From Desulfotignum sp. (GTDB lineage: Bacteria; Desulfobacterota; Desulfobacteria; Desulfobacterales; Desulfobacteraceae), in contig JAZBPL010000036.1 of NCBI GenBank assembly GCA_036351635.1, forward strand, positions 14,928-78,927: a stretch of DNA of 64,000 bases, in the 5' to 3' direction. Positions 1-64,000 of this stretch are shown piece after piece; the first letter of the stretch is position 1; every line of letters starts with the position of its first letter. The position numbers and the translations under genes are program-made. The notes beneath the pieces were generated by a model. The model was not told the origin of the DNA. It saw only the letters and a list, made by a program, of their open reading frames with translations, and searched no databases.

Positions 1-1007
1 AAATACCGGTATTTTTCCTCATGGATATCCAGGATGGCCAGACCCGGGACCTGGCAGCGTTCATGGAAACACAGCCAGGGGTACTGGACAATCTGTCCCC
101 CATGGTCCGGGGCAGAATCCTTACGGTCAACGGCACCCCCTTTCACAGCCGGAAAAACAACCGGGAAGCACAGGGACGGCCCCGGCGCATGGAGCACAAT
201 TTTTCTTTCCGCAAAGAACTGGACCCGTCTGAAACCGTTGTTCAGGGAGATCCTTTGTCCCGAAAACCCTGGAATTTCGGGTCTGAAACACCCTTTGAAA
301 TTTCCGTGGCCCAGTCCTTTGCCCAAGACCACAACCTGGCCATCAATGATGTGATGGGATTTGATATTCAGGGCATGGTGCTGAAAGGCCGAATCAAAAA
401 CATCCGCAAGGTGCGGTGGAACAGTTTTCAGCCCAATTTCTTTTTGCTGTTTCAGCAGGGGGTGCTGGAGGATGCCCCTAAAACATGGCTGGGAGCGGTT
501 TCCCAGGTGCCCCCGGACCTGCGGCAGCACCTGAAACAAACCATCGTGGAAACCTTTCCCAATATTTCCATCATCGATGTCACCCAGATGATCACCACGT
601 TGACCTTTATTGCGGACCGGCTGTCTGTGTCTGTGCGGTTCATGGCCTGGCTGGCCATTGCAGCCGGCCTTGTGTCCATTTTTTCCATTGCCCGTCACCA
701 GGCCCGGAGTCAGGCAGCCCAGACCAACCTGCTCAAGGTGCTGGGGGCCGGATTCAGCGACATTAAAAAAATATCCCTGGTGGAGTTCGGCAGCCTGGGA
801 TTTGCCGCAGCCTTTGTTGCCGTGCTGCTGAGCATCGGATTTTCCCGGGCCGTGTCCTGGTATTTCTTTGACAGCCTCTGGCAGCTGGACCTGTTCTATC
901 TGACGGGCATCCTGGTGCTGACCACCCTGATCTGCATGGCCACAGCCTTGGCTGCCGCAGGAAAAATATTAAAGACCCGGCCCATGATGCTGCTCAAAAA
1001 AACATGA
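1..1007 (+). CDS. ABC transporter permease, FtsX/YbbP-like (5' truncated by window edge)
   Basis: Frame is open from the window start (IPVFFLMDIQ). Contains the RKVRWNSFQPNFF motif and a C-terminal FtsX-like membrane domain (LLKVLGA). Confidence 0.8.
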   Translation, partial: IPVFFLMDIQDGQTRDLAAFMETQPGVLDNLSPMVRGRILTVNGTPFHSRKNNREAQGRPRRMEHNFSFRKELDPSETVVQGDPLSRKPWNFGSETPFEISVAQSFAQDHNLAINDVMGFDIQGMVLKGRIKNIRKVRWNSFQPNFFLLFQQGVLEDAPKTWLGAVSQVPPDLRQHLKQTIVETFPNISIIDVTQMITTLTFIADRLSVSVRFMAWLAIAAGLVSIFSIARHQARSQAAQTNLLKVLGAGFSDIKKISLVEFGSLGFAAAFVAVLLSIGFSRAVSWYFFDSLWQLDLFYLTGILVLTTLICMATALAAAGKILKTRPMMLLKKT

Positions 1008-1093
1008 TCGGCCCGCTTTTTTTCAGATGCGGTCCCGGGTAAGGTGTGGCAGTGTCATTGTCAGGACAAGTGAAGTAAAAAGGAGCGTTGCCC

Positions 1094-1546
1094 ATGAGGC
1101 GCAAAGAAAAGCAGATCACGAAGACAGCAGATATTGAACAGATACTCCAACAGGGTCAGGTGTGCCGCCTGGGTTTTGTGGACAGCAATGTGCCCTATAT
1201 CGTTCCCATGAACTACGGATATAAGGACCAGGCCCTGTACTTTCACAGTGCCACTGCGGGCCGGAAAATTGATCTGATCCGCGCCAATCCCCTGGTATGT
1301 TTTGAGGTGGATGAACTGGTGAAAATGAATAAAGCAGCCAACGCCTGTGACTGGGGGGTGTCGTTCAAAAGCGTCATCGGCACGGGCATGGCCCGGATAC
1401 TGGAGACCCCGGCAGAAAAGAAAGCCGGCCTGGATATCATCATGGCCCATTATTCTGGCCGGTCATTTGACTATCCGGATAAGATGTTTGCAAAAACCGC
1501 TGTGATAAAGGTAACGGTCGAGGAGATGACCGGCAAGCAGGGGTGA
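1094..1546 (+). CDS. Pyridoxamine 5'-phosphate oxidase-like flavin-binding protein (NimA family)
   Basis: MRRKEKQI start after AGGAG. Motifs PYIVPMNYGY, LYFHSA..GRK, VCFEVD, SVIGTG and MTGK. Confidence 0.85.
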   Translation: MRRKEKQITKTADIEQILQQGQVCRLGFVDSNVPYIVPMNYGYKDQALYFHSATAGRKIDLIRANPLVCFEVDELVKMNKAANACDWGVSFKSVIGTGMARILETPAEKKAGLDIIMAHYSGRSFDYPDKMFAKTAVIKVTVEEMTGKQG

Positions 1547-1617
1547 TACCGCTCCTTGTGAGGGGCGCCATGGATTTTTCGATCCATGATAGACATTTAC
1601 GGGTCTGAACAGAAGAT

Positions 1618-2016
1618 TCATGTCTCCCAGTCATCGAGCCGGAGGCCTGTAATCCTGCTGAATTCCCGGGTGTTGTGGGTGACCAGCACTGCGTTGTGGG
1701 CCCGGGCCGCCGCTGCAATGAGCATATCGTTGGGGCCGATTAAGTGACCCCGTGAAGTCAGATCCGCACGGATAAGGCCGTATTCGTCGGCGCAAAGATC
1801 ATCAAAAGGCAGGCTCTGCAGCGGTGCAAAAAATAATTTGAGCCGCTGCAGGTTGGCATCCATCCGCCGGCTGTTCCGGGCACCGAAAAGCAGTTCCGCC
1901 TTGACGATACTGCAGATGGCGATCTGAGAGGGGGATCGGGAGCGGAAATGGGTTTCAACCGATGGAGAGGTGCCGTTCAGAAAATGGATGCATACATTGG
2001 TGTCCAGTAAATACAT
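1618..2016 (-). CDS. vapC: VapC PIN-domain toxin
   Basis: YLLDTN, AELLFGA, IGPNDMLIAA, LVTHNTREF. Confidence 0.92.
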   Translation of the reverse strand: MYLLDTNVCIHFLNGTSPSVETHFRSRSPSQIAICSIVKAELLFGARNSRRMDANLQRLKLFFAPLQSLPFDDLCADEYGLIRADLTSRGHLIGPNDMLIAAAARAHNAVLVTHNTREFSRITGLRLDDWET

Positions 2017-2018
2017 GG

Positions 2019-2243
2019 TTATTCCAGGCAATTCCTTTTTTCAAAATCCAATGATTCCGGTCGCTGGAGCGGTTCTCCCTCCCATGAGCCCACCAGATCA
2101 AAATAATGATCCGGCCATTTTTCACGGGTTTCCATTTTTACAAGAAGGGCCAGATATTTCGATGTGGAGAGGCGCGCTTTCTTTGCCTTTTTTTTGAACA
2201 GGTCTGCAATGTCATCCGGGACATAACAATGGAGCTGGGCCAT
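2019..2243 (-). CDS. VapB-type antitoxin (ribbon-helix-helix-like N-terminus)
   Basis: Small ORF 2 bp upstream of vapC with a GGAGG RBS. Shares a WP..DL.GSW motif with ORF 51719..51952. Confidence 0.8.
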   Translation of the reverse strand: MAQLHCYVPDDIADLFKKKAKKARLSTSKYLALLVKMETREKWPDHYFDLVGSWEGEPLQRPESLDFEKRNCLE

Positions 2244-2280
2244 AAATTCCTCCAAATATATGTGGTATATTTACAAGGCC

Positions 2281-2309
2281 ATTTTACAGCCTGTTTTTCT
2301 GTATGTCAA
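2281..2309 (-). promoter_or_regulatory. sigma70 promoter of vapBC-1
   Basis: TTGACA-17 nt-TAAAAT on the minus strand. Confidence 0.7.
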
Positions 2310-2393
2310 TATGTTGATCTCCACGATATCCGGCATCGGCGGCTGGATCAGAGTAATGCCACCCATTCCGGGGAGGACAACTGGTCATCAATG

Positions 2394-3419
2394 TCAAAAA
2401 TTGATCTGCCACTTGGCACCGTAATAAGTGGTTTCCGCATCACCGGATTCTTTTCCGTCAAACCGCCCGATTTCCGGCACCACGAATACGCCCGGGGCCA
2501 GGTTGATTGTAACATTGGCATAATAGGCCTGCATGTCATCTTCACCGGCATAGGTGTCAATATCGCTTTGGGCATACCCGTAACCCGCCTCACAGGTGAA
2601 CATGTCATCAATTTTGTAACCGACAACCAATGCATATCCCATGCTGTCGTTGTCAAGCACCCGGGTGCCGGAGATGGCTGCGAATCCGTCATCCCATGCA
2701 TTGTCACCGTCAACGGAGAGCCCAATGAGATTGCCCACATTCCGGCCGGTGAACACAGCGGCATTGAAAAACGCCGCGCCGAAATGAAGCATGGCCCCCG
2801 CCGCAAGCACGTGGGAGTCGATGTCATAGGTTACGCCGCCCTTGGAAAGTTCATAGGAATGATATCCCCCGGCCGCTTCCAGGGTGATGAAATCATGTGT
2901 CCAGGTATAGCAGGCTTCAATGGCAGGGATCTTGACTTCAGAGGTAAAACCGGTGCCAAGGTCATCGGGGTCCGGTTCCACCAAAGCTATCTGGAATGTG
3001 CCAAAGGTCAGTTTCACCATGGGCTCCCGTCCGGAGTATATAAAGCCCTGTGCATTCAGGTCATTGTCGGCGTCAAACACCTGGTTGGAGTAAAACCAGT
3101 TCATGGGGGCGTAGGTCTGGCCCACCAGCAGTTTGCCTGCACCAAAATCCCACTCGCCATAAAGATTTCGCAGATTTACATTGCCGCCTGAGGCCCCGTA
3201 TTCAAAGTTTCCGGAAAGGGTATCACTTACTGTGACGTTGGCGCCGATGCGGGCATTGCTCTGTAAAGACAGACTGAAATTGTCGGTATCACTGGTCGGG
3301 GTTTCTAAGTCAACCTGGAACGTGGCCACACGGGCAGATCCATAAAACCCCCATTCCGCCGCCAGGGCTGACGTTGCAAATACTGTTACCAGCCCAATAA
3401 CAATTGCCGAAATCCTCAT
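2394..3419 (-). CDS. Outer-membrane porin (deltaproteobacterial type)
   Basis: Signal peptide (ALA-A), alternating beta-strand pattern, LRNLYGEWDFG motif, C-terminal YYGAKWQINF with terminal Phe. Confidence 0.85.
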   Translation of the reverse strand: MRISAIVIGLVTVFATSALAAEWGFYGSARVATFQVDLETPTSDTDNFSLSLQSNARIGANVTVSDTLSGNFEYGASGGNVNLRNLYGEWDFGAGKLLVGQTYAPMNWFYSNQVFDADNDLNAQGFIYSGREPMVKLTFGTFQIALVEPDPDDLGTGFTSEVKIPAIEACYTWTHDFITLEAAGGYHSYELSKGGVTYDIDSHVLAAGAMLHFGAAFFNAAVFTGRNVGNLIGLSVDGDNAWDDGFAAISGTRVLDNDSMGYALVVGYKIDDMFTCEAGYGYAQSDIDTYAGEDDMQAYYANVTINLAPGVFVVPEIGRFDGKESGDAETTYYGAKWQINF

Positions 3420-3674
3420 ATCCCCCCCCTTTTTTTTACAAAATCATAAATTGGTTTTTGACAGGCTTAATGGTGTATACTGATCAGATGGAATCACGAT
3501 ATATATCCCGGCAAAAAATCTGTCAAGAAAAAATGCCGGCAAAAAATTCTGGATTGTGCATGAATGGTTATGGGCGATTGCGGTGATGCGCCAGAATTCT
3601 CAGGCGAACTTGAAATTGTCGTTTCCCTGTTTACCTTGGTTTCATAGAAACCGTTGGTTGAAAGGGGGTTCCCC

Positions 3675-3842
3675 ATGCCGTTTGTTTCCATACCCGGAAT
3701 GCCGGGCAAAATATATGTGCCGGAAAAGCGGTCCGCCTGCACTAAAAAATTTCCCTGTAAAGATTGTTTTTCCTGTGAACACTGCTCTGATGACAGATGC
3801 CGGGTGTGTAGAGAGAAACATTCTCCCCGGACAGATAAATAA
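3675..3842 (+). CDS. Small Cys-rich protein (55 aa), putative metal-binding
   Basis: AAAGGGGG RBS before ATG at 3675. CxxCxxCxxC-x4-CxxC cluster (CKDCFSCEHCSDDRCRVC). Confidence 0.6.
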   Translation: MPFVSIPGMPGKIYVPEKRSACTKKFPCKDCFSCEHCSDDRCRVCREKHSPRTDK

Positions 3843-3879
3843 AAACAAGGAAAAACAAGAAGGGGCAAGGTTTTTTTTG

Positions 3880-3919
3880 CCGTCCCTGCATGCAAAATAT
3901 AGCTTGCAGGCAGGGACGG
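3880..3919. terminator. Hairpin between the convergent small ORF and betA
   Basis: CCGTCCCTGCATGCAA / TTGCAGGCAGGGACGG, 16-bp arms with one mismatch. Confidence 0.55.
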
Positions 3920-3929
3920 TTGGCATGGT

Positions 3930-5621
3930 TCAATCTAATTTTTTTACGGGCATGGGAAGAGATGTCGGTTTTTTTTCATGCCGAAAGAAAGGTGCAGATG
4001 ACGGCGGTTCCAGGGTGTTGCCCAGGATCAGGTCACACGCCTTTTCCGCCACCATCATGGTGGGGGCGTAGATGTTGCCATTGGTGACGCAAGGCATGAC
4101 CGAGGCATCCACTACCCGCAGGTTTTCCACCCCGTGCACCTTCATGGAGGAGGGGTCTACCACCGCCATGGCATCGGTGCCCATTTTACAGGTGCAGGAG
4201 GGGTGCAGGGCGGTTTCCGCATCTTTGGCCACCCAGTCCAGAATATCCTCATCGGTCTGAACATGGTTGCCCGGAGAGGTTTCGCCGGCATTGAATTCTT
4301 TGAATGCCGGCTGGTTCATAATTTTTCGGGCACACCGTATCGCTTCCACCCATTCTTTGCGGTCCTGGTCCGTGGACAGGTAATTGAAGCGCAGGGCCGG
4401 GTGTCTGCGGGGATCGGTGGAGATAATTTTGACGGACCCCACGGCGTTGGAGTACATGGGCCCCACATGAACCTGGTATCCGTGGTCCTGGCTGGGCCGG
4501 GAGCCGTCATACCGGATGGCCAGGGGCAGAAAATGAAACTGGATGTTGGGGTAGTCCACATCCTGGTTGCTCCGGATGAACCCGCCCGCCTCAAAATGGT
4601 TGGTGGCGGCGGCCCCTGATCTGTGGAACAGCCATTTATAGCCGATGAACGGCTTTTTCCACCATTTCAGGGCCGGGTTCATGGACACCGGTTTTTTGCT
4701 GGCATACTGGACATAGACCTCCAGGTGGTCCTGCATGTTTTCTCCTACGCCGGGCAGGTCATGGACAACCGGAACCCCTAAGGCGGAAAGGTCGTCTGCA
4801 TTGCCCACCCCGGACAGCTGGAGGATCTGTGGGGAGTTGATGGCCCCGCCGCAGCAGATCACTTCCCCTGCCTGAACTGTTCTGGGCCGGCTGCCTTTGC
4901 CTTTGACAAATTCCACACCCGTGGCTTTTTTGCCGTTGAAATTAATTTTCGTTGTCAGGGCACGGCAGACCAGGTCCAGATTGGTTCGTTGTTTGCGCAC
5001 AGGATGCAGATATGCCCGGGCGGCGGACAGCCGCCTTCCTCTGTGGATGTTTCTGTCAAAGGCACCGAACCCTTCCTGCTGATACCCGTTCACATCATCG
5101 GTCAAAGGATATCCAGCCTGTTGGGCAGATTCCAGAAATGCCTGGAACAAAGGGTTTTTACATGGCCCGGTTTCCAGGATCAGGGGACCTTTGGTGCCGT
5201 GGTACTGGTCCGGTCCTTTGAGCCGGTTTTCCGCCCGGATGAAATAGGGCAGGTTGTGGGCATAATCCCAGTGTTCCATGTCCGTATTTTTAGCCCATTT
5301 TTCATAATCCATGGCATTGCCCCGGATATAGATCATGCCGTTGATGGATGATGATCCCCCCAGCACCTTGCCACGGCCATGGAAGATTCTGCGCTGAAGC
5401 ATGAACGGTTCCGGTTCGGTTTCGTAACACCAGTCATAGAATCTGTTGCCAAGGGGAAAGGTCAGGCCGGCAGGCATGTGGATGAACACATCCCAGATAT
5501 AATCTGGCCTGCCGGCCTCCAGCACAAGCACGCTGCAGGACGGGTCATTGCTGAGCCGGTTGGCCAGCACGCATCCGGCAGATCCGCCGCCGATAATGAT
5601 ATAGTCATATGATTGTTTCAT
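3930..5621 (-). CDS. betA: Choline dehydrogenase (GMC oxidoreductase)
   Basis: GGGSAG FAD loop, [59 protein letters not shown]. Confidence 0.9.
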
Positions 5622-5719
5622 TTTTTATCTTTCCTTTTTTCCTGTCTGTTCCCAAGGGTCTGTTTCCTATCATTGTATATGTGCATCAGAATTCTGTGCC
5701 TGCATCAAAGGAATCTTTT

Positions 5720-6331
5720 TTATAAGGGATCTGTCTGGCTGCCCTGATTGTGAATGACAAGGCTGAGGAATCCATTGACCAGATCATCCACCTCAATCTG
5801 GCCGTCCCGGACCAGGGCCTGGAGGGCCAGGCCCTGGAGGGCGGAAATAAAACAGATGGCAGCGGCCTGGTTGGTCGGTTTCGGGCAGATCCGAGTCATT
5901 GCCGCCTCAAAGGCGCCCACAAATCGGTCATAGGCTGCCTGGACCTTGATGATCACCGGTCCCCGGATGCCGCTGAATTCTGCTGCCAGGGATGCCAGGG
6001 CGATAATGGTATCCGGCTGGTTGTAAAACCGGTCCATGAAAATATCCATGATCCCGTGAATCATGGTGTTGTAGTCGGCATGGGGTTGTTCCAGAAATCT
6101 GGTGTATTGCGCAAAGCTCTGGTCCAGTTCCGCTACCACATCATCAAGGATGTCGGTTTTGGAATTGTAGTGGTGAAAGACCGCTCCCGTGGTCATGCCG
6201 ATGTGAATTGCGATGTCCTGGATGGTTGTCTTGTGGTACCCCAGCCGGGCGAACAGATGGGTGGCAGCCTCCAGAATCCGTTTGCGGGTTTCGATGCGCT
6301 TGGCTTCCTTTTTGTTGACCGAAGCTGTCAT
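5720..6331 (-). CDS. TetR-family transcriptional regulator
   Basis: RILEAATHLFARLGYHKTTIQDIA...GAVFHHY HTH. ATGA overlap with the AOR stop codon. Confidence 0.9.
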   Translation of the reverse strand: MTASVNKKEAKRIETRKRILEAATHLFARLGYHKTTIQDIAIHIGMTTGAVFHHYNSKTDILDDVVAELDQSFAQYTRFLEQPHADYNTMIHGIMDIFMDRFYNQPDTIIALASLAAEFSGIRGPVIIKVQAAYDRFVGAFEAAMTRICPKPTNQAAAICFISALQGLALQALVRDGQIEVDDLVNGFLSLVIHNQGSQTDPL

Positions 6332-8157
6332 GATGCTATCCCAAGGCGTTTCAGGGTTTTGGATGTGGGTCTTCCCGTGCTGTCCCATCCCCGGGTCTTA
6401 TAATAGGCCTGTCGCATCATTGCCATATCTTTTTCAGAAATTTTATGCCCTTTGGCCGGACCATCCGGCAGCGGTTCCTGAGCAAACCGCCGGGGCAGGG
6501 TATCGGATGCTGGATCCATGCCCTGGTCCAGGTTGAACTGCCGGGTGAGATTCCAGATGCGTTCGCCCACCTGGTTGAACATGTCCGCAGAGAACCTGGT
6601 GCCCGCAGCAGCGGACAACAGGTCTGCATAGGTATGGGCACTGATGCCGAAGCTGCCGAAATCGCATTTTACCAGGGTGTCGGTGCCTGCGGAATAATTC
6701 TGCAGCGCCACCACCATGTCTGCTTTTCCTTCCGAAGACAGGGGGTCAATTTTTTTGCCTTCCCATTCGCCGGCCAGCTCGTAAGGAACCGTGAATCCCC
6801 GCTGGTGGCAACCGCCCCGGTCTGCTGTCATATAGGCCAGTCCCATGCCGGACACGCCCCGGGGACCCCAGCCAGGGGTTTCCAGGCCCTTGGTGTGCAG
6901 GGCCAGGTCAGAAGCGCTGCCGCCGATTTCTTCGGCTGCAGCCCGAACCCCTTTTGCCAGCAGTGCACCCAGACCGGGCTTTTGAAAAGCCATGGCCCGG
7001 ATCATATGTTCTGCCGCCGCCACATTGCCGAAGGTCAGTTCTATGCCGGGAGGTGGGGAAACCAGGCCTTTTTGGCAGGCTTCCATGGCAAAGCTGATGA
7101 GGCTGCCGCTGGACATGACATCCAGCCCCAGCAGATCGCATAATTTCACCAGATGGGCAACGCCCCGGATATCGGATATCCCCAGGTTGGATCCCATGAG
7201 GGCGGCAGATTCATACTCCACAATATCAGTAACCATGCCTTTGTATTTTCCGGTTCTTACCGCCCCAATTTTTGCGCAGCCGATGGGACATCCCATGCAG
7301 GCGTTGGTGCCCAGCCACAGGTGTTTTTGCTGCCCCTTGTCTCCTAAGGCAGCAGCTTTGTCAAAGGTGCCAAACTGGTAGTTTAGGCATGGCAGCAGCC
7401 CGGTTTCACTGGCAAATTCCACTGATGCAGCTGTGCCGCCCTGTTTGAGTGTCTGGACATCCGGACTGGCACCCAGTTCTTCAAAGGCGTTTTCACAGGC
7501 CTGTTTAAACCGGTGCGGGTCATGGACCGTTACCAGCCGGGTGCCGCGCACCGCCACCGCTTTGAGGTTTTTGGATCCCATGACCGCGCCGGCACCGGCC
7601 CTGCCGGCCTGGCGGTTGAATTCACAGGCAATCAGGGCAAACAGTACCCGGTTTTCTCCGGCCGGCCCGATATTTGCGATTTTAACGGTCTCATCATTGA
7701 GTTCTGCTTTGATACGGCGGTTGGTTTCCAGAATATCCAGACCCCAGAGGTGGTCAGCATCCCGGATCTCCACCTTTTCATCATCAATCCAGATATACAC
7801 AGGTTTTTCGGCCCGGCCGGTGATGATGATGCCGTCATATCCGGCATATTTGATTTCCGGTGCAAAACTGCCCCCGAAATAGGAATCCAGAAACAGGTGG
7901 GTCAGCGGGCTTTTGGTCACCACGCACCCCCGCATGGCAGGTGCTGATGTCCCGGTCAAGGGCCCTGTCATGAACATGAGCATGTTTTCAGGGCCAAGGG
8001 GGTCGGTACCCGGGGATAATCCGTCTGTCAGCAGTTTTGCACCGAATCCTTTGCCGCCGATAAAGTGTTGTTTCAAGGTATCAGGCACTGCCAGGGTGCT
8101 GCTGCTGCCTGTTGACAGGTCAATGGCCAGGAAGGTCTCTGCATAGGCATCAGTCAT
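6328..8157 (-). CDS. aor: Tungsten-type aldehyde:ferredoxin oxidoreductase
   Basis: IGGKGFG, KSPLT, IGPAGEN, AGRAGAGAVMGSKNLKA, CMGCPIGC, EYES, RGGCH, YY..RGWD..G.P. Confidence 0.92.
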   Translation of the reverse strand: MTDAYAETFLAIDLSTGSSSTLAVPDTLKQHFIGGKGFGAKLLTDGLSPGTDPLGPENMLMFMTGPLTGTSAPAMRGCVVTKSPLTHLFLDSYFGGSFAPEIKYAGYDGIIITGRAEKPVYIWIDDEKVEIRDADHLWGLDILETNRRIKAELNDETVKIANIGPAGENRVLFALIACEFNRQAGRAGAGAVMGSKNLKAVAVRGTRLVTVHDPHRFKQACENAFEELGASPDVQTLKQGGTAASVEFASETGLLPCLNYQFGTFDKAAALGDKGQQKHLWLGTNACMGCPIGCAKIGAVRTGKYKGMVTDIVEYESAALMGSNLGISDIRGVAHLVKLCDLLGLDVMSSGSLISFAMEACQKGLVSPPPGIELTFGNVAAAEHMIRAMAFQKPGLGALLAKGVRAAAEEIGGSASDLALHTKGLETPGWGPRGVSGMGLAYMTADRGGCHQRGFTVPYELAGEWEGKKIDPLSSEGKADMVVALQNYSAGTDTLVKCDFGSFGISAHTYADLLSAAAGTRFSADMFNQVGERIWNLTRQFNLDQGMDPASDTLPRRFAQEPLPDGPAKGHKISEKDMAMMRQAYYKTRGWDSTGRPTSKTLKRLGIAS

Positions 8158-8581
8158 GGGGTTTCTGCTCCTTGAGAGGGTCTGAAACAAATTCCAGTGC
8201 CCCTGTGGGGCAGGCCGCTACGCAGGCCGGATCTCCCTGGCACAGTTCGCATTTCACCGCCTTTTTTGTATCCGGGTCCAGGTGCACCATGTCCACTGGG
8301 CAGTACTGGACACACAGGGCGCATCCAATGCATTGATTTGCATCAATCTGCACCACACCCTCCGGGTTCCGCGTGATGGCATCCACCGGGCACACCTGCA
8401 TGCAGTAGGCATTTTCACACTGGCTGCACACCACCGGCAGATGATACAGGTGTTCGCTTTTGTGGCGGATATCCAGCCTGGCCCGCCTGGGGTTGAACCC
8501 GCCGGTGAAGGCTATGCTGCATGCCAGCTGGCAGATGCTGCAGCCAATGCATTTGTCAAAATGGGTATGGATAAAAAAAAT
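8150..8581 (-). CDS. 4x[4Fe-4S] electron-transfer subunit of AOR (DmsB/HycB-like), non-canonical start
   Basis: The frame extends upstream of the GTG at 8434 and includes CIGCSICQLAC. Further motifs: CSQCENAYCMQVCP, CIGCALCVQYCP, CELC..PACVAACP. AAGGAGG precedes ATC/ATT. Confidence 0.85.
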   Translation of the reverse strand: MFFIHTHFDKCIGCSICQLACSIAFTGGFNPRRARLDIRHKSEHLYHLPVVCSQCENAYCMQVCPVDAITRNPEGVVQIDANQCIGCALCVQYCPVDMVHLDPDTKKAVKCELCQGDPACVAACPTGALEFVSDPLKEQKPHD

Positions 8582-8626
8582 GATGGCCGCCTCCTTTTTT
8601 TGATAATTCTTTGGTTCTGAAATATC

Positions 8627-8644
8627 ACATATTACGTATTATGT
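8627..8644. promoter_or_regulatory. Palindromic operator candidate upstream of the ferredoxin-aor-tetR operon
   Basis: ACATATTACGTATTATGT, an 18-bp palindrome with one mismatched pair. Confidence 0.45.
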
Positions 8645-8763
8645 AAATATTTTTTTGCCGTCTTTTCAGGAAAATGGTATGGCGCTTTTGACGCTGCAGA
8701 AAAGATATCTGTACCTTGATATGTCCAGTGTGCGGATCATCGCCCATGGGCTTTTGCGGATCA

Positions 8764-11583
8764 TCAAAACGTATACCCGATGGAGAAATGGATCTTTCCG
8801 GAATCCTCTCCTGTTTCAGGATTCAGGCGGTATCCGTAAAGCAGGCCCACAGGACCCACCGGGGTCATATAGCGCAGACCCGAGCCCAGGGTGAATTTAA
8901 AGCCTTCGTCGCTGCCGGATTTTGTGGTATCCCGCAGGGAGCCTGCATCAACAAAGACAGGCAGCTCAAAATTGTTGCCAAGATCAATGCGTGCTTCCAT
9001 GGAGCCGGCAATCTGGGTCTTGCCCCCCAGCGGATCACCAGAAGCATCTATAGCCAGCTCATTTTCGCCAAATCCCCTTACATCTGAAATTCCGCCAAGA
9101 AAGAACAGCTGGTCATCAGGCAGATCAAGATCATCTGAAAAATTCTGGATGGTGCCGTACATGGCCTGAAACGCCAGTACCACCCGGGAAAAAGGCTGGA
9201 TATAGTATTTGGCCTTTACCTGGTATTTCACAAAATTGTCCAGGTCCTCCAGGATATCCCGGTTATAGCCGACAGATGCATTGAAATATAACCCGCTGGT
9301 GGGTTTTGCATAGGAGTCCACCGAAGACCAGGTAAAAAACGGGGTTGCCGATATAATCCCCCTGGGTTCGTATGCATCTGGATTTACACCGGCTGTCGTG
9401 CCGGTGGCATACTGTTCTCTGGATTCCAGGTTAAAGGCGGTGCCTGCTTTCAGTTGCGGGGTCAGCTGTTTTTCAAATGACACCGATGATCCGTATTTGC
9501 GGGAGCCGAAGTTCTGATTTTTTTGTTCTTCTTCAGAGGCGTATACATTAAAATCTGAATAAATATGTTGAGACAGAAAATCAAAATCCGTTATGCCCAG
9601 AATGGTATCATATCCGATACCGGAAACCTGAGCATCCAGATACAGTTTCCGGTTGGTGCCCAGAAAATTCCTGTTGCCGGCGGATACCGCCATATAGGCA
9701 TCTTTGGCTGTGTCATACCCGATGCTTGTGTCAAGAAAATAGGGTTTTTTCTCCTCCACATCGGTCAAAAAAAACACCTGGTCAAGATTTTCCCGGATAC
9801 CGACAGCTTTGAAATCCGCCCTTTCAATGCACTGGATATTTCTGATTTCTTTTTGCAGGGAAACAAAACTGTTCAAAGATACAGGTTCCCCCTTTTCAAG
9901 GGTGTTGTGCCGGAGTATCACCGAATCTTTCGTGTCAAAATTGCCGAATACCCATACCCCGCCCACCGTGGCACGGGTGTTTGGTTCCACCTGGAATGTG
10001 ACCTGGTAATCTTTTCCATCCGAATCAATACGGGTCTGGACATCTGCGTAAATATATCCTTTTTCCGCAAGGAACGAGAGAATAGCCATGCGGTCTGCAT
10101 CCACCTGTGACGGGATGAACGGCTCTTTTTCCCGGGTTTGCAGTATCTGTGTGATGTCTGATGCAAATATCTCCGGCAGGCCGGAAAGCGTTACCCGGGT
10201 GACATGCCTGCGGTATCCTTCGGCCACTTCAAATACCACATCGCCGAGCATCCTGTTATTTTTATCCGCTGCATCCCATGCCACATCAGCAGACACCTGT
10301 GTTTGTGCAAACCCTGCGCTGTCATAATAATTTTCCAGAATCTGTGTGTCATCCGAAACCATGTTCCGGGCAAAGGGACCGTCGTAAAAAATTCCTTTTT
10401 CCCGGGTATTCAAGAGGGCTTTAAGATCCCCTGCATCCTGGGATTCCGACCCTTTGATAACAGATGATCTGACAATATAGCGGGTGTTTTCATTGATCTG
10501 TATCTGGACGTGCCGGACCGGTTTGTCACCTTTGATTTCAGTGTCAGCGGTAAAATACACCTCGCAGTCCCTGTAACCGGCCTTCAGGTACCTGTCTGTG
10601 ATGTTTTTGATGCTGCGTTTCAACCCGAAATCATTGCGGTTCCCCTTTGTCCAGATGGTTATGTCTTTTCTCAACGTATAGTTCATGAATTCTTTGTTCC
10701 CGGAAAAAGAAATCCGGTACAGCGGACCTTCCGCTATCTGGATCTTCACCCTGGCGGCTTTTTTGTCAACATCCGTGTGCACATCATAGGTGATGGCAGC
10801 CTCGGCAAATCCTTTTTTTCTGTAATAGGCCACAAGGTTTTTGATATCTGTTTCCAATTCCTTCTGGATGGTTCTCTTGCCTTTGCTCCAGAAAAAAAGC
10901 GGTAGTTGATAGGATTTCATGCGCATTCTAAGCCGGGTGTCGGAAAACACGGTATTGCCTGTAAATGCAATGTCCACGGTTTTCAGGGGCGCATGCTTTT
11001 TGATCTCAATCAGAATGTCTGTCTGCAGTCCCCGGTAAGGATCAGCTGTAATATCCACCTCTGCATCCACATACCCTTTTTCCACCATCAGGGCCTTGAC
11101 AGCCTGAACGTTTTTTTTCACATTGTCCGGGACAAAGGCACTGCCTGCGGCATAATCCGTGACCTTGACAACCGCATTGCCAAATATTGGAAATGCGCCG
11201 TCAACAGTTATTTTCCGGACCAGCATAACCGGGGTGAGCCGGAAAACAAGGGGGATGGACAGGGCATCCATATCCTGGTCCGGCACATCGATCCGGCTGA
11301 ACTGCCCGGTCTGTTTCAACAAGGTGATCGTGGTATCCAGATCCTTTGCTGTGAAAAGGCTGCCCGGCTGAAACCGGATCATCTCCATGGCCATGGCGTG
11401 CAATTTTTCCTGTCTTTTTTCAGTGCCGCCCAAAATTTCCACACGGATCTCTGAGATGACCGGCCGGGTATCACCGGCATCGGCAGGGAGGACGCAGATA
11501 ACCAGCCACAGCATTGCAAGAAAAAAAACAATGCCTGTGCCGAACAGTATCTGTGGATCTGGTTTGTTATCGGAATGGATCAT
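8764..11583 (-). CDS. Omp85-family outer-membrane protein (TamA/BamA-like) with about 7 POTRA domains
   Basis: Signal peptide, repeated POTRA motifs (F.GN..F; Y...G(F/Y)..A), VRGF loop motif, TPVGP, C-terminal FSIGYTF. Adjacent to tamB. Confidence 0.88.
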   Translation of the reverse strand: MIHSDNKPDPQILFGTGIVFFLAMLWLVICVLPADAGDTRPVISEIRVEILGGTEKRQEKLHAMAMEMIRFQPGSLFTAKDLDTTITLLKQTGQFSRIDVPDQDMDALSIPLVFRLTPVMLVRKITVDGAFPIFGNAVVKVTDYAAGSAFVPDNVKKNVQAVKALMVEKGYVDAEVDITADPYRGLQTDILIEIKKHAPLKTVDIAFTGNTVFSDTRLRMRMKSYQLPLFFWSKGKRTIQKELETDIKNLVAYYRKKGFAEAAITYDVHTDVDKKAARVKIQIAEGPLYRISFSGNKEFMNYTLRKDITIWTKGNRNDFGLKRSIKNITDRYLKAGYRDCEVYFTADTEIKGDKPVRHVQIQINENTRYIVRSSVIKGSESQDAGDLKALLNTREKGIFYDGPFARNMVSDDTQILENYYDSAGFAQTQVSADVAWDAADKNNRMLGDVVFEVAEGYRRHVTRVTLSGLPEIFASDITQILQTREKEPFIPSQVDADRMAILSFLAEKGYIYADVQTRIDSDGKDYQVTFQVEPNTRATVGGVWVFGNFDTKDSVILRHNTLEKGEPVSLNSFVSLQKEIRNIQCIERADFKAVGIRENLDQVFFLTDVEEKKPYFLDTSIGYDTAKDAYMAVSAGNRNFLGTNRKLYLDAQVSGIGYDTILGITDFDFLSQHIYSDFNVYASEEEQKNQNFGSRKYGSSVSFEKQLTPQLKAGTAFNLESREQYATGTTAGVNPDAYEPRGIISATPFFTWSSVDSYAKPTSGLYFNASVGYNRDILEDLDNFVKYQVKAKYYIQPFSRVVLAFQAMYGTIQNFSDDLDLPDDQLFFLGGISDVRGFGENELAIDASGDPLGGKTQIAGSMEARIDLGNNFELPVFVDAGSLRDTTKSGSDEGFKFTLGSGLRYMTPVGPVGLLYGYRLNPETGEDSGKIHFSIGYTF

Positions 11584-11586
11584 TTG

Positions 11587-14500
11587 TTATCTGAACTCCA
11601 GCTTGAGGGTGACTTCCGTGCCGAAATCGCCTTTTGAATCATTGAACGCCCTGAGCAGGACATTTTCCAGCATTTTGTATTCCGCAGCATTGGTATGGAT
11701 GGTCTCTTGTTCTTCCGTCTGCATGGAATAGATGATTTTCAGGCGGTCTGACAACTGCTTGCCCATGGTAACATTCACATTTGCCCCCTGGTCTCCGGAT
11801 TCATCCAGTCCCAGTTTGAATTCATCCAGCGGGGTGGATGATTCCACACCCTGGCTGACCATTTCAGAGGCTTTGTCCGTGAAAATACCGGTATATGAGC
11901 CGCCCCCCTGCCCCAGCTCCTTTGTGGTCTTGCCTATAACAAGCAGGGATAAAATATCTTCATGGGTTTCAGCAGGATCAGAATACAGCCTGAATCTCAG
12001 GTTGTCTGTTTTTCCACTGATGTTCATGTGGATCGTCCATTTTCGTATCTCCGTGATTGCATGCAAAGTGATTTCCGGATCAGTTTTGAACTGGTCAACA
12101 AAATCGATGATCCCTGTTTCAATTTCAAACTGTCTTTTTTGATACACCACGGTGCCTTCCAGGATCCGGGCACGTCCTGTAACCACTGGGTTTTTAAGTG
12201 TGCCGGAAATATGTACATCAGGTTCCACCAGGATAAAGGCCAGGTTGTTGTCCAGCACAACCGGGTCTTTGTAATCCACATCAATATCAATGGTGGTGTT
12301 TTCCATCATGGGGTTTTTTGTGTCTGTTTTTTTGCTTTCTTTTGCAGCAGCCATTTTCCGGCTCTCCAGGGCCTCGGCCAGATCAAAGGCAAAATCCTTG
12401 TAATATTCCCCTTTGGTCAGCAGTATGGTGCCGGTAAGGGCGGATTTTTCCCGGGTTCCGGAAAAGGTCATATCGGTGTCAAAGGCTATCTCTGCAGTAT
12501 CTTCCAGGGAAAGGGCAATGTTTTTTGCTGTCAGCCTGGCCTGGCCGGACACCGGGATAAAATTTTCCAGTTCCAGGTCCCCGGACATCTCAAGACTGCC
12601 CTGGCCGAGATTTGCCCCCATATTTTCAATTGTCAGATGGTGGTTGGACAAACTGACAGCGCCGGTAAGCCCGGATATGGCAAGGTTGACCCCGGGAACA
12701 GGATATGCCAGGTCTGCCAGGGTAAGCTGTGCATTTACATCCGGTTGGGCAAAGGTGCCGTCCAGGTCTGCAGCAAGTGTGACAATGCCGCTTGCCGGCT
12801 GCAGGCTGTCAGTGATTTTTGGGGGCAGCAGGATGTTCACCCGGCCCCGTGACAGCATATGGCCGTTTACCACGGCCTGTATCCCCTGCACCCCGGCGGT
12901 TTCCAGAAACCGGTCCAGCCGGGTATCGGCAAATGTCAGGTCCAGATCAAAATCTGCGGTATCCGGGTTGAAAGATGCGGCAAGACTGGTTGCATGGTCC
13001 AGGGTCACAGACAAGTCCAGGGCTTTTTGGTCTGTGTTTTTTTTGTCCGGTCTGTTCAGATTCAGGACAGCCTGGATGTTTTTCAATGGTATGCGGTCTT
13101 TGGAAGCAGCAGAAGGGCTGCCGGAAAAATCAGCTGCAGCCCCGGCATAATTCAGGTGAATATCAAGGGCGGATTCCAGCATGCCCACAAACAGGTTTTC
13201 TGTGTTGCCGGGTGTGGAAGACACCGGCAGGGTGATCTCTTTACCTGAAAGAATCAGGGCCATATCCATCTGCCCTGCCCCTTTTTTTTCATTGCGTTGG
13301 ATGTCTGCGGTAACAGAAAGGGTGCCCTCAGCCTTTCCGGCGCTTTCCAGGACATGGCCGGGAATCAGTGCGGCAATGTTGCCTTTGGATGTCACCTGTC
13401 CGGTCAGGGTCCCGGCAGTCCCGGTGAAACCGGCTGTCTGTAAAAACGGCCCCACCAGGGTGTTGTCAAATGTCAGATCCAGATCATAGTGGGCATTTTC
13501 CGGATCAAGAACAGATGAGAGATTAATGGTGGTGCCTGCCTGCAGATCCAGCCGGGTTTTTCCCAGATCGATCAGGGCCGTTATCTGTTTCACAGGCAAA
13601 AATAAGGAACTGCTGCTGCCGGATTTTTCCAGGCGCAGCCCAGGGGGCTCCAGATCCAGGGCAAGATCTGATGCCAGATCAAATATCTGGATTGGATCGC
13701 TTTTTTTTGATCCGGCTGTCACCGGGATTGCCAGGTTTTTTGCATCCAGTGCCAGGCGGCAGGTCTGCAGGATGCTGCTGGAAAAAGCGGCATCTCCGTT
13801 CAAAGATATTTGTCCGCCATTGATCCGGGTTTTGATATCCTGGATACGGATATGGTCCGGGGAGACCGTAATCCGGCCATTGAGGTCTGAAACAGTGATC
13901 CGGGGGGAGGGAAGGTGCCAGGCCAGATCGTTCAGGTCCATGTCTGCATTGATCACAGGCGTGTCCACCGTGCCCCCCACATCAGCGGCAACCGTCAGGC
14001 TGCCTTTTACCGCACCCAGATGGCCTGCAACCGACGGCGGCAGATCAGCCGGCAGTCTGCCTGCAACCCGGACCCATCCGTCGATGCCCCCATGGATACC
14101 GGTGATACCGGCTGCTGACAGCAACGGCCCGAAATCACTGCGGCGCAAATCAAGATCAGCTGAATAGGTGTTTTTTTTCATGTCCAGGGCAGCTGCAAGT
14201 TCCGCCATATTTTCCAGGGATAAAGATATGGTTTTTTCTCCCAGATCAATCTGAGCCCCGATTTTTTGAAAGGGGATATCCATGTGCTGCATTCCGGCCG
14301 TATCAAGGGTGGTGGTGCCCACGGTGTAATCCAGGTTTGTATCCAGATCAAATCCAATGGCGGTATCCAGATACTGCAGGTCAATGCCAGCATCAGCCTG
14401 GGCAAGAAACTGGCCGGGATTGATCTGTCCGCCTGTTTTAAGGGATACCTGGATCACCTCTTTAGGGGTAAATCCTTTGTCAAAAATTCGGGCTGTGCCG

Positions 14501-16188
14501 GAAGCTGCCAGCTTCATTTCCTGTCCCTGGACAAGGAACCGGGTGATTTCAGCCCGGCCGGTGTTGTCCAGTTTCCCTTCAACATCCACAAGGTCCAGTA
14601 CAATCCCGGCGGCCCCGAGATCCCGGCCTCTCAGCGCGGCAGTGATATCCGGAGCGGAAACAGGCCCTGCAGCATGAACAGCTGCTGTCAATTTTCCTGT
14701 GACTGGAAAAAGTCCAAAGGCCCTGGTTGCGGCATCCAGGTCTTCTGCGGCAAGAGAAATATCCATATCCAGGGTGTTTTCTCCCATATGGTACCAGCCA
14801 GAAGCCTTTGCCTGCAGGGTTTTGGTATCCACAGTAAGATTGTCCAGGGTGCAGCGCAGGCTGTTAATTTTTCCGGACAGGCGGGCATCCGCATCCATGG
14901 GATCTGTTGCTCCCTGATCATGTTTAAACCCGGTAAGGGAAACTGCCAGTTTATAATCTGCTGTAAGGGTTTCCATGGAGATCCCCTTGCCCCTGATATC
15001 TCCATGGGAGGAAAACTGTCCTGAATATCCGGGCATCCACGGGGCTAAACGGGCAAAATCTCCCCCCTGCTGATCAAATGACACCGCATAGGCCAGACGG
15101 TCCATATCCCGGACCGGATGCAGAAAACCCTCAGGAAAAAGCGATGACAGATCTGTTGCTCCGGAAAATTCCATTCGGCTGTCCAGCAGATTCACCTGTC
15201 CCTGTGCAATGGTCAGTACCTGTTCAGCCAGATCCATTGTGATATCCAGGCTGCCTTTTTTAAAGGTCTGTTCCATTTCCATGTTCTGTCCATTGATCTG
15301 CAGCTGCACAGACGGATTGTTCAGGGATCCCGTGCCGGTTATTGACAGATCCACAATGCCTCCGAGATCCGGCATGTTTTCTGATATCTGCGACACCCGG
15401 TCAAGATGTGCTGCTGCATCAAGTGTCAGATGCATTTTCCGGGTGTTGAAAATATCCTCCACAGATCCGGATACGGTGAGAACTCCCAGGTCTGAATCCA
15501 GATCAATGGCAATATCATTTATATCATTTTCTTTCAGGACACCCGCAGTTGTAAAGGTTCTGATATCAATGGCTGCTCCGGGATAGGAAAGGGATATGCC
15601 GCTGATTTTTACAAAAACTGCAGCTGTCCGCTGCACCAGATCGGCATCCGATATTTCAACGGTTACAGCTGCAGCTGAAACAGTGTTTTCAGGATCAGTA
15701 AAGACCACAGAGCCGTCGGTGATTCCGGCCTTTCTGATCTTTACATGCAAAGGGAGTCCGGCCGCATCCTGGTCATCAGTCTGGATATCTTCAGGTGTGT
15801 CATCACCGGCAACAAGGGCATCAAGGATATTTATCCTGCCGCTGCCGTCAGCAGCAATATGCAGTCTGGGCCGGTCAATATGCAGGTTCTCTATTTCTAG
15901 AACCTTGTCAAACAGGGCACTGAGCCGGATATCCAGCCTGAGGAAATCAAATGCCAGGCAAATGTTTCCCTGTGGATCCTGCAGCTGCAGGTTTTCCAGC
16001 CGGAGAAATGATCCGGAAGCCAGCACATTGATACGTTCTGCCTTCAGTGTGCCGGGAATCAGGGTGTTGATGTGATCAACCAGCAGATTTTTTGCATGGT
16101 CCGTTCGGCTGTACCCGTAAAGCCCGGCTACCAAAGCGGCAAGGCATATCAGAATGACAGCCCCGGTAACAAGTATTTTTTTTTTCAT
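11587..16188 (-). CDS. tamB: Translocation/assembly module TamB (DUF490 C-terminus)
   Basis: N-terminal membrane anchor and a long beta-rich body. C-terminus has LYSDP...EDILSLLVIG and VTMGKQLSDRL. Confidence 0.85.
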   Translation of the reverse strand: MKKKILVTGAVILICLAALVAGLYGYSRTDHAKNLLVDHINTLIPGTLKAERINVLASGSFLRLENLQLQDPQGNICLAFDFLRLDIRLSALFDKVLEIENLHIDRPRLHIAADGSGRINILDALVAGDDTPEDIQTDDQDAAGLPLHVKIRKAGITDGSVVFTDPENTVSAAAVTVEISDADLVQRTAAVFVKISGISLSYPGAAIDIRTFTTAGVLKENDINDIAIDLDSDLGVLTVSGSVEDIFNTRKMHLTLDAAAHLDRVSQISENMPDLGGIVDLSITGTGSLNNPSVQLQINGQNMEMEQTFKKGSLDITMDLAEQVLTIAQGQVNLLDSRMEFSGATDLSSLFPEGFLHPVRDMDRLAYAVSFDQQGGDFARLAPWMPGYSGQFSSHGDIRGKGISMETLTADYKLAVSLTGFKHDQGATDPMDADARLSGKINSLRCTLDNLTVDTKTLQAKASGWYHMGENTLDMDISLAAEDLDAATRAFGLFPVTGKLTAAVHAAGPVSAPDITAALRGRDLGAAGIVLDLVDVEGKLDNTGRAEITRFLVQGQEMKLAASGTARIFDKGFTPKEVIQVSLKTGGQINPGQFLAQADAGIDLQYLDTAIGFDLDTNLDYTVGTTTLDTAGMQHMDIPFQKIGAQIDLGEKTISLSLENMAELAAALDMKKNTYSADLDLRRSDFGPLLSAAGITGIHGGIDGWVRVAGRLPADLPPSVAGHLGAVKGSLTVAADVGGTVDTPVINADMDLNDLAWHLPSPRITVSDLNGRITVSPDHIRIQDIKTRINGGQISLNGDAAFSSSILQTCRLALDAKNLAIPVTAGSKKSDPIQIFDLASDLALDLEPPGLRLEKSGSSSSLFLPVKQITALIDLGKTRLDLQAGTTINLSSVLDPENAHYDLDLTFDNTLVGPFLQTAGFTGTAGTLTGQVTSKGNIAALIPGHVLESAGKAEGTLSVTADIQRNEKKGAGQMDMALILSGKEITLPVSSTPGNTENLFVGMLESALDIHLNYAGAAADFSGSPSAASKDRIPLKNIQAVLNLNRPDKKNTDQKALDLSVTLDHATSLAASFNPDTADFDLDLTFADTRLDRFLETAGVQGIQAVVNGHMLSRGRVNILLPPKITDSLQPASGIVTLAADLDGTFAQPDVNAQLTLADLAYPVPGVNLAISGLTGAVSLSNHHLTIENMGANLGQGSLEMSGDLELENFIPVSGQARLTAKNIALSLEDTAEIAFDTDMTFSGTREKSALTGTILLTKGEYYKDFAFDLAEALESRKMAAAKESKKTDTKNPMMENTTIDIDVDYKDPVVLDNNLAFILVEPDVHISGTLKNPVVTGRARILEGTVVYQKRQFEIETGIIDFVDQFKTDPEITLHAITEIRKWTIHMNISGKTDNLRFRLYSDPAETHEDILSLLVIGKTTKELGQGGGSYTGIFTDKASEMVSQGVESSTPLDEFKLGLDESGDQGANVNVTMGKQLSDRLKIIYSMQTEEQETIHTNAAEYKMLENVLLRAFNDSKGDFGTEVTLKLEFR

Positions 16189-16468
16189 TATCAGGTTATT
16201 CTATTATTTTTTCCCTGGTCATTTTCAGCTTTCAGTAACATCATCATGGCCAATAGTATATCATACCCCCCAAAAATATCCCAATGACAAATTTCAGGCA
16301 CGCTTGACTTCCAACGGCAAATCGCATACGTCTTTCTGGTATATCCGTGTAACGCAAATTTTAAATGAGGCACTGTGATAAGGATATCTCACCTGATTGT
16401 ATAACAGAAAATGACCGGGTACCTTGCACATGAAGAGAATTTATTTTATTTGATTTATTCAACCAATT

Positions 16469-16485
16469 GCGGCATATTATTTGCT
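16469..16485 (+). promoter_or_regulatory. sigma54 (-24/-12) promoter of the ABC transporter operon
   Basis: GCGGCATATTATTTGCT, matching GG-N10-GC with TTGCT. Confidence 0.6.
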
Positions 16486-16599
16486 AAAACAAAACCATAT
16501 TGCACAATAAATTTTACCACTGCATGCGATGATTGATTACAACCGGAACGTTGCCTCCTGCTGATTTTCCCCATTGTGCATGGAAAATAAGGGCCAGAA

Positions 16600-16625
16600 A
16601 AAACGTATCAATCATGATACGTTTT
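16600..16625. repeat. Perfect inverted repeat in the 5' leader, with a third arm copy at 16649-16658
   Basis: AAAACGTATCA-atca-TGATACGTTTT. Confidence 0.8.
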
Positions 16626-16645
16626 AAGCATAAGGAGAAAAAGGT

Positions 16646-17914
16646 ATGAAACGTATCAGGTCAGGTTTCTGGTTTGTCCTTCTTGTAACAGTGGGGATGA
16701 TTTTATGGTCCGGTAATGCGATTGCTGCCAAACCCATTATCCTGGGGGCTCCGCTGTCCACTGCCTATCTTTACGGCTGGGATGCGGAACGGGGTATCCG
16801 GCTGGCAGTGGATGAAATCAATGCCCAAGGGGGTGTATCAGTGGGCAGTGAAAAACGCCCCTTTGCCGTGGAAGTGATCGACACCCGGGATCTGGAACCC
16901 GGCGTGCCGGTGAGCGAGGCCCTCATGGCGGTGGAACGGCTGATTCTCAACAAGAATGCGGATTTCATCGTGGGCGGTCCCAACCGGTCCGAAGCGGCCC
17001 TGGCTGCCATGTCTTTGCTGTCCAAACACAAACGGGTGTCCATTGTCACCTCCGGGGTGCTCACCCCCAAGTATCACAAGACCGTGGAAGCCAATTACGA
17101 CAAATTCAAATACGCTTTCCGAATCCACGGGGAAGCCGTGAATCTCATCGGCGAAATCATTGCCAACTTTGCTGATCTCAAGGAAAAATACGGCCTGACC
17201 AAGGTGTTCATCATGGCCCAGGATGTATCCCATGCCAGGGGTGCGGCAGAGGTCATGGGCAAGGTGGCCGGCTCCAAGGGGTTTGAAGTCACGGGCACCG
17301 AAATTTATCCCACAGGTGCCACCGATTTTTCCATGGGACTGCTCAAGGCGAAATCCACCGGGGCCGAGATCATCAACATCTGGATGGACATGCCGGAAAG
17401 CGCCATCCTGCTCAAGCAGTGGTATGACCTGAAAATCCCGGCCCTGCCCTTCGGCTCCACCCTGGCGGCAGCGGAACAGCCCGGGTTCTGGGATGCCACC
17501 GACGGCAAGGGGGAATACACCCTGTGCAACGTGGTCAATGCGGGCAACGCCCCGTCCGAAGCCACCCCCTGGACCATGGAATTCTACAACGCCTATGCAA
17601 AAAAATGGGGGGTGGAACCCGAAGGCCTGGGGTCTTCCTCATCCTACATGGCGGTATATGCCCTCAAGGATGCCATTGAGCGGGCCGGCACCATCGATGC
17701 GGACAAGGTGGTCACCGCCCTGGAGCAGATCGATATGATGGGGGTATACGGCCGGCTCCGGTTTGACCCCAAAACCCACCAGGTGATTCCATCCACAGAT
17801 CCCAAAGAAGGGGCGGTGGGCTCCATCCTCCAGTGGCAGGACGGCAAACGGGTGGTGGTGTATCCCAAAAGCATTGCCATGGGGGAAATTCTGCTGCCGC
17901 CCTGGATGAAATAA
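16646..17914 (+). CDS. Liv-type (HAAT) ABC transporter substrate-binding protein
   Basis: Signal peptide, LAVDEINAQGGV, TDFS..LLKA, DAIERAGT. Confidence 0.9.
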   Translation: MKRIRSGFWFVLLVTVGMILWSGNAIAAKPIILGAPLSTAYLYGWDAERGIRLAVDEINAQGGVSVGSEKRPFAVEVIDTRDLEPGVPVSEALMAVERLILNKNADFIVGGPNRSEAALAAMSLLSKHKRVSIVTSGVLTPKYHKTVEANYDKFKYAFRIHGEAVNLIGEIIANFADLKEKYGLTKVFIMAQDVSHARGAAEVMGKVAGSKGFEVTGTEIYPTGATDFSMGLLKAKSTGAEIINIWMDMPESAILLKQWYDLKIPALPFGSTLAAAEQPGFWDATDGKGEYTLCNVVNAGNAPSEATPWTMEFYNAYAKKWGVEPEGLGSSSSYMAVYALKDAIERAGTIDADKVVTALEQIDMMGVYGRLRFDPKTHQVIPSTDPKEGAVGSILQWQDGKRVVVYPKSIAMGEILLPPWMK

Positions 17915-17976
17915 CAGGCGAATCTTTTCGGCGGATTTACTGTTCTTTTGACCCTTGAACCGGGGAAAGTTGTGTT

Positions 17977-18843
17977 ATGGAAATTCTTGTCTACGGGACC
18001 ATCAATTCCGTGTCCCTGGCCCTGATGGGCCTGGGGTTCGCCATGGTGTACGGCATCAGCCGGGTGCCCAATTTCGCCCATGGTGCATTGTATATCATCT
18101 GCGGGTTCGTTACCTGGACGCTGCTCCAGAAACTGGGCCTCCCCTATGGGCTCGCCATTGTGCTGTCCCTTGCCGTCAACGGGATTCTGGGCATTCTCAT
18201 GTACCGCCTGGTCCTGATCCGGGTGCGGGGCATGAACATCTCGGAAATCATCAGCTCCTATGCCATCGGCCTGGCCATTCTGGAGGGCCTGCGCTACGGC
18301 GGTTTCCGGGGCATGACCTATACCCTGCCCGTGTTCATGGAAGGCATGGTGGTCATCGGCGGGGTGCCGGTGGATTATCACCGCATTGTGATGGTGGTGA
18401 TCGGCATCCTGCTGGTGGCGGGATTGTGGGTGTTCACCCATTTCACCAAACTGGGCCTGGCCCTCCAGGGCATGGCCCAGGATGAACGGGCCGCTCTCAT
18501 GCTGGGCATCGATTCCGATTTCATGGCCATGCTGGCCATGGGGTTCGGCGCGGTCCTGGCCGGGGTGGCGGCCATCGCCATCCTGCCGCTGGGTAATATT
18601 GTGGTGGAATCCGGGTACCATGTGCTGATCATGTCCATTGCCGTGTGCATTGTGGGGGGGCTGGGCTCCTGGATGGGGGCGTTTTTTGCCGCCTTTATCA
18701 TCGGGTATGCCCAGATTCTGAGTGTGGTGTTCCTGGGGTCCCATTTTCAAATGGTGGTGGCCATTATGGCCATTATTCTGACCCTTATCCTGAAACCGTC
18801 CGGCCTGTTCGGCCAGCAAAAGGAACTGGAGGACAGGGTATGA
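17977..18843 (+). CDS. Liv-type ABC permease (LivH-like)
   Basis: GFAMVYGISRVPNFAHG, TKLGLAL..MAQD..AA.MLGI, IVGGLGS. Confidence 0.9.
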   Translation: MEILVYGTINSVSLALMGLGFAMVYGISRVPNFAHGALYIICGFVTWTLLQKLGLPYGLAIVLSLAVNGILGILMYRLVLIRVRGMNISEIISSYAIGLAILEGLRYGGFRGMTYTLPVFMEGMVVIGGVPVDYHRIVMVVIGILLVAGLWVFTHFTKLGLALQGMAQDERAALMLGIDSDFMAMLAMGFGAVLAGVAAIAILPLGNIVVESGYHVLIMSIAVCIVGGLGSWMGAFFAAFIIGYAQILSVVFLGSHFQMVVAIMAIILTLILKPSGLFGQQKELEDRV

Positions 18844-19853
18844 GCAAAGAAAACAGAAGAAAAGAACGCATCGACCGGGGCATCAAGGTCCGGTCCGACG
18901 GGCTGTACGCCCTGATGTCCTGGCGGGAAATGGCCTACCTGATCGCCCCCCGGTTTATTCTGATCGCAGGGCTGCTGGCATTGCCGCTTCTCATGCCGGG
19001 CCTTTACTGGCAGCGGGTCATCTCCATTGTCTGCATTTATGCCATGGTGGCCATCAGTTTTGACTTTCTGGCCCATTATGTGGGGCTGGTCTGTCTGGGC
19101 GGGGCATTTTTCATCGGTGTGGGCGGGTATATCGCCGGGATTTTCAATGCGTACTTCGGGATGCCGCCCCTGGTGACCATCCCGCTGGCCGCCATTGCCG
19201 GCGGGGGGTTCTGCACCCTGCTCCTGCTGCCCTGCCTGCCCTTGAGAGGCGTATATTTTGCCATTGTCACCCTGATGTATCCCTTGTTCATGGCACGGAT
19301 TATCGAGGCATTCGACCTGTTCGGCGGCACCGACGGGATCCTGGGCATTGACAGCTTTCCTTCCGCATTTACAGAGCAGTATTTTGTGGTGGGCATCCTT
19401 TTGGTATTCGTGTTCGGCCTGCGGCGGCTGGTGACCACGGACATGGGGCTGATATTTACGGCGGTGATGGACAATGACCAGGCTGTTCGGGCTTCGGGCA
19501 TCAACATCACCCATTACAAGGCCATGGCCGTATTTATTGCCTCGGCCATGGGATGTCTGGCCGGGGCCTGCCTGACCCATATCTACATGTGGTCGGGCAT
19601 CTCCCAGTTTGCCCTGGATTTTTCCATCCTGCCCATTGCCGCCACAGTGATCGGCGGGGCCGGTACCCTGGTGGGTCCGGTGATCGGGTGTCTCATACTG
19701 GTGCCGGTGTCGGAACTGCTGCGCGATTTTGGTACACTGCGCATAGTGTTTTACGCCACGCTGCTTGTGGCGTTCATATTGTTCCGCAGCGACGGCATCA
19801 TGGCGTTTGCCAAAAGAAAATATGAACAGATTGAAAGGTGGACCCAGATATGA
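18840..19853 (+). CDS. Liv-type ABC permease (LivM-like)
   Basis: ATGA overlap with the previous gene. LRGVYFAIVTL, GGTDGI, IGGAGTLVGP. Confidence 0.88.
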   Translation: MSKENRRKERIDRGIKVRSDGLYALMSWREMAYLIAPRFILIAGLLALPLLMPGLYWQRVISIVCIYAMVAISFDFLAHYVGLVCLGGAFFIGVGGYIAGIFNAYFGMPPLVTIPLAAIAGGGFCTLLLLPCLPLRGVYFAIVTLMYPLFMARIIEAFDLFGGTDGILGIDSFPSAFTEQYFVVGILLVFVFGLRRLVTTDMGLIFTAVMDNDQAVRASGINITHYKAMAVFIASAMGCLAGACLTHIYMWSGISQFALDFSILPIAATVIGGAGTLVGPVIGCLILVPVSELLRDFGTLRIVFYATLLVAFILFRSDGIMAFAKRKYEQIERWTQI

Positions 19854-20653
19854 ACAAGCAGACCAGACAGGACCAGCCCATTTTGCGCATGGAAAATGTT
19901 TCCAAAGTATTTGGCGGGGTAACCGCATTAAAAAACGTCAACCTGGATGTGTTTGAAGGAGATGTCCTGGGCATAATCGGTCCCAACGGATCGGGCAAAA
20001 CCACCATTGTCAACTCCATTACCGGGTTTATCACCCTGACATCGGGCCGGATCTATTTTAAAGGAGAAAATATTACCGGGGAAAAAGCCCATAAAATTGC
20101 GGATATGGGGGTAACCCGGACCTTCCAGATCATGCGGCCCTACTACAGCCTGCCGGCATTCAAAAACCTGGTGATCCCGCTGTTTTCTCCCAGGGCCCGC
20201 CGCACCGGCGGATGGCGGGGCGGCGGCACCCTTGGTGACCGCAAGACCATTGCCATTGATATCCTGGAGGAAATCGGGTTTGAAAGGGATTCCTATATTC
20301 CTTTTAAAACCACCTCCACGTTGCCCACAGGATATCTTAAGCGCCTGGAACTGGCCCGGTGCCTGGCACTTCAGCCGGAAGTCATCATCTGTGACGAGAT
20401 TTTTTCAGGGCTTTCCATGAGTGAAATCGCCTCCATGGTTCCCTTGATCGAACGGCTCCAGGATGAAGGCATCACCATTGTGATGATCGAACACCGCCTG
20501 CGGGAGCTGTTTCAGGTGGCCAACCGGGTCATGGTCCTCAATTTCGGGGAAAAACTGGTGGAAGGTGTCCCGGATGAGGTCATGGCGGACGAACGGGTCA
20601 AAGAAGCCTATTTCGGGTCTGAAAAAATGGAGGAGGTGATGACCTATGCTTGA
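19850..20653 (+). CDS. ABC ATP-binding protein (LivG-like)
   Basis: GPNGSGKT, RTFQ, RLELARCLA, DE, IEH, V.EAYFG. Confidence 0.9.
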   Translation: MNKQTRQDQPILRMENVSKVFGGVTALKNVNLDVFEGDVLGIIGPNGSGKTTIVNSITGFITLTSGRIYFKGENITGEKAHKIADMGVTRTFQIMRPYYSLPAFKNLVIPLFSPRARRTGGWRGGGTLGDRKTIAIDILEEIGFERDSYIPFKTTSTLPTGYLKRLELARCLALQPEVIICDEIFSGLSMSEIASMVPLIERLQDEGITIVMIEHRLRELFQVANRVMVLNFGEKLVEGVPDEVMADERVKEAYFGSEKMEEVMTYA

Positions 20654-21395
20654 GGCCACGGATCTCATGGTGTTTTACGAAAACATGCTGGCATTGAACA
20701 ATATCAGCATTTCCTGCCGGGACAACCAGATCGTGGGTGTGTTCGGTGCCAATTCCGCAGGAAAGTCCACGCTGATGTATTCGCTGTCCGGCATTATGCT
20801 GGATATCCGGAAAAAAGAAAAAATGGCCGGGGGCGAGCGGATCACCCTCACCGGGCAGCTCTTGTTCCAGGGAGAAGACATCATGGACATGAAACCCAGC
20901 AGCCGTGCCCGGGCCGGGATTGTACTCTGTCCGGAACGACGGCGGCTGTTCAAGGAAAGCTCTGTCATGGAAAACCTGCGCATCGGCGGGTATCTGGCCA
21001 CCAAGGAACAGGCAAAGAAAAGCCTTGCTTTTGTCATGAACCTGTTTCCCGCCCTGGAAAAACTCAAAAAGCGTCTGGCCGGATTTTTGAGCGGGGGAGA
21101 GCAGCAGATGGTGGCCATCGGCCGGGCCCTCATGGCCCAGCCCAGGGTGCTGCTGCTGGATGAACCCCTGCTGGGACTGAGTCCGCTGATGCAGGCCACA
21201 TTGATCAGGGCCGTTAAAAAGATCCAGGAGGAAAGCGATATCTCCATCATCGTTGCCGAGCAGTATGCCAGACCGGTGTTCCCCATTGTGGATTATGCCT
21301 ATATCCTGGAAAACGGGGCCGCGGTCATGGAAGGCACCAGAGAAGAACTCATGGACAACCCGGATGTGAAATCCGCCTATTTTGGTGTGTCATAA
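20646..21395 (+). CDS. ABC ATP-binding protein (LivF-like)
   Basis: GANSAGKS, LSGGEQQM, LLLDEP. Confidence 0.9.
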   Translation: MLEATDLMVFYENMLALNNISISCRDNQIVGVFGANSAGKSTLMYSLSGIMLDIRKKEKMAGGERITLTGQLLFQGEDIMDMKPSSRARAGIVLCPERRRLFKESSVMENLRIGGYLATKEQAKKSLAFVMNLFPALEKLKKRLAGFLSGGEQQMVAIGRALMAQPRVLLLDEPLLGLSPLMQATLIRAVKKIQEESDISIIVAEQYARPVFPIVDYAYILENGAAVMEGTREELMDNPDVKSAYFGVS

Positions 21396-21407
21396 TAAGG
21401 AGTACCA

Positions 21408-23066
21408 ATGGTCGATAAAATACCCCTTGAAAAAGAACTGTCCTATTCGCGGTTTGATCTCATGAGCGACACCTACCCGGACAACACTGCTGTGGTGTAC
21501 CTGGGAGAACGGTTTTCCTACCGCCGGCTGCGGGATATGAGTGAGCGGTTTGCCGGAGGCCTGCAATCTCTGGGGGTGGCCAAAGGGGACAAGGTGCTGC
21601 TGTATATCCCCAACTGTATCCAGTGGATCGTCGCCTTTCTGGGGATCCAGAAGGCCGGGGCGGTCATGGTCCCGGTGTCACCCATTTACACCTCCCATGA
21701 AATCGCCTATATGATCAATGATTCCGGCGCTGACACCATCATCTGCATGGACACCAATTACGGGTATGTCCAGGAAACCTTCGGTCAGACTGGTTTGAAA
21801 CAGGCCATTGTCACCAACCTCACTGATCTTCTGCCGGTGTGGAAGCGTGCCATGGGGGTGATCCTGGACAAGGTGCCCTCGGGCCGGGTGACCTATGATG
21901 AAAAGGTGGTGCCTTTCACCGCTGTGCTCAAGGCGGCTCCCATTACAGACAGGCCCATGCTCGATCCTGTGAAGGATCTGTCCTATATCCTTTACACCGG
22001 TGGGACCACCGGATTTCCCAAGGGGGTGCCGGGCAACCATATCGGCGCCACCTCCTATATTAATGATGTCACTTTTGATGTGGCAGGAGAGCATCTGAAA
22101 GAAGGCAAAGATGTGTATATTGCCATCAACCCGCTGTTCCACATCATGGCCCTGGGATTTTTCATGGCCATCGGCCTGAACAAAGGCAATATGGTGGTAC
22201 TCATGCCCCAGCCCCAGGTGGATGCCATCCTGGAATCCATCCAGCAATACCGGGTGCGGTGGTTTCTCGGGGTGCCTGCCCTGTACCGCATGATCCTGGA
22301 AAACGACCGGGTGGAGCAGTATGATCTATCCTCTCTGCAGTATTGTTTCTGCGGCGGGGATGTACTGCCCGGCAAGGTGATGAACCGGTTCAAGGAAGCT
22401 TACGGCCTGCCCATTTACCAGGTGTACGGGTCCACGGAGGTGGGCCATGTGACCTACAGCAAAATCGGGACTGAACCGTCTTCAGGTTCCATTGGATACC
22501 CCCTGCAGAGCCGGGAATGCATGGTGGTGGATCCGGTGACGCTGGAATGTGTGGAACACGGGGAAAGCGGAGAGTTGTTTGTGTCCTCTCCCTATGCATT
22601 GAAAGAATATTACGGCAAGCCTGATGAGACCCAGAAAACCTATATCAAGGTCAATGACAAGGTGTACTGCCGCATGGGGGATTATGTGTCCTGCCGGCCG
22701 GACGGCGAACTGCTGTACATGGAACGGTCTGCAGATATCATCAAGCACAAGGGGTACCGGGTGTCGGCATCGGAAATTGAGGCGGTGCTCCAGGACCATC
22801 CCACTGTCATAAATGCCTGTGTCATCGGCGTGCCTGATGAGAAAACAGGAGAACGCATCAAGGCCATTGTGGTGCTCAAGGAAGATGCCCGGGGCGTGGG
22901 CGGGGTGGAGCTGATAAAGTGGTGCGCCGACCGGCTGGCCTCCTACAAGGTACCGGGATATGTGGAGTTCCGGGACATGCTGCCCAAATCCAAGGTGGGC
23001 AAGCTGCTGCGCCGGGAGGTCAGAGACAGTGAGGTGCGCAAAATCACCGAAAAAACCGCAGGATGA
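21408..23066 (+). CDS. AMP-dependent acyl/aryl-CoA ligase
   Basis: YTGGTTGFPKG, YGSTE, MGD, LPKSKVGK. Confidence 0.9.
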   Translation: MVDKIPLEKELSYSRFDLMSDTYPDNTAVVYLGERFSYRRLRDMSERFAGGLQSLGVAKGDKVLLYIPNCIQWIVAFLGIQKAGAVMVPVSPIYTSHEIAYMINDSGADTIICMDTNYGYVQETFGQTGLKQAIVTNLTDLLPVWKRAMGVILDKVPSGRVTYDEKVVPFTAVLKAAPITDRPMLDPVKDLSYILYTGGTTGFPKGVPGNHIGATSYINDVTFDVAGEHLKEGKDVYIAINPLFHIMALGFFMAIGLNKGNMVVLMPQPQVDAILESIQQYRVRWFLGVPALYRMILENDRVEQYDLSSLQYCFCGGDVLPGKVMNRFKEAYGLPIYQVYGSTEVGHVTYSKIGTEPSSGSIGYPLQSRECMVVDPVTLECVEHGESGELFVSSPYALKEYYGKPDETQKTYIKVNDKVYCRMGDYVSCRPDGELLYMERSADIIKHKGYRVSASEIEAVLQDHPTVINACVIGVPDEKTGERIKAIVVLKEDARGVGGVELIKWCADRLASYKVPGYVEFRDMLPKSKVGKLLRREVRDSEVRKITEKTAG

Positions 23067-23102
23067 TGCCATGACCTCATTTGCGTACCATCACCGGGTA
23101 CC

Positions 23103-23243
23103 ATGAAAGCCGGGCCATTTTTCTGGAACATTTTTCTGGACCGGCACCGGCACCGGATCCTGGATTTTGCCAAACCCATGACCCTGGACCTGACCCAAAC
23201 CGACATCAACCAGGTGATCCTCCGGTGCACCGAGCTGCTCAGG
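23103..23243 (+). pseudogene. Histidine kinase fragment (HisKA-HATPase linker)
   Basis: RILDFAKPMTLDLTQTDINQVILRCTELLR, with no H-box and no ATPase boxes. Confidence 0.5.
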
Positions 23244-23699
23244 TCATCCGATGTGCGGATTCAGGGTCCACTTGATGAACCAGTTTTTCTCTTCGCTGTC
23301 CACACACACAATGCCTGAATTCTGAAACCGGATCACCTGGAGCTCCGGACTCCCGCCCGTCAGAAAGGATACCAGCCGCTCCATATAGGGGAGATGCCCC
23401 ACGATCATTATATTGGATGCCGGATCAATCCGGGATCCCAAGCCGGTGACATCATCCAGCGGACCGATGCCGTCCAACTGCTCCAAGGGTGTATCCTTCT
23501 TCAAAATATCCCTGAAAATCCGTGCAGTCTGTTCGGCCCGGGTCTTGCCGCTGTGCACGATTTTTGATACCGGTACCTTATACATCCGGGCCACGTCGGC
23601 AATTTTCATTGTTTCCTGCCGGCCGGTTTCAGACAGCCCCTTTGCCGGATCTTTTTCCTTTGACAGGCTTTTTCCGTGCTGCACCAGATAAACAGCCAT
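23244..23699 (-). CDS. sixA: Phosphohistidine phosphatase SixA family
   Basis: YLVQHG (RHG-loop variant), LS..G, HSGKTRAEQTA, VGHLP. GGAGG RBS. Confidence 0.85.
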   Translation of the reverse strand: MAVYLVQHGKSLSKEKDPAKGLSETGRQETMKIADVARMYKVPVSKIVHSGKTRAEQTARIFRDILKKDTPLEQLDGIGPLDDVTGLGSRIDPASNIMIVGHLPYMERLVSFLTGGSPELQVIRFQNSGIVCVDSEEKNWFIKWTLNPHIG

Positions 23700-23863
23700 G
23701 AGAACCTCCTTTTCCCATTTTTCATTTGAATACAATCTTAACGGGTCATCTGCTGTTTGGCAAGGGGATGGCGCTATTATAGAAAATCGGATTCCTTTCT
23801 GTTCAGGATTTGGTGTAATAGACCTTTACAGGCCGGCAAAATGTTGATAATCACTTTTTCATT

Positions 23864-24189
23864 CAGGCACTGCCCTTTCCGGCAGGATTTTTCGATGCTG
23901 TGGTGTCCATTGATGCCTACCAGTATTTTGGTACTGATGTGCTGTACCTGGGTTACCTGAGCCGGTTTCTTAAGCCCGGCGGGATGCTGGGGATAGTGAT
24001 GCCGGCACTGATGCAGGAGATGGGGGATGTCATCCCGGACCATCTTACCCGGCCCCAGGCCAACGGCAAGGTTTTCTGGGAGGATGGGTGCCGCAGTTTC
24101 AAAACAGCTGACTGGTGGCATAAATTGTGGGCCGGGGACAGCAGCGTCACCGATGTCCGGATGGAGATTCTGCGCGACTGCTGGCGCTG
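23864..24189 (+). pseudogene. C-terminal fragment of a class I SAM-dependent methyltransferase
   Basis: ALPFPAGFFDAVVSIDAYQYFG...RFLKPGG. An in-frame stop lies at 23819 and motif I is absent. Confidence 0.7.
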
Positions 24190-24291
24190 GATGCTGATAT
24201 TCTGTGTGAAGGTCATTTCGGCATTTTTCAGCCCAAAGAGCGGGTGCGGCAGTTTATCGAGGAACATCGAAAAAAAAACCAGCCGGGATAA
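24178..24291 (+). pseudogene. C-terminal fragment of an MBL-fold metallo-hydrolase
   Basis: A different frame reads LLALDADILCEGHFGIFQPKERVRQFIEEH..., resembling the MBL motif-5 (xGH) terminus. Confidence 0.55.
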
Positions 24292-24348
24292 TTCCTGAGT
24301 ATCCAAATGGGTATATCAGACATGGCGAACCGGCGCACTGACTTCTGG

Positions 24349-24377
24349 TTGACAGATTATGCATTGTTTGTTATTTT
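24349..24377 (+). promoter_or_regulatory. sigma70 promoter of vapBC-2, with paired ATGCAT sites
   Basis: TTGACA-17 nt-TATTTT; ATGCAT at 24359 and 24379. Confidence 0.5.
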
Positions 24378-24397
24378 TATGCATATGGAGGTGTGCC

Positions 24398-24592
24398 ATG
24401 AGAACCACTTTGGATTTACCTGAAGATCTGGTGAATGAAGCTATGCGGGCAACAAATATCAAAACAAAAACAAAAGTCATTACCGTTGCCTTAGAAGACC
24501 TTGTAAGGAAATCAAAAATTTCCGCCTTGAAAAAATTCAAAGGCAAGGTTGCGTTGGACATGGATCTTGATATCCTGAGAAATCGTAAATGA
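24398..24592 (+). CDS. vapB: VapB antitoxin
   Basis: MRTTLDLPEDL..EAM...KTK..VI..AL. GGAGG RBS and ATGA overlap with vapC. Confidence 0.85.
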   Translation: MRTTLDLPEDLVNEAMRATNIKTKTKVITVALEDLVRKSKISALKKFKGKVALDMDLDILRNRK

Positions 24593-24966
24593 GGGTACTG
24601 ATCGATTCTTCAGTCTGGATAGATTATTTTAGATCCGGAAATCAGACTGATGAACTGGACCATCTGATTGACAGCAATCTCGTTTTTGTCAATGATTTGA
24701 TCCTGACCGAATTGATCCCTTTTCTCAGACTTCAGAACCAGACAGCCCTGATTGACATCATCAATGAAGTGGTCAGGCTGCCAATGTCCATAGACTGGCA
24801 ACAAATTCAGTCATTTCAGTTTATCTGCCTGAAAAACGGCATTAACGGGATCGGTATTCCAGATCTGATCATTGTTCAAAACGCCATTCAAAACAACAGC
24901 GAAATCTTTTCATTGGATAAGTATTTTAAACTGATGCAGGACAGCCTGAATTTCAAACTGTATTGA
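24589..24966 (+). CDS. vapC: VapC PIN-domain toxin
   Basis: VLIDSSVWIDYF, ILTEL, IPDLII, FSLDK. Confidence 0.85.
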   Translation: MRVLIDSSVWIDYFRSGNQTDELDHLIDSNLVFVNDLILTELIPFLRLQNQTALIDIINEVVRLPMSIDWQQIQSFQFICLKNGINGIGIPDLIIVQNAIQNNSEIFSLDKYFKLMQDSLNFKLY

Positions 24967-24975
24967 ATCACCTTT

Positions 24976-25003
24976 ATATCCCCGGGACCGCTCCCGGGGA
25001 TAT
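24976..25003. terminator. Bidirectional terminator-like hairpin
   Basis: ATATCCCCGGGA-ccgc-TCCCGGGGATAT between convergent genes. Confidence 0.7.
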
Positions 25004-25029
25004 CAGGAATATTTTAACCGGCAGGGCCG

Positions 25030-25692
25030 CTATCCAGACCGGTCGGTCAGCACTTTCAGCTGGTCGGTGAGCAGCCCTTTAAACCGGTCAAGGGTGATGG
25101 GATATGCCTGCATGGGAATGCCCATCCAGTCACAGTATTCAAGAAACTCTTCGGGGTATTCGGCCATATACTGGTCCAGGTAGCCGATCCCGTCCAGCAC
25201 AATGGCACCGCCGGTATGGCGCGGAAAATTTTCATTGGCGATCCCTTTGTCCCATCCCTTGAAAACCTGGGTCCGGTACTTTACCCATCCGGGTGTCATG
25301 AACCAGACCGGTTCACCGCCGGCCATCTCCTGTCTGATCTGTTCCATTTCCTGGTCGCTGGCCAGCATGTTCATGCAGTGGGTCGCTTCCACCCGGGTGA
25401 CATCCAACCCCTGTTCGGAAATAATGGTCTGCATCAGGCGTGTGGGATTGTCCGCATTGACATAGCAGTATTTGCCGCCGTAAACGACAATGACCTTGTG
25501 GGCCTTGTCTTTTGCCTTTTTGATGAAACGGATCAGCTGCCGTTCCAGTTCATGGATGTCCTGGTGAAGCCCGGGGGTGGTGTAAAACAGGTGGGGGGTG
25601 TCCAGAAATCCCTGGTCCTTGAGATAGTTGAGTTCGAGGCGCATGGTGCCGCAGGCCACAATGGCGGTATTTTCAAAAGACAAGTTTTCCAT
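25030..25692 (-). CDS. DUF1638-family protein
   Basis: IVACG, PGLH...L...L, VVYGGKYC, HC..ML, FMTPGW. Confidence 0.7.
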   Translation of the reverse strand: MENLSFENTAIVACGTMRLELNYLKDQGFLDTPHLFYTTPGLHQDIHELERQLIRFIKKAKDKAHKVIVVYGGKYCYVNADNPTRLMQTIISEQGLDVTRVEATHCMNMLASDQEMEQIRQEMAGGEPVWFMTPGWVKYRTQVFKGWDKGIANENFPRHTGGAIVLDGIGYLDQYMAEYPEEFLEYCDWMGIPMQAYPITLDRFKGLLTDQLKVLTDRSG

Positions 25693-25723
25693 TTCATCTC
25701 TCCTTTCCTGTGAAATCAGGCCG

Positions 25724-25784
25724 TGTTACCCGGGCAGGTAGCGTTATGGTAACGCCACCTGCCGGTCAATCGTTGCCGGTAACA
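25724..25784. repeat. Nested inverted repeat in the flavodoxin-DUF1638 intergenic region
   Basis: Inner arms GGCAGGTAGCGTTA/TAACGCCACCTGCC; outer arms TGTTACC/GGTAACA. Confidence 0.6.
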
Positions 25785-25824
25785 GGTTCGGTGCCGGCCG
25801 GATCTGTATCGTCCCTGGATGCGG

Positions 25825-26310
25825 TTACCGCACCGATTTTTCCAGCACTGCTTTCAACTCAGCGATATCAGCGTTGTCTGGGTGTCCAACGGCATAAGCT
25901 GCGTCATCAATCCAGGGCGGGGGCGTATCTTTCTGCTTCACCTTTTCCAGCACCCTTGGATTGACCTCCCCCTGGCAGGAGTAGGTCCCGACAACCTCAG
26001 CCCCGTTCAACAGGCTGACGGCATAATCCATGGCAGCTCTGGCATGATCTGACCCTTGGGCTGCCCCATGGGTCGCAAACAGGAAAACCTTTGCATCCAT
26101 TTTGCATTCTTTCAGAAAAGCTTCGGTTTTGGGATCGGGCTTGCCCGCCTGGAGCCAGAATCCCACTGCCACCAGATCATAATCAAGGACATGGGACGGG
26201 GCCTGATCAATGGGGTAGATCTCTTTTTCACCTTCGATGCTGTCATAAACGGCCTTTGCCAGTGTCTGGGTGTTTCCTGATTGACTGGCATATAAAATCA
26301 ATGATGTCAT
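25825..26310 (-). CDS. Flavodoxin-family protein
   Basis: YASQSGNTQTLA FMN loop, VGFW, FLFATHGA, CQG, HPD..D. Confidence 0.85.
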   Translation of the reverse strand: MTSLILYASQSGNTQTLAKAVYDSIEGEKEIYPIDQAPSHVLDYDLVAVGFWLQAGKPDPKTEAFLKECKMDAKVFLFATHGAAQGSDHARAAMDYAVSLLNGAEVVGTYSCQGEVNPRVLEKVKQKDTPPPWIDDAAYAVGHPDNADIAELKAVLEKSVR

Positions 26311-26372
26311 CTGTTTCCTCCTGTTGGTATCAGTATGTTCCTTATCCGGTCAGCCGGCCTGACTTCAATAAC

Positions 26373-26388
26373 AGCAACTTTCATGCCA
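26373..26388 (-). promoter_or_regulatory. sigma54 promoter of flavodoxin-DUF1638
   Basis: TGGCATGAAAGTTGCT (GG-N10-GC). Confidence 0.75.
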
Positions 26389-26439
26389 TAACTAATATAT
26401 TGGGGGTTGACATCCATGGTGTGACGGCCCTTAATTTGA

Positions 26440-27165
26440 TTATGGACAGGATATACCAGGGCCGGCATACACGATCTGCATGGTCAATCCCCGGGGATCA
26501 GTCTCGGGGACTGTCGGCAAAAAAATGAAATGATCCCTGAACAAAGCGCTGACCGCCCCGCACAGGGCATCGAGGATATCATCCACCCCGGCCTGTCTGC
26601 GTAGAAACCGGTTTTTTGCCCGGGTGATGACGGCCTCGCATGATGGCGTATATCTGGATAAAATATGCTGCCGCTCCTGCTTGCCGGCTTCTGTCTTTTT
26701 GGAAAATTTTAGGGGAACAAAGCGGTTGAGGGCCAGAAATCCCAGTTCCGGATGAAACTCATGGATATCCAGCTGCCTGCCGTCAGTTTCCATAAAACGG
26801 TCCAGTTCCCTGATTTTCGTCATAATGAAATAGGTCTGTCTGGACAACCGGCGGCCGGTAACGGTGAAATTGATATTACTGGCTGACAGGTAGTCATCTG
26901 CCTGCAGGCTCTGCCGGCAGGGAGCAGGGAATATACTGGAACCCCTTTTTTTTAGCAGTTTGCGAGCAGCCCTGTCGCACTGCCGTTCATGGAAACCGGC
27001 CTCCTTCAGTCCGATGGGCATGTCGATCAGGGTGGTATCGGTGCTGTTCACCAGGCCGGTAAGTGCATCAATGGTTTCAAGAATACCGCATCCGCAGGAC
27101 TGGCCGTCATCCAGCCAGACATAAAACCACCCGCCTTTGCATCCGTCAATGCCGATATATTTCAA
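26440..27165 (-). CDS. DUF429-family predicted nuclease (RNase H-like fold)
   Basis: IGIDGCKGGW, IDMPIGL, R.CD.AAR, EFHPE, DDILDA. TTG start inferred. Confidence 0.8.
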   Translation of the reverse strand: MKYIGIDGCKGGWFYVWLDDGQSCGCGILETIDALTGLVNSTDTTLIDMPIGLKEAGFHERQCDRAARKLLKKRGSSIFPAPCRQSLQADDYLSASNINFTVTGRRLSRQTYFIMTKIRELDRFMETDGRQLDIHEFHPELGFLALNRFVPLKFSKKTEAGKQERQHILSRYTPSCEAVITRAKNRFLRRQAGVDDILDALCGAVSALFRDHFIFLPTVPETDPRGLTMQIVYAGPGISCP

Positions 27166-27182
27166 TGTCGGGCCAATCTTTC

Positions 27183-27737
27183 CTATTGCGGCGGAAACTG
27201 TTCGAGTATGGCTTCCACGAGCTGCCTGACTATTTCCGAGGTCTTTTGAGGGGTGGGGTGAGAAGCAATTTCTTCTGATCCCATACCCCGCCACAAAAGT
27301 GTGTCAGACCCGGCATCATACACGTCAATGGCCAGCATGCCGACATCATATTCATACACTTTCGGTGCTGACATGATGTTAACACCGCCATAGCGGTAAT
27401 ATGGGCCGTAGCCGAAGCCAAACCCTGTGGTATAAGGTTCTGAATGGATTCTGGTCTTTATGGAATATTCGTAGTGCACCAGAAAATCAGGATTGCTTTT
27501 CCGGGCATACCCTTTTTCCTTCAATACCCTGTCTATGTTTTCTCGAAACCGTTTGTGCAGTAAGGGATTGTTTTCTCTGATATCATCACTTTTTTTATTC
27601 AACAAGGATTTCCAGGCATAGGTTTGCATATTTGGAAACTGGATCTGTGTATCGTAATCCTGACTTACCTGAATCCGGGAACAGCCTGCCGCCATCAAAA
27701 GCAGCAGCACCAAACCTGTTATCAGTTGTGTTTTCAT
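27183..27737 (-). CDS. DUF4136-family lipoprotein
   Basis: Lipobox AAGC, DYD...F...TYAW, Y..G.L.ID..DA....LLWRG, terminal FPP. Confidence 0.85.
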   Translation of the reverse strand: MKTQLITGLVLLLLMAAGCSRIQVSQDYDTQIQFPNMQTYAWKSLLNKKSDDIRENNPLLHKRFRENIDRVLKEKGYARKSNPDFLVHYEYSIKTRIHSEPYTTGFGFGYGPYYRYGGVNIMSAPKVYEYDVGMLAIDVYDAGSDTLLWRGMGSEEIASHPTPQKTSEIVRQLVEAILEQFPPQ

Positions 27738-27781
27738 ATCGTCTCCTGCTATGTAAGGATTTTTTCTTCTCGCCTTTTCTG

Positions 27782-28048
27782 TTACCCGGAAGAAGGTTTA
27801 ATGCGCAGAATCCGGCCGCTGTCTGTGGATACATAAAGCCACCCTTCCGGACTTTCAATCACATCACGAATCCTCTCATCCAAATCAAACAGAAGGCGTT
27901 TTCCCTTCACAGGCCTGTCATTGCTATCCAGAACCACCCTGTTAAGGTACGTCATGGCCGGGGCGCCGGTCAAAATGGTCTTTGCCGGGCCAGATGAAGG
28001 AAACCCCAGAAAAAATACGGTCAGAAGTATGAATAAGTAACGCATCAT
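27782..28048 (-). pseudogene. Internally deleted PQQ-dependent sugar dehydrogenase (GSDH/YliI-like)
   Basis: A signal-like N-terminus is joined directly to the C-terminal blade ERIRDVIESPEGWLYVSTDSGRILRI; only about 88 aa remain. Confidence 0.6.
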
Positions 28049-28276
28049 CTCCACGCTCCCTTTTTTCAATAATCATCGCATATTGATCACGATTTCGCAA
28101 TGCAAAGTCCATGATTTATGATACTGTGCGTATACAAATCTTCATGTTGCCCTGCAGGCGCCTGATTTACGGCTTGAATTCCCGTTGAAAAGGTGCTAAA
28201 AAATAACGCTCCCGAAAAGAGATTTTTCAAACTTTTCAAACAATGTAAATGGATATGGTAACAGGAGATCGACCGG

Positions 28277-29896
28277 ATGCGCGTGGTCCTTGTTTTTCCG
28301 CCCAGGGCCAGCGCCACATATGTGCCCCTGGGAATTGCTTCACTGGCAGCGTTCATTGCATCGACCGTGCCCAATGCCGGGGTCCGGCTGGCTGATCTGA
28401 ATATTGACACCTGGAGACGGCTCGCCAACGCTGATCCCCGGGGACAGGACCTGCTTGATTTTGTCGGTGGCAAAACAGGCACCTTTCTGGATCCCGGGCA
28501 GACCCTTTCAATCAAACCGGTATGGGATCGTCTCAGAAGACAGATGTCTCTGCTGTGCCGCCAGGCTGAAACCTTTCTTGCCACCGGGGAATCGGATACC
28601 CTCTTTTCATCACTGCTTAACAGCTACACCCTGCAGATTCTGGCATCTGATCCCGAACTGGTGGGATTTTCCGTACTCTTTCCCGAACAGGTTCCCTTTG
28701 CCGCTGCCCTGGCCCGCACCCTCAGGGAGTCAGGGGGTAAAAAATCCGGCACCCGGTGCCGGGTGGTGATGGGCGGTGCCATGATGTCGGCCCTGTCGGT
28801 GCAGGATCTGTTAAACGCAGTCCCTGAAATTGATGCCGTTGTCTGCGGTGAAGGGGAAGATGCAGTGGCCGCACTTTGTACCGGTGTACCATTTTCAGAT
28901 ATTCCAGGGCTGACGTTCAGGCAGGGAGATGAGATCCGAAGCAATCCCAGTCCCCGGACCATTTCCCTCAAGGATCTTGCCCCCCCTGATTTTTCACAGC
29001 TGCCCCTGGAGGCCTATTTCAATCCTGTCCCGGTGCTGCCCGTACTGTTTTCCAGGGGGTGTGCCTGGCGCAAATGCCGGTTCTGCTCCCATAACTTTTC
29101 CTTTAGCAGCTATCGCAGAAAACCGGTTGAGGCATTTGTGTCGGAATTGGCTGAATATCAAAGAACCCTGGGGGTTTGTCATTTTTATTCAGCAGATGAA
29201 TATATCCTGCCCCGGGACATGGATGCCATCTGTGAAGAGATTCTGGCCAGGGGGCAGAAGATCTCTTTTCATATCTTGGGCAAACCCACAGCCGACTGCA
29301 CCCCCGGCCGCCTGGCCCTTTGGTCCGCCGCCGGCTGCCGGTGGATCGGCTGGGGTATTGAATCCGGTTCCCAGCGGCTGCTGGACCTGGTCAACAAGGG
29401 CACCTGTGTCCGGGATATCCAGACCGTGCTGAAGGATTCGGCTGCTGCAGGCATTTCCAATTTGGGACTGATGATTTTCGGCCTTCCCAGCTCCACGGAC
29501 CTGGATCTGGAACAGACACTGGCATTTCTCAGCGATGTCTATGATAGCTTGGACGGTCTGACCGCCAGTGCTTTTGTGCTTTTTGACAAAACCCATTTTG
29601 CAAGGAACGCCCGTCAGTATGGCATGCACATTGACGGCCCAGATATACTGATCAACAGCAGCAGTGCTGCAGTCAGGAGTACCCGCCTCAAATTCAGAGA
29701 ACTGGCATCAGACGGATCGCTGCGGGTGCCCAGGGGGGCATTGGAGGTCTCCCGATGGCAGCGGTACCGCAGATGGCTGGGTGAGGTGCCCCTGCTGGAA
29801 CAGCTGCCGCCGGAACACTGGCTGATTCATGTCAACGACAGATGGTCGCCTCCGGCACCTGCCCTTCCTTTTTCTTCAGACACGGAGACTGCATAA
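28277..29896 (+). CDS. Cobalamin-binding radical SAM enzyme
   Basis: PLGIASLAA, LVGFS, VVMGGA, V.GEGE (B12 domain); SRGCAWRKCRFC; GIESGSQRLL...KG. Confidence 0.88.
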   Translation: MRVVLVFPPRASATYVPLGIASLAAFIASTVPNAGVRLADLNIDTWRRLANADPRGQDLLDFVGGKTGTFLDPGQTLSIKPVWDRLRRQMSLLCRQAETFLATGESDTLFSSLLNSYTLQILASDPELVGFSVLFPEQVPFAAALARTLRESGGKKSGTRCRVVMGGAMMSALSVQDLLNAVPEIDAVVCGEGEDAVAALCTGVPFSDIPGLTFRQGDEIRSNPSPRTISLKDLAPPDFSQLPLEAYFNPVPVLPVLFSRGCAWRKCRFCSHNFSFSSYRRKPVEAFVSELAEYQRTLGVCHFYSADEYILPRDMDAICEEILARGQKISFHILGKPTADCTPGRLALWSAAGCRWIGWGIESGSQRLLDLVNKGTCVRDIQTVLKDSAAAGISNLGLMIFGLPSSTDLDLEQTLAFLSDVYDSLDGLTASAFVLFDKTHFARNARQYGMHIDGPDILINSSSAAVRSTRLKFRELASDGSLRVPRGALEVSRWQRYRRWLGEVPLLEQLPPEHWLIHVNDRWSPPAPALPFSSDTETA

Positions 29897-29907
29897 AACT
29901 GTACGCA

Positions 29908-30672
29908 TCATTCATGCCGGTCTTTCAGGAGTTTGGTCCCGAATCGTGCCTCTATTGCCAGGCGGTCCCGATTTTTCTGGATTTCAGACTGTTGCTGGAT
30001 GATTTTTATCTTTGTTCGGTAGGATAAAAACGTCTTGAAAATAAAGTAAGCACCGCCAAGCAGGACCATGCACAAAAGGATCCATTTGAGTTCAGAAATG
30101 GTCTGATAACTGATTTTGCCGATATATACCAGCAGGTCCGGCACTGTCCAGTAAAGAAATGCCACTACAATGACGGTGGCCCCCAATGAATAGATGTTCA
30201 AACGCCCCAGGGTTGAAAACAGTTTTTCAAATCTGGTTTCTTCAAAGCCGAACTCCCGGCTGTCTTTTGTTTCTGGTTCAGGCTGGTTTTTTTTCAGATG
30301 AAACAGATCCTCATATACCCTGACCACAAATACGACAAACAGGATCAATGCCAGGGGAATGCATATGGATAAAGCGATCCAGGTCCTGGTAGGAAATTTA
30401 TTGTCAACCAGCACCCGCGTGACCACAAATCCCTCATCTTTGAAATTCTTTATCCCGGAGACCAGCTTGAATTCAGTCAAAGCATCAGCACTGTAAAAAT
30501 CTTCATACACCATTGTGCTGTCTGTATCATACACCCTGACAAGGGTTTGGTTTGCCGCTGAAACCACGCAGATCATCAGAATTCCGAATTCAACCACGGC
30601 AAAGATGAATATAATATAAAACAATCCGGGAACCCGTTTTTCAAACAGTTTTCGCATCCGTTGTTCACTCAT
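29908..30672 (-). CDS. Hypothetical membrane protein (about 4 TM)
   Basis: Long ORF with several hydrophobic segments; no family recognised. Confidence 0.7.
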   Translation of the reverse strand: MSEQRMRKLFEKRVPGLFYIIFIFAVVEFGILMICVVSAANQTLVRVYDTDSTMVYEDFYSADALTEFKLVSGIKNFKDEGFVVTRVLVDNKFPTRTWIALSICIPLALILFVVFVVRVYEDLFHLKKNQPEPETKDSREFGFEETRFEKLFSTLGRLNIYSLGATVIVVAFLYWTVPDLLVYIGKISYQTISELKWILLCMVLLGGAYFIFKTFLSYRTKIKIIQQQSEIQKNRDRLAIEARFGTKLLKDRHE

Positions 30673-30827
30673 GGGAATATCCTCTTTACCGGCTGCTCTC
30701 AGATGCCTGTTTCAGCCGTATTCCACTATGTTAAAAGAAATATTTTCCCATATTTCTCTTTTCTTTTAAAGTTAATTTTTTCCATCGTGAATTTTTGGAA
30801 AATTTTCCGTGAATTTGTTACCGCTGC

Positions 30828-33353
30828 TTATTCGTCCAGGACTTTTCGAATTTTTTTGGCAAGGTCTTCCATGGAAAAGGGTTTCTGAAGGAAATGCACA
30901 TCTTCATGAAGCACCCCCTGATGCGCAATAACGTTGGCAGTATACCCGGACATAAAAACGATTTTTAGCTGCGGACAGATATCTGCCATCTTTTCAGCCA
31001 GATGCCTGCCATTCATTTCCGGCATGACCACATCGGTCATAAGCAGATGAATTGGGGCTGTATGTTCCCTGGCAATCTGTATGGCCCGGCCGGGAGTGTC
31101 CGCGCTAAGCGGGGTGTACCCCAGACTTTCCAGCATGGATTCGAGCATTTCCAGAATCGTGGCTTCATCTTCCACGATGAGGATGGTTTCTTTTTTGCCC
31201 AATGGCATGGGAGAAACTGATTCCTCCGTTATTCTGCCTGGTACACCGGTGTGCCGGGGCAGATAGATTCTGAATGTGCTTCCCATGCCGGTCTCACTGT
31301 AGACATTGATGAAACCGCTGTTCTGCTTGACAATGCCGTAAACAGTTGCCAGCCCGAGTCCGGTGCCCTTCCCCGGCTTTTTGGTGGTATAGAAGGGTTC
31401 AAACAAGTTTTTTTGTGTTATCTGGTCCATGCCGCAGCCATTGTCACTGACTGCCAGCAGGACAAATTCCCCGGGAACAAATCCGGCATGGGTATCACAA
31501 TATGTCTGGTCAAATCGGATGTTGCCGGTTTCAATGGTAATCCTGCCCACGCCTGCAATGGCATCCCTGGCATTCACGCACAGGTTGGCCAGGATCTGGT
31601 CTATCTGGGAGGGATCCATGTTCACCGTACACACATCTTCTGCAGGTTCCCAGAGCAGGTCAATGTCCTCTCCGATGAGCCGCCCCAGCATTTTGAGCAT
31701 TTTTTTTACAGTATCGTTGAGATCCAGCACTTTGGGGGAAATGGTCTGCTTTCTGGCAAATGCCAGTAACTGCCGGGTGATGCCAGCAGACCGGTTTGCT
31801 GCACTGTGGATCTGCATAAGATCCCTGTATAGGTTGTCTTCCGGGTCTGCTTTTTTCAGGGCCAGTTCTGCGTGACCGGAAATTACGCCCAGCATGTTGT
31901 TGAAATCATGGGCAACCCCGCCGGCAAGTGTTCCCACTGCTTCCATCTTCTGGGCCTGACGCAGCTGTTCTTCCATTTTTTTGTGATCCGTAATATCGGT
32001 TGCCACCTGCAGTTTTACTATGCGGCCGTCAGTCCATTTTATGGCCCGGTCATGGTTGACGTAGAATTTACCGGTGACGGGATTGTGGTCCTGCCATACA
32101 CAGACACCGGTGGGATTGTTGTTTTCATCGATCAGTTTGTCGTTGGTGCAGTGCGGACAGGGCCCGGATGCATTTCTGAATGCCTTCCAGCAGATGTCAC
32201 CGATGCTGTCTTTTCCAAAGCTTTCTATCATGTGTCTGTTCATGAAAATAATTTCATGTGTTTCCATGTCCGCCACATAGATGGTGGCATCAATACTGTT
32301 CAATACAGCGATCAGCCTTTCATGGGATTCCCGAAGCTGTATTTCAGCCTGCTTTTCCCTGCTGATGTCCCGCAAATGTTCAATAACCTGTGCAATTTGA
32401 TTGTTTTCATCAAGTATGGGATAGGCCCGGACATCCAGCCATTTATCCATATCTGTGACATATTTTTGCACCTGGGCCGGCTTTTTGGTTTTGTAGACTT
32501 CTGCTGTGGCACAAGTGCGGCACGGCGACACCCGGCCGATCAGTTCAAAGCATTTTCTGCCGATGGCATTTTCAGGGGTACGTCCAAGAAACGCATACCC
32601 TGCTGTATTGTATCGTATGATCCGGTGGTTTTTGTCCTGTACACCGATCACATCAGGGATGCTGTCCAGAACCGCTTCGGTAAAATTGATGGAGTCGTCC
32701 AACACCTGTTTCACCCGTTTTTTTTCCTGGATCTCCAGCACCATCTCTTGGGCATGCTCCTGAATCCGGTTGTAATACAATGCGTTCTGAAGTCCCACAG
32801 CGATCTGGTTTGCCGCGGTTTCAAGAAGGATGGCGTGGTTTTGGAAATCATATTCACAGGCTGATGCCAGTCCCAGGATACCGATAACCGCATCATCGAT
32901 ACAAAGGGGCAGTGCCGCAAAAGCGGTCAGACCGGATTTTTTGCATTCGTTCCAGGTGCACCGGACATCTGTATGTATATTAACGGCATAAACAGGATGT
33001 TTTTCTTTGACAGCCAGGCCGCACAGGCAGTGCCCCACCTTGTGTGTGTCCTCATGCCTGTGACGGAACCGGTGATCTGTATATTTTTGTGAAACCAGAT
33101 GCAGCTGGTCCTGTTCCCGCAAAAAAAAGATGACAAGATCAGCAGGCATGAGATCACATATGCCATCAACGGCTGACCGGGCAACATTATCAACGGAAAG
33201 CCTTCTGCTGAGTTGATCACCGAGAGATTTGAGAAAAATCATATCACGCAGATTCTGCTGCAGATTCTGTTTGGTGTCCTGGAGCTGGGCAGTCTCTTTT
33301 TCCAAATCATTGATACGCTGCATCAATGCCTGCCTGGTAGGAATATCAGCCAT
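30828..33353 (-). CDS. Hybrid sensor histidine kinase (GAF-PAS-PAS-HisKA-HATPase-REC)
   Basis: AGGVAHDFNN, NLCVNARDA, DNGCG, GTGLGL, DVVMP..NG, MSGY. Confidence 0.92.
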   Translation of the reverse strand: MADIPTRQALMQRINDLEKETAQLQDTKQNLQQNLRDMIFLKSLGDQLSRRLSVDNVARSAVDGICDLMPADLVIFFLREQDQLHLVSQKYTDHRFRHRHEDTHKVGHCLCGLAVKEKHPVYAVNIHTDVRCTWNECKKSGLTAFAALPLCIDDAVIGILGLASACEYDFQNHAILLETAANQIAVGLQNALYYNRIQEHAQEMVLEIQEKKRVKQVLDDSINFTEAVLDSIPDVIGVQDKNHRIIRYNTAGYAFLGRTPENAIGRKCFELIGRVSPCRTCATAEVYKTKKPAQVQKYVTDMDKWLDVRAYPILDENNQIAQVIEHLRDISREKQAEIQLRESHERLIAVLNSIDATIYVADMETHEIIFMNRHMIESFGKDSIGDICWKAFRNASGPCPHCTNDKLIDENNNPTGVCVWQDHNPVTGKFYVNHDRAIKWTDGRIVKLQVATDITDHKKMEEQLRQAQKMEAVGTLAGGVAHDFNNMLGVISGHAELALKKADPEDNLYRDLMQIHSAANRSAGITRQLLAFARKQTISPKVLDLNDTVKKMLKMLGRLIGEDIDLLWEPAEDVCTVNMDPSQIDQILANLCVNARDAIAGVGRITIETGNIRFDQTYCDTHAGFVPGEFVLLAVSDNGCGMDQITQKNLFEPFYTTKKPGKGTGLGLATVYGIVKQNSGFINVYSETGMGSTFRIYLPRHTGVPGRITEESVSPMPLGKKETILIVEDEATILEMLESMLESLGYTPLSADTPGRAIQIAREHTAPIHLLMTDVVMPEMNGRHLAEKMADICPQLKIVFMSGYTANVIAHQGVLHEDVHFLQKPFSMEDLAKKIRKVLDE

Positions 33354-33708
33354 GAAATATCCTTGGTCTGTGCATTTGTTCAACCCGAACCTGGCTGCAG
33401 CCGGAAGTAAAGGTCAAAATGGAACGGTAGCAGATGTTTATTGACATATCACCATTGCCTTGTTTGTACAAGGCTTTGCCTGCAGTTTTTCAATACCCAT
33501 ATTCTGGTTTTATCCGGTGATCTCCAGGGAAGAGAACAGAAAAAGAAAAGGAATATCAGATGGGCATAATGGATATACTGGCGTAAAACAGGATTGTGCA
33601 GGACTTGTTTTGTACCATTCAGTAACGGATTGATCAGCCGGTCTTCGGCTGGGGCAGTATTCTGGATTATGCCTGTTCCAAAGTGTCTGCTGACAGGATT
33701 GTCCGGGA

Positions 33709-34614
33709 TCAGCCGAACCTGCCGGTGATGTAATCCTGTGTCAACTGGTGCAGGGGATTGAGGAAGATTTGTTCAGTGGGACCGATTTCAATGAGATCTC
33801 CCAGGTGAAAATAGGCGGTACGCTGGGATACCCGGGAGGCCTGCTGCATGGAATGGGTGACAATGGCAATGGAATAATCCCGGCGAAGCTCATCAATCAA
33901 GTCTTCAATGATGGCCGTGGCAATGGGATCCAGTGCAGAACAGGGTTCATCCATGAGAATCACTTCCGGGTTGACGGCAATGGTTCTGGCAATGCACAGC
34001 CGCTGCTGCTGGCCCCCGGACAGGCCGGTGCCGGGCTGATCCAGCCGGTCCTTGACCTCATTCCACAAACCGGCACGGACCAGTGATTTTTCCACCAGCT
34101 CTTCTGTCTCACTCCGGTTTGTGACAAGTCCGTGGATTCTGGGGCCATAGGCCACATTGTCAAAAATGGATTTGGGAAAAGGATTGGGTTTCTGGAAAAC
34201 CATGCCGATCTGTGCCCGAAGCGGCACCACATCCACATCCTTGTCATAAATATTTTTACCTTCCAGAAAGATGCGCCCTTCCACCCTGCAACCGTCAATG
34301 GTGTCATTCATACGGTTCAAACAGCGTATGAATGTGGATTTGCCACATCCGGATGGACCGATCATGGAAATGACCTCATTGGAACCGATATCCAGGGATA
34401 CGGCATTTATGGCTTTGGTGGCGCCGTTGTCATAAAAAACACTGACCTCTTCGCACCGCATTTTGGGATTTTCAACGGTTTTTTCTCCAACAGTGTTCCG
34501 GTTTTCCTTATCCACCAGACGGTGGCTGCGCTTCTGGGAAGGGGTGCTTTCCGGTCCGGCCTGTTCTGTCGTATACCGGGCTTTTGCCTGGACAGTTGTG
34601 TTATCTGTATTCAT
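33709..34614 (-). CDS. pstB: Phosphate ABC transporter ATPase
   Basis: [59 protein letters not shown]. Confidence 0.95.
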
Positions 34615-34718
34615 TGAAGGCTTCTTTATTTTTAAAAATTTGCAGGTTGCATGACAGCTTTACAATGTACCCAAAAGGCATTCATAAGCGCTAAATATAC
34701 CTTAATTATATTAGTTGT

Positions 34719-34747
34719 TGTTTAATATTTTGTTAAAAAATTGTTAG
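34719..34747 (-). promoter_or_regulatory. Pho-box-like direct repeats with 11-bp period upstream of pstB
   Basis: Minus strand reads CTAACAATTTT|TTAACAAAATA|TTAAACA. Confidence 0.45.
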
Positions 34748-35067
34748 GACAATGTCTTCGATTCCACTGGCTTGGTATTTTGTTTTTTTCTGGACCATAA
34801 CATTTTTATTTTCTGAATGTTCAGTTGCTTCCCTCTGGTATGTAAGGTTCAGGGTGTATTCAGCCTGGCGGTTGTATGTGGAATATGTCCCGGAAGCTAT
34901 CAAACAAATATATGTATTTTGTTAGCACCACATTTTCATATTGTAAAGATTACGGGCCAGATCATCCTTTAAAAACAATCCCAGGACCGGTATAATGAAA
35001 TAGGGCCTGGATAACTGGCCGGCTGACACAGGAAGAAAATGATGCAGATAAAAGAGGTGACCATACA

Positions 35068-35820
35068 ATGAAAATTGCCGTATTGTCAGATATTCATGGC
35101 AACCTTGAAGCCCTGCAGACAGTTCTGGGAATAATTCACAACCTGCACCTGGATGAAGTGATTTGCTTAGGAGACAATATCGGATATGGTCCGGATTCCC
35201 AGGCGGTCATGGACCTGCTGACAAAATACGAGATTGCCTCTGTTCTGGGCAACCATGAAATGGCTGTGAAAAACAGGGCCAGCCTGGAGTGGTTCAATCC
35301 CATGGCCCAGAAAGCCCTGGAAATAACCTTGTCACAATTGTCCGGGCCTGCTGTTGCAAAAATCGGCCAGCTGCCCTTTTTTCTGGTGAAATACGGCCTG
35401 CGGTTTGTCCATGGTGTGCCCCCTGCAAATGTATTTTTGTATCTTTTCCAGGTGCCGGAAAAAAAACTGATCCAGAAGCTGGACCGGCTAAAGGAACCAA
35501 TCTGCTTTGTGGGACATACCCATGATCTGGGTATCGTTTCCTGGGACGGCACCTGTCTGACAAGAGACAAACTGGTCCCCGGAATTTGCCAGCTTGATGA
35601 AAAGAAAAAATATATCATCAATGCCGGAAGTGTGGGCCAGCCCAGGGACGGCACCCCTGAAGCCAAATTTCTGGTGTATGACACGCAAACCCGACAATTG
35701 TCTGTCAGGGCGGTGGGTTATTCTTTTGCTGAAACCGGCAGGAAAATTATTGCTGCCGGTATCCCGAAAATATATGCGGAAAAACTGGCTGTTGGTGCTG
35801 ACACTGTGAAAAAGGGATAA
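35068..35820 (+). CDS. Calcineurin-like metallophosphoesterase
   Basis: DIHGN, LGDNIGYG, GNHE, HG, GHTH, NAGSVGQPRDG. Confidence 0.9.
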   Translation: MKIAVLSDIHGNLEALQTVLGIIHNLHLDEVICLGDNIGYGPDSQAVMDLLTKYEIASVLGNHEMAVKNRASLEWFNPMAQKALEITLSQLSGPAVAKIGQLPFFLVKYGLRFVHGVPPANVFLYLFQVPEKKLIQKLDRLKEPICFVGHTHDLGIVSWDGTCLTRDKLVPGICQLDEKKKYIINAGSVGQPRDGTPEAKFLVYDTQTRQLSVRAVGYSFAETGRKIIAAGIPKIYAEKLAVGADTVKKG

Positions 35821-35835
35821 CAAAGAGAAAGTGAG

Positions 35836-37275
35836 ATGAAAAAAATCGGCAGATTCACCATCACAGGCCTGCTGGGAAAAGGGGGCATGGGCAGGGTATA
35901 TAAGATAGCCTATCCTGTCACCCGAAAAATTGCCGCCCTAAAGCTGCTGGAACCTTCTCCTTTGCTGGCCGATCTTACACCACGAAAAGAACTGGAAGAC
36001 ATGTTCACAAAAGAAGCCGTCACCATGGCTGCCATCCGCCATCCCCATGTGGTGGATATTCTGGATTTCGGGCGTACAGGAAACCGGCTGTATTATGTCA
36101 TGGATTATTTTTGCAATAACCTGGGAACCCTTATGGGTGAATCCTTTGAAGAGGATGACACCCGGGTTGTTCCCATTGAAAAAGCGGTACCCTATACCAC
36201 CCAGATATTGAAAGGCCTTGTGTGCCTCCATTTTTCCGGCATTATCCATCGGGATATAAAGCCTGCCAATATGTTGATCACAGATCTGGATACAATAAAA
36301 ATTTGTGATTTCGGCCTGTCCCGGCGCCAGGGAGAGTGGCGAAAGTGGCATGGAAGCACCCGGGTGGGCTCCCCTTATTACGCAGCCCCGGAACAGGAAG
36401 CAGATTCGGAAAAAGTGAATATCACAGCTGATCTGTATTCTGCGGGTATCATATTGTACAAGATGCTCACCGGGCGGCTGCCCCAAAAGAGCGGTTCTCC
36501 GGTATCGCAGATGAACCCGGACCTGGATGTGTCCTGGGACCGGTTTTTTTCCAGAGCCCTTGATCCGGATCCGGCCGGACGGTTCCAGGGGGCGGATACC
36601 ATGTGCCGTTACCTGGAAGACCTGGCCCGGGCCTGGAAAGAAAAAAAAGAGAAAATCTGCTCCATGCCTGCGGGGTTGGAGCAGAAAAGCGGCGATGTGC
36701 CCAAAAAAGCACGGCAGGCAGGAGCAGATCCGGCCGCATCCGGCGATGAAAAAGATGAAAAAACGGGATCAGGGCATTGGGCATCTGACATCAGAAAGCC
36801 TGTTCCGGTGCGCGCTGTTCCTGAAAAAATCCCCTTGAAACAGGCCCGTGCTTTTTTTGATCTGGACCGGTTCATGCAGCCCCGTCGATATGGTGTCAAT
36901 GATTTTTTGTTGTCCAGTAACGGCCTGGTACATGACAGACATACTGCCCTTGTGTGGCAGCAGTCCGGCACCTGGTTTCCTGTTACCTGGTTTCAGGCTG
37001 AAATTTATGTGGAACAGTTGAACAGCATGCAGTTTGGGGGATATGCAGCATGGCGCCTGCCTACCATCCACGAACTGCTCACCCTTGCCGCGCCCCTGGC
37101 CAAGGGCCGGGACCATTGCATGTCACCAGTGTTTGATGCGGAGCAGAAATGGCTGTGGGGTGCTGACAAAAGCACATTTGTGTCAGCCTGGTACATAAAT
37201 CTTGAAATGGGGTTTGTGGGCCGAAATGATTTTACCAGTTTTTACCATGTCAAGGCGGTGTGTTCAGGCTTTTAA
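35836..37275 (+). CDS. Hanks-type Ser/Thr kinase fused to a C-terminal DUF1566 (Lcl-C) domain
   Basis: GKGGMGRVY, ALK, HRDIKPAN, DFG, APE, DLYS.G; then D..T.LVWQ, WRLPTI.EL. Confidence 0.88.
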   Translation: MKKIGRFTITGLLGKGGMGRVYKIAYPVTRKIAALKLLEPSPLLADLTPRKELEDMFTKEAVTMAAIRHPHVVDILDFGRTGNRLYYVMDYFCNNLGTLMGESFEEDDTRVVPIEKAVPYTTQILKGLVCLHFSGIIHRDIKPANMLITDLDTIKICDFGLSRRQGEWRKWHGSTRVGSPYYAAPEQEADSEKVNITADLYSAGIILYKMLTGRLPQKSGSPVSQMNPDLDVSWDRFFSRALDPDPAGRFQGADTMCRYLEDLARAWKEKKEKICSMPAGLEQKSGDVPKKARQAGADPAASGDEKDEKTGSGHWASDIRKPVPVRAVPEKIPLKQARAFFDLDRFMQPRRYGVNDFLLSSNGLVHDRHTALVWQQSGTWFPVTWFQAEIYVEQLNSMQFGGYAAWRLPTIHELLTLAAPLAKGRDHCMSPVFDAEQKWLWGADKSTFVSAWYINLEMGFVGRNDFTSFYHVKAVCSGF

Positions 37276-37779
37276 AGCTGGGAGAATCTTTTTTTTGGTC
37301 TTGGCCCAGGCAACCCGCAGCGCAATATAGATCAGGATGAAGGGGGCGATAAAGTTCAATTCCAGCCCCCCGGTCCAGGCCGGCATGATAAAGCCGATAT
37401 CCCCGAACCGTTTGTCCAGCCATGCGACAGCAAAAAACGCCGGCCACAGGGCGGCCATGCCCATGGCCATGAGCAGGAAAAAGGATTTGCCGTAGGCCTC
37501 GTTGGCCAGTTTATTGATACCTTTGTAGGCTGTTTCATCCCCGGCCTGTTTGGCTTTCATGGATTGTTCATGATAGTACATGGTGTCATCCAGGTTGGTG
37601 GATACGGCAGCCCGGTTGATCCGGCCGGCAACGGCCATGGTTATCTCTCCGATGAGCACGGCCCAGGCCGCCAGGCAGAAGGTGCCTGTCCACCATCCGG
37701 CCATGGGGTTGTCAAAAAGCCGGTATGGATAAATCAACACCGGATCGATCACATTGAGTATGCCCTGAATGGAATCCAT
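37264..37779 (-). CDS. Hypothetical membrane protein (TM, helical hairpin, TM, TM) downstream of tauE
   Basis: Hydrophobic segments flank a charged helical stretch (SMKAKQAGDETAYKGINKLANEAYG). Start inferred. Confidence 0.65.
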   Translation of the reverse strand: MDSIQGILNVIDPVLIYPYRLFDNPMAGWWTGTFCLAAWAVLIGEITMAVAGRINRAAVSTNLDDTMYYHEQSMKAKQAGDETAYKGINKLANEAYGKSFFLLMAMGMAALWPAFFAVAWLDKRFGDIGFIMPAWTGGLELNFIAPFILIYIALRVAWAKTKKKILPALKA

Positions 37780-37954
37780 ATTTATCTTTTCGAAAGTGTT
37801 TCTGCCGGGGGCATCACATGCAGCATCTGCCAGCCCCGGGTATGCAGCAGAAACCAACGGGTGATCAGAGAACGGATGGCTGTCCGCCCCTGAACACCCG
37901 TTGAAACAATATTGTATACCCCCTATATATCAGGCATACACAGTGACCTTTCCA

Positions 37955-39268
37955 CTAAAACGGCGGTACCAGGCTGAATCCCAGAAATCCTTTGGAAGTA
38001 TACCGGATACCCACATAAAACGCAAGAATGATGAAGATCCACTTAAGCACTTTTTCCGGAATATATTTGGAGGTGCGGGGTCCGATCATGGAGCCGATGA
38101 AAATACCGATCAATTCAACACCGATGAATCCCCAGGCAATGACCACGCCTTTGCCCACCATATAGGAAAAAATAGACACGATCATACCCACCAGCACGCA
38201 CAGGGCAGAGGTGCCGGCCACCAGGAACATGGGCAACCCTGCAACAGAAGTCAGAAAAGGCACATAGAGAAATCCGCCGCCCACACCCAGAAAAGATGCC
38301 AGGGCCGCGATCACGATACCACCGATCATGGGCACATATGCTTTGAAGGCAAATTCCTGTCCGTAAAAGGTGAACCTAATGTTGCCGATCATAAAGGTCA
38401 TGGCCCAGCTGACCAGCACCAGGATGTAAGGCACCCATCTGAGTGCGGAAATCAGGTTGATCCACAGGGCGGACAGTACCACAAGACCCACGGCTATCCA
38501 CATAAAGGTCCAGGACCCTTCGATGATTTTAACGCCCTGCTCAGAGGTGTCGGTTTTTTCTCTGGCTGCTTTTTCAAAGGCCTGGGCGGCTGCCTTGGCC
38601 TGTTTTTTACCGGCTGATCCTTTCGGGGTCATTTCATAAATCAGGAAAAATCCAAGCACAAATACGATGAGTCCGAAAAATCCGATATAATCTTTTAAGG
38701 AGATCTTGCCTGCGGTCAGTTCCGGTACCAGCCACGAACCACCCACGCCGCCGATGGCCAGACATATGCCAAGGGGGGCCACCAGGCGGCCCATGCGGTA
38801 GTAGTTGAATGAGGAAATCATCCCGCTCAGACCCACCAGCCACTGGTTGGAAACCCGTATGGAGTCGGTGAGAAGGTTGTTCACCGGGTTGCCTTTGCCA
38901 AAGGATTTGGCATAATCGGCCAGGCCGAAAATCGTGATATGTCCCACTCCGGCCATGATACCGCCGAAGGCCCCCACGGTGGAAAAGATCCAGCCCACCC
39001 AGATGGCCCACAAAAAGCCCAGAATAAGACTGGGGTCAGGGGCTCCCGGGATGCCTAAGAATCCCGGTTCATCTCCGGGTGTGATAATTTCCCTGGTTTT
39101 TGCGGCCATTTCCGGATCTTCAAGACTTGATGCAATGGCTGTTTTCATTTTCTCCGACATGCCAGGCGTTGTTAGGCCTGCCCCTGTCTGGGCCATGGCC
39201 ACTGCCACAAAAGAGAACACAATCATCAGCGCGGTTGCAAGATAAAACCTGGTTCGGTTTACCATCAT
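37955..39268 (-). CDS. TauE/SafE (TSUP) sulfite/organosulfur transporter-family protein
   Basis: VGAFGGIMAG and FLGVGGGFLYVPFL repeats, AGTS, G...GS..G. AAGGAGG RBS. Confidence 0.85.
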   Translation of the reverse strand: MMVNRTRFYLATALMIVFSFVAVAMAQTGAGLTTPGMSEKMKTAIASSLEDPEMAAKTREIITPGDEPGFLGIPGAPDPSLILGFLWAIWVGWIFSTVGAFGGIMAGVGHITIFGLADYAKSFGKGNPVNNLLTDSIRVSNQWLVGLSGMISSFNYYRMGRLVAPLGICLAIGGVGGSWLVPELTAGKISLKDYIGFFGLIVFVLGFFLIYEMTPKGSAGKKQAKAAAQAFEKAAREKTDTSEQGVKIIEGSWTFMWIAVGLVVLSALWINLISALRWVPYILVLVSWAMTFMIGNIRFTFYGQEFAFKAYVPMIGGIVIAALASFLGVGGGFLYVPFLTSVAGLPMFLVAGTSALCVLVGMIVSIFSYMVGKGVVIAWGFIGVELIGIFIGSMIGPRTSKYIPEKVLKWIFIILAFYVGIRYTSKGFLGFSLVPPF

Positions 39269-39368
39269 TTTCCCTCCTTTGGTTGATACATACAAATAAA
39301 TAATTGGGTTTTGAACGCGGATACAGTTTTTGTAAGCCGATTCATTACATTTACATTGTGGTATATTC

Positions 39369-39384
39369 AGCAATATTGGTGCCA
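39369..39384 (-). promoter_or_regulatory. sigma54 promoter of tauE
   Basis: TGGCACCAATATTGCT. Confidence 0.85.
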
Positions 39385-39495
39385 TGGCCCAGTTCCCTGA
39401 TGTATTATTTTCTAACTATTTAAGGTTACAGGGATTTTTTGGAAAAAAGGAAATTTGTGGCAGGGGTGATCTGCATATGTAAGAAAAGGGGGCGG

Positions 39496-39532
39496 CGCAA
39501 TAAAATATATGCGGCGCATGCATTATATTGCA
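39496..39532. promoter_or_regulatory. Tandem enhancer (UAS) candidate, copy 1
   Basis: CGCA-N10-TGCG-g-CGCA-N10-TGCA; aligns without gaps to 48967-49003. Confidence 0.7.
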
Positions 39533-39544
39533 CAAAAAGAATGG

Positions 39545-40936
39545 CTACCGAAAATCTTCCGGATCAATACCAAACCGCTTCATGATCTGCTGCAATGCCT
39601 GGCGGTCCAGGCCGCAATGCCTGGCTGCCTGGGTAATATTGCCGCTGGTCCTGGACAGCATGGCGCCCACATAGTCATGGTTGAACCTGGTGAGCATGGT
39701 TTCCTTGGCTTCTTTATAAGGCATATCCATGATATTGCCGTCCGGGCCGGTATCAAAGCAGATGTCAGGTTCTGTCCTGGAAACAGGGATATCAGCCCTG
39801 CGGATCACCGCATTCTTGGCATAGAGGATACCCTGAACCAGCACGTTTTCCAGCTCCCGGACATTTCCTTTCCATGGGTGTTTCAAGAGCAGGCCCATGA
39901 CATTTTCAGAAATACTCTTTAACGGTTTGTTGAGTTTTTCGCAGTTTTTGGCCACCAGGTGCTCTGCCAGCAGGGGTATGTCTTCAATGCGGTCCCGCAG
40001 GGGAGGCAGTTCAATGGAGATGACAGACAAGCGGTAGAAAAGATCTTCCCTGAACTCTTTTTGGGCAATTTTTTGTGTGAGGTCCTGGTTGGTGGAGGCA
40101 ATGATGCGTACATCCACTTTCTGCACCCGTGTATCCCCTAAAGGCTTGACTTCCTTTTCCTGGATCACCCGCAACAGCTTGGTCTGGATGGACAGTCCGA
40201 TATCCCCGATTTCATCTAAAAAGATCGTGCCTTTGTCTGCTTCCTGGAACAATCCGTTTTTGTCCTGGAATGCGCTGGTAAACGCCCCTTTTTTATGACC
40301 GAACAGCTCGCTTTCCAGGATATGTTCCGGAATGGTGGGGCAGTTCACCGGAACAAAGGCGGCTTTGCTGCGCTGGCTGCGGCGGTGAATGGACCGTGCG
40401 GTGAGGTCTTTGCCGGTGCCTGATTCTCCTGTGATGAGCACGGTGACATCGGAACCGGCCACCAGATCGATTTTTTCAAACACTTTTTCCATGGCCGGGC
40501 TGTGGCCCACCAGGGGAGAAAAGTCTTTGTCTCTGGCCTTGAGCAGCTGTTTGTTTTCCAGAAGCAGCCGGCTGCGTTCTAAAGCCTTGCGGATCTTGAA
40601 AATGATTTCATCCTGTTCAAATGGCTTGGCAATGAAATCATAGGCCCCGCTTTTAATGGCGGTGACGGCAGAATCGATATTGCCGAATGCGGTGAGCATC
40701 ACCACCGTAAGATCCGGATACCGGTTTTTGATCTGTTCCAGCAATGCAAACCCATCCATGCCGGGCATGCGGATATCACATATCACCAGGTCCCAGGTGC
40801 CCTGTTCCAGTATGTTTAAAGCCATTTCCCCGGAAAATGCCATGGAAACCGTGCAGTCAATTTCTGATTCCAGGGTGCGTTTCAGCAGACGGGTCATGTC
40901 TTTTTCATCATCCACAGCCAGGATATGGGCGGTCAT
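39545..40936 (-). CDS. sigma54-dependent response regulator (NtrC family)
   Basis: REC domain (VDDE, DIRMP), GESGTGK, ESELFGH..GAFTSA, FLDEIG, FREDLFYRL, WKGNVRELEN, Fis-type HTH. Confidence 0.93.
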   Translation of the reverse strand: MTAHILAVDDEKDMTRLLKRTLESEIDCTVSMAFSGEMALNILEQGTWDLVICDIRMPGMDGFALLEQIKNRYPDLTVVMLTAFGNIDSAVTAIKSGAYDFIAKPFEQDEIIFKIRKALERSRLLLENKQLLKARDKDFSPLVGHSPAMEKVFEKIDLVAGSDVTVLITGESGTGKDLTARSIHRRSQRSKAAFVPVNCPTIPEHILESELFGHKKGAFTSAFQDKNGLFQEADKGTIFLDEIGDIGLSIQTKLLRVIQEKEVKPLGDTRVQKVDVRIIASTNQDLTQKIAQKEFREDLFYRLSVISIELPPLRDRIEDIPLLAEHLVAKNCEKLNKPLKSISENVMGLLLKHPWKGNVRELENVLVQGILYAKNAVIRRADIPVSRTEPDICFDTGPDGNIMDMPYKEAKETMLTRFNHDYVGAMLSRTSGNITQAARHCGLDRQALQQIMKRFGIDPEDFR

Positions 40937-42459
40937 CTGGTTTTCTCCCTGTCAGGGTTATCGTCTGCAGCCCCGGCCCGGGGCAGGCTGATGGTGAAGG
41001 CAGCACCTTTTTCTTTTCTGTTTCTGGCTGTGATATCTCCTCCGTGCCGCCGGATAATGCCGTACCCGACGGAAAGCCCCAGTCCAGTGCCCTGGCCCAC
41101 AGGCTTGGTGGTGAAAAACGGGTCAAAGATCCGGGAAAAATCCTTTTCCCGGATACCGGTGCCGTTGTCTTTCACCGTTATCAGCACCTGGTCCTGGTCA
41201 TCTGTACCTGTTTCCACCAGGATGCGGCCTGTTTTTTCCACTGCATGGCAGGCGTTGATCATCAGGTTGATAATGACCTGTGCCAGCTCCTGTTCATTGC
41301 CGAAAACCTTTAACGGCCCTGTGCACGGACCAGGAGATGTCACCTGTACATTTTTGAAGTCGGAATGGTTGCCCAGAAAACTGATTACATCATCCACCAC
41401 CTTGCATACATCAATGGGCTGCATTTTTGTTGACCCTTTTCTGGAAAAGGTCAACAGGTCAGATACCACAATCTTACAGTTTTTCACATGCTTTTCAATG
41501 GTTTTCAGGTCTTCCTCATGGTCCCCGGGATTTTTGAGCATCAGCTGGGTATATCCCAGGATGATACCTAAAGGGTTGTTGATTTCATGGGCCACGCCGG
41601 CGGATAATTCTCCTAAGGCCGCCAGTTTGTCAGCCTGGGCAATCTGCTGCTCCATCTGCCGTTTATCATTGATGTTCTTGATGATAAAATGAAAAGTTTT
41701 GCCGCAGCCAAAAGCACCATAGTCCACACCCCCGGTGATGAGTACCCTGACGAAGGACCTGTCGGCACGCAGAAAATCGGTTTCTTCATTCAGGACATAC
41801 TCATGGGTTTCCAGAAGCTTGAAAATCCGCTCATTTTCAGATGGGATGGTTAAAAAATCTTTGAGCCCCATTTTTTTGTCCAGCATGTCTGCTTTCTGAA
41901 ATCCGGTGAGGGCCACCCCGGCCCGGTTGATTTCAACAATATTGAACCAGGGATCCGTCACCATAATGGTGTCCAGTGAATGTTCAAAAATCCGCCTGGC
42001 CTTGTGCTCGGAACTGGTGAGCATTTCAGTTCTTTCCACGACCTTCTGCTCTAAGGTCTGGTTCAGTTCCAGCAGTTTGGCACTGGTATCTTCCTGTTTC
42101 TGTTTGGCGGACAGGATTTTTTCATTGATGCGCCAGCTCTGGTTGAAAAACAGGGTCACCGTTCCCACCAGCATGAAGGATATGGTGTTGATAGCACCGG
42201 TATAGGGGCCGATATCATGCCATATGTCCCCACTGCCGGTGAGCACCAGAAACTGCCGCAGAATATGGCTCAAGGACCGGGATACCGCAAATATGGTGAA
42301 TCCGGCACAGATCCAGATCAAATAGAGGAATACAACGTTGTCCGGGTCAAGATCCCGAAGTGACCTGGCCTTGAACAGGGACAAAACCCCCAGCGCCACC
42401 ATGGCCACTGAGCCCAGCACATCCACCAGCAGAATGGGTAGATTGGCAGTCATTGTCAC
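40933..42459 (-). CDS. Membrane sensor histidine kinase (TM-PAS-HisKA-HATPase)
   Basis: AGVAHEINNPL, NL..NA, DNGTG, FDPFFTTK..GTGLGL. Confidence 0.92.
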   Translation of the reverse strand: MTMTANLPILLVDVLGSVAMVALGVLSLFKARSLRDLDPDNVVFLYLIWICAGFTIFAVSRSLSHILRQFLVLTGSGDIWHDIGPYTGAINTISFMLVGTVTLFFNQSWRINEKILSAKQKQEDTSAKLLELNQTLEQKVVERTEMLTSSEHKARRIFEHSLDTIMVTDPWFNIVEINRAGVALTGFQKADMLDKKMGLKDFLTIPSENERIFKLLETHEYVLNEETDFLRADRSFVRVLITGGVDYGAFGCGKTFHFIIKNINDKRQMEQQIAQADKLAALGELSAGVAHEINNPLGIILGYTQLMLKNPGDHEEDLKTIEKHVKNCKIVVSDLLTFSRKGSTKMQPIDVCKVVDDVISFLGNHSDFKNVQVTSPGPCTGPLKVFGNEQELAQVIINLMINACHAVEKTGRILVETGTDDQDQVLITVKDNGTGIREKDFSRIFDPFFTTKPVGQGTGLGLSVGYGIIRRHGGDITARNRKEKGAAFTISLPRAGAADDNPDREKTR

Positions 42460-42929
42460 ACCCCATCTGCACTGTCAGACCGTTGTTTCTGGTCCTTGAG
42501 CAGGCTGTTCAGTCCCATTAACAAAAAAACCATGGCCGGGACACACCACAGGTGATCCATTTTGAGAACGTAGTAGATCACAGCCAGGAGCTGAGAGTCG
42601 GACTGGGTGACAACGGCCATTCTGGTTATGCTCAGGGTTTCGATGCGCACCACTTCAATCTGGTTATCCAGAAAATGGGCTGCCAGGGTATCCAGGTTCC
42701 AGAAGATGAAAAACAGGGCTGTAACCTGTATCAGCCGCCATCCCTTCTGCCGGATCAATCCCTGGTTGTTGATGGTGAACATGAGGGCCACCATGGAAAA
42801 CAAAAAAAACAGATGCCCTATCTGATGGGCGATAATACCGGCATTGCCGGTATGCAGCTGGATGGCAAATGCCGGTGCCGGCAGACCCCATACCCCTGCC
42901 AGGCAGAGGAGACAAACCGCGGGTTTCAT
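42456..42929 (-). CDS. Small membrane protein coupled to the kinase (putative accessory sensor)
   Basis: Signal-like N-terminus plus about 3 TM segments. 4-bp overlaps with both neighbours. Confidence 0.7.
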   Translation of the reverse strand: MKPAVCLLCLAGVWGLPAPAFAIQLHTGNAGIIAHQIGHLFFLFSMVALMFTINNQGLIRQKGWRLIQVTALFFIFWNLDTLAAHFLDNQIEVVRIETLSITRMAVVTQSDSQLLAVIYYVLKMDHLWCVPAMVFLLMGLNSLLKDQKQRSDSADGV

Positions 42930-43684
42930 TTTTTTAAGTGTGCCATTTCCGTGACAGCACGGGTGGACATGAGTTTTACACAGGCCGGACACAGGCTGTG
43001 GTGCTCTTTGGTATCCGGATGATCCGGGCTGATATGGGACACCCGGTTCAGAAAATCCGATGTGGCATACATGCGGCCGCATGCCTCGCACCGTTCCAGG
43101 GGGAGCTGCCCCACGGTGCGGTCCTGGATGGCCACGGTTCTCACACTGTCATGGTCCGTCACCGTGATTACGCCGGTGGGACAGAGATTGGCACAGGTAC
43201 CGCAGCCGATGCACTGGCCGTCTCCTTTTACCACCTGGCTGCCGGCCGCGGTTTTTTCCATTTTCAGCGCTCCGGCCTTGACGATCTCCTGGCAGACCCG
43301 GATGCACAGCCGACACCGGATGCAACCATCCGGTTCCGGGGGCAGGTCCACCTGGTATCTATGGGCCAGGTCCCTGATCCGATGGGCCTGGGGAGCCATG
43401 CGGAATAACCGGACAAACGCTTTCTGACGGTGGGATCTGACCAGCGGAGAATCTGTGCGTATCACCATCCCGGGTTTTACCTTGAGGACGCAGGACAGCA
43501 TCACTGTCTGCCTGCCTGTGGGGGAGGTAACCTCTACACCGCAGATCCGGCAGGCGCCCGAGGGCTTCAATGCCGGATGAAAACACAGGTGTGGGATGCT
43601 GATATTGTTTTTCCGGGCAGCTTCCAGTACGGTCTGGCCTTCGTTGCATGGGATGGCTGTATTGTCAATGAAAATTTCAATCAT
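42926..43684 (-). CDS. [2Fe-2S] + 2x[4Fe-4S] protein (NuoG N-terminus/HoxU-like)
   Basis: IPHLC..GACRICGVE..SC, CIRCRLCIRVC, CIGCGTCANLCP, CEACG..CPAC. Confidence 0.88.
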   Translation of the reverse strand: MIEIFIDNTAIPCNEGQTVLEAARKNNISIPHLCFHPALKPSGACRICGVEVTSPTGRQTVMLSCVLKVKPGMVIRTDSPLVRSHRQKAFVRLFRMAPQAHRIRDLAHRYQVDLPPEPDGCIRCRLCIRVCQEIVKAGALKMEKTAAGSQVVKGDGQCIGCGTCANLCPTGVITVTDHDSVRTVAIQDRTVGQLPLERCEACGRMYATSDFLNRVSHISPDHPDTKEHHSLCPACVKLMSTRAVTEMAHLKK

Positions 43685-43704
43685 GGGAGATCCATCCTTG
43701 TCCT

Positions 43705-43923
43705 TTACCGCGTATCCGAAAGGATCCGGAGACAGTCCTGGGGCAGGCGGTGGGTGCCTTTGCCCTGGAGGCTCACCTCTATGAGATCATCCGGATCATT
43801 GATGGAGGTATCCGGATCAGTCACCACCCCGTGGACACCGATAAAATCATTCATATAGGGCTCCCAGGCTTCATCTGTCGATGCCTGGAACACTTCCACA
43901 CGATTGCCGCGTTTAAACATCAT
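43705..43923 (-). CDS. Small acidic hypothetical protein inside the oxidoreductase operon
   Basis: AAGGAGG RBS; fills the gap between two co-oriented genes. Confidence 0.7.
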   Translation of the reverse strand: MMFKRGNRVEVFQASTDEAWEPYMNDFIGVHGVVTDPDTSINDPDDLIEVSLQGKGTHRLPQDCLRILSDTR

Positions 43924-43934
43924 AACAGCCTCCT

Positions 43935-46100
43935 TTATGTTGGGTTGACAGGCCGGGTCGGTACATGATTTTTCGCTGACAGCCTGCGCTGGCAGTCGTT
44001 ACACAAAAGCCGCTGCTCCGCCTTCTGGGTCAGGTCTGCGGTTTTGTCCGAAATAAAGGCCATATACTGGGCTGACGGCAGCCTGGCCCCACAGGCATCA
44101 CAGGTCTGAATCTCCTGCTCGTTGAGGATGGTGCCGCAGAGTTTGAGCATCCGTCTGCCGTCTTTTTCTTCCAGGGTCATGGCATTGTTTTCACAATTGG
44201 CTGCACAGGCCCCGCAGGTGATACAGTTTTCCGCCGTCATTCGAAAATCGGTTTTCACCGGGTGGTCAAAATCCAGGTATCCCAGATGCAGGGCATCAAT
44301 ACCCATTTTGTCCCGGCAGACTTCCACGCATTTACCGCACCTTCTGCAGACATCACACCGCAGACACCGCCGGGCTTCCTTTCGCACAGCGGCTTCATCA
44401 TATCCCAGTTCCACCTGCTGAAAGGTGGTCCGTCTTCTGTCCACATTGAGCATGGGCATGACCGGCCGGGAAAGCCGCATTTTTTCAGCTGCCGTCATTT
44501 CGATCATGGGGACTTTGCGGCGGCGCACCGGAATTTTGGGCATCCTGGGCTGGGGCATGCCGGTGAGGTGCCGGTGGATGGCCTCGGCAGCCCGTTTGCC
44601 GCCGCCGATGGCTTCAATTACTGTTGCAGGACCCGAGACCGCGTCTCCTGCGGCAAACACCCCGGGCATACTGGTTTCCATGGAAGCATGGTTCACTTCA
44701 ATGGTGCCCCTGCGGGTCCAGTTGACTGCATCAAAAGCGGTCATGCCGCTGTCATCCACATACTGGCCAATGGCGGATATGACGGCATCTGCCTGGATGG
44801 TAAACTCCTTGCCCAGGATGGGAACCGGTGCCAGGCGGTCCGTCCCTTTTTTGGCGATCAGCTCCGCTTTGATACAGGCAAGGCCGGTGATCCTGCCATC
44901 ATTGCCTGTAATCTCCGTGGGGATGGTGAGAAAGGCAAACGCAATGCCCTCTTCTTCCGCCTGCTCCACTTCCTCGATATCAGCCGGCATCTGTTCTCTG
45001 GATCTGCGGTAGGCAATGGTGACTTTTTCGGCCCCCAGACGCAGGCTGGTGCGGGCAGCATCAATGGCCACGTTTCCGCCGCCGATGACCACCACATGCT
45101 TGCCCGGTGCATGGCGGTCCCCTATGGCCACATTCTTTAAAAATGTGATGGCATCAATGACCCTGGGAAAATCTGTTTCCCCTTTGATGCCAAGGTCCCA
45201 GGCCTTGTGGGCACCGATGGCCAGAAAAAAGGCATCTGTGCCTTTGGTTTTCATGTCTTCATAGGTGACATCCGAGCCGAACCGGGTGTTGAAAGAAAAG
45301 GTCACCCCCAGGTCTTCTATCATGGCCACTTCCCGGTCAATCACCTCCCGGGGCAGGCGGTACCGGGGAATGCCCACCATGAGCATGCCGCCGGCAAAGG
45401 GAAGGGATTCGATCACTTCCACCTTGTATCCCATCAGGGCAAGATAATATGCGCAGGACAACCCCCCCGGCCCGGCTCCCACCACACAGATGCGTTTTCC
45501 ATTGGGGGGAGCCGGTTCCGGGTTGGTATACCGCCGGTCCGACAATGCCCGTTCCGCGGCAAAAGCCTTGAGAAATTTGATGGAGATGGGGGTGTCGATA
45601 CGCCCCCTGACACACATCATTTCACAGGGCCGGGTGCACACCAGGCCACAGACCCAGGGAAGAGGATTGTCCTCCCGGATTACGGCGATGGCCTGGTCAT
45701 CTTTCCCCTCGGCAATAAGGGCCAGATAGGTGGGTACATCAATGCCGGCAGGACAGGCCATCTGGCAGGGAGAAGGCGCAATTACCCCGCAGTCATGGGA
45801 TGGGCAGTTCCGGGTTTCAATATGGCTGACAAACTCTTCCCTGCGGTCTGACAGAATGTGTTTCAAGTGGTCAAGTGTCTTGGTTGCGGTGTCATCCGGG
45901 GTTCTGTTTTCAAATTCGGCCATCAGGTCGTCAATGGCGGCCATATGGCTGTCCCCGGCCTCTCCCAGGGATATTTCCTCCACCAGCATCCGGATTGATT
46001 CACATATCCGCCGCACCTTGGGGTCTGTCAGGACACCGGATGCAATACGATCAGACAGGTATTGCAGGGTTGACTGTACCGGACAGGTGTCTTTGGCCAT
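43935..46100 (-). CDS. FAD/Fe-S NAD(P)H-dependent oxidoreductase (GltD/SudA/NfnB-like core with extra Fe-S domains)
   Basis: PCQMACP, CGLVCTRPCE..C, GAGPGG, GIPRYRLP, GGGNVAIDAAR, YRRS, FAAGD; C-terminal 2x[4Fe-4S]. Confidence 0.9.
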   Translation of the reverse strand: MAKDTCPVQSTLQYLSDRIASGVLTDPKVRRICESIRMLVEEISLGEAGDSHMAAIDDLMAEFENRTPDDTATKTLDHLKHILSDRREEFVSHIETRNCPSHDCGVIAPSPCQMACPAGIDVPTYLALIAEGKDDQAIAVIREDNPLPWVCGLVCTRPCEMMCVRGRIDTPISIKFLKAFAAERALSDRRYTNPEPAPPNGKRICVVGAGPGGLSCAYYLALMGYKVEVIESLPFAGGMLMVGIPRYRLPREVIDREVAMIEDLGVTFSFNTRFGSDVTYEDMKTKGTDAFFLAIGAHKAWDLGIKGETDFPRVIDAITFLKNVAIGDRHAPGKHVVVIGGGNVAIDAARTSLRLGAEKVTIAYRRSREQMPADIEEVEQAEEEGIAFAFLTIPTEITGNDGRITGLACIKAELIAKKGTDRLAPVPILGKEFTIQADAVISAIGQYVDDSGMTAFDAVNWTRRGTIEVNHASMETSMPGVFAAGDAVSGPATVIEAIGGGKRAAEAIHRHLTGMPQPRMPKIPVRRRKVPMIEMTAAEKMRLSRPVMPMLNVDRRRTTFQQVELGYDEAAVRKEARRCLRCDVCRRCGKCVEVCRDKMGIDALHLGYLDFDHPVKTDFRMTAENCITCGACAANCENNAMTLEEKDGRRMLKLCGTILNEQEIQTCDACGARLPSAQYMAFISDKTADLTQKAEQRLLCNDCQRRLSAKNHVPTRPVNPT

Positions 46101-46113
46101 GGGTCACGCTCCT

Positions 46114-46629
46114 TTAAAAGCTGCTGTTCTCTAAGGATGCCACAGATTCTGCATGGCGCTGCCGCCGGATCTGGGTCATTTCCTCCACTTTCCCGAACTT
46201 CAGGCACCCGGTGGTGCAGGTGGTGACACAGGCAGGTTCCAGACCCTGGTCCACCCGGTCCTTGCAGTAATCACATTTTTCCACTTTTCCCGTGTCCGGA
46301 TTCCACTGGGGCGCTCCCCAGGGACATGCGGACACACAGGTTTTGCATCCCACGCACAGGTCTTTCTGCACAAACACGATGCCGTCCGAAGCCCGCTGCT
46401 GCATGGCCCCTGTGGGGCAGGCAGATACGCACCAGGGGTTCTCACAGTGAAAACAGGGCATGAAGATAAACGACATCTTGGGCAGGTTGTTGATAAATTT
46501 GGGCCCCACCTGGATGATCTGGCAGGGTTTGGGGCCTTCGGGCAGGTCTTTATTGGTTTTGCACTGGATCTCACAGGCGTGGCACCCAATGCATTTTTTA
46601 CTGTCCTGGAACAGGTAATACTGGCTCAT
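46114..46629 (-). CDS. 4x[4Fe-4S] subunit (PhsB/PsrB/DmsB-like)
   Basis: CIGCHACEIQC, CFHCENPWCVSACP, CVGCKTCVSACP, KCDYC..PACV. Confidence 0.92.
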   Translation of the reverse strand: MSQYYLFQDSKKCIGCHACEIQCKTNKDLPEGPKPCQIIQVGPKFINNLPKMSFIFMPCFHCENPWCVSACPTGAMQQRASDGIVFVQKDLCVGCKTCVSACPWGAPQWNPDTGKVEKCDYCKDRVDQGLEPACVTTCTTGCLKFGKVEEMTQIRRQRHAESVASLENSSF

Positions 46630-46649
46630 TCATTGCCTCCTTATGAAAA

Positions 46650-48731
46650 TTACACCGGGGTCACGGTGACAAAGGTATCATGGTATGCCGGGCTTCCCCC
46701 GACTTTATCATACAGATTTTCCTGGAGCAGGGCATCTGAACATCCCTGATTGTAGGACCGTTTTGCCAGTTTGGCCTCGTGTCCGAATCCGTGGACCATG
46801 AACACCGCTTCAGGATGGATCAAATCTGTGACAAAGGCTTTGATCCATCCTTTTCCGCAGGCAGAGGCCACCTCCACTGTGGCACCGTCTGTAATGCCCA
46901 GGTCAGCCGCTTTCTCCTTATTGATCCACAGCAGGTTTTCTTTCATCAGCTCATTGAGATACGGGACATTCTGGGTGGAAATATGGGTATGGAGGCCGGT
47001 GCGGCCCACCACCAGGCGGAACTTTTTTTCCGGTGTTGCCGCCGGAGCTTCATAGGACGGAAAAGAGGGAAAACCGGCATCCTCAAGCAGGGATGATCTG
47101 AATTCAATCTTTTTGGACGGGGTCTTGAAGGGGATGTCGTTTCTGTCCCAGAATATGGGGGATTTGCCGTAACTGACAAAGCCTTTTTGGGCAAAATCCT
47201 CTCGGGTGAACCCGGTACCTTCCAGCTGCCAGTCCACCAGCTCGTCCATGGTCTCATAGGGAAAATAATCCCCTATACCCAGCCGCTCGCCGAGGCGCTT
47301 GAGAATGATGGCACCCTCTACGGTGTCATACCGGGGCTCCACAGCTTTTTCACGCAGAAACATCATGGGTTTTAGGCCGTTCATCTGCTGGACGCAGTCC
47401 GTACGCTCCAGATAGGTGGATTCAGGCAGAATGACATCAGAATACCAGGCAATGTCTGAATAATTGATGTCAATGGTGACGATAAGATCCAGTTTGTCCA
47501 GGGCTTTTTTTGTACCGCTGGTATCAGCAATTGACATAAGGGGGTCCAGGCGGTAGTTGATCAATGCCTTTATGGGATAGGGATCTTCGTTGAGAATGGC
47601 ATATGGCAGGATCTGGGCCACACCATGGGCAGGATCAGGCAGCGGAAAATCCGGTGTTCCGACCTTGTCAAAACGCGGCACCTCTATTTTGGGAAATTCC
47701 TGTTCCGTGAGTTTTCTGGCAGGCTTACCGCCTTCGGCTCCCGGGCCTTTTTTAAAGAAAATCCCGCCCTTTGCTTCCACAGATCCCATCAGGGCGTTGA
47801 GCATAAGAATGGACCGGCGCATGTATATTTCATTCTGGTGGCTGGCGCAACGATACCCGTAATGAAAAATAACCGCTGGTTTTTCCCGGCTTATCTCTCT
47901 GGCCAGGGCCTTGATTTCCCCGGCCGGAATCCCGGTTTCGGTTTCCGCCCATTCCGGGGTGTATTCCTTTATAAAATCCCGCAGATCGGTGAGGCCGTGT
48001 ACCCATTTTTCCACAAATTCTGCATCATAGAGGCGTTCTTTTAAAATGACGTGGATCAGGCCGTAGTTGAGGGCCAGGTCGGTCCCCGGCCGGATCATCC
48101 AGTACCGGTGGGCCTTGGAGGCTGTGACATTCACCCGGGGATCGATATAGGTGAGCTTTGCCCCTTTTTCAAGGGCATCCATCAGGGTGTTCACCTCTTT
48201 GACATTGATAGATTCAAAAATGTTTCTGCCGTAAAGAACAATATGTTTTGTATTGGCGTAATTGATACCCATCTGGCCGTCAGTATACCCGAACATGGAG
48301 CGGCAGGCCGTGTTCATAGATCCTTTGCAGAGCGCATCATGGGTGAAATGGTTGGGGGAGCCCAAAGCCTTTAAAAAGGTTTTGCTCACATGGGTGGCCA
48401 GCTGGGCCCGTTCACCCAGGGCAATGGCATGGCCGCCATGGGTATCCTTGATTTCTTTAAGTCTGGTTCCCACATAGTCAAGGGCCTCTTCCCATGAGGC
48501 TTTCCGCCAGTTTCCCGACCCCCTGTCCCCCACCCGGATAAGGGGGGACTGGAGCCGCTGGTCATCATAAAGCAGGGATTTGCCGGCTGACCCCCTGGGG
48601 CACAAACGGCCGTCTATCCCCGCCACATGGGGGTTTCCCTGGATCCAGTTCACATGCCCGTCCCTGACACCGACTTTTATGGGACACCTGACCGAACACA
48701 TGAAACACAAACTGAACACGTCTTTATCCAT
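46650..48731 (-). CDS. bis-MGD molybdopterin oxidoreductase, thiosulfate/polysulfide reductase (PhsA/PsrA)-like, no Tat signal
   Basis: CFMCSVRC..LCPRG immediately after the start, GSPNHFTHDALC (Cys ligand region), IRPGTDLA, SDVILPESTYLER, HGFG. Confidence 0.85.
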   Translation of the reverse strand: MDKDVFSLCFMCSVRCPIKVGVRDGHVNWIQGNPHVAGIDGRLCPRGSAGKSLLYDDQRLQSPLIRVGDRGSGNWRKASWEEALDYVGTRLKEIKDTHGGHAIALGERAQLATHVSKTFLKALGSPNHFTHDALCKGSMNTACRSMFGYTDGQMGINYANTKHIVLYGRNIFESINVKEVNTLMDALEKGAKLTYIDPRVNVTASKAHRYWMIRPGTDLALNYGLIHVILKERLYDAEFVEKWVHGLTDLRDFIKEYTPEWAETETGIPAGEIKALAREISREKPAVIFHYGYRCASHQNEIYMRRSILMLNALMGSVEAKGGIFFKKGPGAEGGKPARKLTEQEFPKIEVPRFDKVGTPDFPLPDPAHGVAQILPYAILNEDPYPIKALINYRLDPLMSIADTSGTKKALDKLDLIVTIDINYSDIAWYSDVILPESTYLERTDCVQQMNGLKPMMFLREKAVEPRYDTVEGAIILKRLGERLGIGDYFPYETMDELVDWQLEGTGFTREDFAQKGFVSYGKSPIFWDRNDIPFKTPSKKIEFRSSLLEDAGFPSFPSYEAPAATPEKKFRLVVGRTGLHTHISTQNVPYLNELMKENLLWINKEKAADLGITDGATVEVASACGKGWIKAFVTDLIHPEAVFMVHGFGHEAKLAKRSYNQGCSDALLQENLYDKVGGSPAYHDTFVTVTPV

Positions 48732-48781
48732 AATTTTTTGTCTCCTTGGCAACATCAATTTTAATCATGTGGGGTTTTTCT

Positions 48782-48798
48782 TGCCATAAGCGTGCCAA
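48782..48798 (-). promoter_or_regulatory. sigma54 promoter of the molybdoenzyme operon
   Basis: TTGGCACGCTTATGGCA (GG-N10-GC). Confidence 0.7.
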
Positions 48799-48966
48799 CA
48801 TGCAACTTCCATGAAGAAAATCTTAAAAAAATCAAAGTTGCAACAAAGAATGCTTCAGTTAAAGGGAAATATGTTATAATAAACCATTGTTTATAAACTG
48901 GGCCAAAAAATTCTGAAAAGCAAGACAATTTTACAGGCCCAAATCAGGGTAGGTTGGCGGGGGGTA

Positions 48967-49003
48967 TGCAATAAAAAATATGCAGTGCAATATTTTTACT
49001 GCA
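48967..49003. promoter_or_regulatory. Tandem enhancer (UAS) candidate, copy 2
   Basis: TGCA-N10-TGCA-g-TGCA-N10-TGCA. Confidence 0.7.
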
Positions 49004-49054
49004 TATTATCCATGGTTTTGATAAAATTGTATATTATTTGCGAGGTTTTTTTAT

Positions 49055-49969
49055 ATGGATACCTTGTTTCAGCAGATCCAGGAAGTTGGATGGGAAATCT
49101 TGCTCATATGCATCCGGGTGCTGGTAATTTTACTTCTGGCCTGGTTTGCCATGGTTGTTTTAAAAAAAATGCTGCACCGCCTGGAACTCCGGCTGCTCAG
49201 GCAGAGTAAAATCTCCGGTGAACCGCCCTCTGAAGCGGAAAAAAGGCTGGAGACAATCACCCGTCTGGTGCGGCAGGCGGCACTTATTGTCCTCTGGGTG
49301 GTCATCACGCTTACCATACTCAAAGAGATCGGCGTCAATATCGGTCCGGTTCTTGCCAGTGCCGGCATTGTGGGGCTGGCCGTGGGTTTCGGCGCCCAGA
49401 ATCTTGTCCGTGATTTTATTGCAGGGTTTTTCTTTATTCTTGAAAACCAGGTCCGGGTAGGGGATGTGGCCATTGTAAACGGGACAGGCGGCCTGGTTGA
49501 AAAACTCAATTTCCGGACCATTGTGTTGCGTGATCTGGGGGGGAGTGTGCATGTTTTTCCAAACGGGACGGTCACCACATTGAGTAATCTGACCAATGAC
49601 TGGTCTGCCTATGTGTTTGATATCGGTGTTGCTTATAAGGAAAATACCGACATGGTGATCCAACTAATGGCCAGGGTGGGTTCTGAGATGAAACAGGATG
49701 CATTGCTCGGACCTTTTATGCTTGAGGAGCCTGAAATTTTCGGGGTGGACAAATTCGACACCTCAGCCGTAATTATTAAAGGCAGAATAAAAACAAAACC
49801 CATCCGCCAGTGGCAGGTGGGAAGAGAATATCTGCGCAGAATCAAACTTGCATTTGACGAAGCTGGTATTGAAATTCCATTCCCCCACCAGACCCTGTAT
49901 TTTGGCGAAGCCAGTAAACCCATTGAAATTGCACTTCTTGAAAAGCTCAAAGGAAAAAACCATTCATGA
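49055..49969 (+). CDS. Small-conductance mechanosensitive channel (MscS/YbiO family)
   Basis: LASAGIVGLAVGFGAQNLVRD..AGFF..ENQ..VGD, IEIPFP. Confidence 0.92.
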   Translation: MDTLFQQIQEVGWEILLICIRVLVILLLAWFAMVVLKKMLHRLELRLLRQSKISGEPPSEAEKRLETITRLVRQAALIVLWVVITLTILKEIGVNIGPVLASAGIVGLAVGFGAQNLVRDFIAGFFFILENQVRVGDVAIVNGTGGLVEKLNFRTIVLRDLGGSVHVFPNGTVTTLSNLTNDWSAYVFDIGVAYKENTDMVIQLMARVGSEMKQDALLGPFMLEEPEIFGVDKFDTSAVIIKGRIKTKPIRQWQVGREYLRRIKLAFDEAGIEIPFPHQTLYFGEASKPIEIALLEKLKGKNHS

Positions 49970-50718
49970 CCAAACGGTACCAGGCCCCTATTGTTAAAAA
50001 GGCTTTCGATATTCTCAGGGCCATATCACAATCTGAAAAAGGACTGCGCATCAGTGATATTTCAACGGATCTTGATATCAGCAAAAGCACGGTCCACGGC
50101 ATTACCGCAGCCCTTGAGGAACAGGGTGCCATTACACGGCATCCGGATTCCAAGCGGTATACCATCGGCCTGACCCTCATGGAACTGGGCAAGGCTGCCT
50201 ATGAACGGGTGGATATCGTAAAATCCGCCAGGCCGGCCATGGAAAATCTCATGGAACAATGCGGGGAATCTGTATTTCTGGGCATACGCAATGCCCACCA
50301 TGTAACGGTTATTGATATCGTGGAATCCAGAAAAGATTTCAAGATAAGCTCTCCCATCGGCACGGCACTGCCCCTCCTGGCCGGGGCTGTGGGAAAGGCC
50401 TTTTTGTCAGCCATGCCGGCACCTGAGGCTGCGTCCTATTTGAAAACCCACCCTTTGCGCAGGTTTACTTCCCAGACCATTGTGGATCCGGCAATATATC
50501 TGGAAGAGCTGAAAGCCGTCAAAAAAAGGGGATATGCCCTGGATGATGAAGAATACATTGCCGGTGTCCGGGCTGTGGCAGTCTGTCTTTCCCCCAGGGC
50601 AGGCCATCTGCCGGCTCTGTGGGTGGTCGGGTTCAAAGCAGAGATGTCAGACGACCTGATGCCGGGCATTGTTGACCAGACCCTGGCTGCAGCCCTTCAG
50701 ATCAACCAAAGTGTATAG
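49966..50718 (+). CDS. IclR-family transcriptional regulator
   Basis: HTH (ISKSTVHGI), GESVFLG, AVGKAFL, GYALDDEEY..GVRAVA. Confidence 0.9.
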   Translation: MTKRYQAPIVKKAFDILRAISQSEKGLRISDISTDLDISKSTVHGITAALEEQGAITRHPDSKRYTIGLTLMELGKAAYERVDIVKSARPAMENLMEQCGESVFLGIRNAHHVTVIDIVESRKDFKISSPIGTALPLLAGAVGKAFLSAMPAPEAASYLKTHPLRRFTSQTIVDPAIYLEELKAVKKRGYALDDEEYIAGVRAVAVCLSPRAGHLPALWVVGFKAEMSDDLMPGIVDQTLAAALQINQSV

Positions 50719-50828
50719 GCACGGGGCAATGTCTGGGGCAGACCGGATTTTTTTTTGGGATAGACCAGGGGGAACAGTTCATTTCCCGTTTCAAGAGAGG
50801 TGATCACGGTGTGGCAGAAGATGTGCCG

Positions 50829-51485
50829 TCAGGGGCGGCTATCCGGGATCAACAGGGTTGACAGCTGCTCTATCACCGGTGCCAAATCTTGGCGGTGCCC
50901 GGGCGGCACCATCAGCACGGAGATCGCCTCGTTGGGTACAAACCGATCGGCAGGCGGATCAGGTTCATCCGCCGGGAACCAGGTCAGCATGTCGGACAGA
51001 TTGCCGGAAAATCCATGCGAATCCAGGTGTTCGATGGCCTGCAAAAAGACGTTGTTCATCGTCAACACCCATGGCGGCACCTGTGCAAAGCCTGTGTTTT
51101 TACAACCTGTATCCGACATTAATGCCCGACAGCCGAACGGCCTGACATCATAAACAGTGCACAGGTCATTTGCCAGCAAAGGGCATTTGCCCCATGAGGG
51201 GTCATTTTCTTCATCCGGCAGATCTGTGCCTTCCATGCACAATCGGGCAAACCGGTTTGTGGTCATTCTGGGAATATACCGTTTTGCCGGAAATTTCTCT
51301 GTTATTCTTGTGTAAAGTGCTTTGTTTTGGGCAGACGGTAGAAAAAAGGTCATAAAACGTGCCTCCAGGCTGGTCAGTGTCACATTGCAGGTACAGCATT
51401 GGGCACATTTCGGACGGCATGCCTTTGTCACAGAAGCCATGACTTTATCATACAGCAGATAAATTTTTCTAAGCCGGTCAATCAT
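50829..51485 (-). CDS. YkgJ/UPF0153 Cys-cluster (CxxxCxxCC) protein
   Basis: CRPKCAQCC, CPLL...CTVYDVRPFGCR. Confidence 0.8.
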   Translation of the reverse strand: MIDRLRKIYLLYDKVMASVTKACRPKCAQCCTCNVTLTSLEARFMTFFLPSAQNKALYTRITEKFPAKRYIPRMTTNRFARLCMEGTDLPDEENDPSWGKCPLLANDLCTVYDVRPFGCRALMSDTGCKNTGFAQVPPWVLTMNNVFLQAIEHLDSHGFSGNLSDMLTWFPADEPDPPADRFVPNEAISVLMVPPGHRQDLAPVIEQLSTLLIPDSRP

Positions 51486-51651
51486 GGGATGAAACTACGC
51501 GATTCCGGCATGATTTTCAAGATGCCGGAAAAAACATTTGTATTGACTTTTTATCTGACACCACCCCAGGTGGTTATATGAAAGCCGTCAGTACTCAGCT
51601 AACAGCTAAAAGCTTTCATTCTTTGTTGTGCCCGCCAGGGCATGGGTGTTA

Positions 51652-51686
51652 TTGACAAGGGGATGTTGTGCAATTATAATTACACA
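51652..51686 (+). promoter_or_regulatory. Consensus sigma70 promoter with an overlapping palindromic operator (vapBC-3)
   Basis: TTGACA-17 nt-TATAAT; TGTGCAATTATAATTACACA palindrome at 51667-51686. Confidence 0.85.
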
Positions 51687-51718
51687 TATATTTTTATCTG
51701 GTAAGCGGAGGTGTTACA

Positions 51719-51952
51719 ATGGGTCAGGTAACCATATATCTTGACAATGAGATTGAAAATAAAATGAAGCATGCTGCCAGGGCAAACCATGTGTCTGTCA
51801 GTAAATGGGTCGCAGATATTATCAGGAAAAAGGTGTCAACCGAATGGCCCCAGGACATCGTAGATTTGGCAGGTTCCTGGAAAAATGATTTTCCGGAACT
51901 GCCAGAAATCCGTTCAACAGAAGGTAAAGATGCCGAACGCGAGGCTCTGTAA
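51719..51952 (+). CDS. VapB-type antitoxin (RHH/CopG-like)
   Basis: MGQVTIYLD..SVSKW..WP..DLAGSW; GGAGG RBS; directly upstream of vapC. Confidence 0.82.
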   Translation: MGQVTIYLDNEIENKMKHAARANHVSVSKWVADIIRKKVSTEWPQDIVDLAGSWKNDFPELPEIRSTEGKDAEREAL

Positions 51953-51954
51953 AT

Positions 51955-52347
51955 TTGTATATTCTTGATACCAATACACTCATCTATTTCTTCAAGGGTG
52001 CCGGTAATGTCGCGGATATGCTGCTTTCAAAATCCCCAAAGGATATTGGTATTCCGGCAATTGTTCTTTTTGAACTTGCGCTTGGTATTGCCAAATCAAC
52101 AAACCCGACAAAAAGGAAAATTCAGTTGGATTTGCTGGTCTCCCATGTCAATATTTTTCCTTTCGGGGCAAAAGAAGCTGAAAGTGCCGCAATGATAAGG
52201 GCGGACCTTGAAAAAAAAGGGATGCCCATCGGGCCGTATGACACATTGATCGCAGGTACGGCATTGGCTGCAAATGCCATTCTTGTAACCCACAATGTAA
52301 GAGAATTTGAACGGGTCAGTGCCCTGACACTTGAGGATTGGTATTAA
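51955..52347 (+). CDS. vapC: VapC PIN-domain toxin
   Basis: YILDTN, FEL..G, IGPYDTLIAG, LVTHNVREF. Confidence 0.92.
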   Translation: MYILDTNTLIYFFKGAGNVADMLLSKSPKDIGIPAIVLFELALGIAKSTNPTKRKIQLDLLVSHVNIFPFGAKEAESAAMIRADLEKKGMPIGPYDTLIAGTALAANAILVTHNVREFERVSALTLEDWY

Positions 52348-52383
52348 CCCTTGCAGCTGAACCGCATCAGGTAAAAGCCGTTG

Positions 52384-53064
52384 TCAGCAAGCTGTGCCGT
52401 ATTGCGCCAGGTAGGTGACGATTTTTTTCATCATGGCATCATCCAGGATCACCCGGCCGTTAATCTCTTTGTTGTGCAGGAAAGTGGTGATGTCGGACAA
52501 GGTGACAATGGCATAAATGGGGATGCCCAGGGTTTGTGCCACCTCTGCCAGGGCGTTCTGGTCGGTGGTGCCTTTTTCCTGGCGGTCCACGCTGATGACG
52601 ATGCCCTTGACCTGTGGATTTCCGCTGGTTTTCAGGATCTCAAGGGATTCTCTGATGGCCTTGCCAGAGGTGATGACATCATCCACCAGGATAAGCCGGG
52701 TGTTCCCGTCCAGGGCCATACCCACGGTGCTGCTTTTGTCTGCATAGGTTTTGGCTTCCTTGCGGTTGAACACATAGCCTTTGTCCATCTCCATGTCAGA
52801 CAGGGCCATGGCTGTGGACACACACAAAGGAATTCCTTTGTAGGCAGGCCCGTAAATGCCGTCAAATGCAGTGCTGAAATGCTCGCGCACGGCCCGGGCA
52901 TAGTAGGTGCCCAGCTGTTTGATCTTGGCCCCTGTGTCAAACATGCCGGTGTTGATGAAATAGGGGGCGATTCTTCCGCTTTTGAGCTGAAATTCCCCGA
53001 ATGTCAGGGCGTTGCACTGGACAAGAAAGGTGATGAAAGATTCCTGGTAGGTCATTTGGGTCAT
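52384..53064 (-). CDS. pyrE: Orotate phosphoribosyltransferase
   Basis: FGEFQLKSGR.APYFIN, GPAYKGIP, FNRKEAK, LVDDVITSG, VDRQE. Confidence 0.93.
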   Translation of the reverse strand: MTQMTYQESFITFLVQCNALTFGEFQLKSGRIAPYFINTGMFDTGAKIKQLGTYYARAVREHFSTAFDGIYGPAYKGIPLCVSTAMALSDMEMDKGYVFNRKEAKTYADKSSTVGMALDGNTRLILVDDVITSGKAIRESLEILKTSGNPQVKGIVISVDRQEKGTTDQNALAEVAQTLGIPIYAIVTLSDITTFLHNKEINGRVILDDAMMKKIVTYLAQYGTAC

Positions 53065-53112
53065 TGGATCCTTTGTTTGTGTATGGTTTTTTCGCACTGT
53101 TTTCCTGTGCTA

Positions 53113-53934
53113 TCACTGGCAGCGCCAGGACACATATTCGGACAAAGCAACCGGCTGTCCGGACTTGAGCAGGGCGATGCGGTTGAAATCGGTCATTTTT
53201 TGCAGCTGGTCTGAATGGAATACCGGGCCGTCCGTGCACACCACCTGGTCACTGCATACACAGGCACCGCACACCCCGAACCCGCACCGCATATACCTCT
53301 CCAGAGATACCTGGCAGGGGATGCCGTGGGCTTGGCACAGGGTGAAGACCGCATGCATCATCATTTCCGGTCCACAGGCATAGACCATGTCAAACTGCAG
53401 CTGTGCCTTATCTTTCCTGCGCCGGATCTCTGCTGCCAGCAGATCAGTGACAAATCCTTTGTGTCCCAGGCTGCCGTCATCTGTTGTAAAATAACGTTTG
53501 ACTGCGAACCGCTGTGGATACAGGATAAAATCCTTTGTTCTGGCCCCGTGGACAAAGAACAGGTTCGGATCCAGTTGTTCCACCAGGGGGGCCAACGGCG
53601 CCATCCCGCAGCCGCCGGCCACCACCGCAACATGCGGAGAGGAAATGATGTCAAACCCGTTGCCGAAAGGCCCCCGGATGCCTACCCAATCTCCCGGGGA
53701 CAGGGACAGGGCCTGGTTGGAAAATCTTCCTTTGGCCTCGATGGTGATGCCGAACCGTTCCGGCCCATGATAGGAAATGGTGTAGGGTTTTTCATCCACC
53801 CCCGGGAGCCAGACCATGATGAACCGGCCCGGCTGAAAATCGATGGCCACATCAAAAAACAGGGTGACAAAACAGGGGTTGTGCATGGTTTTTCTGGCCA
53901 CCTGGACCATGACGGGTTTCTGGTCAAAAATCAT
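53113..53934 (-). CDS. pyrK: Dihydroorotate dehydrogenase B electron-transfer subunit
   Basis: RGPFGNGF, AGGCGMAP, CGPEMMM, ERYMRCGFGVCGAC..VC.DGPVF. Confidence 0.92.
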   Translation of the reverse strand: MIFDQKPVMVQVARKTMHNPCFVTLFFDVAIDFQPGRFIMVWLPGVDEKPYTISYHGPERFGITIEAKGRFSNQALSLSPGDWVGIRGPFGNGFDIISSPHVAVVAGGCGMAPLAPLVEQLDPNLFFVHGARTKDFILYPQRFAVKRYFTTDDGSLGHKGFVTDLLAAEIRRRKDKAQLQFDMVYACGPEMMMHAVFTLCQAHGIPCQVSLERYMRCGFGVCGACVCSDQVVCTDGPVFHSDQLQKMTDFNRIALLKSGQPVALSEYVSWRCQ

Positions 53935-54902
53935 GGGGTGTTTTTCCTGTGCTGGTTGGCAAGGTCTTTTGAAATGGAAACCGGATCATTGAAGGTCCTG
54001 CCTGCAGGATGGTGTGCCGCACCGATGACCGCTTCTCTGTTGGTTTCATGGGCACCCAGCCAGTCGACAAGTTCCCGGTTCACCTTGTCAAACACCTGGA
54101 TGCCCCGGTAACGCACAGCAGATCCCATACCCACCAGGGTGGCGCCCGCCATGAACATCTCCACGGCATCCGCGCCCGTGGTGACCCCCCCTAAACCGAT
54201 GATCGGGATGGACACGGCCCTGAAGATGTCATACACGCATCGGATCGCAATGGGTTTGATCATGGGGCCGGACAGGCCCCCTTTTTTGAATGCCAGCACC
54301 GGCATTTTTGTTTCGATGTCTATGACCATGCCGGGGCCGGCCGTGTTGATGGCGCAGATGGCATCTGCACCCGCATCTTCACATGCTTTTGCAATGCGGC
54401 CGATATCCGGGGCTGCCGGCGTTAGCTTGGCGATCAGCGGCACATCAATGACGTGTTTCACCGCAGCCGTGACAGCATGGGCTGCTTTTTCATCCACCCC
54501 GAACAGCATGCCGTGGTGATCGGAATTGGGGCAGGAGATGTTGATTTCAATGCAGTCGGGTCCCTGGTCCGACACAAAGCGGGCCACTTCAGCAAACTCA
54601 GCCACTGACCCGCCGTAGATGCTGGCATTGAGGGGAAAATCCCGGTCCGCCAGGGCCTGCCATTCCGCATCCATGTTGCCGTATCCAGGGGTGGGCAGAC
54701 CCACAGCATTGATCATGCCGCACCCCAAGTCAATGACCGTGGGGTTGTTGTGGCCGTCCCGCCGGTTCGGGCCGATGGATTTCATGGTCACCAGGCCGCA
54801 TCCGGCCCCATGGACCCGGGACAGGATGCCGGCATTGTTGCCCAGGATGCCCGAGGCCAGCACAAGGGGGCTTTTTAACTGTATTCCCAGAAATTCAGCC
54901 AT
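53931..54902 (-). CDS. pyrD: Dihydroorotate dehydrogenase, class 1B catalytic subunit
   Basis: LASG, MINAVGL, EINISCPN, AKLTP, AINT, GGLSGP.IKP. Confidence 0.93.
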   Translation of the reverse strand: MAEFLGIQLKSPLVLASGILGNNAGILSRVHGAGCGLVTMKSIGPNRRDGHNNPTVIDLGCGMINAVGLPTPGYGNMDAEWQALADRDFPLNASIYGGSVAEFAEVARFVSDQGPDCIEINISCPNSDHHGMLFGVDEKAAHAVTAAVKHVIDVPLIAKLTPAAPDIGRIAKACEDAGADAICAINTAGPGMVIDIETKMPVLAFKKGGLSGPMIKPIAIRCVYDIFRAVSIPIIGLGGVTTGADAVEMFMAGATLVGMGSAVRYRGIQVFDKVNRELVDWLGAHETNREAVIGAAHHPAGRTFNDPVSISKDLANQHRKNTP

Positions 54903-54908
54903 GACGGA

Positions 54909-56123
54909 TCAGCTGAACTTGTCGTAAAAAATCATGTCATCCTCCACCCCCAGCTCATAGAGGGAATCAATGACCGCATCGATCATGGGCGGGGGGCCGC
55001 ACAGGTAGTATTCTATTTCCGTGGGATCTTCATGGTCATTGAGATAGGAATCGATCAAATGGGTGTGGACAAACCCGGTGAGCCCGGTCCAGTTGTCTTC
55101 TTTTTCCGGGCTGGAAAGGGCCACATGATAGGTGAAATTATCGTACCGTTCTGCCAGGTCCGTGAACTCCTCATGGTAAAACATCTCCTTGACAGACCGT
55201 GCCCCGTACCAGAAGGAGATCTTGCGCCCGCTGTTGATGCCTTCCAGCTGGTGAAGTATATGGCTGCGCAACGGCGCCATGCCTGCCCCGCCGCCGATAA
55301 AGCACATCTCTTTGTCCGTGTCTTTGGCCATGAAATCGCCGTAGGGACCGCTGATTTTTATCTTGTCCCCGGGTTTGAGCCCGAATATGAAGGAGGACCC
55401 GAATCCAGGTGGAATGCTTTCCGTCCCCGGTGGCGGGGTGGCGATGCGCACATTGAGTTTGACAATATCTTTTTCATGGGGGGGATTGGCCATGGAATAG
55501 GCCCGGAAACCCGGTTTAATCCCTTTGGCGGCAAGAGAAAACAAATTGTATTTTTTCCATTCACTCACATACTTGCTGTCAATGTGAAAGTCCTTGAAGG
55601 TCAGCTCGTATTCCGGCACATCGATCTGGATATAGGCACCGGCTTCAAATGCAATGGGTTCTTCAGGCGCTATTACCAGTTCCTTGATAAAGGTGGAAAC
55701 GTTGTCATTGGACACCACAACAGCGTTGACCTTTTTAATGCCGAAGATGGATTCCGGTACCTGGATGGCCATGTCCTCTTTGACCTTGAGCTGGCAGGAC
55801 AGCCGGATATTCTCCAGTTTTTCTTTTCTGGACAGATGGGCCAGCTCAGTGGGCAGTATGGCACCGCCCCCATCCTTTACTTTGCATTTGCACATGGCAC
55901 AGGAGCCGGAACCACCGCATGCGGATGGCAGAAAAATCTCATTTTGTGCCAGGGCGGACAACAGCGTGGGATTGCCGGAAACCGTGAGGGAATCCTCTTT
56001 GCTGTCGTTGATGGTAATGGTATGGCTGCCCTGGGTGGTGACTTTGGCTTCCACAAATAAAAGGACAAACACAAGGATAATGATCACGCCGGAAAATATC
56101 AACAAACTGATAAGGTAAATCAC
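54909..56123 (-). CDS. nqrF: Na+-translocating NADH:quinone reductase subunit F
   Basis: LPSACGGSGSCAMC, RLSCQ, RAYSMAN, GGGAGMAP.RSHI, EYYLCGPP. Confidence 0.93.
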   Translation of the reverse strand: MIYLISLLIFSGVIIILVFVLLFVEAKVTTQGSHTITINDSKEDSLTVSGNPTLLSALAQNEIFLPSACGGSGSCAMCKCKVKDGGGAILPTELAHLSRKEKLENIRLSCQLKVKEDMAIQVPESIFGIKKVNAVVVSNDNVSTFIKELVIAPEEPIAFEAGAYIQIDVPEYELTFKDFHIDSKYVSEWKKYNLFSLAAKGIKPGFRAYSMANPPHEKDIVKLNVRIATPPPGTESIPPGFGSSFIFGLKPGDKIKISGPYGDFMAKDTDKEMCFIGGGAGMAPLRSHILHQLEGINSGRKISFWYGARSVKEMFYHEEFTDLAERYDNFTYHVALSSPEKEDNWTGLTGFVHTHLIDSYLNDHEDPTEIEYYLCGPPPMIDAVIDSLYELGVEDDMIFYDKFS

Positions 56124-56141
56124 TGCATGCTCCTTGTTATG

Positions 56142-56750
56142 CTAGAGGGTAATACCTGAGAACATCATAAAAGTCATGGCCATGAGCCCGGCAATGATCA
56201 TGATAAAACCAAATCCGTCCAGCCCGGCCGGCACATCTGCATACCGCACTTTTTTGCGGATGGCGGCCATGGACACGATGGCCAGCATCCACCCGGTCCC
56301 GGACCCGGCCCCGAACACCACAGACTCAACAAATGTGTGGTTGCGCTCCACCATGAACAAGGATGTTCCCAGAATGGCGCAGTTTACGGCAATCAGGGGC
56401 AAAAACACCCCCAGGCTGGCGTAAAGCAACGGAGAATACCGGTCAATGACCATTTCCACTGCCTGAACAATGGCGGCAATTACCGCAATAAAGGTGATGA
56501 ATTTTAAAAAACTCAAATCCATTTCCGGAAACCCGGCCCAGGAAAGCGCTCCGGGGGCCAGCAGTCCGTGGTATATCAGCCAGTTCACAGGGCTGGTAAC
56601 CGTCAGAACAAAGATGACGGCAAACCCCAGACCGGTTGCGGTTTCAATGGTTTTGGATACAGCAATAAACGAACATATGCCTAAGAAATAGGCCAGCAGG
56701 ATATTGCCTATGAAAACGGAATTGACAAACAGACTCAGCAGATCGCCCAT
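56142..56750 (-). CDS. nqrE: Na+-NQR subunit E
   Basis: [29 protein letters not shown]. Confidence 0.92.
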
Positions 56751-56759
56751 GGCAGCTCC

Positions 56760-57392
56760 TTATTTTTTTTCATGGGATACGCCGGGCAGGCTGTTCTTGA
56801 GCCACACCAGTAACCCGATAATGAAAAATGCCCCGGGCGCCAGCACCATGATGCCCATGTCCTGGAATCCCATATCATACAAAAATTGCGGGATAACCGA
56901 AAATCCGAAAAACTGTCCGGATCCCAGCAGTTCCCGCAAAAACGCCACAGCCACCAGGATCATGCTGTACCCCAGGCCGTTGGCAATCCCGTCCACAAAG
57001 GAATCAGCCGGATTGTTGGCCATGGCAAATGCCTCGGCCCTGCCCAGTATAATGCAGTTGGTGATGATCAGACCCACAAAAATGGACAGCTGCTTGGAGA
57101 TGTCATACAAAAAGGCTTTGAGTATCTGGTCGGTGACAATCACCAGGGAGGCGATGACGGTCAGTTCCACAATGATCCGGATATTGGAGGGGATCCAGTT
57201 GCGCAAAGAAGAGATGATCAGGCCGGAAAATCCGGCCACCAGTGTCAGGGCAATGCTCATGACAAGGGCGGTGGACATTTTGACGGTGACCGCTAGGGCC
57301 GAACAAATGCCCAGCACCTGGTAGGCAACGGGATTCTCCCTCCAGACGCCCTTGATCAATATTTCCTTATAATGGGACAGATCAGTGTGCAT
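56760..57392 (-). CDS. nqrD: Na+-NQR subunit D
   Basis: NP...QVLGICSALAVT, FVGLIITNCI..GRAEAFA. Confidence 0.92.
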   Translation of the reverse strand: MHTDLSHYKEILIKGVWRENPVAYQVLGICSALAVTVKMSTALVMSIALTLVAGFSGLIISSLRNWIPSNIRIIVELTVIASLVIVTDQILKAFLYDISKQLSIFVGLIITNCIILGRAEAFAMANNPADSFVDGIANGLGYSMILVAVAFLRELLGSGQFFGFSVIPQFLYDMGFQDMGIMVLAPGAFFIIGLLVWLKNSLPGVSHEKK

Positions 57393-57403
57393 GCAAAATA
57401 TCC

Positions 57404-58147
57404 TTATTCATCCAGTATGGTTTCTAAATGTGTCTGGCTTCCTTTTTTCTGGCGGAAAATAACGGAAACCGATTCATATTTTGTCAGGGTTTCTTCCAGT
57501 CCCTCACTCAGGTATCTGCCGGTGAGTGTGGCACCGGAAATACCGTCCACATAGTGGTCCTGGAGTTTATCCGGCAGGTTTTCCACCCTGCCCTTGGCAA
57601 TCCCTACGGAAACCAGCTGGTTGCTGGCATTCAGTATCTTTTTGCCCTTGAAATTGTCCTGGAACCAGTTACTTTCAATCTCTCCGCCCAGGCCCGGGGT
57701 TTCTGAATGGCTGTATACGGAAAATCCGGCAACGGTTTCCCCATCCTGCTCGAATGCCAGATATCCATGGATTTTGCCCCACAGTCCCCGGGTGCTGATG
57801 GGAACAATATACCCCTCCACCCTCTGGCCGGTGTGGATCAGATAGAGTTGCAGGCTGTTGCCGGCAGGGGTTTCCACGATTCTGCCCCGGGCGTCCACAT
57901 GGACTTCCCGGATATGGGTATCATATATCTGCCTGATATCTTCAGGTGATGGTTTTTTGTCTTCAGGCACGAGGCCGGCGGCTTCCAGCAGGTTGGTTTT
58001 CTTGTCCAGGGCCATGTTTTCCAGCTGCCGGCCTTTGAGCATGGTGGCGGCGGAGGTGATCAGCACACTGAAGACCAGGGCGGTCACCAGGGCAAACAAA
58101 ACCACATATATCCGGCTTTTCTTAAATGATCTTTTTTTGTCAGACAT
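57404..58147 (-). CDS. nqrC: Na+-NQR subunit C
   Basis: GLWG.I.G, ETPGLGGEI, VDGISGATLT (FMN-Thr site). Confidence 0.9.
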   Translation of the reverse strand: MSDKKRSFKKSRIYVVLFALVTALVFSVLITSAATMLKGRQLENMALDKKTNLLEAAGLVPEDKKPSPEDIRQIYDTHIREVHVDARGRIVETPAGNSLQLYLIHTGQRVEGYIVPISTRGLWGKIHGYLAFEQDGETVAGFSVYSHSETPGLGGEIESNWFQDNFKGKKILNASNQLVSVGIAKGRVENLPDKLQDHYVDGISGATLTGRYLSEGLEETLTKYESVSVIFRQKKGSQTHLETILDE

Positions 58148-59300
58148 TGGGTATCCTCTTTGAAATTCTGTGTTTCAGGACCAAATGGTCTAAAAGAGGG
58201 GCAAACACATTCATGAACAGTATGGCCAGCATCACACCTTCGGCAAACGCCGGGTTGGCCACCCGGAGGATCACGGTGAGAAATCCGATGAGAAACCCGA
58301 AAACCCACCGGCCGGGGTTGGTGCCGGGCGCTGATACCGGGTCTGTGGCCATAAAGGAAATACCAAATAAAAATCCGCCGGCACACAGATGATACAAAGG
58401 ACCTGCATCAGCCCAGGTGCCTCTGGTGCCGGGCAGAAAATAAAAGAGTACAGCGGTGATGACAAGGCCGGCAATGCCGCCCAGGATGATCCGATAATTG
58501 CCGATGCGGGTGACCATGAGAAACACCGCTCCGATCAGACAGCAAAGGGCCGAAGTTTCTCCGATGCTGCCCGGCACAAATCCGAAAAACAGGTTGGACA
58601 GGGAAAATCCCTGGTCTGACAAGGTTGAAAACAGGCTGGATCCGCCTTCTGCATTTACTGCAAGTGCGGTGGCGCCGGTGATGCCGTCCACCGCATCTGC
58701 GCCTGCCACCCAGATGTTGCCGGACATGCTTACCGGATAGGAAAAAAACACAAATGCCCGGGCCGTCAATGCCGGGTTCAAAATGTTTCTGCCGGTGCCG
58801 CCGAAGATCTCCTTGCCGATAACCACGCCAAAGGAGATTCCCATTGCCACCTGCCACAAAGGAATGGTGGGGGGCAGGGTCAAAGGAAACAGCAGGCCTG
58901 TGACCAGGAATCCTTCACTGATGGGATGGCGCCGGATGGCGGCAAACAGGATTTCCCAGAAAAACCCCACCCCGTAGGAAACAATGATGATGGGCATCAC
59001 CACCCATGCGCCGGACAGAAAAGATGTCCAGAAATCCAGGGTTTCACCCCTTGCCACACCGGACTGGTATCCGGTGTTGTACATGCCGAAGAACAGCACC
59101 GGCAGCAGGGAGATGATAACAATACTCATATACCGTTTCAGATCCAGGTGGTCCCGGATGAACGGTCCCAGCTTATTTTTAGAAGAAGGCAGAAAGAAAA
59201 AGGTCTTTGTGGCATCGAACAGCGGCCCCAGCTTGGCAAATTTTCCGGCATCACTGAAATCATATTCCAGCAGTTCGAATATCTTTTTGATGGGATTCAT
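58140..59300 (-). CDS. nqrB: Na+-NQR subunit B
   Basis: RD..DLKRYM, KEIFGGTGRN.LNPAL, DGITGATAL, GSIGETS, FMATDPVS. Confidence 0.92.
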   Translation of the reverse strand: MNPIKKIFELLEYDFSDAGKFAKLGPLFDATKTFFFLPSSKNKLGPFIRDHLDLKRYMSIVIISLLPVLFFGMYNTGYQSGVARGETLDFWTSFLSGAWVVMPIIIVSYGVGFFWEILFAAIRRHPISEGFLVTGLLFPLTLPPTIPLWQVAMGISFGVVIGKEIFGGTGRNILNPALTARAFVFFSYPVSMSGNIWVAGADAVDGITGATALAVNAEGGSSLFSTLSDQGFSLSNLFFGFVPGSIGETSALCCLIGAVFLMVTRIGNYRIILGGIAGLVITAVLFYFLPGTRGTWADAGPLYHLCAGGFLFGISFMATDPVSAPGTNPGRWVFGFLIGFLTVILRVANPAFAEGVMLAILFMNVFAPLLDHLVLKHRISKRIPNV

Positions 59301-59312
59301 GATGTTGTACCG

Positions 59313-60644
59313 TTATCCTTGTTTGTCCTTGTGATGGGCATCCATACCCGAAGACAGAATCCGGGTCAGTTCAATTTTGGACGGGCAGGTGAAAGAACAC
59401 AGTCCACACCGGCTGCAGTCCAGAAGACCCAGCTCCAGGGCTTCTTCAATGTCGTCGCTCACCAGGGCCTTCATGATGAAATTGGGCATCAGGTCAACGG
59501 GGCAGATGTTTTCACAATAACTGCAGTTGATGCAGGCCCTTTCTTCACCGTGCATGGTGCAGTCCATCTGCACTTTTTTGTCCAGAAGGCAGGACAGAAA
59601 TGCTTTGGATACTGTGGGTTTGTCCAGTCCCGGCCGCAGAAAGCCGAACATCTCATCTCCCGGTGTATCCGGGATGATATTCAATGTGTTCTCAAAAAAC
59701 CCCAGGTGGGCATCCGGATTTTTTATCCGGCCGTTGAGCTGGCCTGTGGTGATGAGGCTGCCAGGGGGGTAATTACCTGCCAAAAGGTGGACAGGTGAGC
59801 CCTGTCTGGTGATCAGGTGGGGCTTTTTATCCATGCCCTTGGTCACCGTGACCATGGTATTAACAGGATATCGGCCTGTTTCCAGAAATTGGGCCATGCG
59901 CACAAGGCCTTCGGCACCTATATACCATGCTGCGTTCTCTTTTGCCTCTTTTTTGATGTGGTATAAGATCGTCCCTGGGTCCCAGGCAGGATAGATATCC
60001 GGTACCTGGAGGGTTATCAGGTGCTTTACCGGTGCCAGCAGGGCGAGAGACTCTGCCCGGGCCGCCACAATCACCCGCTCAGAAAAACGGTTGAGTACGG
60101 ACAGTCCGAACTCAAACTGCCGGATCTTGTCCTGGAGTACCAGGCCTGGATGGGGGGAGAAGATGTCATTGCCGTTGAGGCAGACAATTATCAGAGGCGG
60201 GGCTGCTGCACTGTCTGCTGTATCCCTGGCAGGCAGCTGCCGCAGGGTCTGCCAAAGCCCCCCCTGTTTGAGATGGTCTGCAAGTTTTCGGGGTGATATC
60301 TGTGACAGGTCTTTGGCGGACACCGGATCAAACTGGACAAATTCATCCATGGCATCAAGGGTGATGACCACTTCCAGCAGGCGCCGGCGACGACCGAACA
60401 CAATTTTTTTTATCGTACCGGTGCCAGGAGACACATACTGGATGCTGGTGTCCCGCTTGTCACAGAACAGTGGTGTGCCGGTATTGACCCGATCCTTTTC
60501 CTTTACCAGGAGTTTGGGGCGGATATGGGGAATATCCAGGGCGGATACACCCACCGTGTCAGGTCTGGGAAGTTGTATCACACTGGTGTCCGGCATCCCG
60601 GAAAGTTTCAGTGTAAATCCTTTGGAAAGGTTTATTTTTTCCAT
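59313..60644 (-). CDS. nqrA: Na+-NQR subunit A retaining two [4Fe-4S] motifs (RnfC-like C-terminus)
   Basis: KG..LKL.G.P, PKLLVKE.DRV..G.PLF.DK, SP..G, YPA; CINCSYCENICP and CSRCGLCSFTCPSKI. Confidence 0.85.
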   Translation of the reverse strand: MEKINLSKGFTLKLSGMPDTSVIQLPRPDTVGVSALDIPHIRPKLLVKEKDRVNTGTPLFCDKRDTSIQYVSPGTGTIKKIVFGRRRRLLEVVITLDAMDEFVQFDPVSAKDLSQISPRKLADHLKQGGLWQTLRQLPARDTADSAAAPPLIIVCLNGNDIFSPHPGLVLQDKIRQFEFGLSVLNRFSERVIVAARAESLALLAPVKHLITLQVPDIYPAWDPGTILYHIKKEAKENAAWYIGAEGLVRMAQFLETGRYPVNTMVTVTKGMDKKPHLITRQGSPVHLLAGNYPPGSLITTGQLNGRIKNPDAHLGFFENTLNIIPDTPGDEMFGFLRPGLDKPTVSKAFLSCLLDKKVQMDCTMHGEERACINCSYCENICPVDLMPNFIMKALVSDDIEEALELGLLDCSRCGLCSFTCPSKIELTRILSSGMDAHHKDKQG

Positions 60645-60882
60645 ATGAATCATTATTTCCGTGTTTATGCAGTTGATTCTGCCTTTTTCTCCTGAAAGGG
60701 CCTGGCAGAAAACACAGTCTACCAAATCTTTTTTGAATATCAACACAAAAAATTTTATTTACCTTACCACAAAGGGTTTGGGCCAGCAATGGGTGTTTTT
60801 TCATCTTGATTTTTCGGTCCAGGTTTTATAGAAGAAAATCTCAGTGCTTGAAAAACCGGATAACAAGGATTTGGTGAAACCA

Positions 60883-61266
60883 ATGAATCAAACCACGGTG
60901 GACAACATCTTTACCAGGGAATTCTGCGATGAACTTTTGCCTCCGGAAACCAGTGACCGATTTTTTGAGGCCCTGTACGGAGATGTGTCAGAAGGTGCTT
61001 ACGATATCATGCTGGAATGCATTTCCATCAAGCCTGACAGGATAGTACTGGCATTCAACCTTACCCAGCGCCCGGGCAAATGCCTGGTGTGCAGCCTGAC
61101 CTATGGACTGCCCAATGTGTTTGCCCGCCATCCCCTCATCAACATTACAGGCATTATCCAAAAAATTCAGGAGGCAGGGGTGCCGGTAAAGGAATGGCGC
61201 CTGGGCCAGACCAGTGAAAACAGCAGCACCCTGCATGTGATTCCCCTGTATATTGACCTGGCATAA
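60883..61266 (+). CDS. Conserved hypothetical protein with a CxxC motif
   Basis: FFEALYGD..EGAYDI, RPGKCLVCSLTYGLP.VF.RHP. Confidence 0.65.
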   Translation: MNQTTVDNIFTREFCDELLPPETSDRFFEALYGDVSEGAYDIMLECISIKPDRIVLAFNLTQRPGKCLVCSLTYGLPNVFARHPLINITGIIQKIQEAGVPVKEWRLGQTSENSSTLHVIPLYIDLA

Positions 61267-61282
61267 TGGCAGGATGCATTAA

Positions 61283-61311
61283 AAAGCCGGACTGACAGGC
61301 AGTCCGGCTTT
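61283..61311. terminator. Bidirectional intrinsic terminator
   Basis: AAAGCCGGACTG-acagg-CAGTCCGGCTTT between convergent genes. Confidence 0.75.
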
Positions 61312-61318
61312 CAGGCGC

Positions 61319-61849
61319 TTATGCTTTGGGCAGCTTGGGAAAGCCTTTGTTCAGGGTTTTGTTCCACTCATCCAGTCTGGGTTTTACCTTTTTAAAAAGG
61401 GCGCCGACATTGCCCTGGATGGTAATACTTTCGATGGTATCCCCCTGGGCGATGCTGTTGACTACCTGCTGGTCTGATTCTCCTTCAACCGCACCAAACA
61501 CCGTGTGCATGCCGTCCAGATGGGGGGTGGGCCCGTGGGTGATGAAAAACTGGGAGCCGTTGGTGCCGGGACCGGCATTGGCCATGGACAAAATTCCCGG
61601 CCTGTCATGCTTCAGGTCTTTTTTGCACTCATCTTCAAAATTGTATCCAGGACCGCCCACGCCAGTGCCATACGGGCATCCTCCCTGGACCATGAAATCA
61701 TTGATTACCCGGTGAAATTTGAGTCCATTATAGTATTGTCTTTTGGCAAGATTGGCAAAATTGCCGCAGGTGACAGGGGTTTTTTCGGCAAATAATTTCA
61801 GGCGGATGGTTCCTTTGCTGGTTTCCATGACAGCAGTTAAATCAGGCAT
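61319..61849 (-). CDS. Cyclophilin-type peptidyl-prolyl cis-trans isomerase
   Basis: [40 protein letters not shown]. Confidence 0.95.
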
Positions 61850-61888
61850 GTAAATCTCCTTTACAATAAAAAAACAAAAATATTATCC

Positions 61889-61916
61889 ATCATAAGGGCT
61901 TGTTCAAAATTGTCAA
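61889..61916 (-). promoter_or_regulatory. sigma70 promoter candidate of the cyclophilin gene
   Basis: TTGACA-16 nt-TATGAT. Confidence 0.5.
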
Positions 61917-62031
61917 TGACACACGGGTTGTTTACTTTTTTGCAATCTTTTTTTGCATTGTATGGCAGTTTGATATAAATTGGCTCTGTGATGTGAAAAT
62001 AACAGGTTGCCGAAAAAGGGAAAATCAACCA

Positions 62032-63558
62032 GTGAAAGCACACGAAAAAAAATTCAGGGCCATTATTGAGACTATTGAAGACGGGTATTACGAAGTCGAC
62101 CTGGCTGGCAATTTTGTCTTTTTTAATCAGCCCATGTGCGACATTCTCGGGTATACCAGAGAAGAGCTGGCCGGCATGAACAACAGGGATTTCATGGACG
62201 GCGATAATGCAAAAAAAGTCTTTAAAACCTTTCACCAGGTATATAAAACCGGAAAAGGGCGTAAGGCATTCGACTGGGAGCTTATCAGAAAAAACGGTTC
62301 AGTCTGCCATGTGGACACATCAGTGGCGCTTTTAACCGATGCACAGGGTGACCCCATTGGCTTTCACGGCATCGCCAGGGATGTCAGCGAACAGAAAAAT
62401 CTTGAGATCCGTCTCCAGCAATCCCAGAAAATGGAGGCAATAGGCACCCTTGCTGCGGGGATCGCCCATGATTTCAACAATATACTTTCTGCCATTTTCG
62501 GCTATTCCCAGCTGGCCCAAAACAACCTGGGCAACCCGGAAAGGGCAAAAGAACAGATGGACCAGGTCATGAAAGCGGCACAAAGAGCGGCTGACCTGGT
62601 GCAGCAGGTGCTGACCTTCAGCCGGCAGGCCGAATATATCAAAAAACCCCTGCGGGTCTATCTGCTGGTCAAAGAATCCCTCAAGCTGCTCAGGTCGTCC
62701 ATACCCTCCACCATAGACATCAAAACACAACTTGACTCCAGACAGATGGTGCTGGCAGATCCAGCCAAAATGCACCAGGTGGTAATGCACCTGTGTTTGA
62801 ACGCATATCATGCCATGAAACGGCAGGGCGGCACTTTGACCGTATCCCTGACAGATGAGACCGTCACCTGTGAGCGGCACATAAAAGACAGGGTCATCCC
62901 CACGGGGGATTTTCTCAGGCTGGCCGTGTGTGATACCGGCCACGGCATGGATGAAGCCACCCTGGAAAAAGCGTTTGATCCCTACTATTCCACCAGAAAA
63001 ACAGGCGAGAGCAATGGGGGACTGGGCCTGGCCATAGTCCAGGCAATTGTTGATGAACATGACGGGTTTCTGACGGTTCACAGTGCACCCGGCAGAGGCA
63101 CACAGGTTTTGATAGATTTTCCTGTTGCATACCGGGAAGGGCATGGTGATGAAAAACTGAAAAAAAATGAAATTAACGCACTGAACGGTACAGAAACGAT
63201 CATGGTTGTTGATGATGAAAAAGCAATCAGAGAGATCTGCAGGGAATTTTTACAGAACCATGGATATAAGACCTGTTTGTTTGACAACGGCATGGCAGCC
63301 CTGGAAGCCTTTACATCAGATCCCCATGGGGTTGATCTGATTGTCACTGACATGACAATGCCGGGGCTTACAGGAGACAAACTTGCCCAAAAAGTGCTGC
63401 AGATCAGGCCGGATATGCCCATTATCCTGTGGTGCGGCTTCAGTGAAGCTATTTCAGAAGAAACAGCCGTCAGAATGGGTATTAAAAAGTATATGCAAAA
63501 ACCCATAGGCAACCAAGATCTTCTGAAATCCATACGGCAGATTCTTGATGAAATATGA
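62032..63558 (+). CDS. Cytoplasmic hybrid histidine kinase (PAS-HisKA-HATPase-REC)
   Basis: PAS domain (YYEVDLAG..N), AAGIAHDFNN, DTGHG, GLGL, DMTMP. GTG start inferred; the frame is open from 61900. Confidence 0.88.
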   Translation: MKAHEKKFRAIIETIEDGYYEVDLAGNFVFFNQPMCDILGYTREELAGMNNRDFMDGDNAKKVFKTFHQVYKTGKGRKAFDWELIRKNGSVCHVDTSVALLTDAQGDPIGFHGIARDVSEQKNLEIRLQQSQKMEAIGTLAAGIAHDFNNILSAIFGYSQLAQNNLGNPERAKEQMDQVMKAAQRAADLVQQVLTFSRQAEYIKKPLRVYLLVKESLKLLRSSIPSTIDIKTQLDSRQMVLADPAKMHQVVMHLCLNAYHAMKRQGGTLTVSLTDETVTCERHIKDRVIPTGDFLRLAVCDTGHGMDEATLEKAFDPYYSTRKTGESNGGLGLAIVQAIVDEHDGFLTVHSAPGRGTQVLIDFPVAYREGHGDEKLKKNEINALNGTETIMVVDDEKAIREICREFLQNHGYKTCLFDNGMAALEAFTSDPHGVDLIVTDMTMPGLTGDKLAQKVLQIRPDMPIILWCGFSEAISEETAVRMGIKKYMQKPIGNQDLLKSIRQILDEI

Positions 63559-64000
63559 AACCCTCCTGACACCGGCAAGCGAAATCGCCGGCCGTATCCG
63601 TCATCTGAAACTGCATATGGAAAAAACCGGCATGGATGCCGTGTTTCTGACCCATAAGCCGGATATCTATTATTTTTCCGGCACAGCCCAGGATGCTTAT
63701 CTGTATGTGCCTGTGGACAATGATCCATTGCTGTTTGTCAAAAGGTATCTGCCCCGGGCCCGACGGGAAACAGGCATTGCACACGTGGTGCCCGTTGCAT
63801 CCGTCACCCGGATACCGGACCGGATCAAAGCGGTTTATACCACCTGCGCCCGGACCATCGGCCTGGCATTTGATGTGGTGCCGGTGCGTGATTTTCACTT
63901 CCTTCAATCTTTATTTTCCCCGGCAGTTTTTACCGATGCCACCCCCTTGATTACCGGCTGCCGCATGATCAAATCCGACTGGGAGATCAGCCGGATGGCG
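63548..64000 (+). CDS. Xaa-Pro aminopeptidase (M24) family, N-terminal part (3' truncated)
   Basis: Manual translation MKYETLLTPASEIAGRI..DIYYFSGTAQ..PLLFVKR.., ending in R.IKS..EI. Absent from the ORF track because there is no stop in the window. Confidence 0.8.
   Translation, partial: MKYETLLTPASEIAGRIRHLKLHMEKTGMDAVFLTHKPDIYYFSGTAQDAYLYVPVDNDPLLFVKRYLPRARRETGIAHVVPVASVTRIPDRIKAVYTTCARTIGLAFDVVPVRDFHFLQSLFSPAVFTDATPLITGCRMIKSDWEISRMA

Follow-up and report, generated by a model that had tools for sequence, protein, structure and literature searches.

Thiosulfate and polysulfide reductases of the PhsABC (Salmonella) and PsrABC (Thermus, PDB 2vpw) type are periplasmic, quinol-fed enzymes in which a Mo-bisPGD subunit with a Cys ligand and an N-terminal [4Fe-4S] cluster is paired with a four-cluster B subunit. 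Sulfate reducers and disproportionators need to deliver electrons to the low-potential cleavage of thiosulfate. PhsAB-like enzymes of Desulfobacterota have been reported as Tat-less and anchor-less in D. thermophilus (DITHS69_2028/2027) and as lacking subunit C in D. dissulfuricans (PhsA-1/-2), and the accessible portions of the papers on such cytoplasmic enzymes report neither an NADPH donor module nor any biochemistry. The Tat-less enzyme, a TauE protein and a partner protein rise during thiosulfate disproportionation in D. thermophilus, the D. dissulfuricans authors regard their enzyme as perhaps not a major player, and mutants in the putative PhsAB of D. alaskensis (Dde_1076:1075) are the least fit on thiosulfate, the effect being mild. 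A 2022 paper states that PhsAB had undergone no functional analysis, and a 2026 paper urges characterisation of the cytoplasmic enzyme and merely guesses at its electron source. The annotated PhsAB of D. phosphitoxidans may or may not correspond to the locus described here.

We analysed a window of 64,000 nucleotides from a Desulfotignum-like genome, for which the original prediction was an undescribed, soluble NADPH-linked molybdoenzyme complex. 'Undescribed' was an overstatement, given that these papers already cover Tat-less, anchor-less PhsAB-like enzymes together with a co-induced TauE and its partner membrane protein; our literature searches found no published description of an NADPH/Bfu-remnant donor module beside the Mo enzyme. 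The reading that we favour, with a probability of about 60%, is NADPH-driven reduction of thiosulfate in the cytoplasm by a Tat-less, anchor-less PhsAB-type molybdoenzyme, for which substrate, donor, complex formation, direction, assembly, transport direction and regulation are all predicted.

Layout of the cluster and its Mo subunit

The features of the locus are as follows.

46650..48731, minus strand: A, Mo-bisPGD subunit of PhsA/PsrA type with no Tat leader, 693 aa; Fe-S cysteines 9, 12, 16 and 44, predicted Mo ligand Cys135
46114..46629, minus strand: B, PsrB/PhsB-like subunit of 171 aa with four [4Fe-4S] clusters; its C-terminal tail is basic
43935..46100, minus strand: C, 721-aa fusion of a BfuB B2-site remnant, an NfnA/StnC-type FAD/NADP(H) module and a WorA-like C-terminal part
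43705..43923, minus strand: D, conserved 72-aa SH3-like protein (alignment of 43), likely accessory subunit
42926..43684, minus strand: E, 252-aa Fe-S protein resembling Type-2 BfuA/WorA, with [2Fe-2S], 2x[4Fe-4S] and a four-Cys finger
42456..42929, minus strand: F, 157-aa membrane protein without known family, overlapping the kinase gene
40933..42459, minus strand: G, membrane histidine kinase (PAS, HisKA, HATPase)
39545..40936, minus strand: H, NtrC-type sigma54 response regulator, GAFT at 217
37955..39268, minus strand: I, permease of the TauE/TSUP family, 437 aa, which likely imports thiosulfate
37264..37779, minus strand: J, 171-aa membrane partner of TauE, which follows TauE in related loci
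48782..48797, minus strand: promoter motif of sigma54 type (-24/-12), 66 nt upstream of the Mo gene
39369..39384, minus strand: promoter motif of sigma54 type (-24/-12), 116 nt upstream of tauE
48968..48989, minus strand: 22-bp upstream element by the Mo-gene promoter, candidate activator site
39497..39518, minus strand: second copy of the 22-bp element, by the tauE promoter

Each of the ten minus-strand open reading frames between 37264 and 48731 was confirmed, and domain searches agreed with the gene assignments first proposed. In gene order the domains are Molybdopterin/Fe4S4/Molydop_binding; 4Fe-4S dicluster; Fer4_20 with Pyr_redox_2; none of known family (D); Fer2_4 with Fer4; none of known family (F); PAS-HisKA-HATPase; receiver-sigma54-HTH; TauE; and again none of known family (J). 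From the Mo gene through the regulator gene the spacing is 11-20 bp or a 4-bp overlap; 276 bp precede tauE and 175 bp precede J. The cluster probably comprises two transcription units, each with one sigma54-type promoter.

Subunit A starts at an ATG at 48731 with a GGAGA ribosome site in front. A motif scan of its N-terminus found neither a hydrophobic helix nor, within residues 1-50, an RR pair, in keeping with the predicted lack of a twin-arginine leader; the first Fe-S cysteine is residue 9, and not residue 8 as had been stated. The cluster holds no NrfD/PhsC/PsrC anchor gene, again as anticipated, and the five NrfD genes of the genome all lie on other contigs. The locus thus differs from PhsABC/PsrABC in lacking both leader and PhsC/PsrC, and is predicted to be cytoplasmic and fed by pyridine nucleotide. 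It also differs from the MOLY cluster (PMC12998232), which consists of an exported MolyAB with a TorD/DmsD chaperone; the domain search of the locus found no gene for such a chaperone. Among fetched Mo subunits, a Tat motif is missing from all 44 at 37.5-72% identity and present in 15 at 29-38%, and NrfD or cytochrome b was found in none of 31 scanned open reading frames downstream of Tat-less loci compared with 9 of 14 from Tat loci.

A scores 622 bits against NCBIfam PhsA, under the curated cut-off of 694, and is 35% identical to Salmonella PhsA, with the TH..C and G.R motifs aligned; Cys135 aligns with the PhsA Cys ligand and is invariant. The closest solved structure is the polysulfide reductase PsrA (2vpw, E 5e-114). 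In an IQ-TREE tree of 40 sequences the Tat-less clade (support 100/99) is sister to enterobacterial PhsA (95/88) and nested in the Psr/Phs group (98/99), separate from Arr-, Ttr-, Dms- and Fdh-like rows, and a 90-row tree has the same shape. The predicted membership of the Psr/Phs group is thereby supported, in a tree without a characterised PsrA, SoeA or SreA row; the data did not reject a monophyletic grouping of the Tat-bearing rows (p 0.0503), and Phs and Psr identity cannot be told apart from the tree. A itself belongs to a CFMC clade, and a published set assigns CFMC-motif enzymes of Desulfatibacillum and Desulfotomaculum to PhsA. The D. thermophilus and D. dissulfuricans enzymes, from which the proteomic evidence comes, fall in a sister CGMC clade (44-49% identical), and Dde_1076:1075 may belong to either. 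The host genome holds paralogs of both clades, with unlike active-site surroundings, including an orphan paralog on contig C207.

A predicted donor module related to Bfu enzymes

The gene for B adjoins that for A, as in PhsABC/PsrABC, and is followed by C, D and E. Conservation was assessed in the best 80 related loci (61-99% identity), 59 of which had at least 4.5 kb downstream. In these 59, A is followed by B in 58, the flavoprotein core in 57, the 72-aa gene in 49 and the Fe-S gene in 46, a recurrence that argues against chance linkage and bears out the conserved gene order that had been proposed. The core of C also stays after A-B when A belongs to the second clade (loci L034-L036).

C had been described as GltD/SudA-like with an NADP-type site. 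The site stands, and the protein resembles NfnA/StnC (E 1e-115 to 6e-102) more than it does GltD (2e-71). Its FAD/NADP(H) module is marked by K178, GGGNVA at 340 and YRR at 364; the YRR motif, which we take to be an NADP-type signature, is invariant in 43 C sequences. As in NfnABC/StnABC, this module has a Lys-ligated proximal cluster and a subsequent Fe-S domain, K178 aligning with the NfnA Lys ligand K170. Since the proximal cluster is Lys-ligated, the FAD module of C is probably non-bifurcating. An NfnSL identity does not fit, as Lys and not Glu occupies the proximal-cluster position and the locus contains no NfnS-like gene.

Unlike NfnABC/StnABC, the locus has no BfuBC core and no Fdh-like domain, and C is coupled to a Mo enzyme and begins with a remnant of BfuB. 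The ligands C6, H93, C99 and C104 of this B2-site remnant are invariant in the 43 sequences, in a gap-free alignment to BfuB with Ser/Ala at the fifth position, so that four of the five B2 ligands are retained at the 87/6/5 spacing of PMC9304861; roles for the sites in C were taken from PMC9304861, PMC11829005 and PMC10482914. The B1 cysteines are replaced and the FMN domain is lost, domain searches finding no Complex1_51K domain (the BfuB FMN domain) and no BfuC gene anywhere in the locus; a BfuB with its FMN domain and its B1 and B3-B5 clusters is absent. At its other end C is WorA-like, a remnant of BfuA, with 2x[4Fe-4S], a four-Cys finger and a helix. E matches WorA of Acetomicrobium mobile WorABCSL (Type-2 Bfu, PDB 9mqx_A) over its full length (E 1.9e-53) and has invariant cysteines. 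The four-Cys finger thus ends both E and C, and in WorA the finger with a C-terminal helix recruits the four-cluster S subunit. In contrast to WorABCSL, the catalytic subunit here is a DMSO-reductase-family Mo enzyme and not a W aldehyde oxidoreductase, and an NADP(H) module stands in for BfuB and BfuC. The predicted model of D (pLDDT 82.5) matches SH3-like barrels (best Z 8.3), and its 14 strong matches in 201 genomes all occur with a Tat-less-type A; D is likely an accessory subunit.

Transport and control

I scores 65.2 bits against Pfam TauE (PF01925, cut-off 32.6). The Desulfovibrio 'nitrate cluster' (DVU0251-0245, Dde_0598-0605) likewise contains TauE with a conserved membrane partner, and homologues of I and J head its seven-gene order in four of nine fetched loci, two of which adjoin Tat-less phsAB; it is gene order, and not the DVU0251/DVU0250 sequences, that connects I and J with DVU0251. 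Here, by contrast, the pair has no PtxB/PPDK/phosphatase genes and is under a sigma54 kinase and regulator. The nitrate cluster is proposed as a thiosulfate importer, the thiosulfate phenotype being cited as unpublished, and its loss blocks nitrate toxicity, which fits import. TauE of this type occurs in 29 of 51 genomes with a Tat-less-type A compared with 8 of 150 others, kin not being independent, and the remaining 22 of the 51 are without it. The original prediction let TauE supply or drain the system; by analogy with the proposed importer, uptake of thiosulfate appears more likely than drainage of sulfite.

The sigma54 system was correctly taken as part of the locus, and rpoN is present in the genome. 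F has three hydrophobic stretches, matches only hypothetical clusters and accompanies the kinase in related loci, and is likely a sensor accessory. A sigma54 motif precedes tauE in 30 of 36 loci compared with 0 of 86 before B and with <0.4% of shuffles; before A it is found in just 10 of 93, mostly Desulfotignum/Desulfobacula-like. The two copies of the 22-bp element in the window are identical at 19 of 22 positions and aligned relatives keep the element, a likely binding site of the sigma54 activator. It occurred in 0 of 100 shuffles, the search pattern being derived from the same two sites, and a relaxed form in 17 of 231 loci, several of them the same or overlapping DNA.

Electron supply, substrate and direction

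In the favoured scheme A-B would reduce thiosulfate to sulfide and sulfite inside the cytoplasm. Electrons would pass from NADPH to the FAD of C, along its Fe-S chain to the WorA-like C-terminal end, and through the four clusters of B to the Mo in A, with E as a second docking subunit and D as an accessory one; I and J would import thiosulfate, and G and H would switch on both units via sigma54. Sulfite would be removed by DsrAB (dsrA is present in the genome), so neither a membrane anchor nor proton motive force would be needed to keep the reaction downhill. With assumed redox potentials, NADPH-driven cleavage yields -18 to -28 kJ/mol at 1 mM thiosulfate, 1 mM sulfide and 1 uM sulfite, and is close to equilibrium at 1 mM sulfite with standard-state NADPH; with menaquinol as donor the reaction is uphill, by +29 kJ/mol at the first set of concentrations and by 29-50 kJ/mol overall.

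This unfavourable balance for menaquinol, computed from the same assumed potentials, is one reason why we think it very unlikely that A-B and C-D-E are mere neighbours, with A-B fed by a quinol-linked anchor or other carrier encoded elsewhere. The five NrfD genes, the orphan paralog and the bare A-B or A-only loci (L164, L171, L176, L179) would suit such an arrangement, but C comes next to A-B at 57 of the 59 loci, remaining with B when the A clade changes, and B has its basic C-terminal tail in all 11 loci where a donor module lies alongside and in 0 of 4 bare loci. The reverse reaction, in which oxidation of sulfite or sulfide would make NADPH and TauE export sulfite, seems equally improbable. 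TauE proteins are named for sulfite export, the D. thermophilus authors see theirs as a possible exporter, and Nfn-type modules are reversible; however, no SoeC-type anchor is present in the locus, A lies beside PhsA (in a tree without SoeA), and the toxicity phenotype of the matching Desulfovibrio cluster is consistent with import. The alternative activity once suggested, sulfite oxidation, gained no evidence at the locus.

A different substrate on the same wiring, be it polysulfide, tetrathionate, persulfide or another oxyanion reduced with NADPH, is unlikely but deserves more weight. The nearest solved structure is a polysulfide reductase, the name used in databases is 'thiosulfate/polysulfide reductase chain A', and the two coexisting paralog clades may differ in substrate because their active-site surroundings differ. 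Against this stand the sister position to PhsA, the genetic association with a TauE family connected to thiosulfate, and the thiosulfate phenotypes of relatives. We also judge it rather unlikely that E recruits a BfuBC core from elsewhere, or ferredoxin, so that NADH with ferredoxin, or NADPH with bifurcation, would drive the reaction. E is a full-length WorA-like BfuA in a locus without BfuBC, contigs C162 and C45 carry BfuB/BfuC homologues, two loci (L066, L140) read A-B-BfuC-BfuB-BfuA'-E, and C retains most B2 ligands. Yet C has lost the FMN domain and B1 cysteines, its FAD module belongs to the non-bifurcating type, and BfuBC genes elsewhere may already be paired with BfuA partners: on contig C17 a BfuB end is followed by a BfuA-like gene.

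Cytoplasmic, NADPH-driven thiosulfate reduction could form part of a broader scheme, which we offer as speculation and, taken as a whole, consider unlikely. With their basic C-terminal tails as contacts, B subunits would stack to form an Fe-S nanowire of the WorABCSL kind; this nanowire would join both the WorA-like finger of C, a stripped-down, NADPH-only Bfu descendant, and, at E, a bifurcating core supplied in trans; and the PhsAB unit would be swapped among NADPH, Bfu, Rnf and complex-I-like supplies across sulfate reducers. If so, electron supply would set, species by species, whether thiosulfate is only respired or also disproportionated. The locus points to a concrete predicted donor (NADPH via C) and supplies candidates for the importer, for the regulator and for its binding site, and the type species of the genus are in culture and grow on thiosulfate, so that the question is directly testable. 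Tat-less-type A occurs in about a quarter of the sampled genomes of the phylum (51/201). Where C is missing, complete Bfu, Rnf or complex-I-like genes often occupy its position, and the locus illustrates how a bifurcating Bfu module has decayed by degrees until NADPH is its only supply.

Gene cluster and catalytic subunit

The ten open reading frames of the locus lie on the minus strand of the window where the original prediction had put them, and domain searches bore out the domain names that it had assigned.

37264..48731, minus strand: A, Mo subunit (start at 48731); B, four-[4Fe-4S] subunit; C, NADP(H) flavoprotein fusion; D, 72-residue SH3-like protein; E, BfuA/WorA-like Fe-S protein; F, membrane protein; G, kinase; H, NtrC-type regulator; I, TauE; J, membrane partner of TauE

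Genes A to H are spaced by at most 20 bp, and a gap of 276 bp precedes tauE. F and J belong to no Pfam or NCBIfam family, and the Atlas clusters for F contain hypothetical proteins only. The closest named relatives are Desulfotignum (87–99%), with a match at E 1e-100 in 20 of the 21 other genomes of the genus. Contigs from RNA libraries (four runs, three studies) cover both the A-to-H operon and the tauE-J unit, including genes outside the query used to find the runs, and cover the flanks little; they are relatives' contigs that may not be transcripts, and lend weak support to expression.

Related stretches numbered 590, and the 80-locus set used here is skewed to close relatives because only the best 80 were retained. 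Among these best 80 of 590, the 59 loci with at least 4.5 kb downstream contain B in 58 cases and the C core in 57, in keeping with the conserved gene order that had been anticipated, and the C N-terminal domain in 51, D in 49 and E in 46. The 32 of the same 80 that are long on both flanks contain TauE with J in 19 cases, F with the kinase in 16 and the regulator in 17. Across the phylum, 73 of 201 sampled genomes have a Psr/Phs-type match, 51 of which were assigned to the Tat-less type by identity, with a direct check of the fetched ones only. D gave 14 strong matches and one weak match in the 201 genomes, all 14 strong ones within those 51. One genome carries the whole operon in a second copy with many frameshifts (L038, G008:C6), through either decay or assembly error.

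The first Fe-S cysteine of A is residue 9, and the claim that A has no Tat leader held, as A shows no twin arginine and no hydrophobic helix; such a helix is absent from B to E as well. Salmonella PhsA and A share 35% identity, and their G.R motifs and TH..C ligand motifs line up. Among solved structures the best relative of A is PsrA, and the PhsA profile score of A, 622, is under the cut-off of 694. We fetched 60 regions from the Psr/Phs-type matches of the 201-genome survey and scanned them for the Tat motif, which was found in none of the 44 proteins at 37.5–72% identity to A and in 15 at 29–38%; two further proteins at 30–31% are also without it, but fall outside the Psr/Phs group. Among the scanned downstream ORFs, those already matched to B or C excepted, 0 of 31 ORFs from Tat-less loci encode NrfD or cytochrome b, versus 9 of 14 ORFs from Tat loci. 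Five NrfD genes are present in the source genome, which is 85% complete, and each lies on a contig other than that of the locus.

Trees were built with FastTree and, for 40 rows, IQ-TREE; row L198_2 was left out, and SoeA, SreA and a characterised PsrA were not among the rows. In the 40-row tree the Tat-less proteins form a clade (100/99) that adjoins enterobacterial PhsA (95/88) within the Psr/Phs group (98/99), where the catalytic subunit had been expected to fall. PhsA is a single long branch in this tree, and a constraint grouping all Tat-bearing rows together was not rejected (p 0.0503). The Tat-less clade has two main branches, CFMC, which holds A, and CGMC, and these are 44–49% identical.

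The source genome also encodes an orphan Tat-less PhsA-type gene of the CGMC clade (G000:C207:90-2174, 46%) on a 2.4-kb contig, which might borrow the B-C module in trans. A CGMC-type paralog without an adjacent B gene occurs in the related loci L023, L039 and L040. At L034, L035 and L036 a CGMC-clade A (44–49%) stands beside a B-C-D-E module whose B is 65–80% identical to that of the window, an arrangement that suggests exchange of the catalytic subunit. PhsAB of D. amilsii was considered as a match and rejected because of its Tat leader. O. marinus PhsA, which may or may not be of the Tat-less clade, yields H2S in E. coli.

The predicted electron donor module

C had been described as a GltD-like flavoprotein. 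The flavoprotein assignment stands, and the core is closer to NfnA and StnC than to GltD. K178 of C is invariant and corresponds, in the alignment, to the NfnA lysine serving as a ligand of the FAD-proximal cluster; the available part of the StnC paper reads an FAD beside a Lys-ligated cluster as non-bifurcating, whereas bifurcating NfnB has Glu. Residues 1–104 of C give a gap-free alignment with the C-terminal part of BfuB from the related locus L066 (19%, E 9e-4). Across 43 sequences C6, H93, C99 and C104 do not vary, and they are spaced like the B2 ligands of BfuB (as given in the available part of PMC9304861), with loss of the B1 cysteines. The last 135 residues of C share homology with the C-terminal half of E (probability 99.4), and E matches WorA along its length.

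The order A-B-BfuC-BfuB-BfuA'-E is found in L066 and L140; C therefore occupies the place of BfuC, BfuB and BfuA'. Together these comparisons suggest that C represents a pared-down Bfu module with an entry for NADP(H). Other related loci have longer NuoF-GltD fusions or retain B1-like cysteines. Elsewhere an rnf-like gene cluster (L032:5000-14935) comes straight after A-B, or complex-I-like genes do (L166, L169, L177, L181), and we infer that A-B draws on whichever low-potential supply adjoins. Complex-I-like NuoA/B/D genes stand beside Tat-less phsAB at these last four loci and at L225, L230 and L231, a combination that would make a possible membrane-bound, ion-driven thiosulfate reductase. 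The C homologue of Desulfofundulus australicus (L117:12646-15441) retains B1-like cysteines and carries a fused MCP signalling domain. A-B with a C-like gene (63% / 38%) occurs in two further genomes of the genus Desulfotignum (L030:1590-9422, L031); the neighbours at L030 have N-termini that, by eye, resemble corrinoid methyltransferase components.

Among aligned loci, B has a basic tail at 11 of the 11 that carry a donor module next to it and at 0 of 4 bare loci, with a different tail at five Tat loci, in a comparison whose rows were hand-picked. In WorABCSL, according to the accessible part of its description, the four-cluster S subunit is recruited by a four-Cys finger and helix of WorA, and its own C-terminal helix builds the nanowire. 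Complex prediction of C with B scored 0.00, which has no bearing for or against binding. The SH3-like barrel of D is a common fold (best Z 8.3), and the Atlas neighbours of D are hypothetical proteins, DUF2862 and the FTR variable chain; no function was assigned from these.

Transport and regulation

At four of nine fetched loci, homologues of I (47–55% identical) and J (31–37%) open a run of genes that reads TauE, J, PtxB-like, kinase, receiver, PPDK-like, phosphatase, and two of these four loci adjoin Tat-less phsAB. This seven-gene order is that of the Desulfovibrio nitrate cluster, loss of which gives nitrate resistance; in the text available, its authors propose a leaky thiosulfate importer, resting on unpublished fitness data that they cite. 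The gene set is complete with J relocated at L222, the order is kept in part only at L227 and L229, and it was not seen at the f34-family TauE loci L209–L213 or at L226, L230 and L231. TauE of the kind of I occurs in 29 of 51 Tat-less-type genomes versus 8 of 150 others; among 81 genomes sampled from another order, TauE is present in 59, A in 48 and the two together in 45, with a distance of at most 16 kb in 26, all counts that include kin and so are not independent. A second TauE gene lies near one phsAB at L219, where it is of a different kind, and at L231, where it is a tandem duplicate.

A sigma54-type -24/-12 motif lies 66 nt ahead of A and another 116 nt ahead of tauE. Taken by itself the motif is not above chance over the window, with 7 occurrences against an expectation of 4.5; support for these two is positional. 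Among related loci the motif is upstream of tauE in 30 of 36, of A in 10 of 93 and of B in 0 of 86. A 22-bp element, identical at 19 of 22 positions, is located about 115–170 nt upstream of each motif and nowhere else in the window, and is retained in relatives; the simpler pattern TGCA-N10-TGCA was not above chance. This candidate element may be bound by H. We propose that tauE-J is the conserved target of H, and that the enzyme operon joined the regulon in this lineage.

Energetics, known systems and neighbouring genes

For energetics we take the midpoint potentials to be -402 to -420 mV for thiosulfate, -320 to -370 mV for NADPH and -74 mV for menaquinol. On these values, NADPH-driven cleavage is favourable by 15–28 kJ/mol when thiosulfate and sulfide are each at 1 mM and sulfite is at 1 uM, and close to equilibrium when sulfite is at 1 mM and NADPH in its standard state; menaquinol-driven cleavage is uphill by 29–50 kJ/mol in every case computed. 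Since NADPH is downhill at low sulfite and menaquinol uphill, a cytoplasmic enzyme beside DsrAB needs no anchor. Both dsrA and rpoN are encoded in the source genome (85% complete).

In the available text of PMC13490349, thiosulfate raises a Tat-less PhsAB-like enzyme, TauE and its partner in D. thermophilus, and the electron donor is guessed; the one supplement seen, in part, has nothing on PhsA. The accessible portions of other papers describe PhsAB without C in D. dissulfuricans, with no functional analysis and perhaps a minor role (PMC9751629), a mild, thiosulfate-specific fitness loss in PhsAB mutants of D. alaskensis (PMC4215793), and thiosulfate use by D. phosphitoxidans, whose PhsAB is annotated (PMC4046663). 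PMC12998232, likewise available in part, has enzymes of the CGMC type in D. thermophilus, D. dissulfuricans and D. sulfexigens and lists CFMC types as PhsA. Further sources, also partial, are PMC4001038, PMC11829005, PMC10482914, PMC12318220, PMC6378623, PMC10989961, PMC9723548 and PMC5840216. The literature searched, which covered few subscription journals, gave no account of PhsAB joined to a module of the NADPH or Bfu-remnant kind.

The catalytic core is of a known, uncharacterised kind. New here are the predicted donor module with its proposed Bfu ancestry, the swapping of modules between loci, and the promoter element common to both units. We consider that the locus most likely works as an NADPH-fed cytoplasmic thiosulfate reductase with an importer and sigma54 control, at a probability of roughly 60%. 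It would work like PhsAB, yet stands outside PhsABC because it is without leader and anchor, and outside Bfu because it is without BfuBC.

Other genes in the window are as follows.

35068-37275: metallophosphoesterase and Ser/Thr kinase (Lcl domain at the C-terminus), in convergent orientation to the end of the operon; the pair also adjoins the operon at L021 and L022
54909-60746, minus strand: complete nqrABCDEF-like operon
53113-54902: dihydroorotate dehydrogenase genes, coming after the nqr-like operon
3933-8190: choline dehydrogenase-like GMC oxidoreductase and aldehyde:ferredoxin oxidoreductase-like gene
1621-2031, 24589-24963 and 51955-52344: three short ORFs whose N-termini, by eye, resemble those of PIN-domain (VapC-type) proteins
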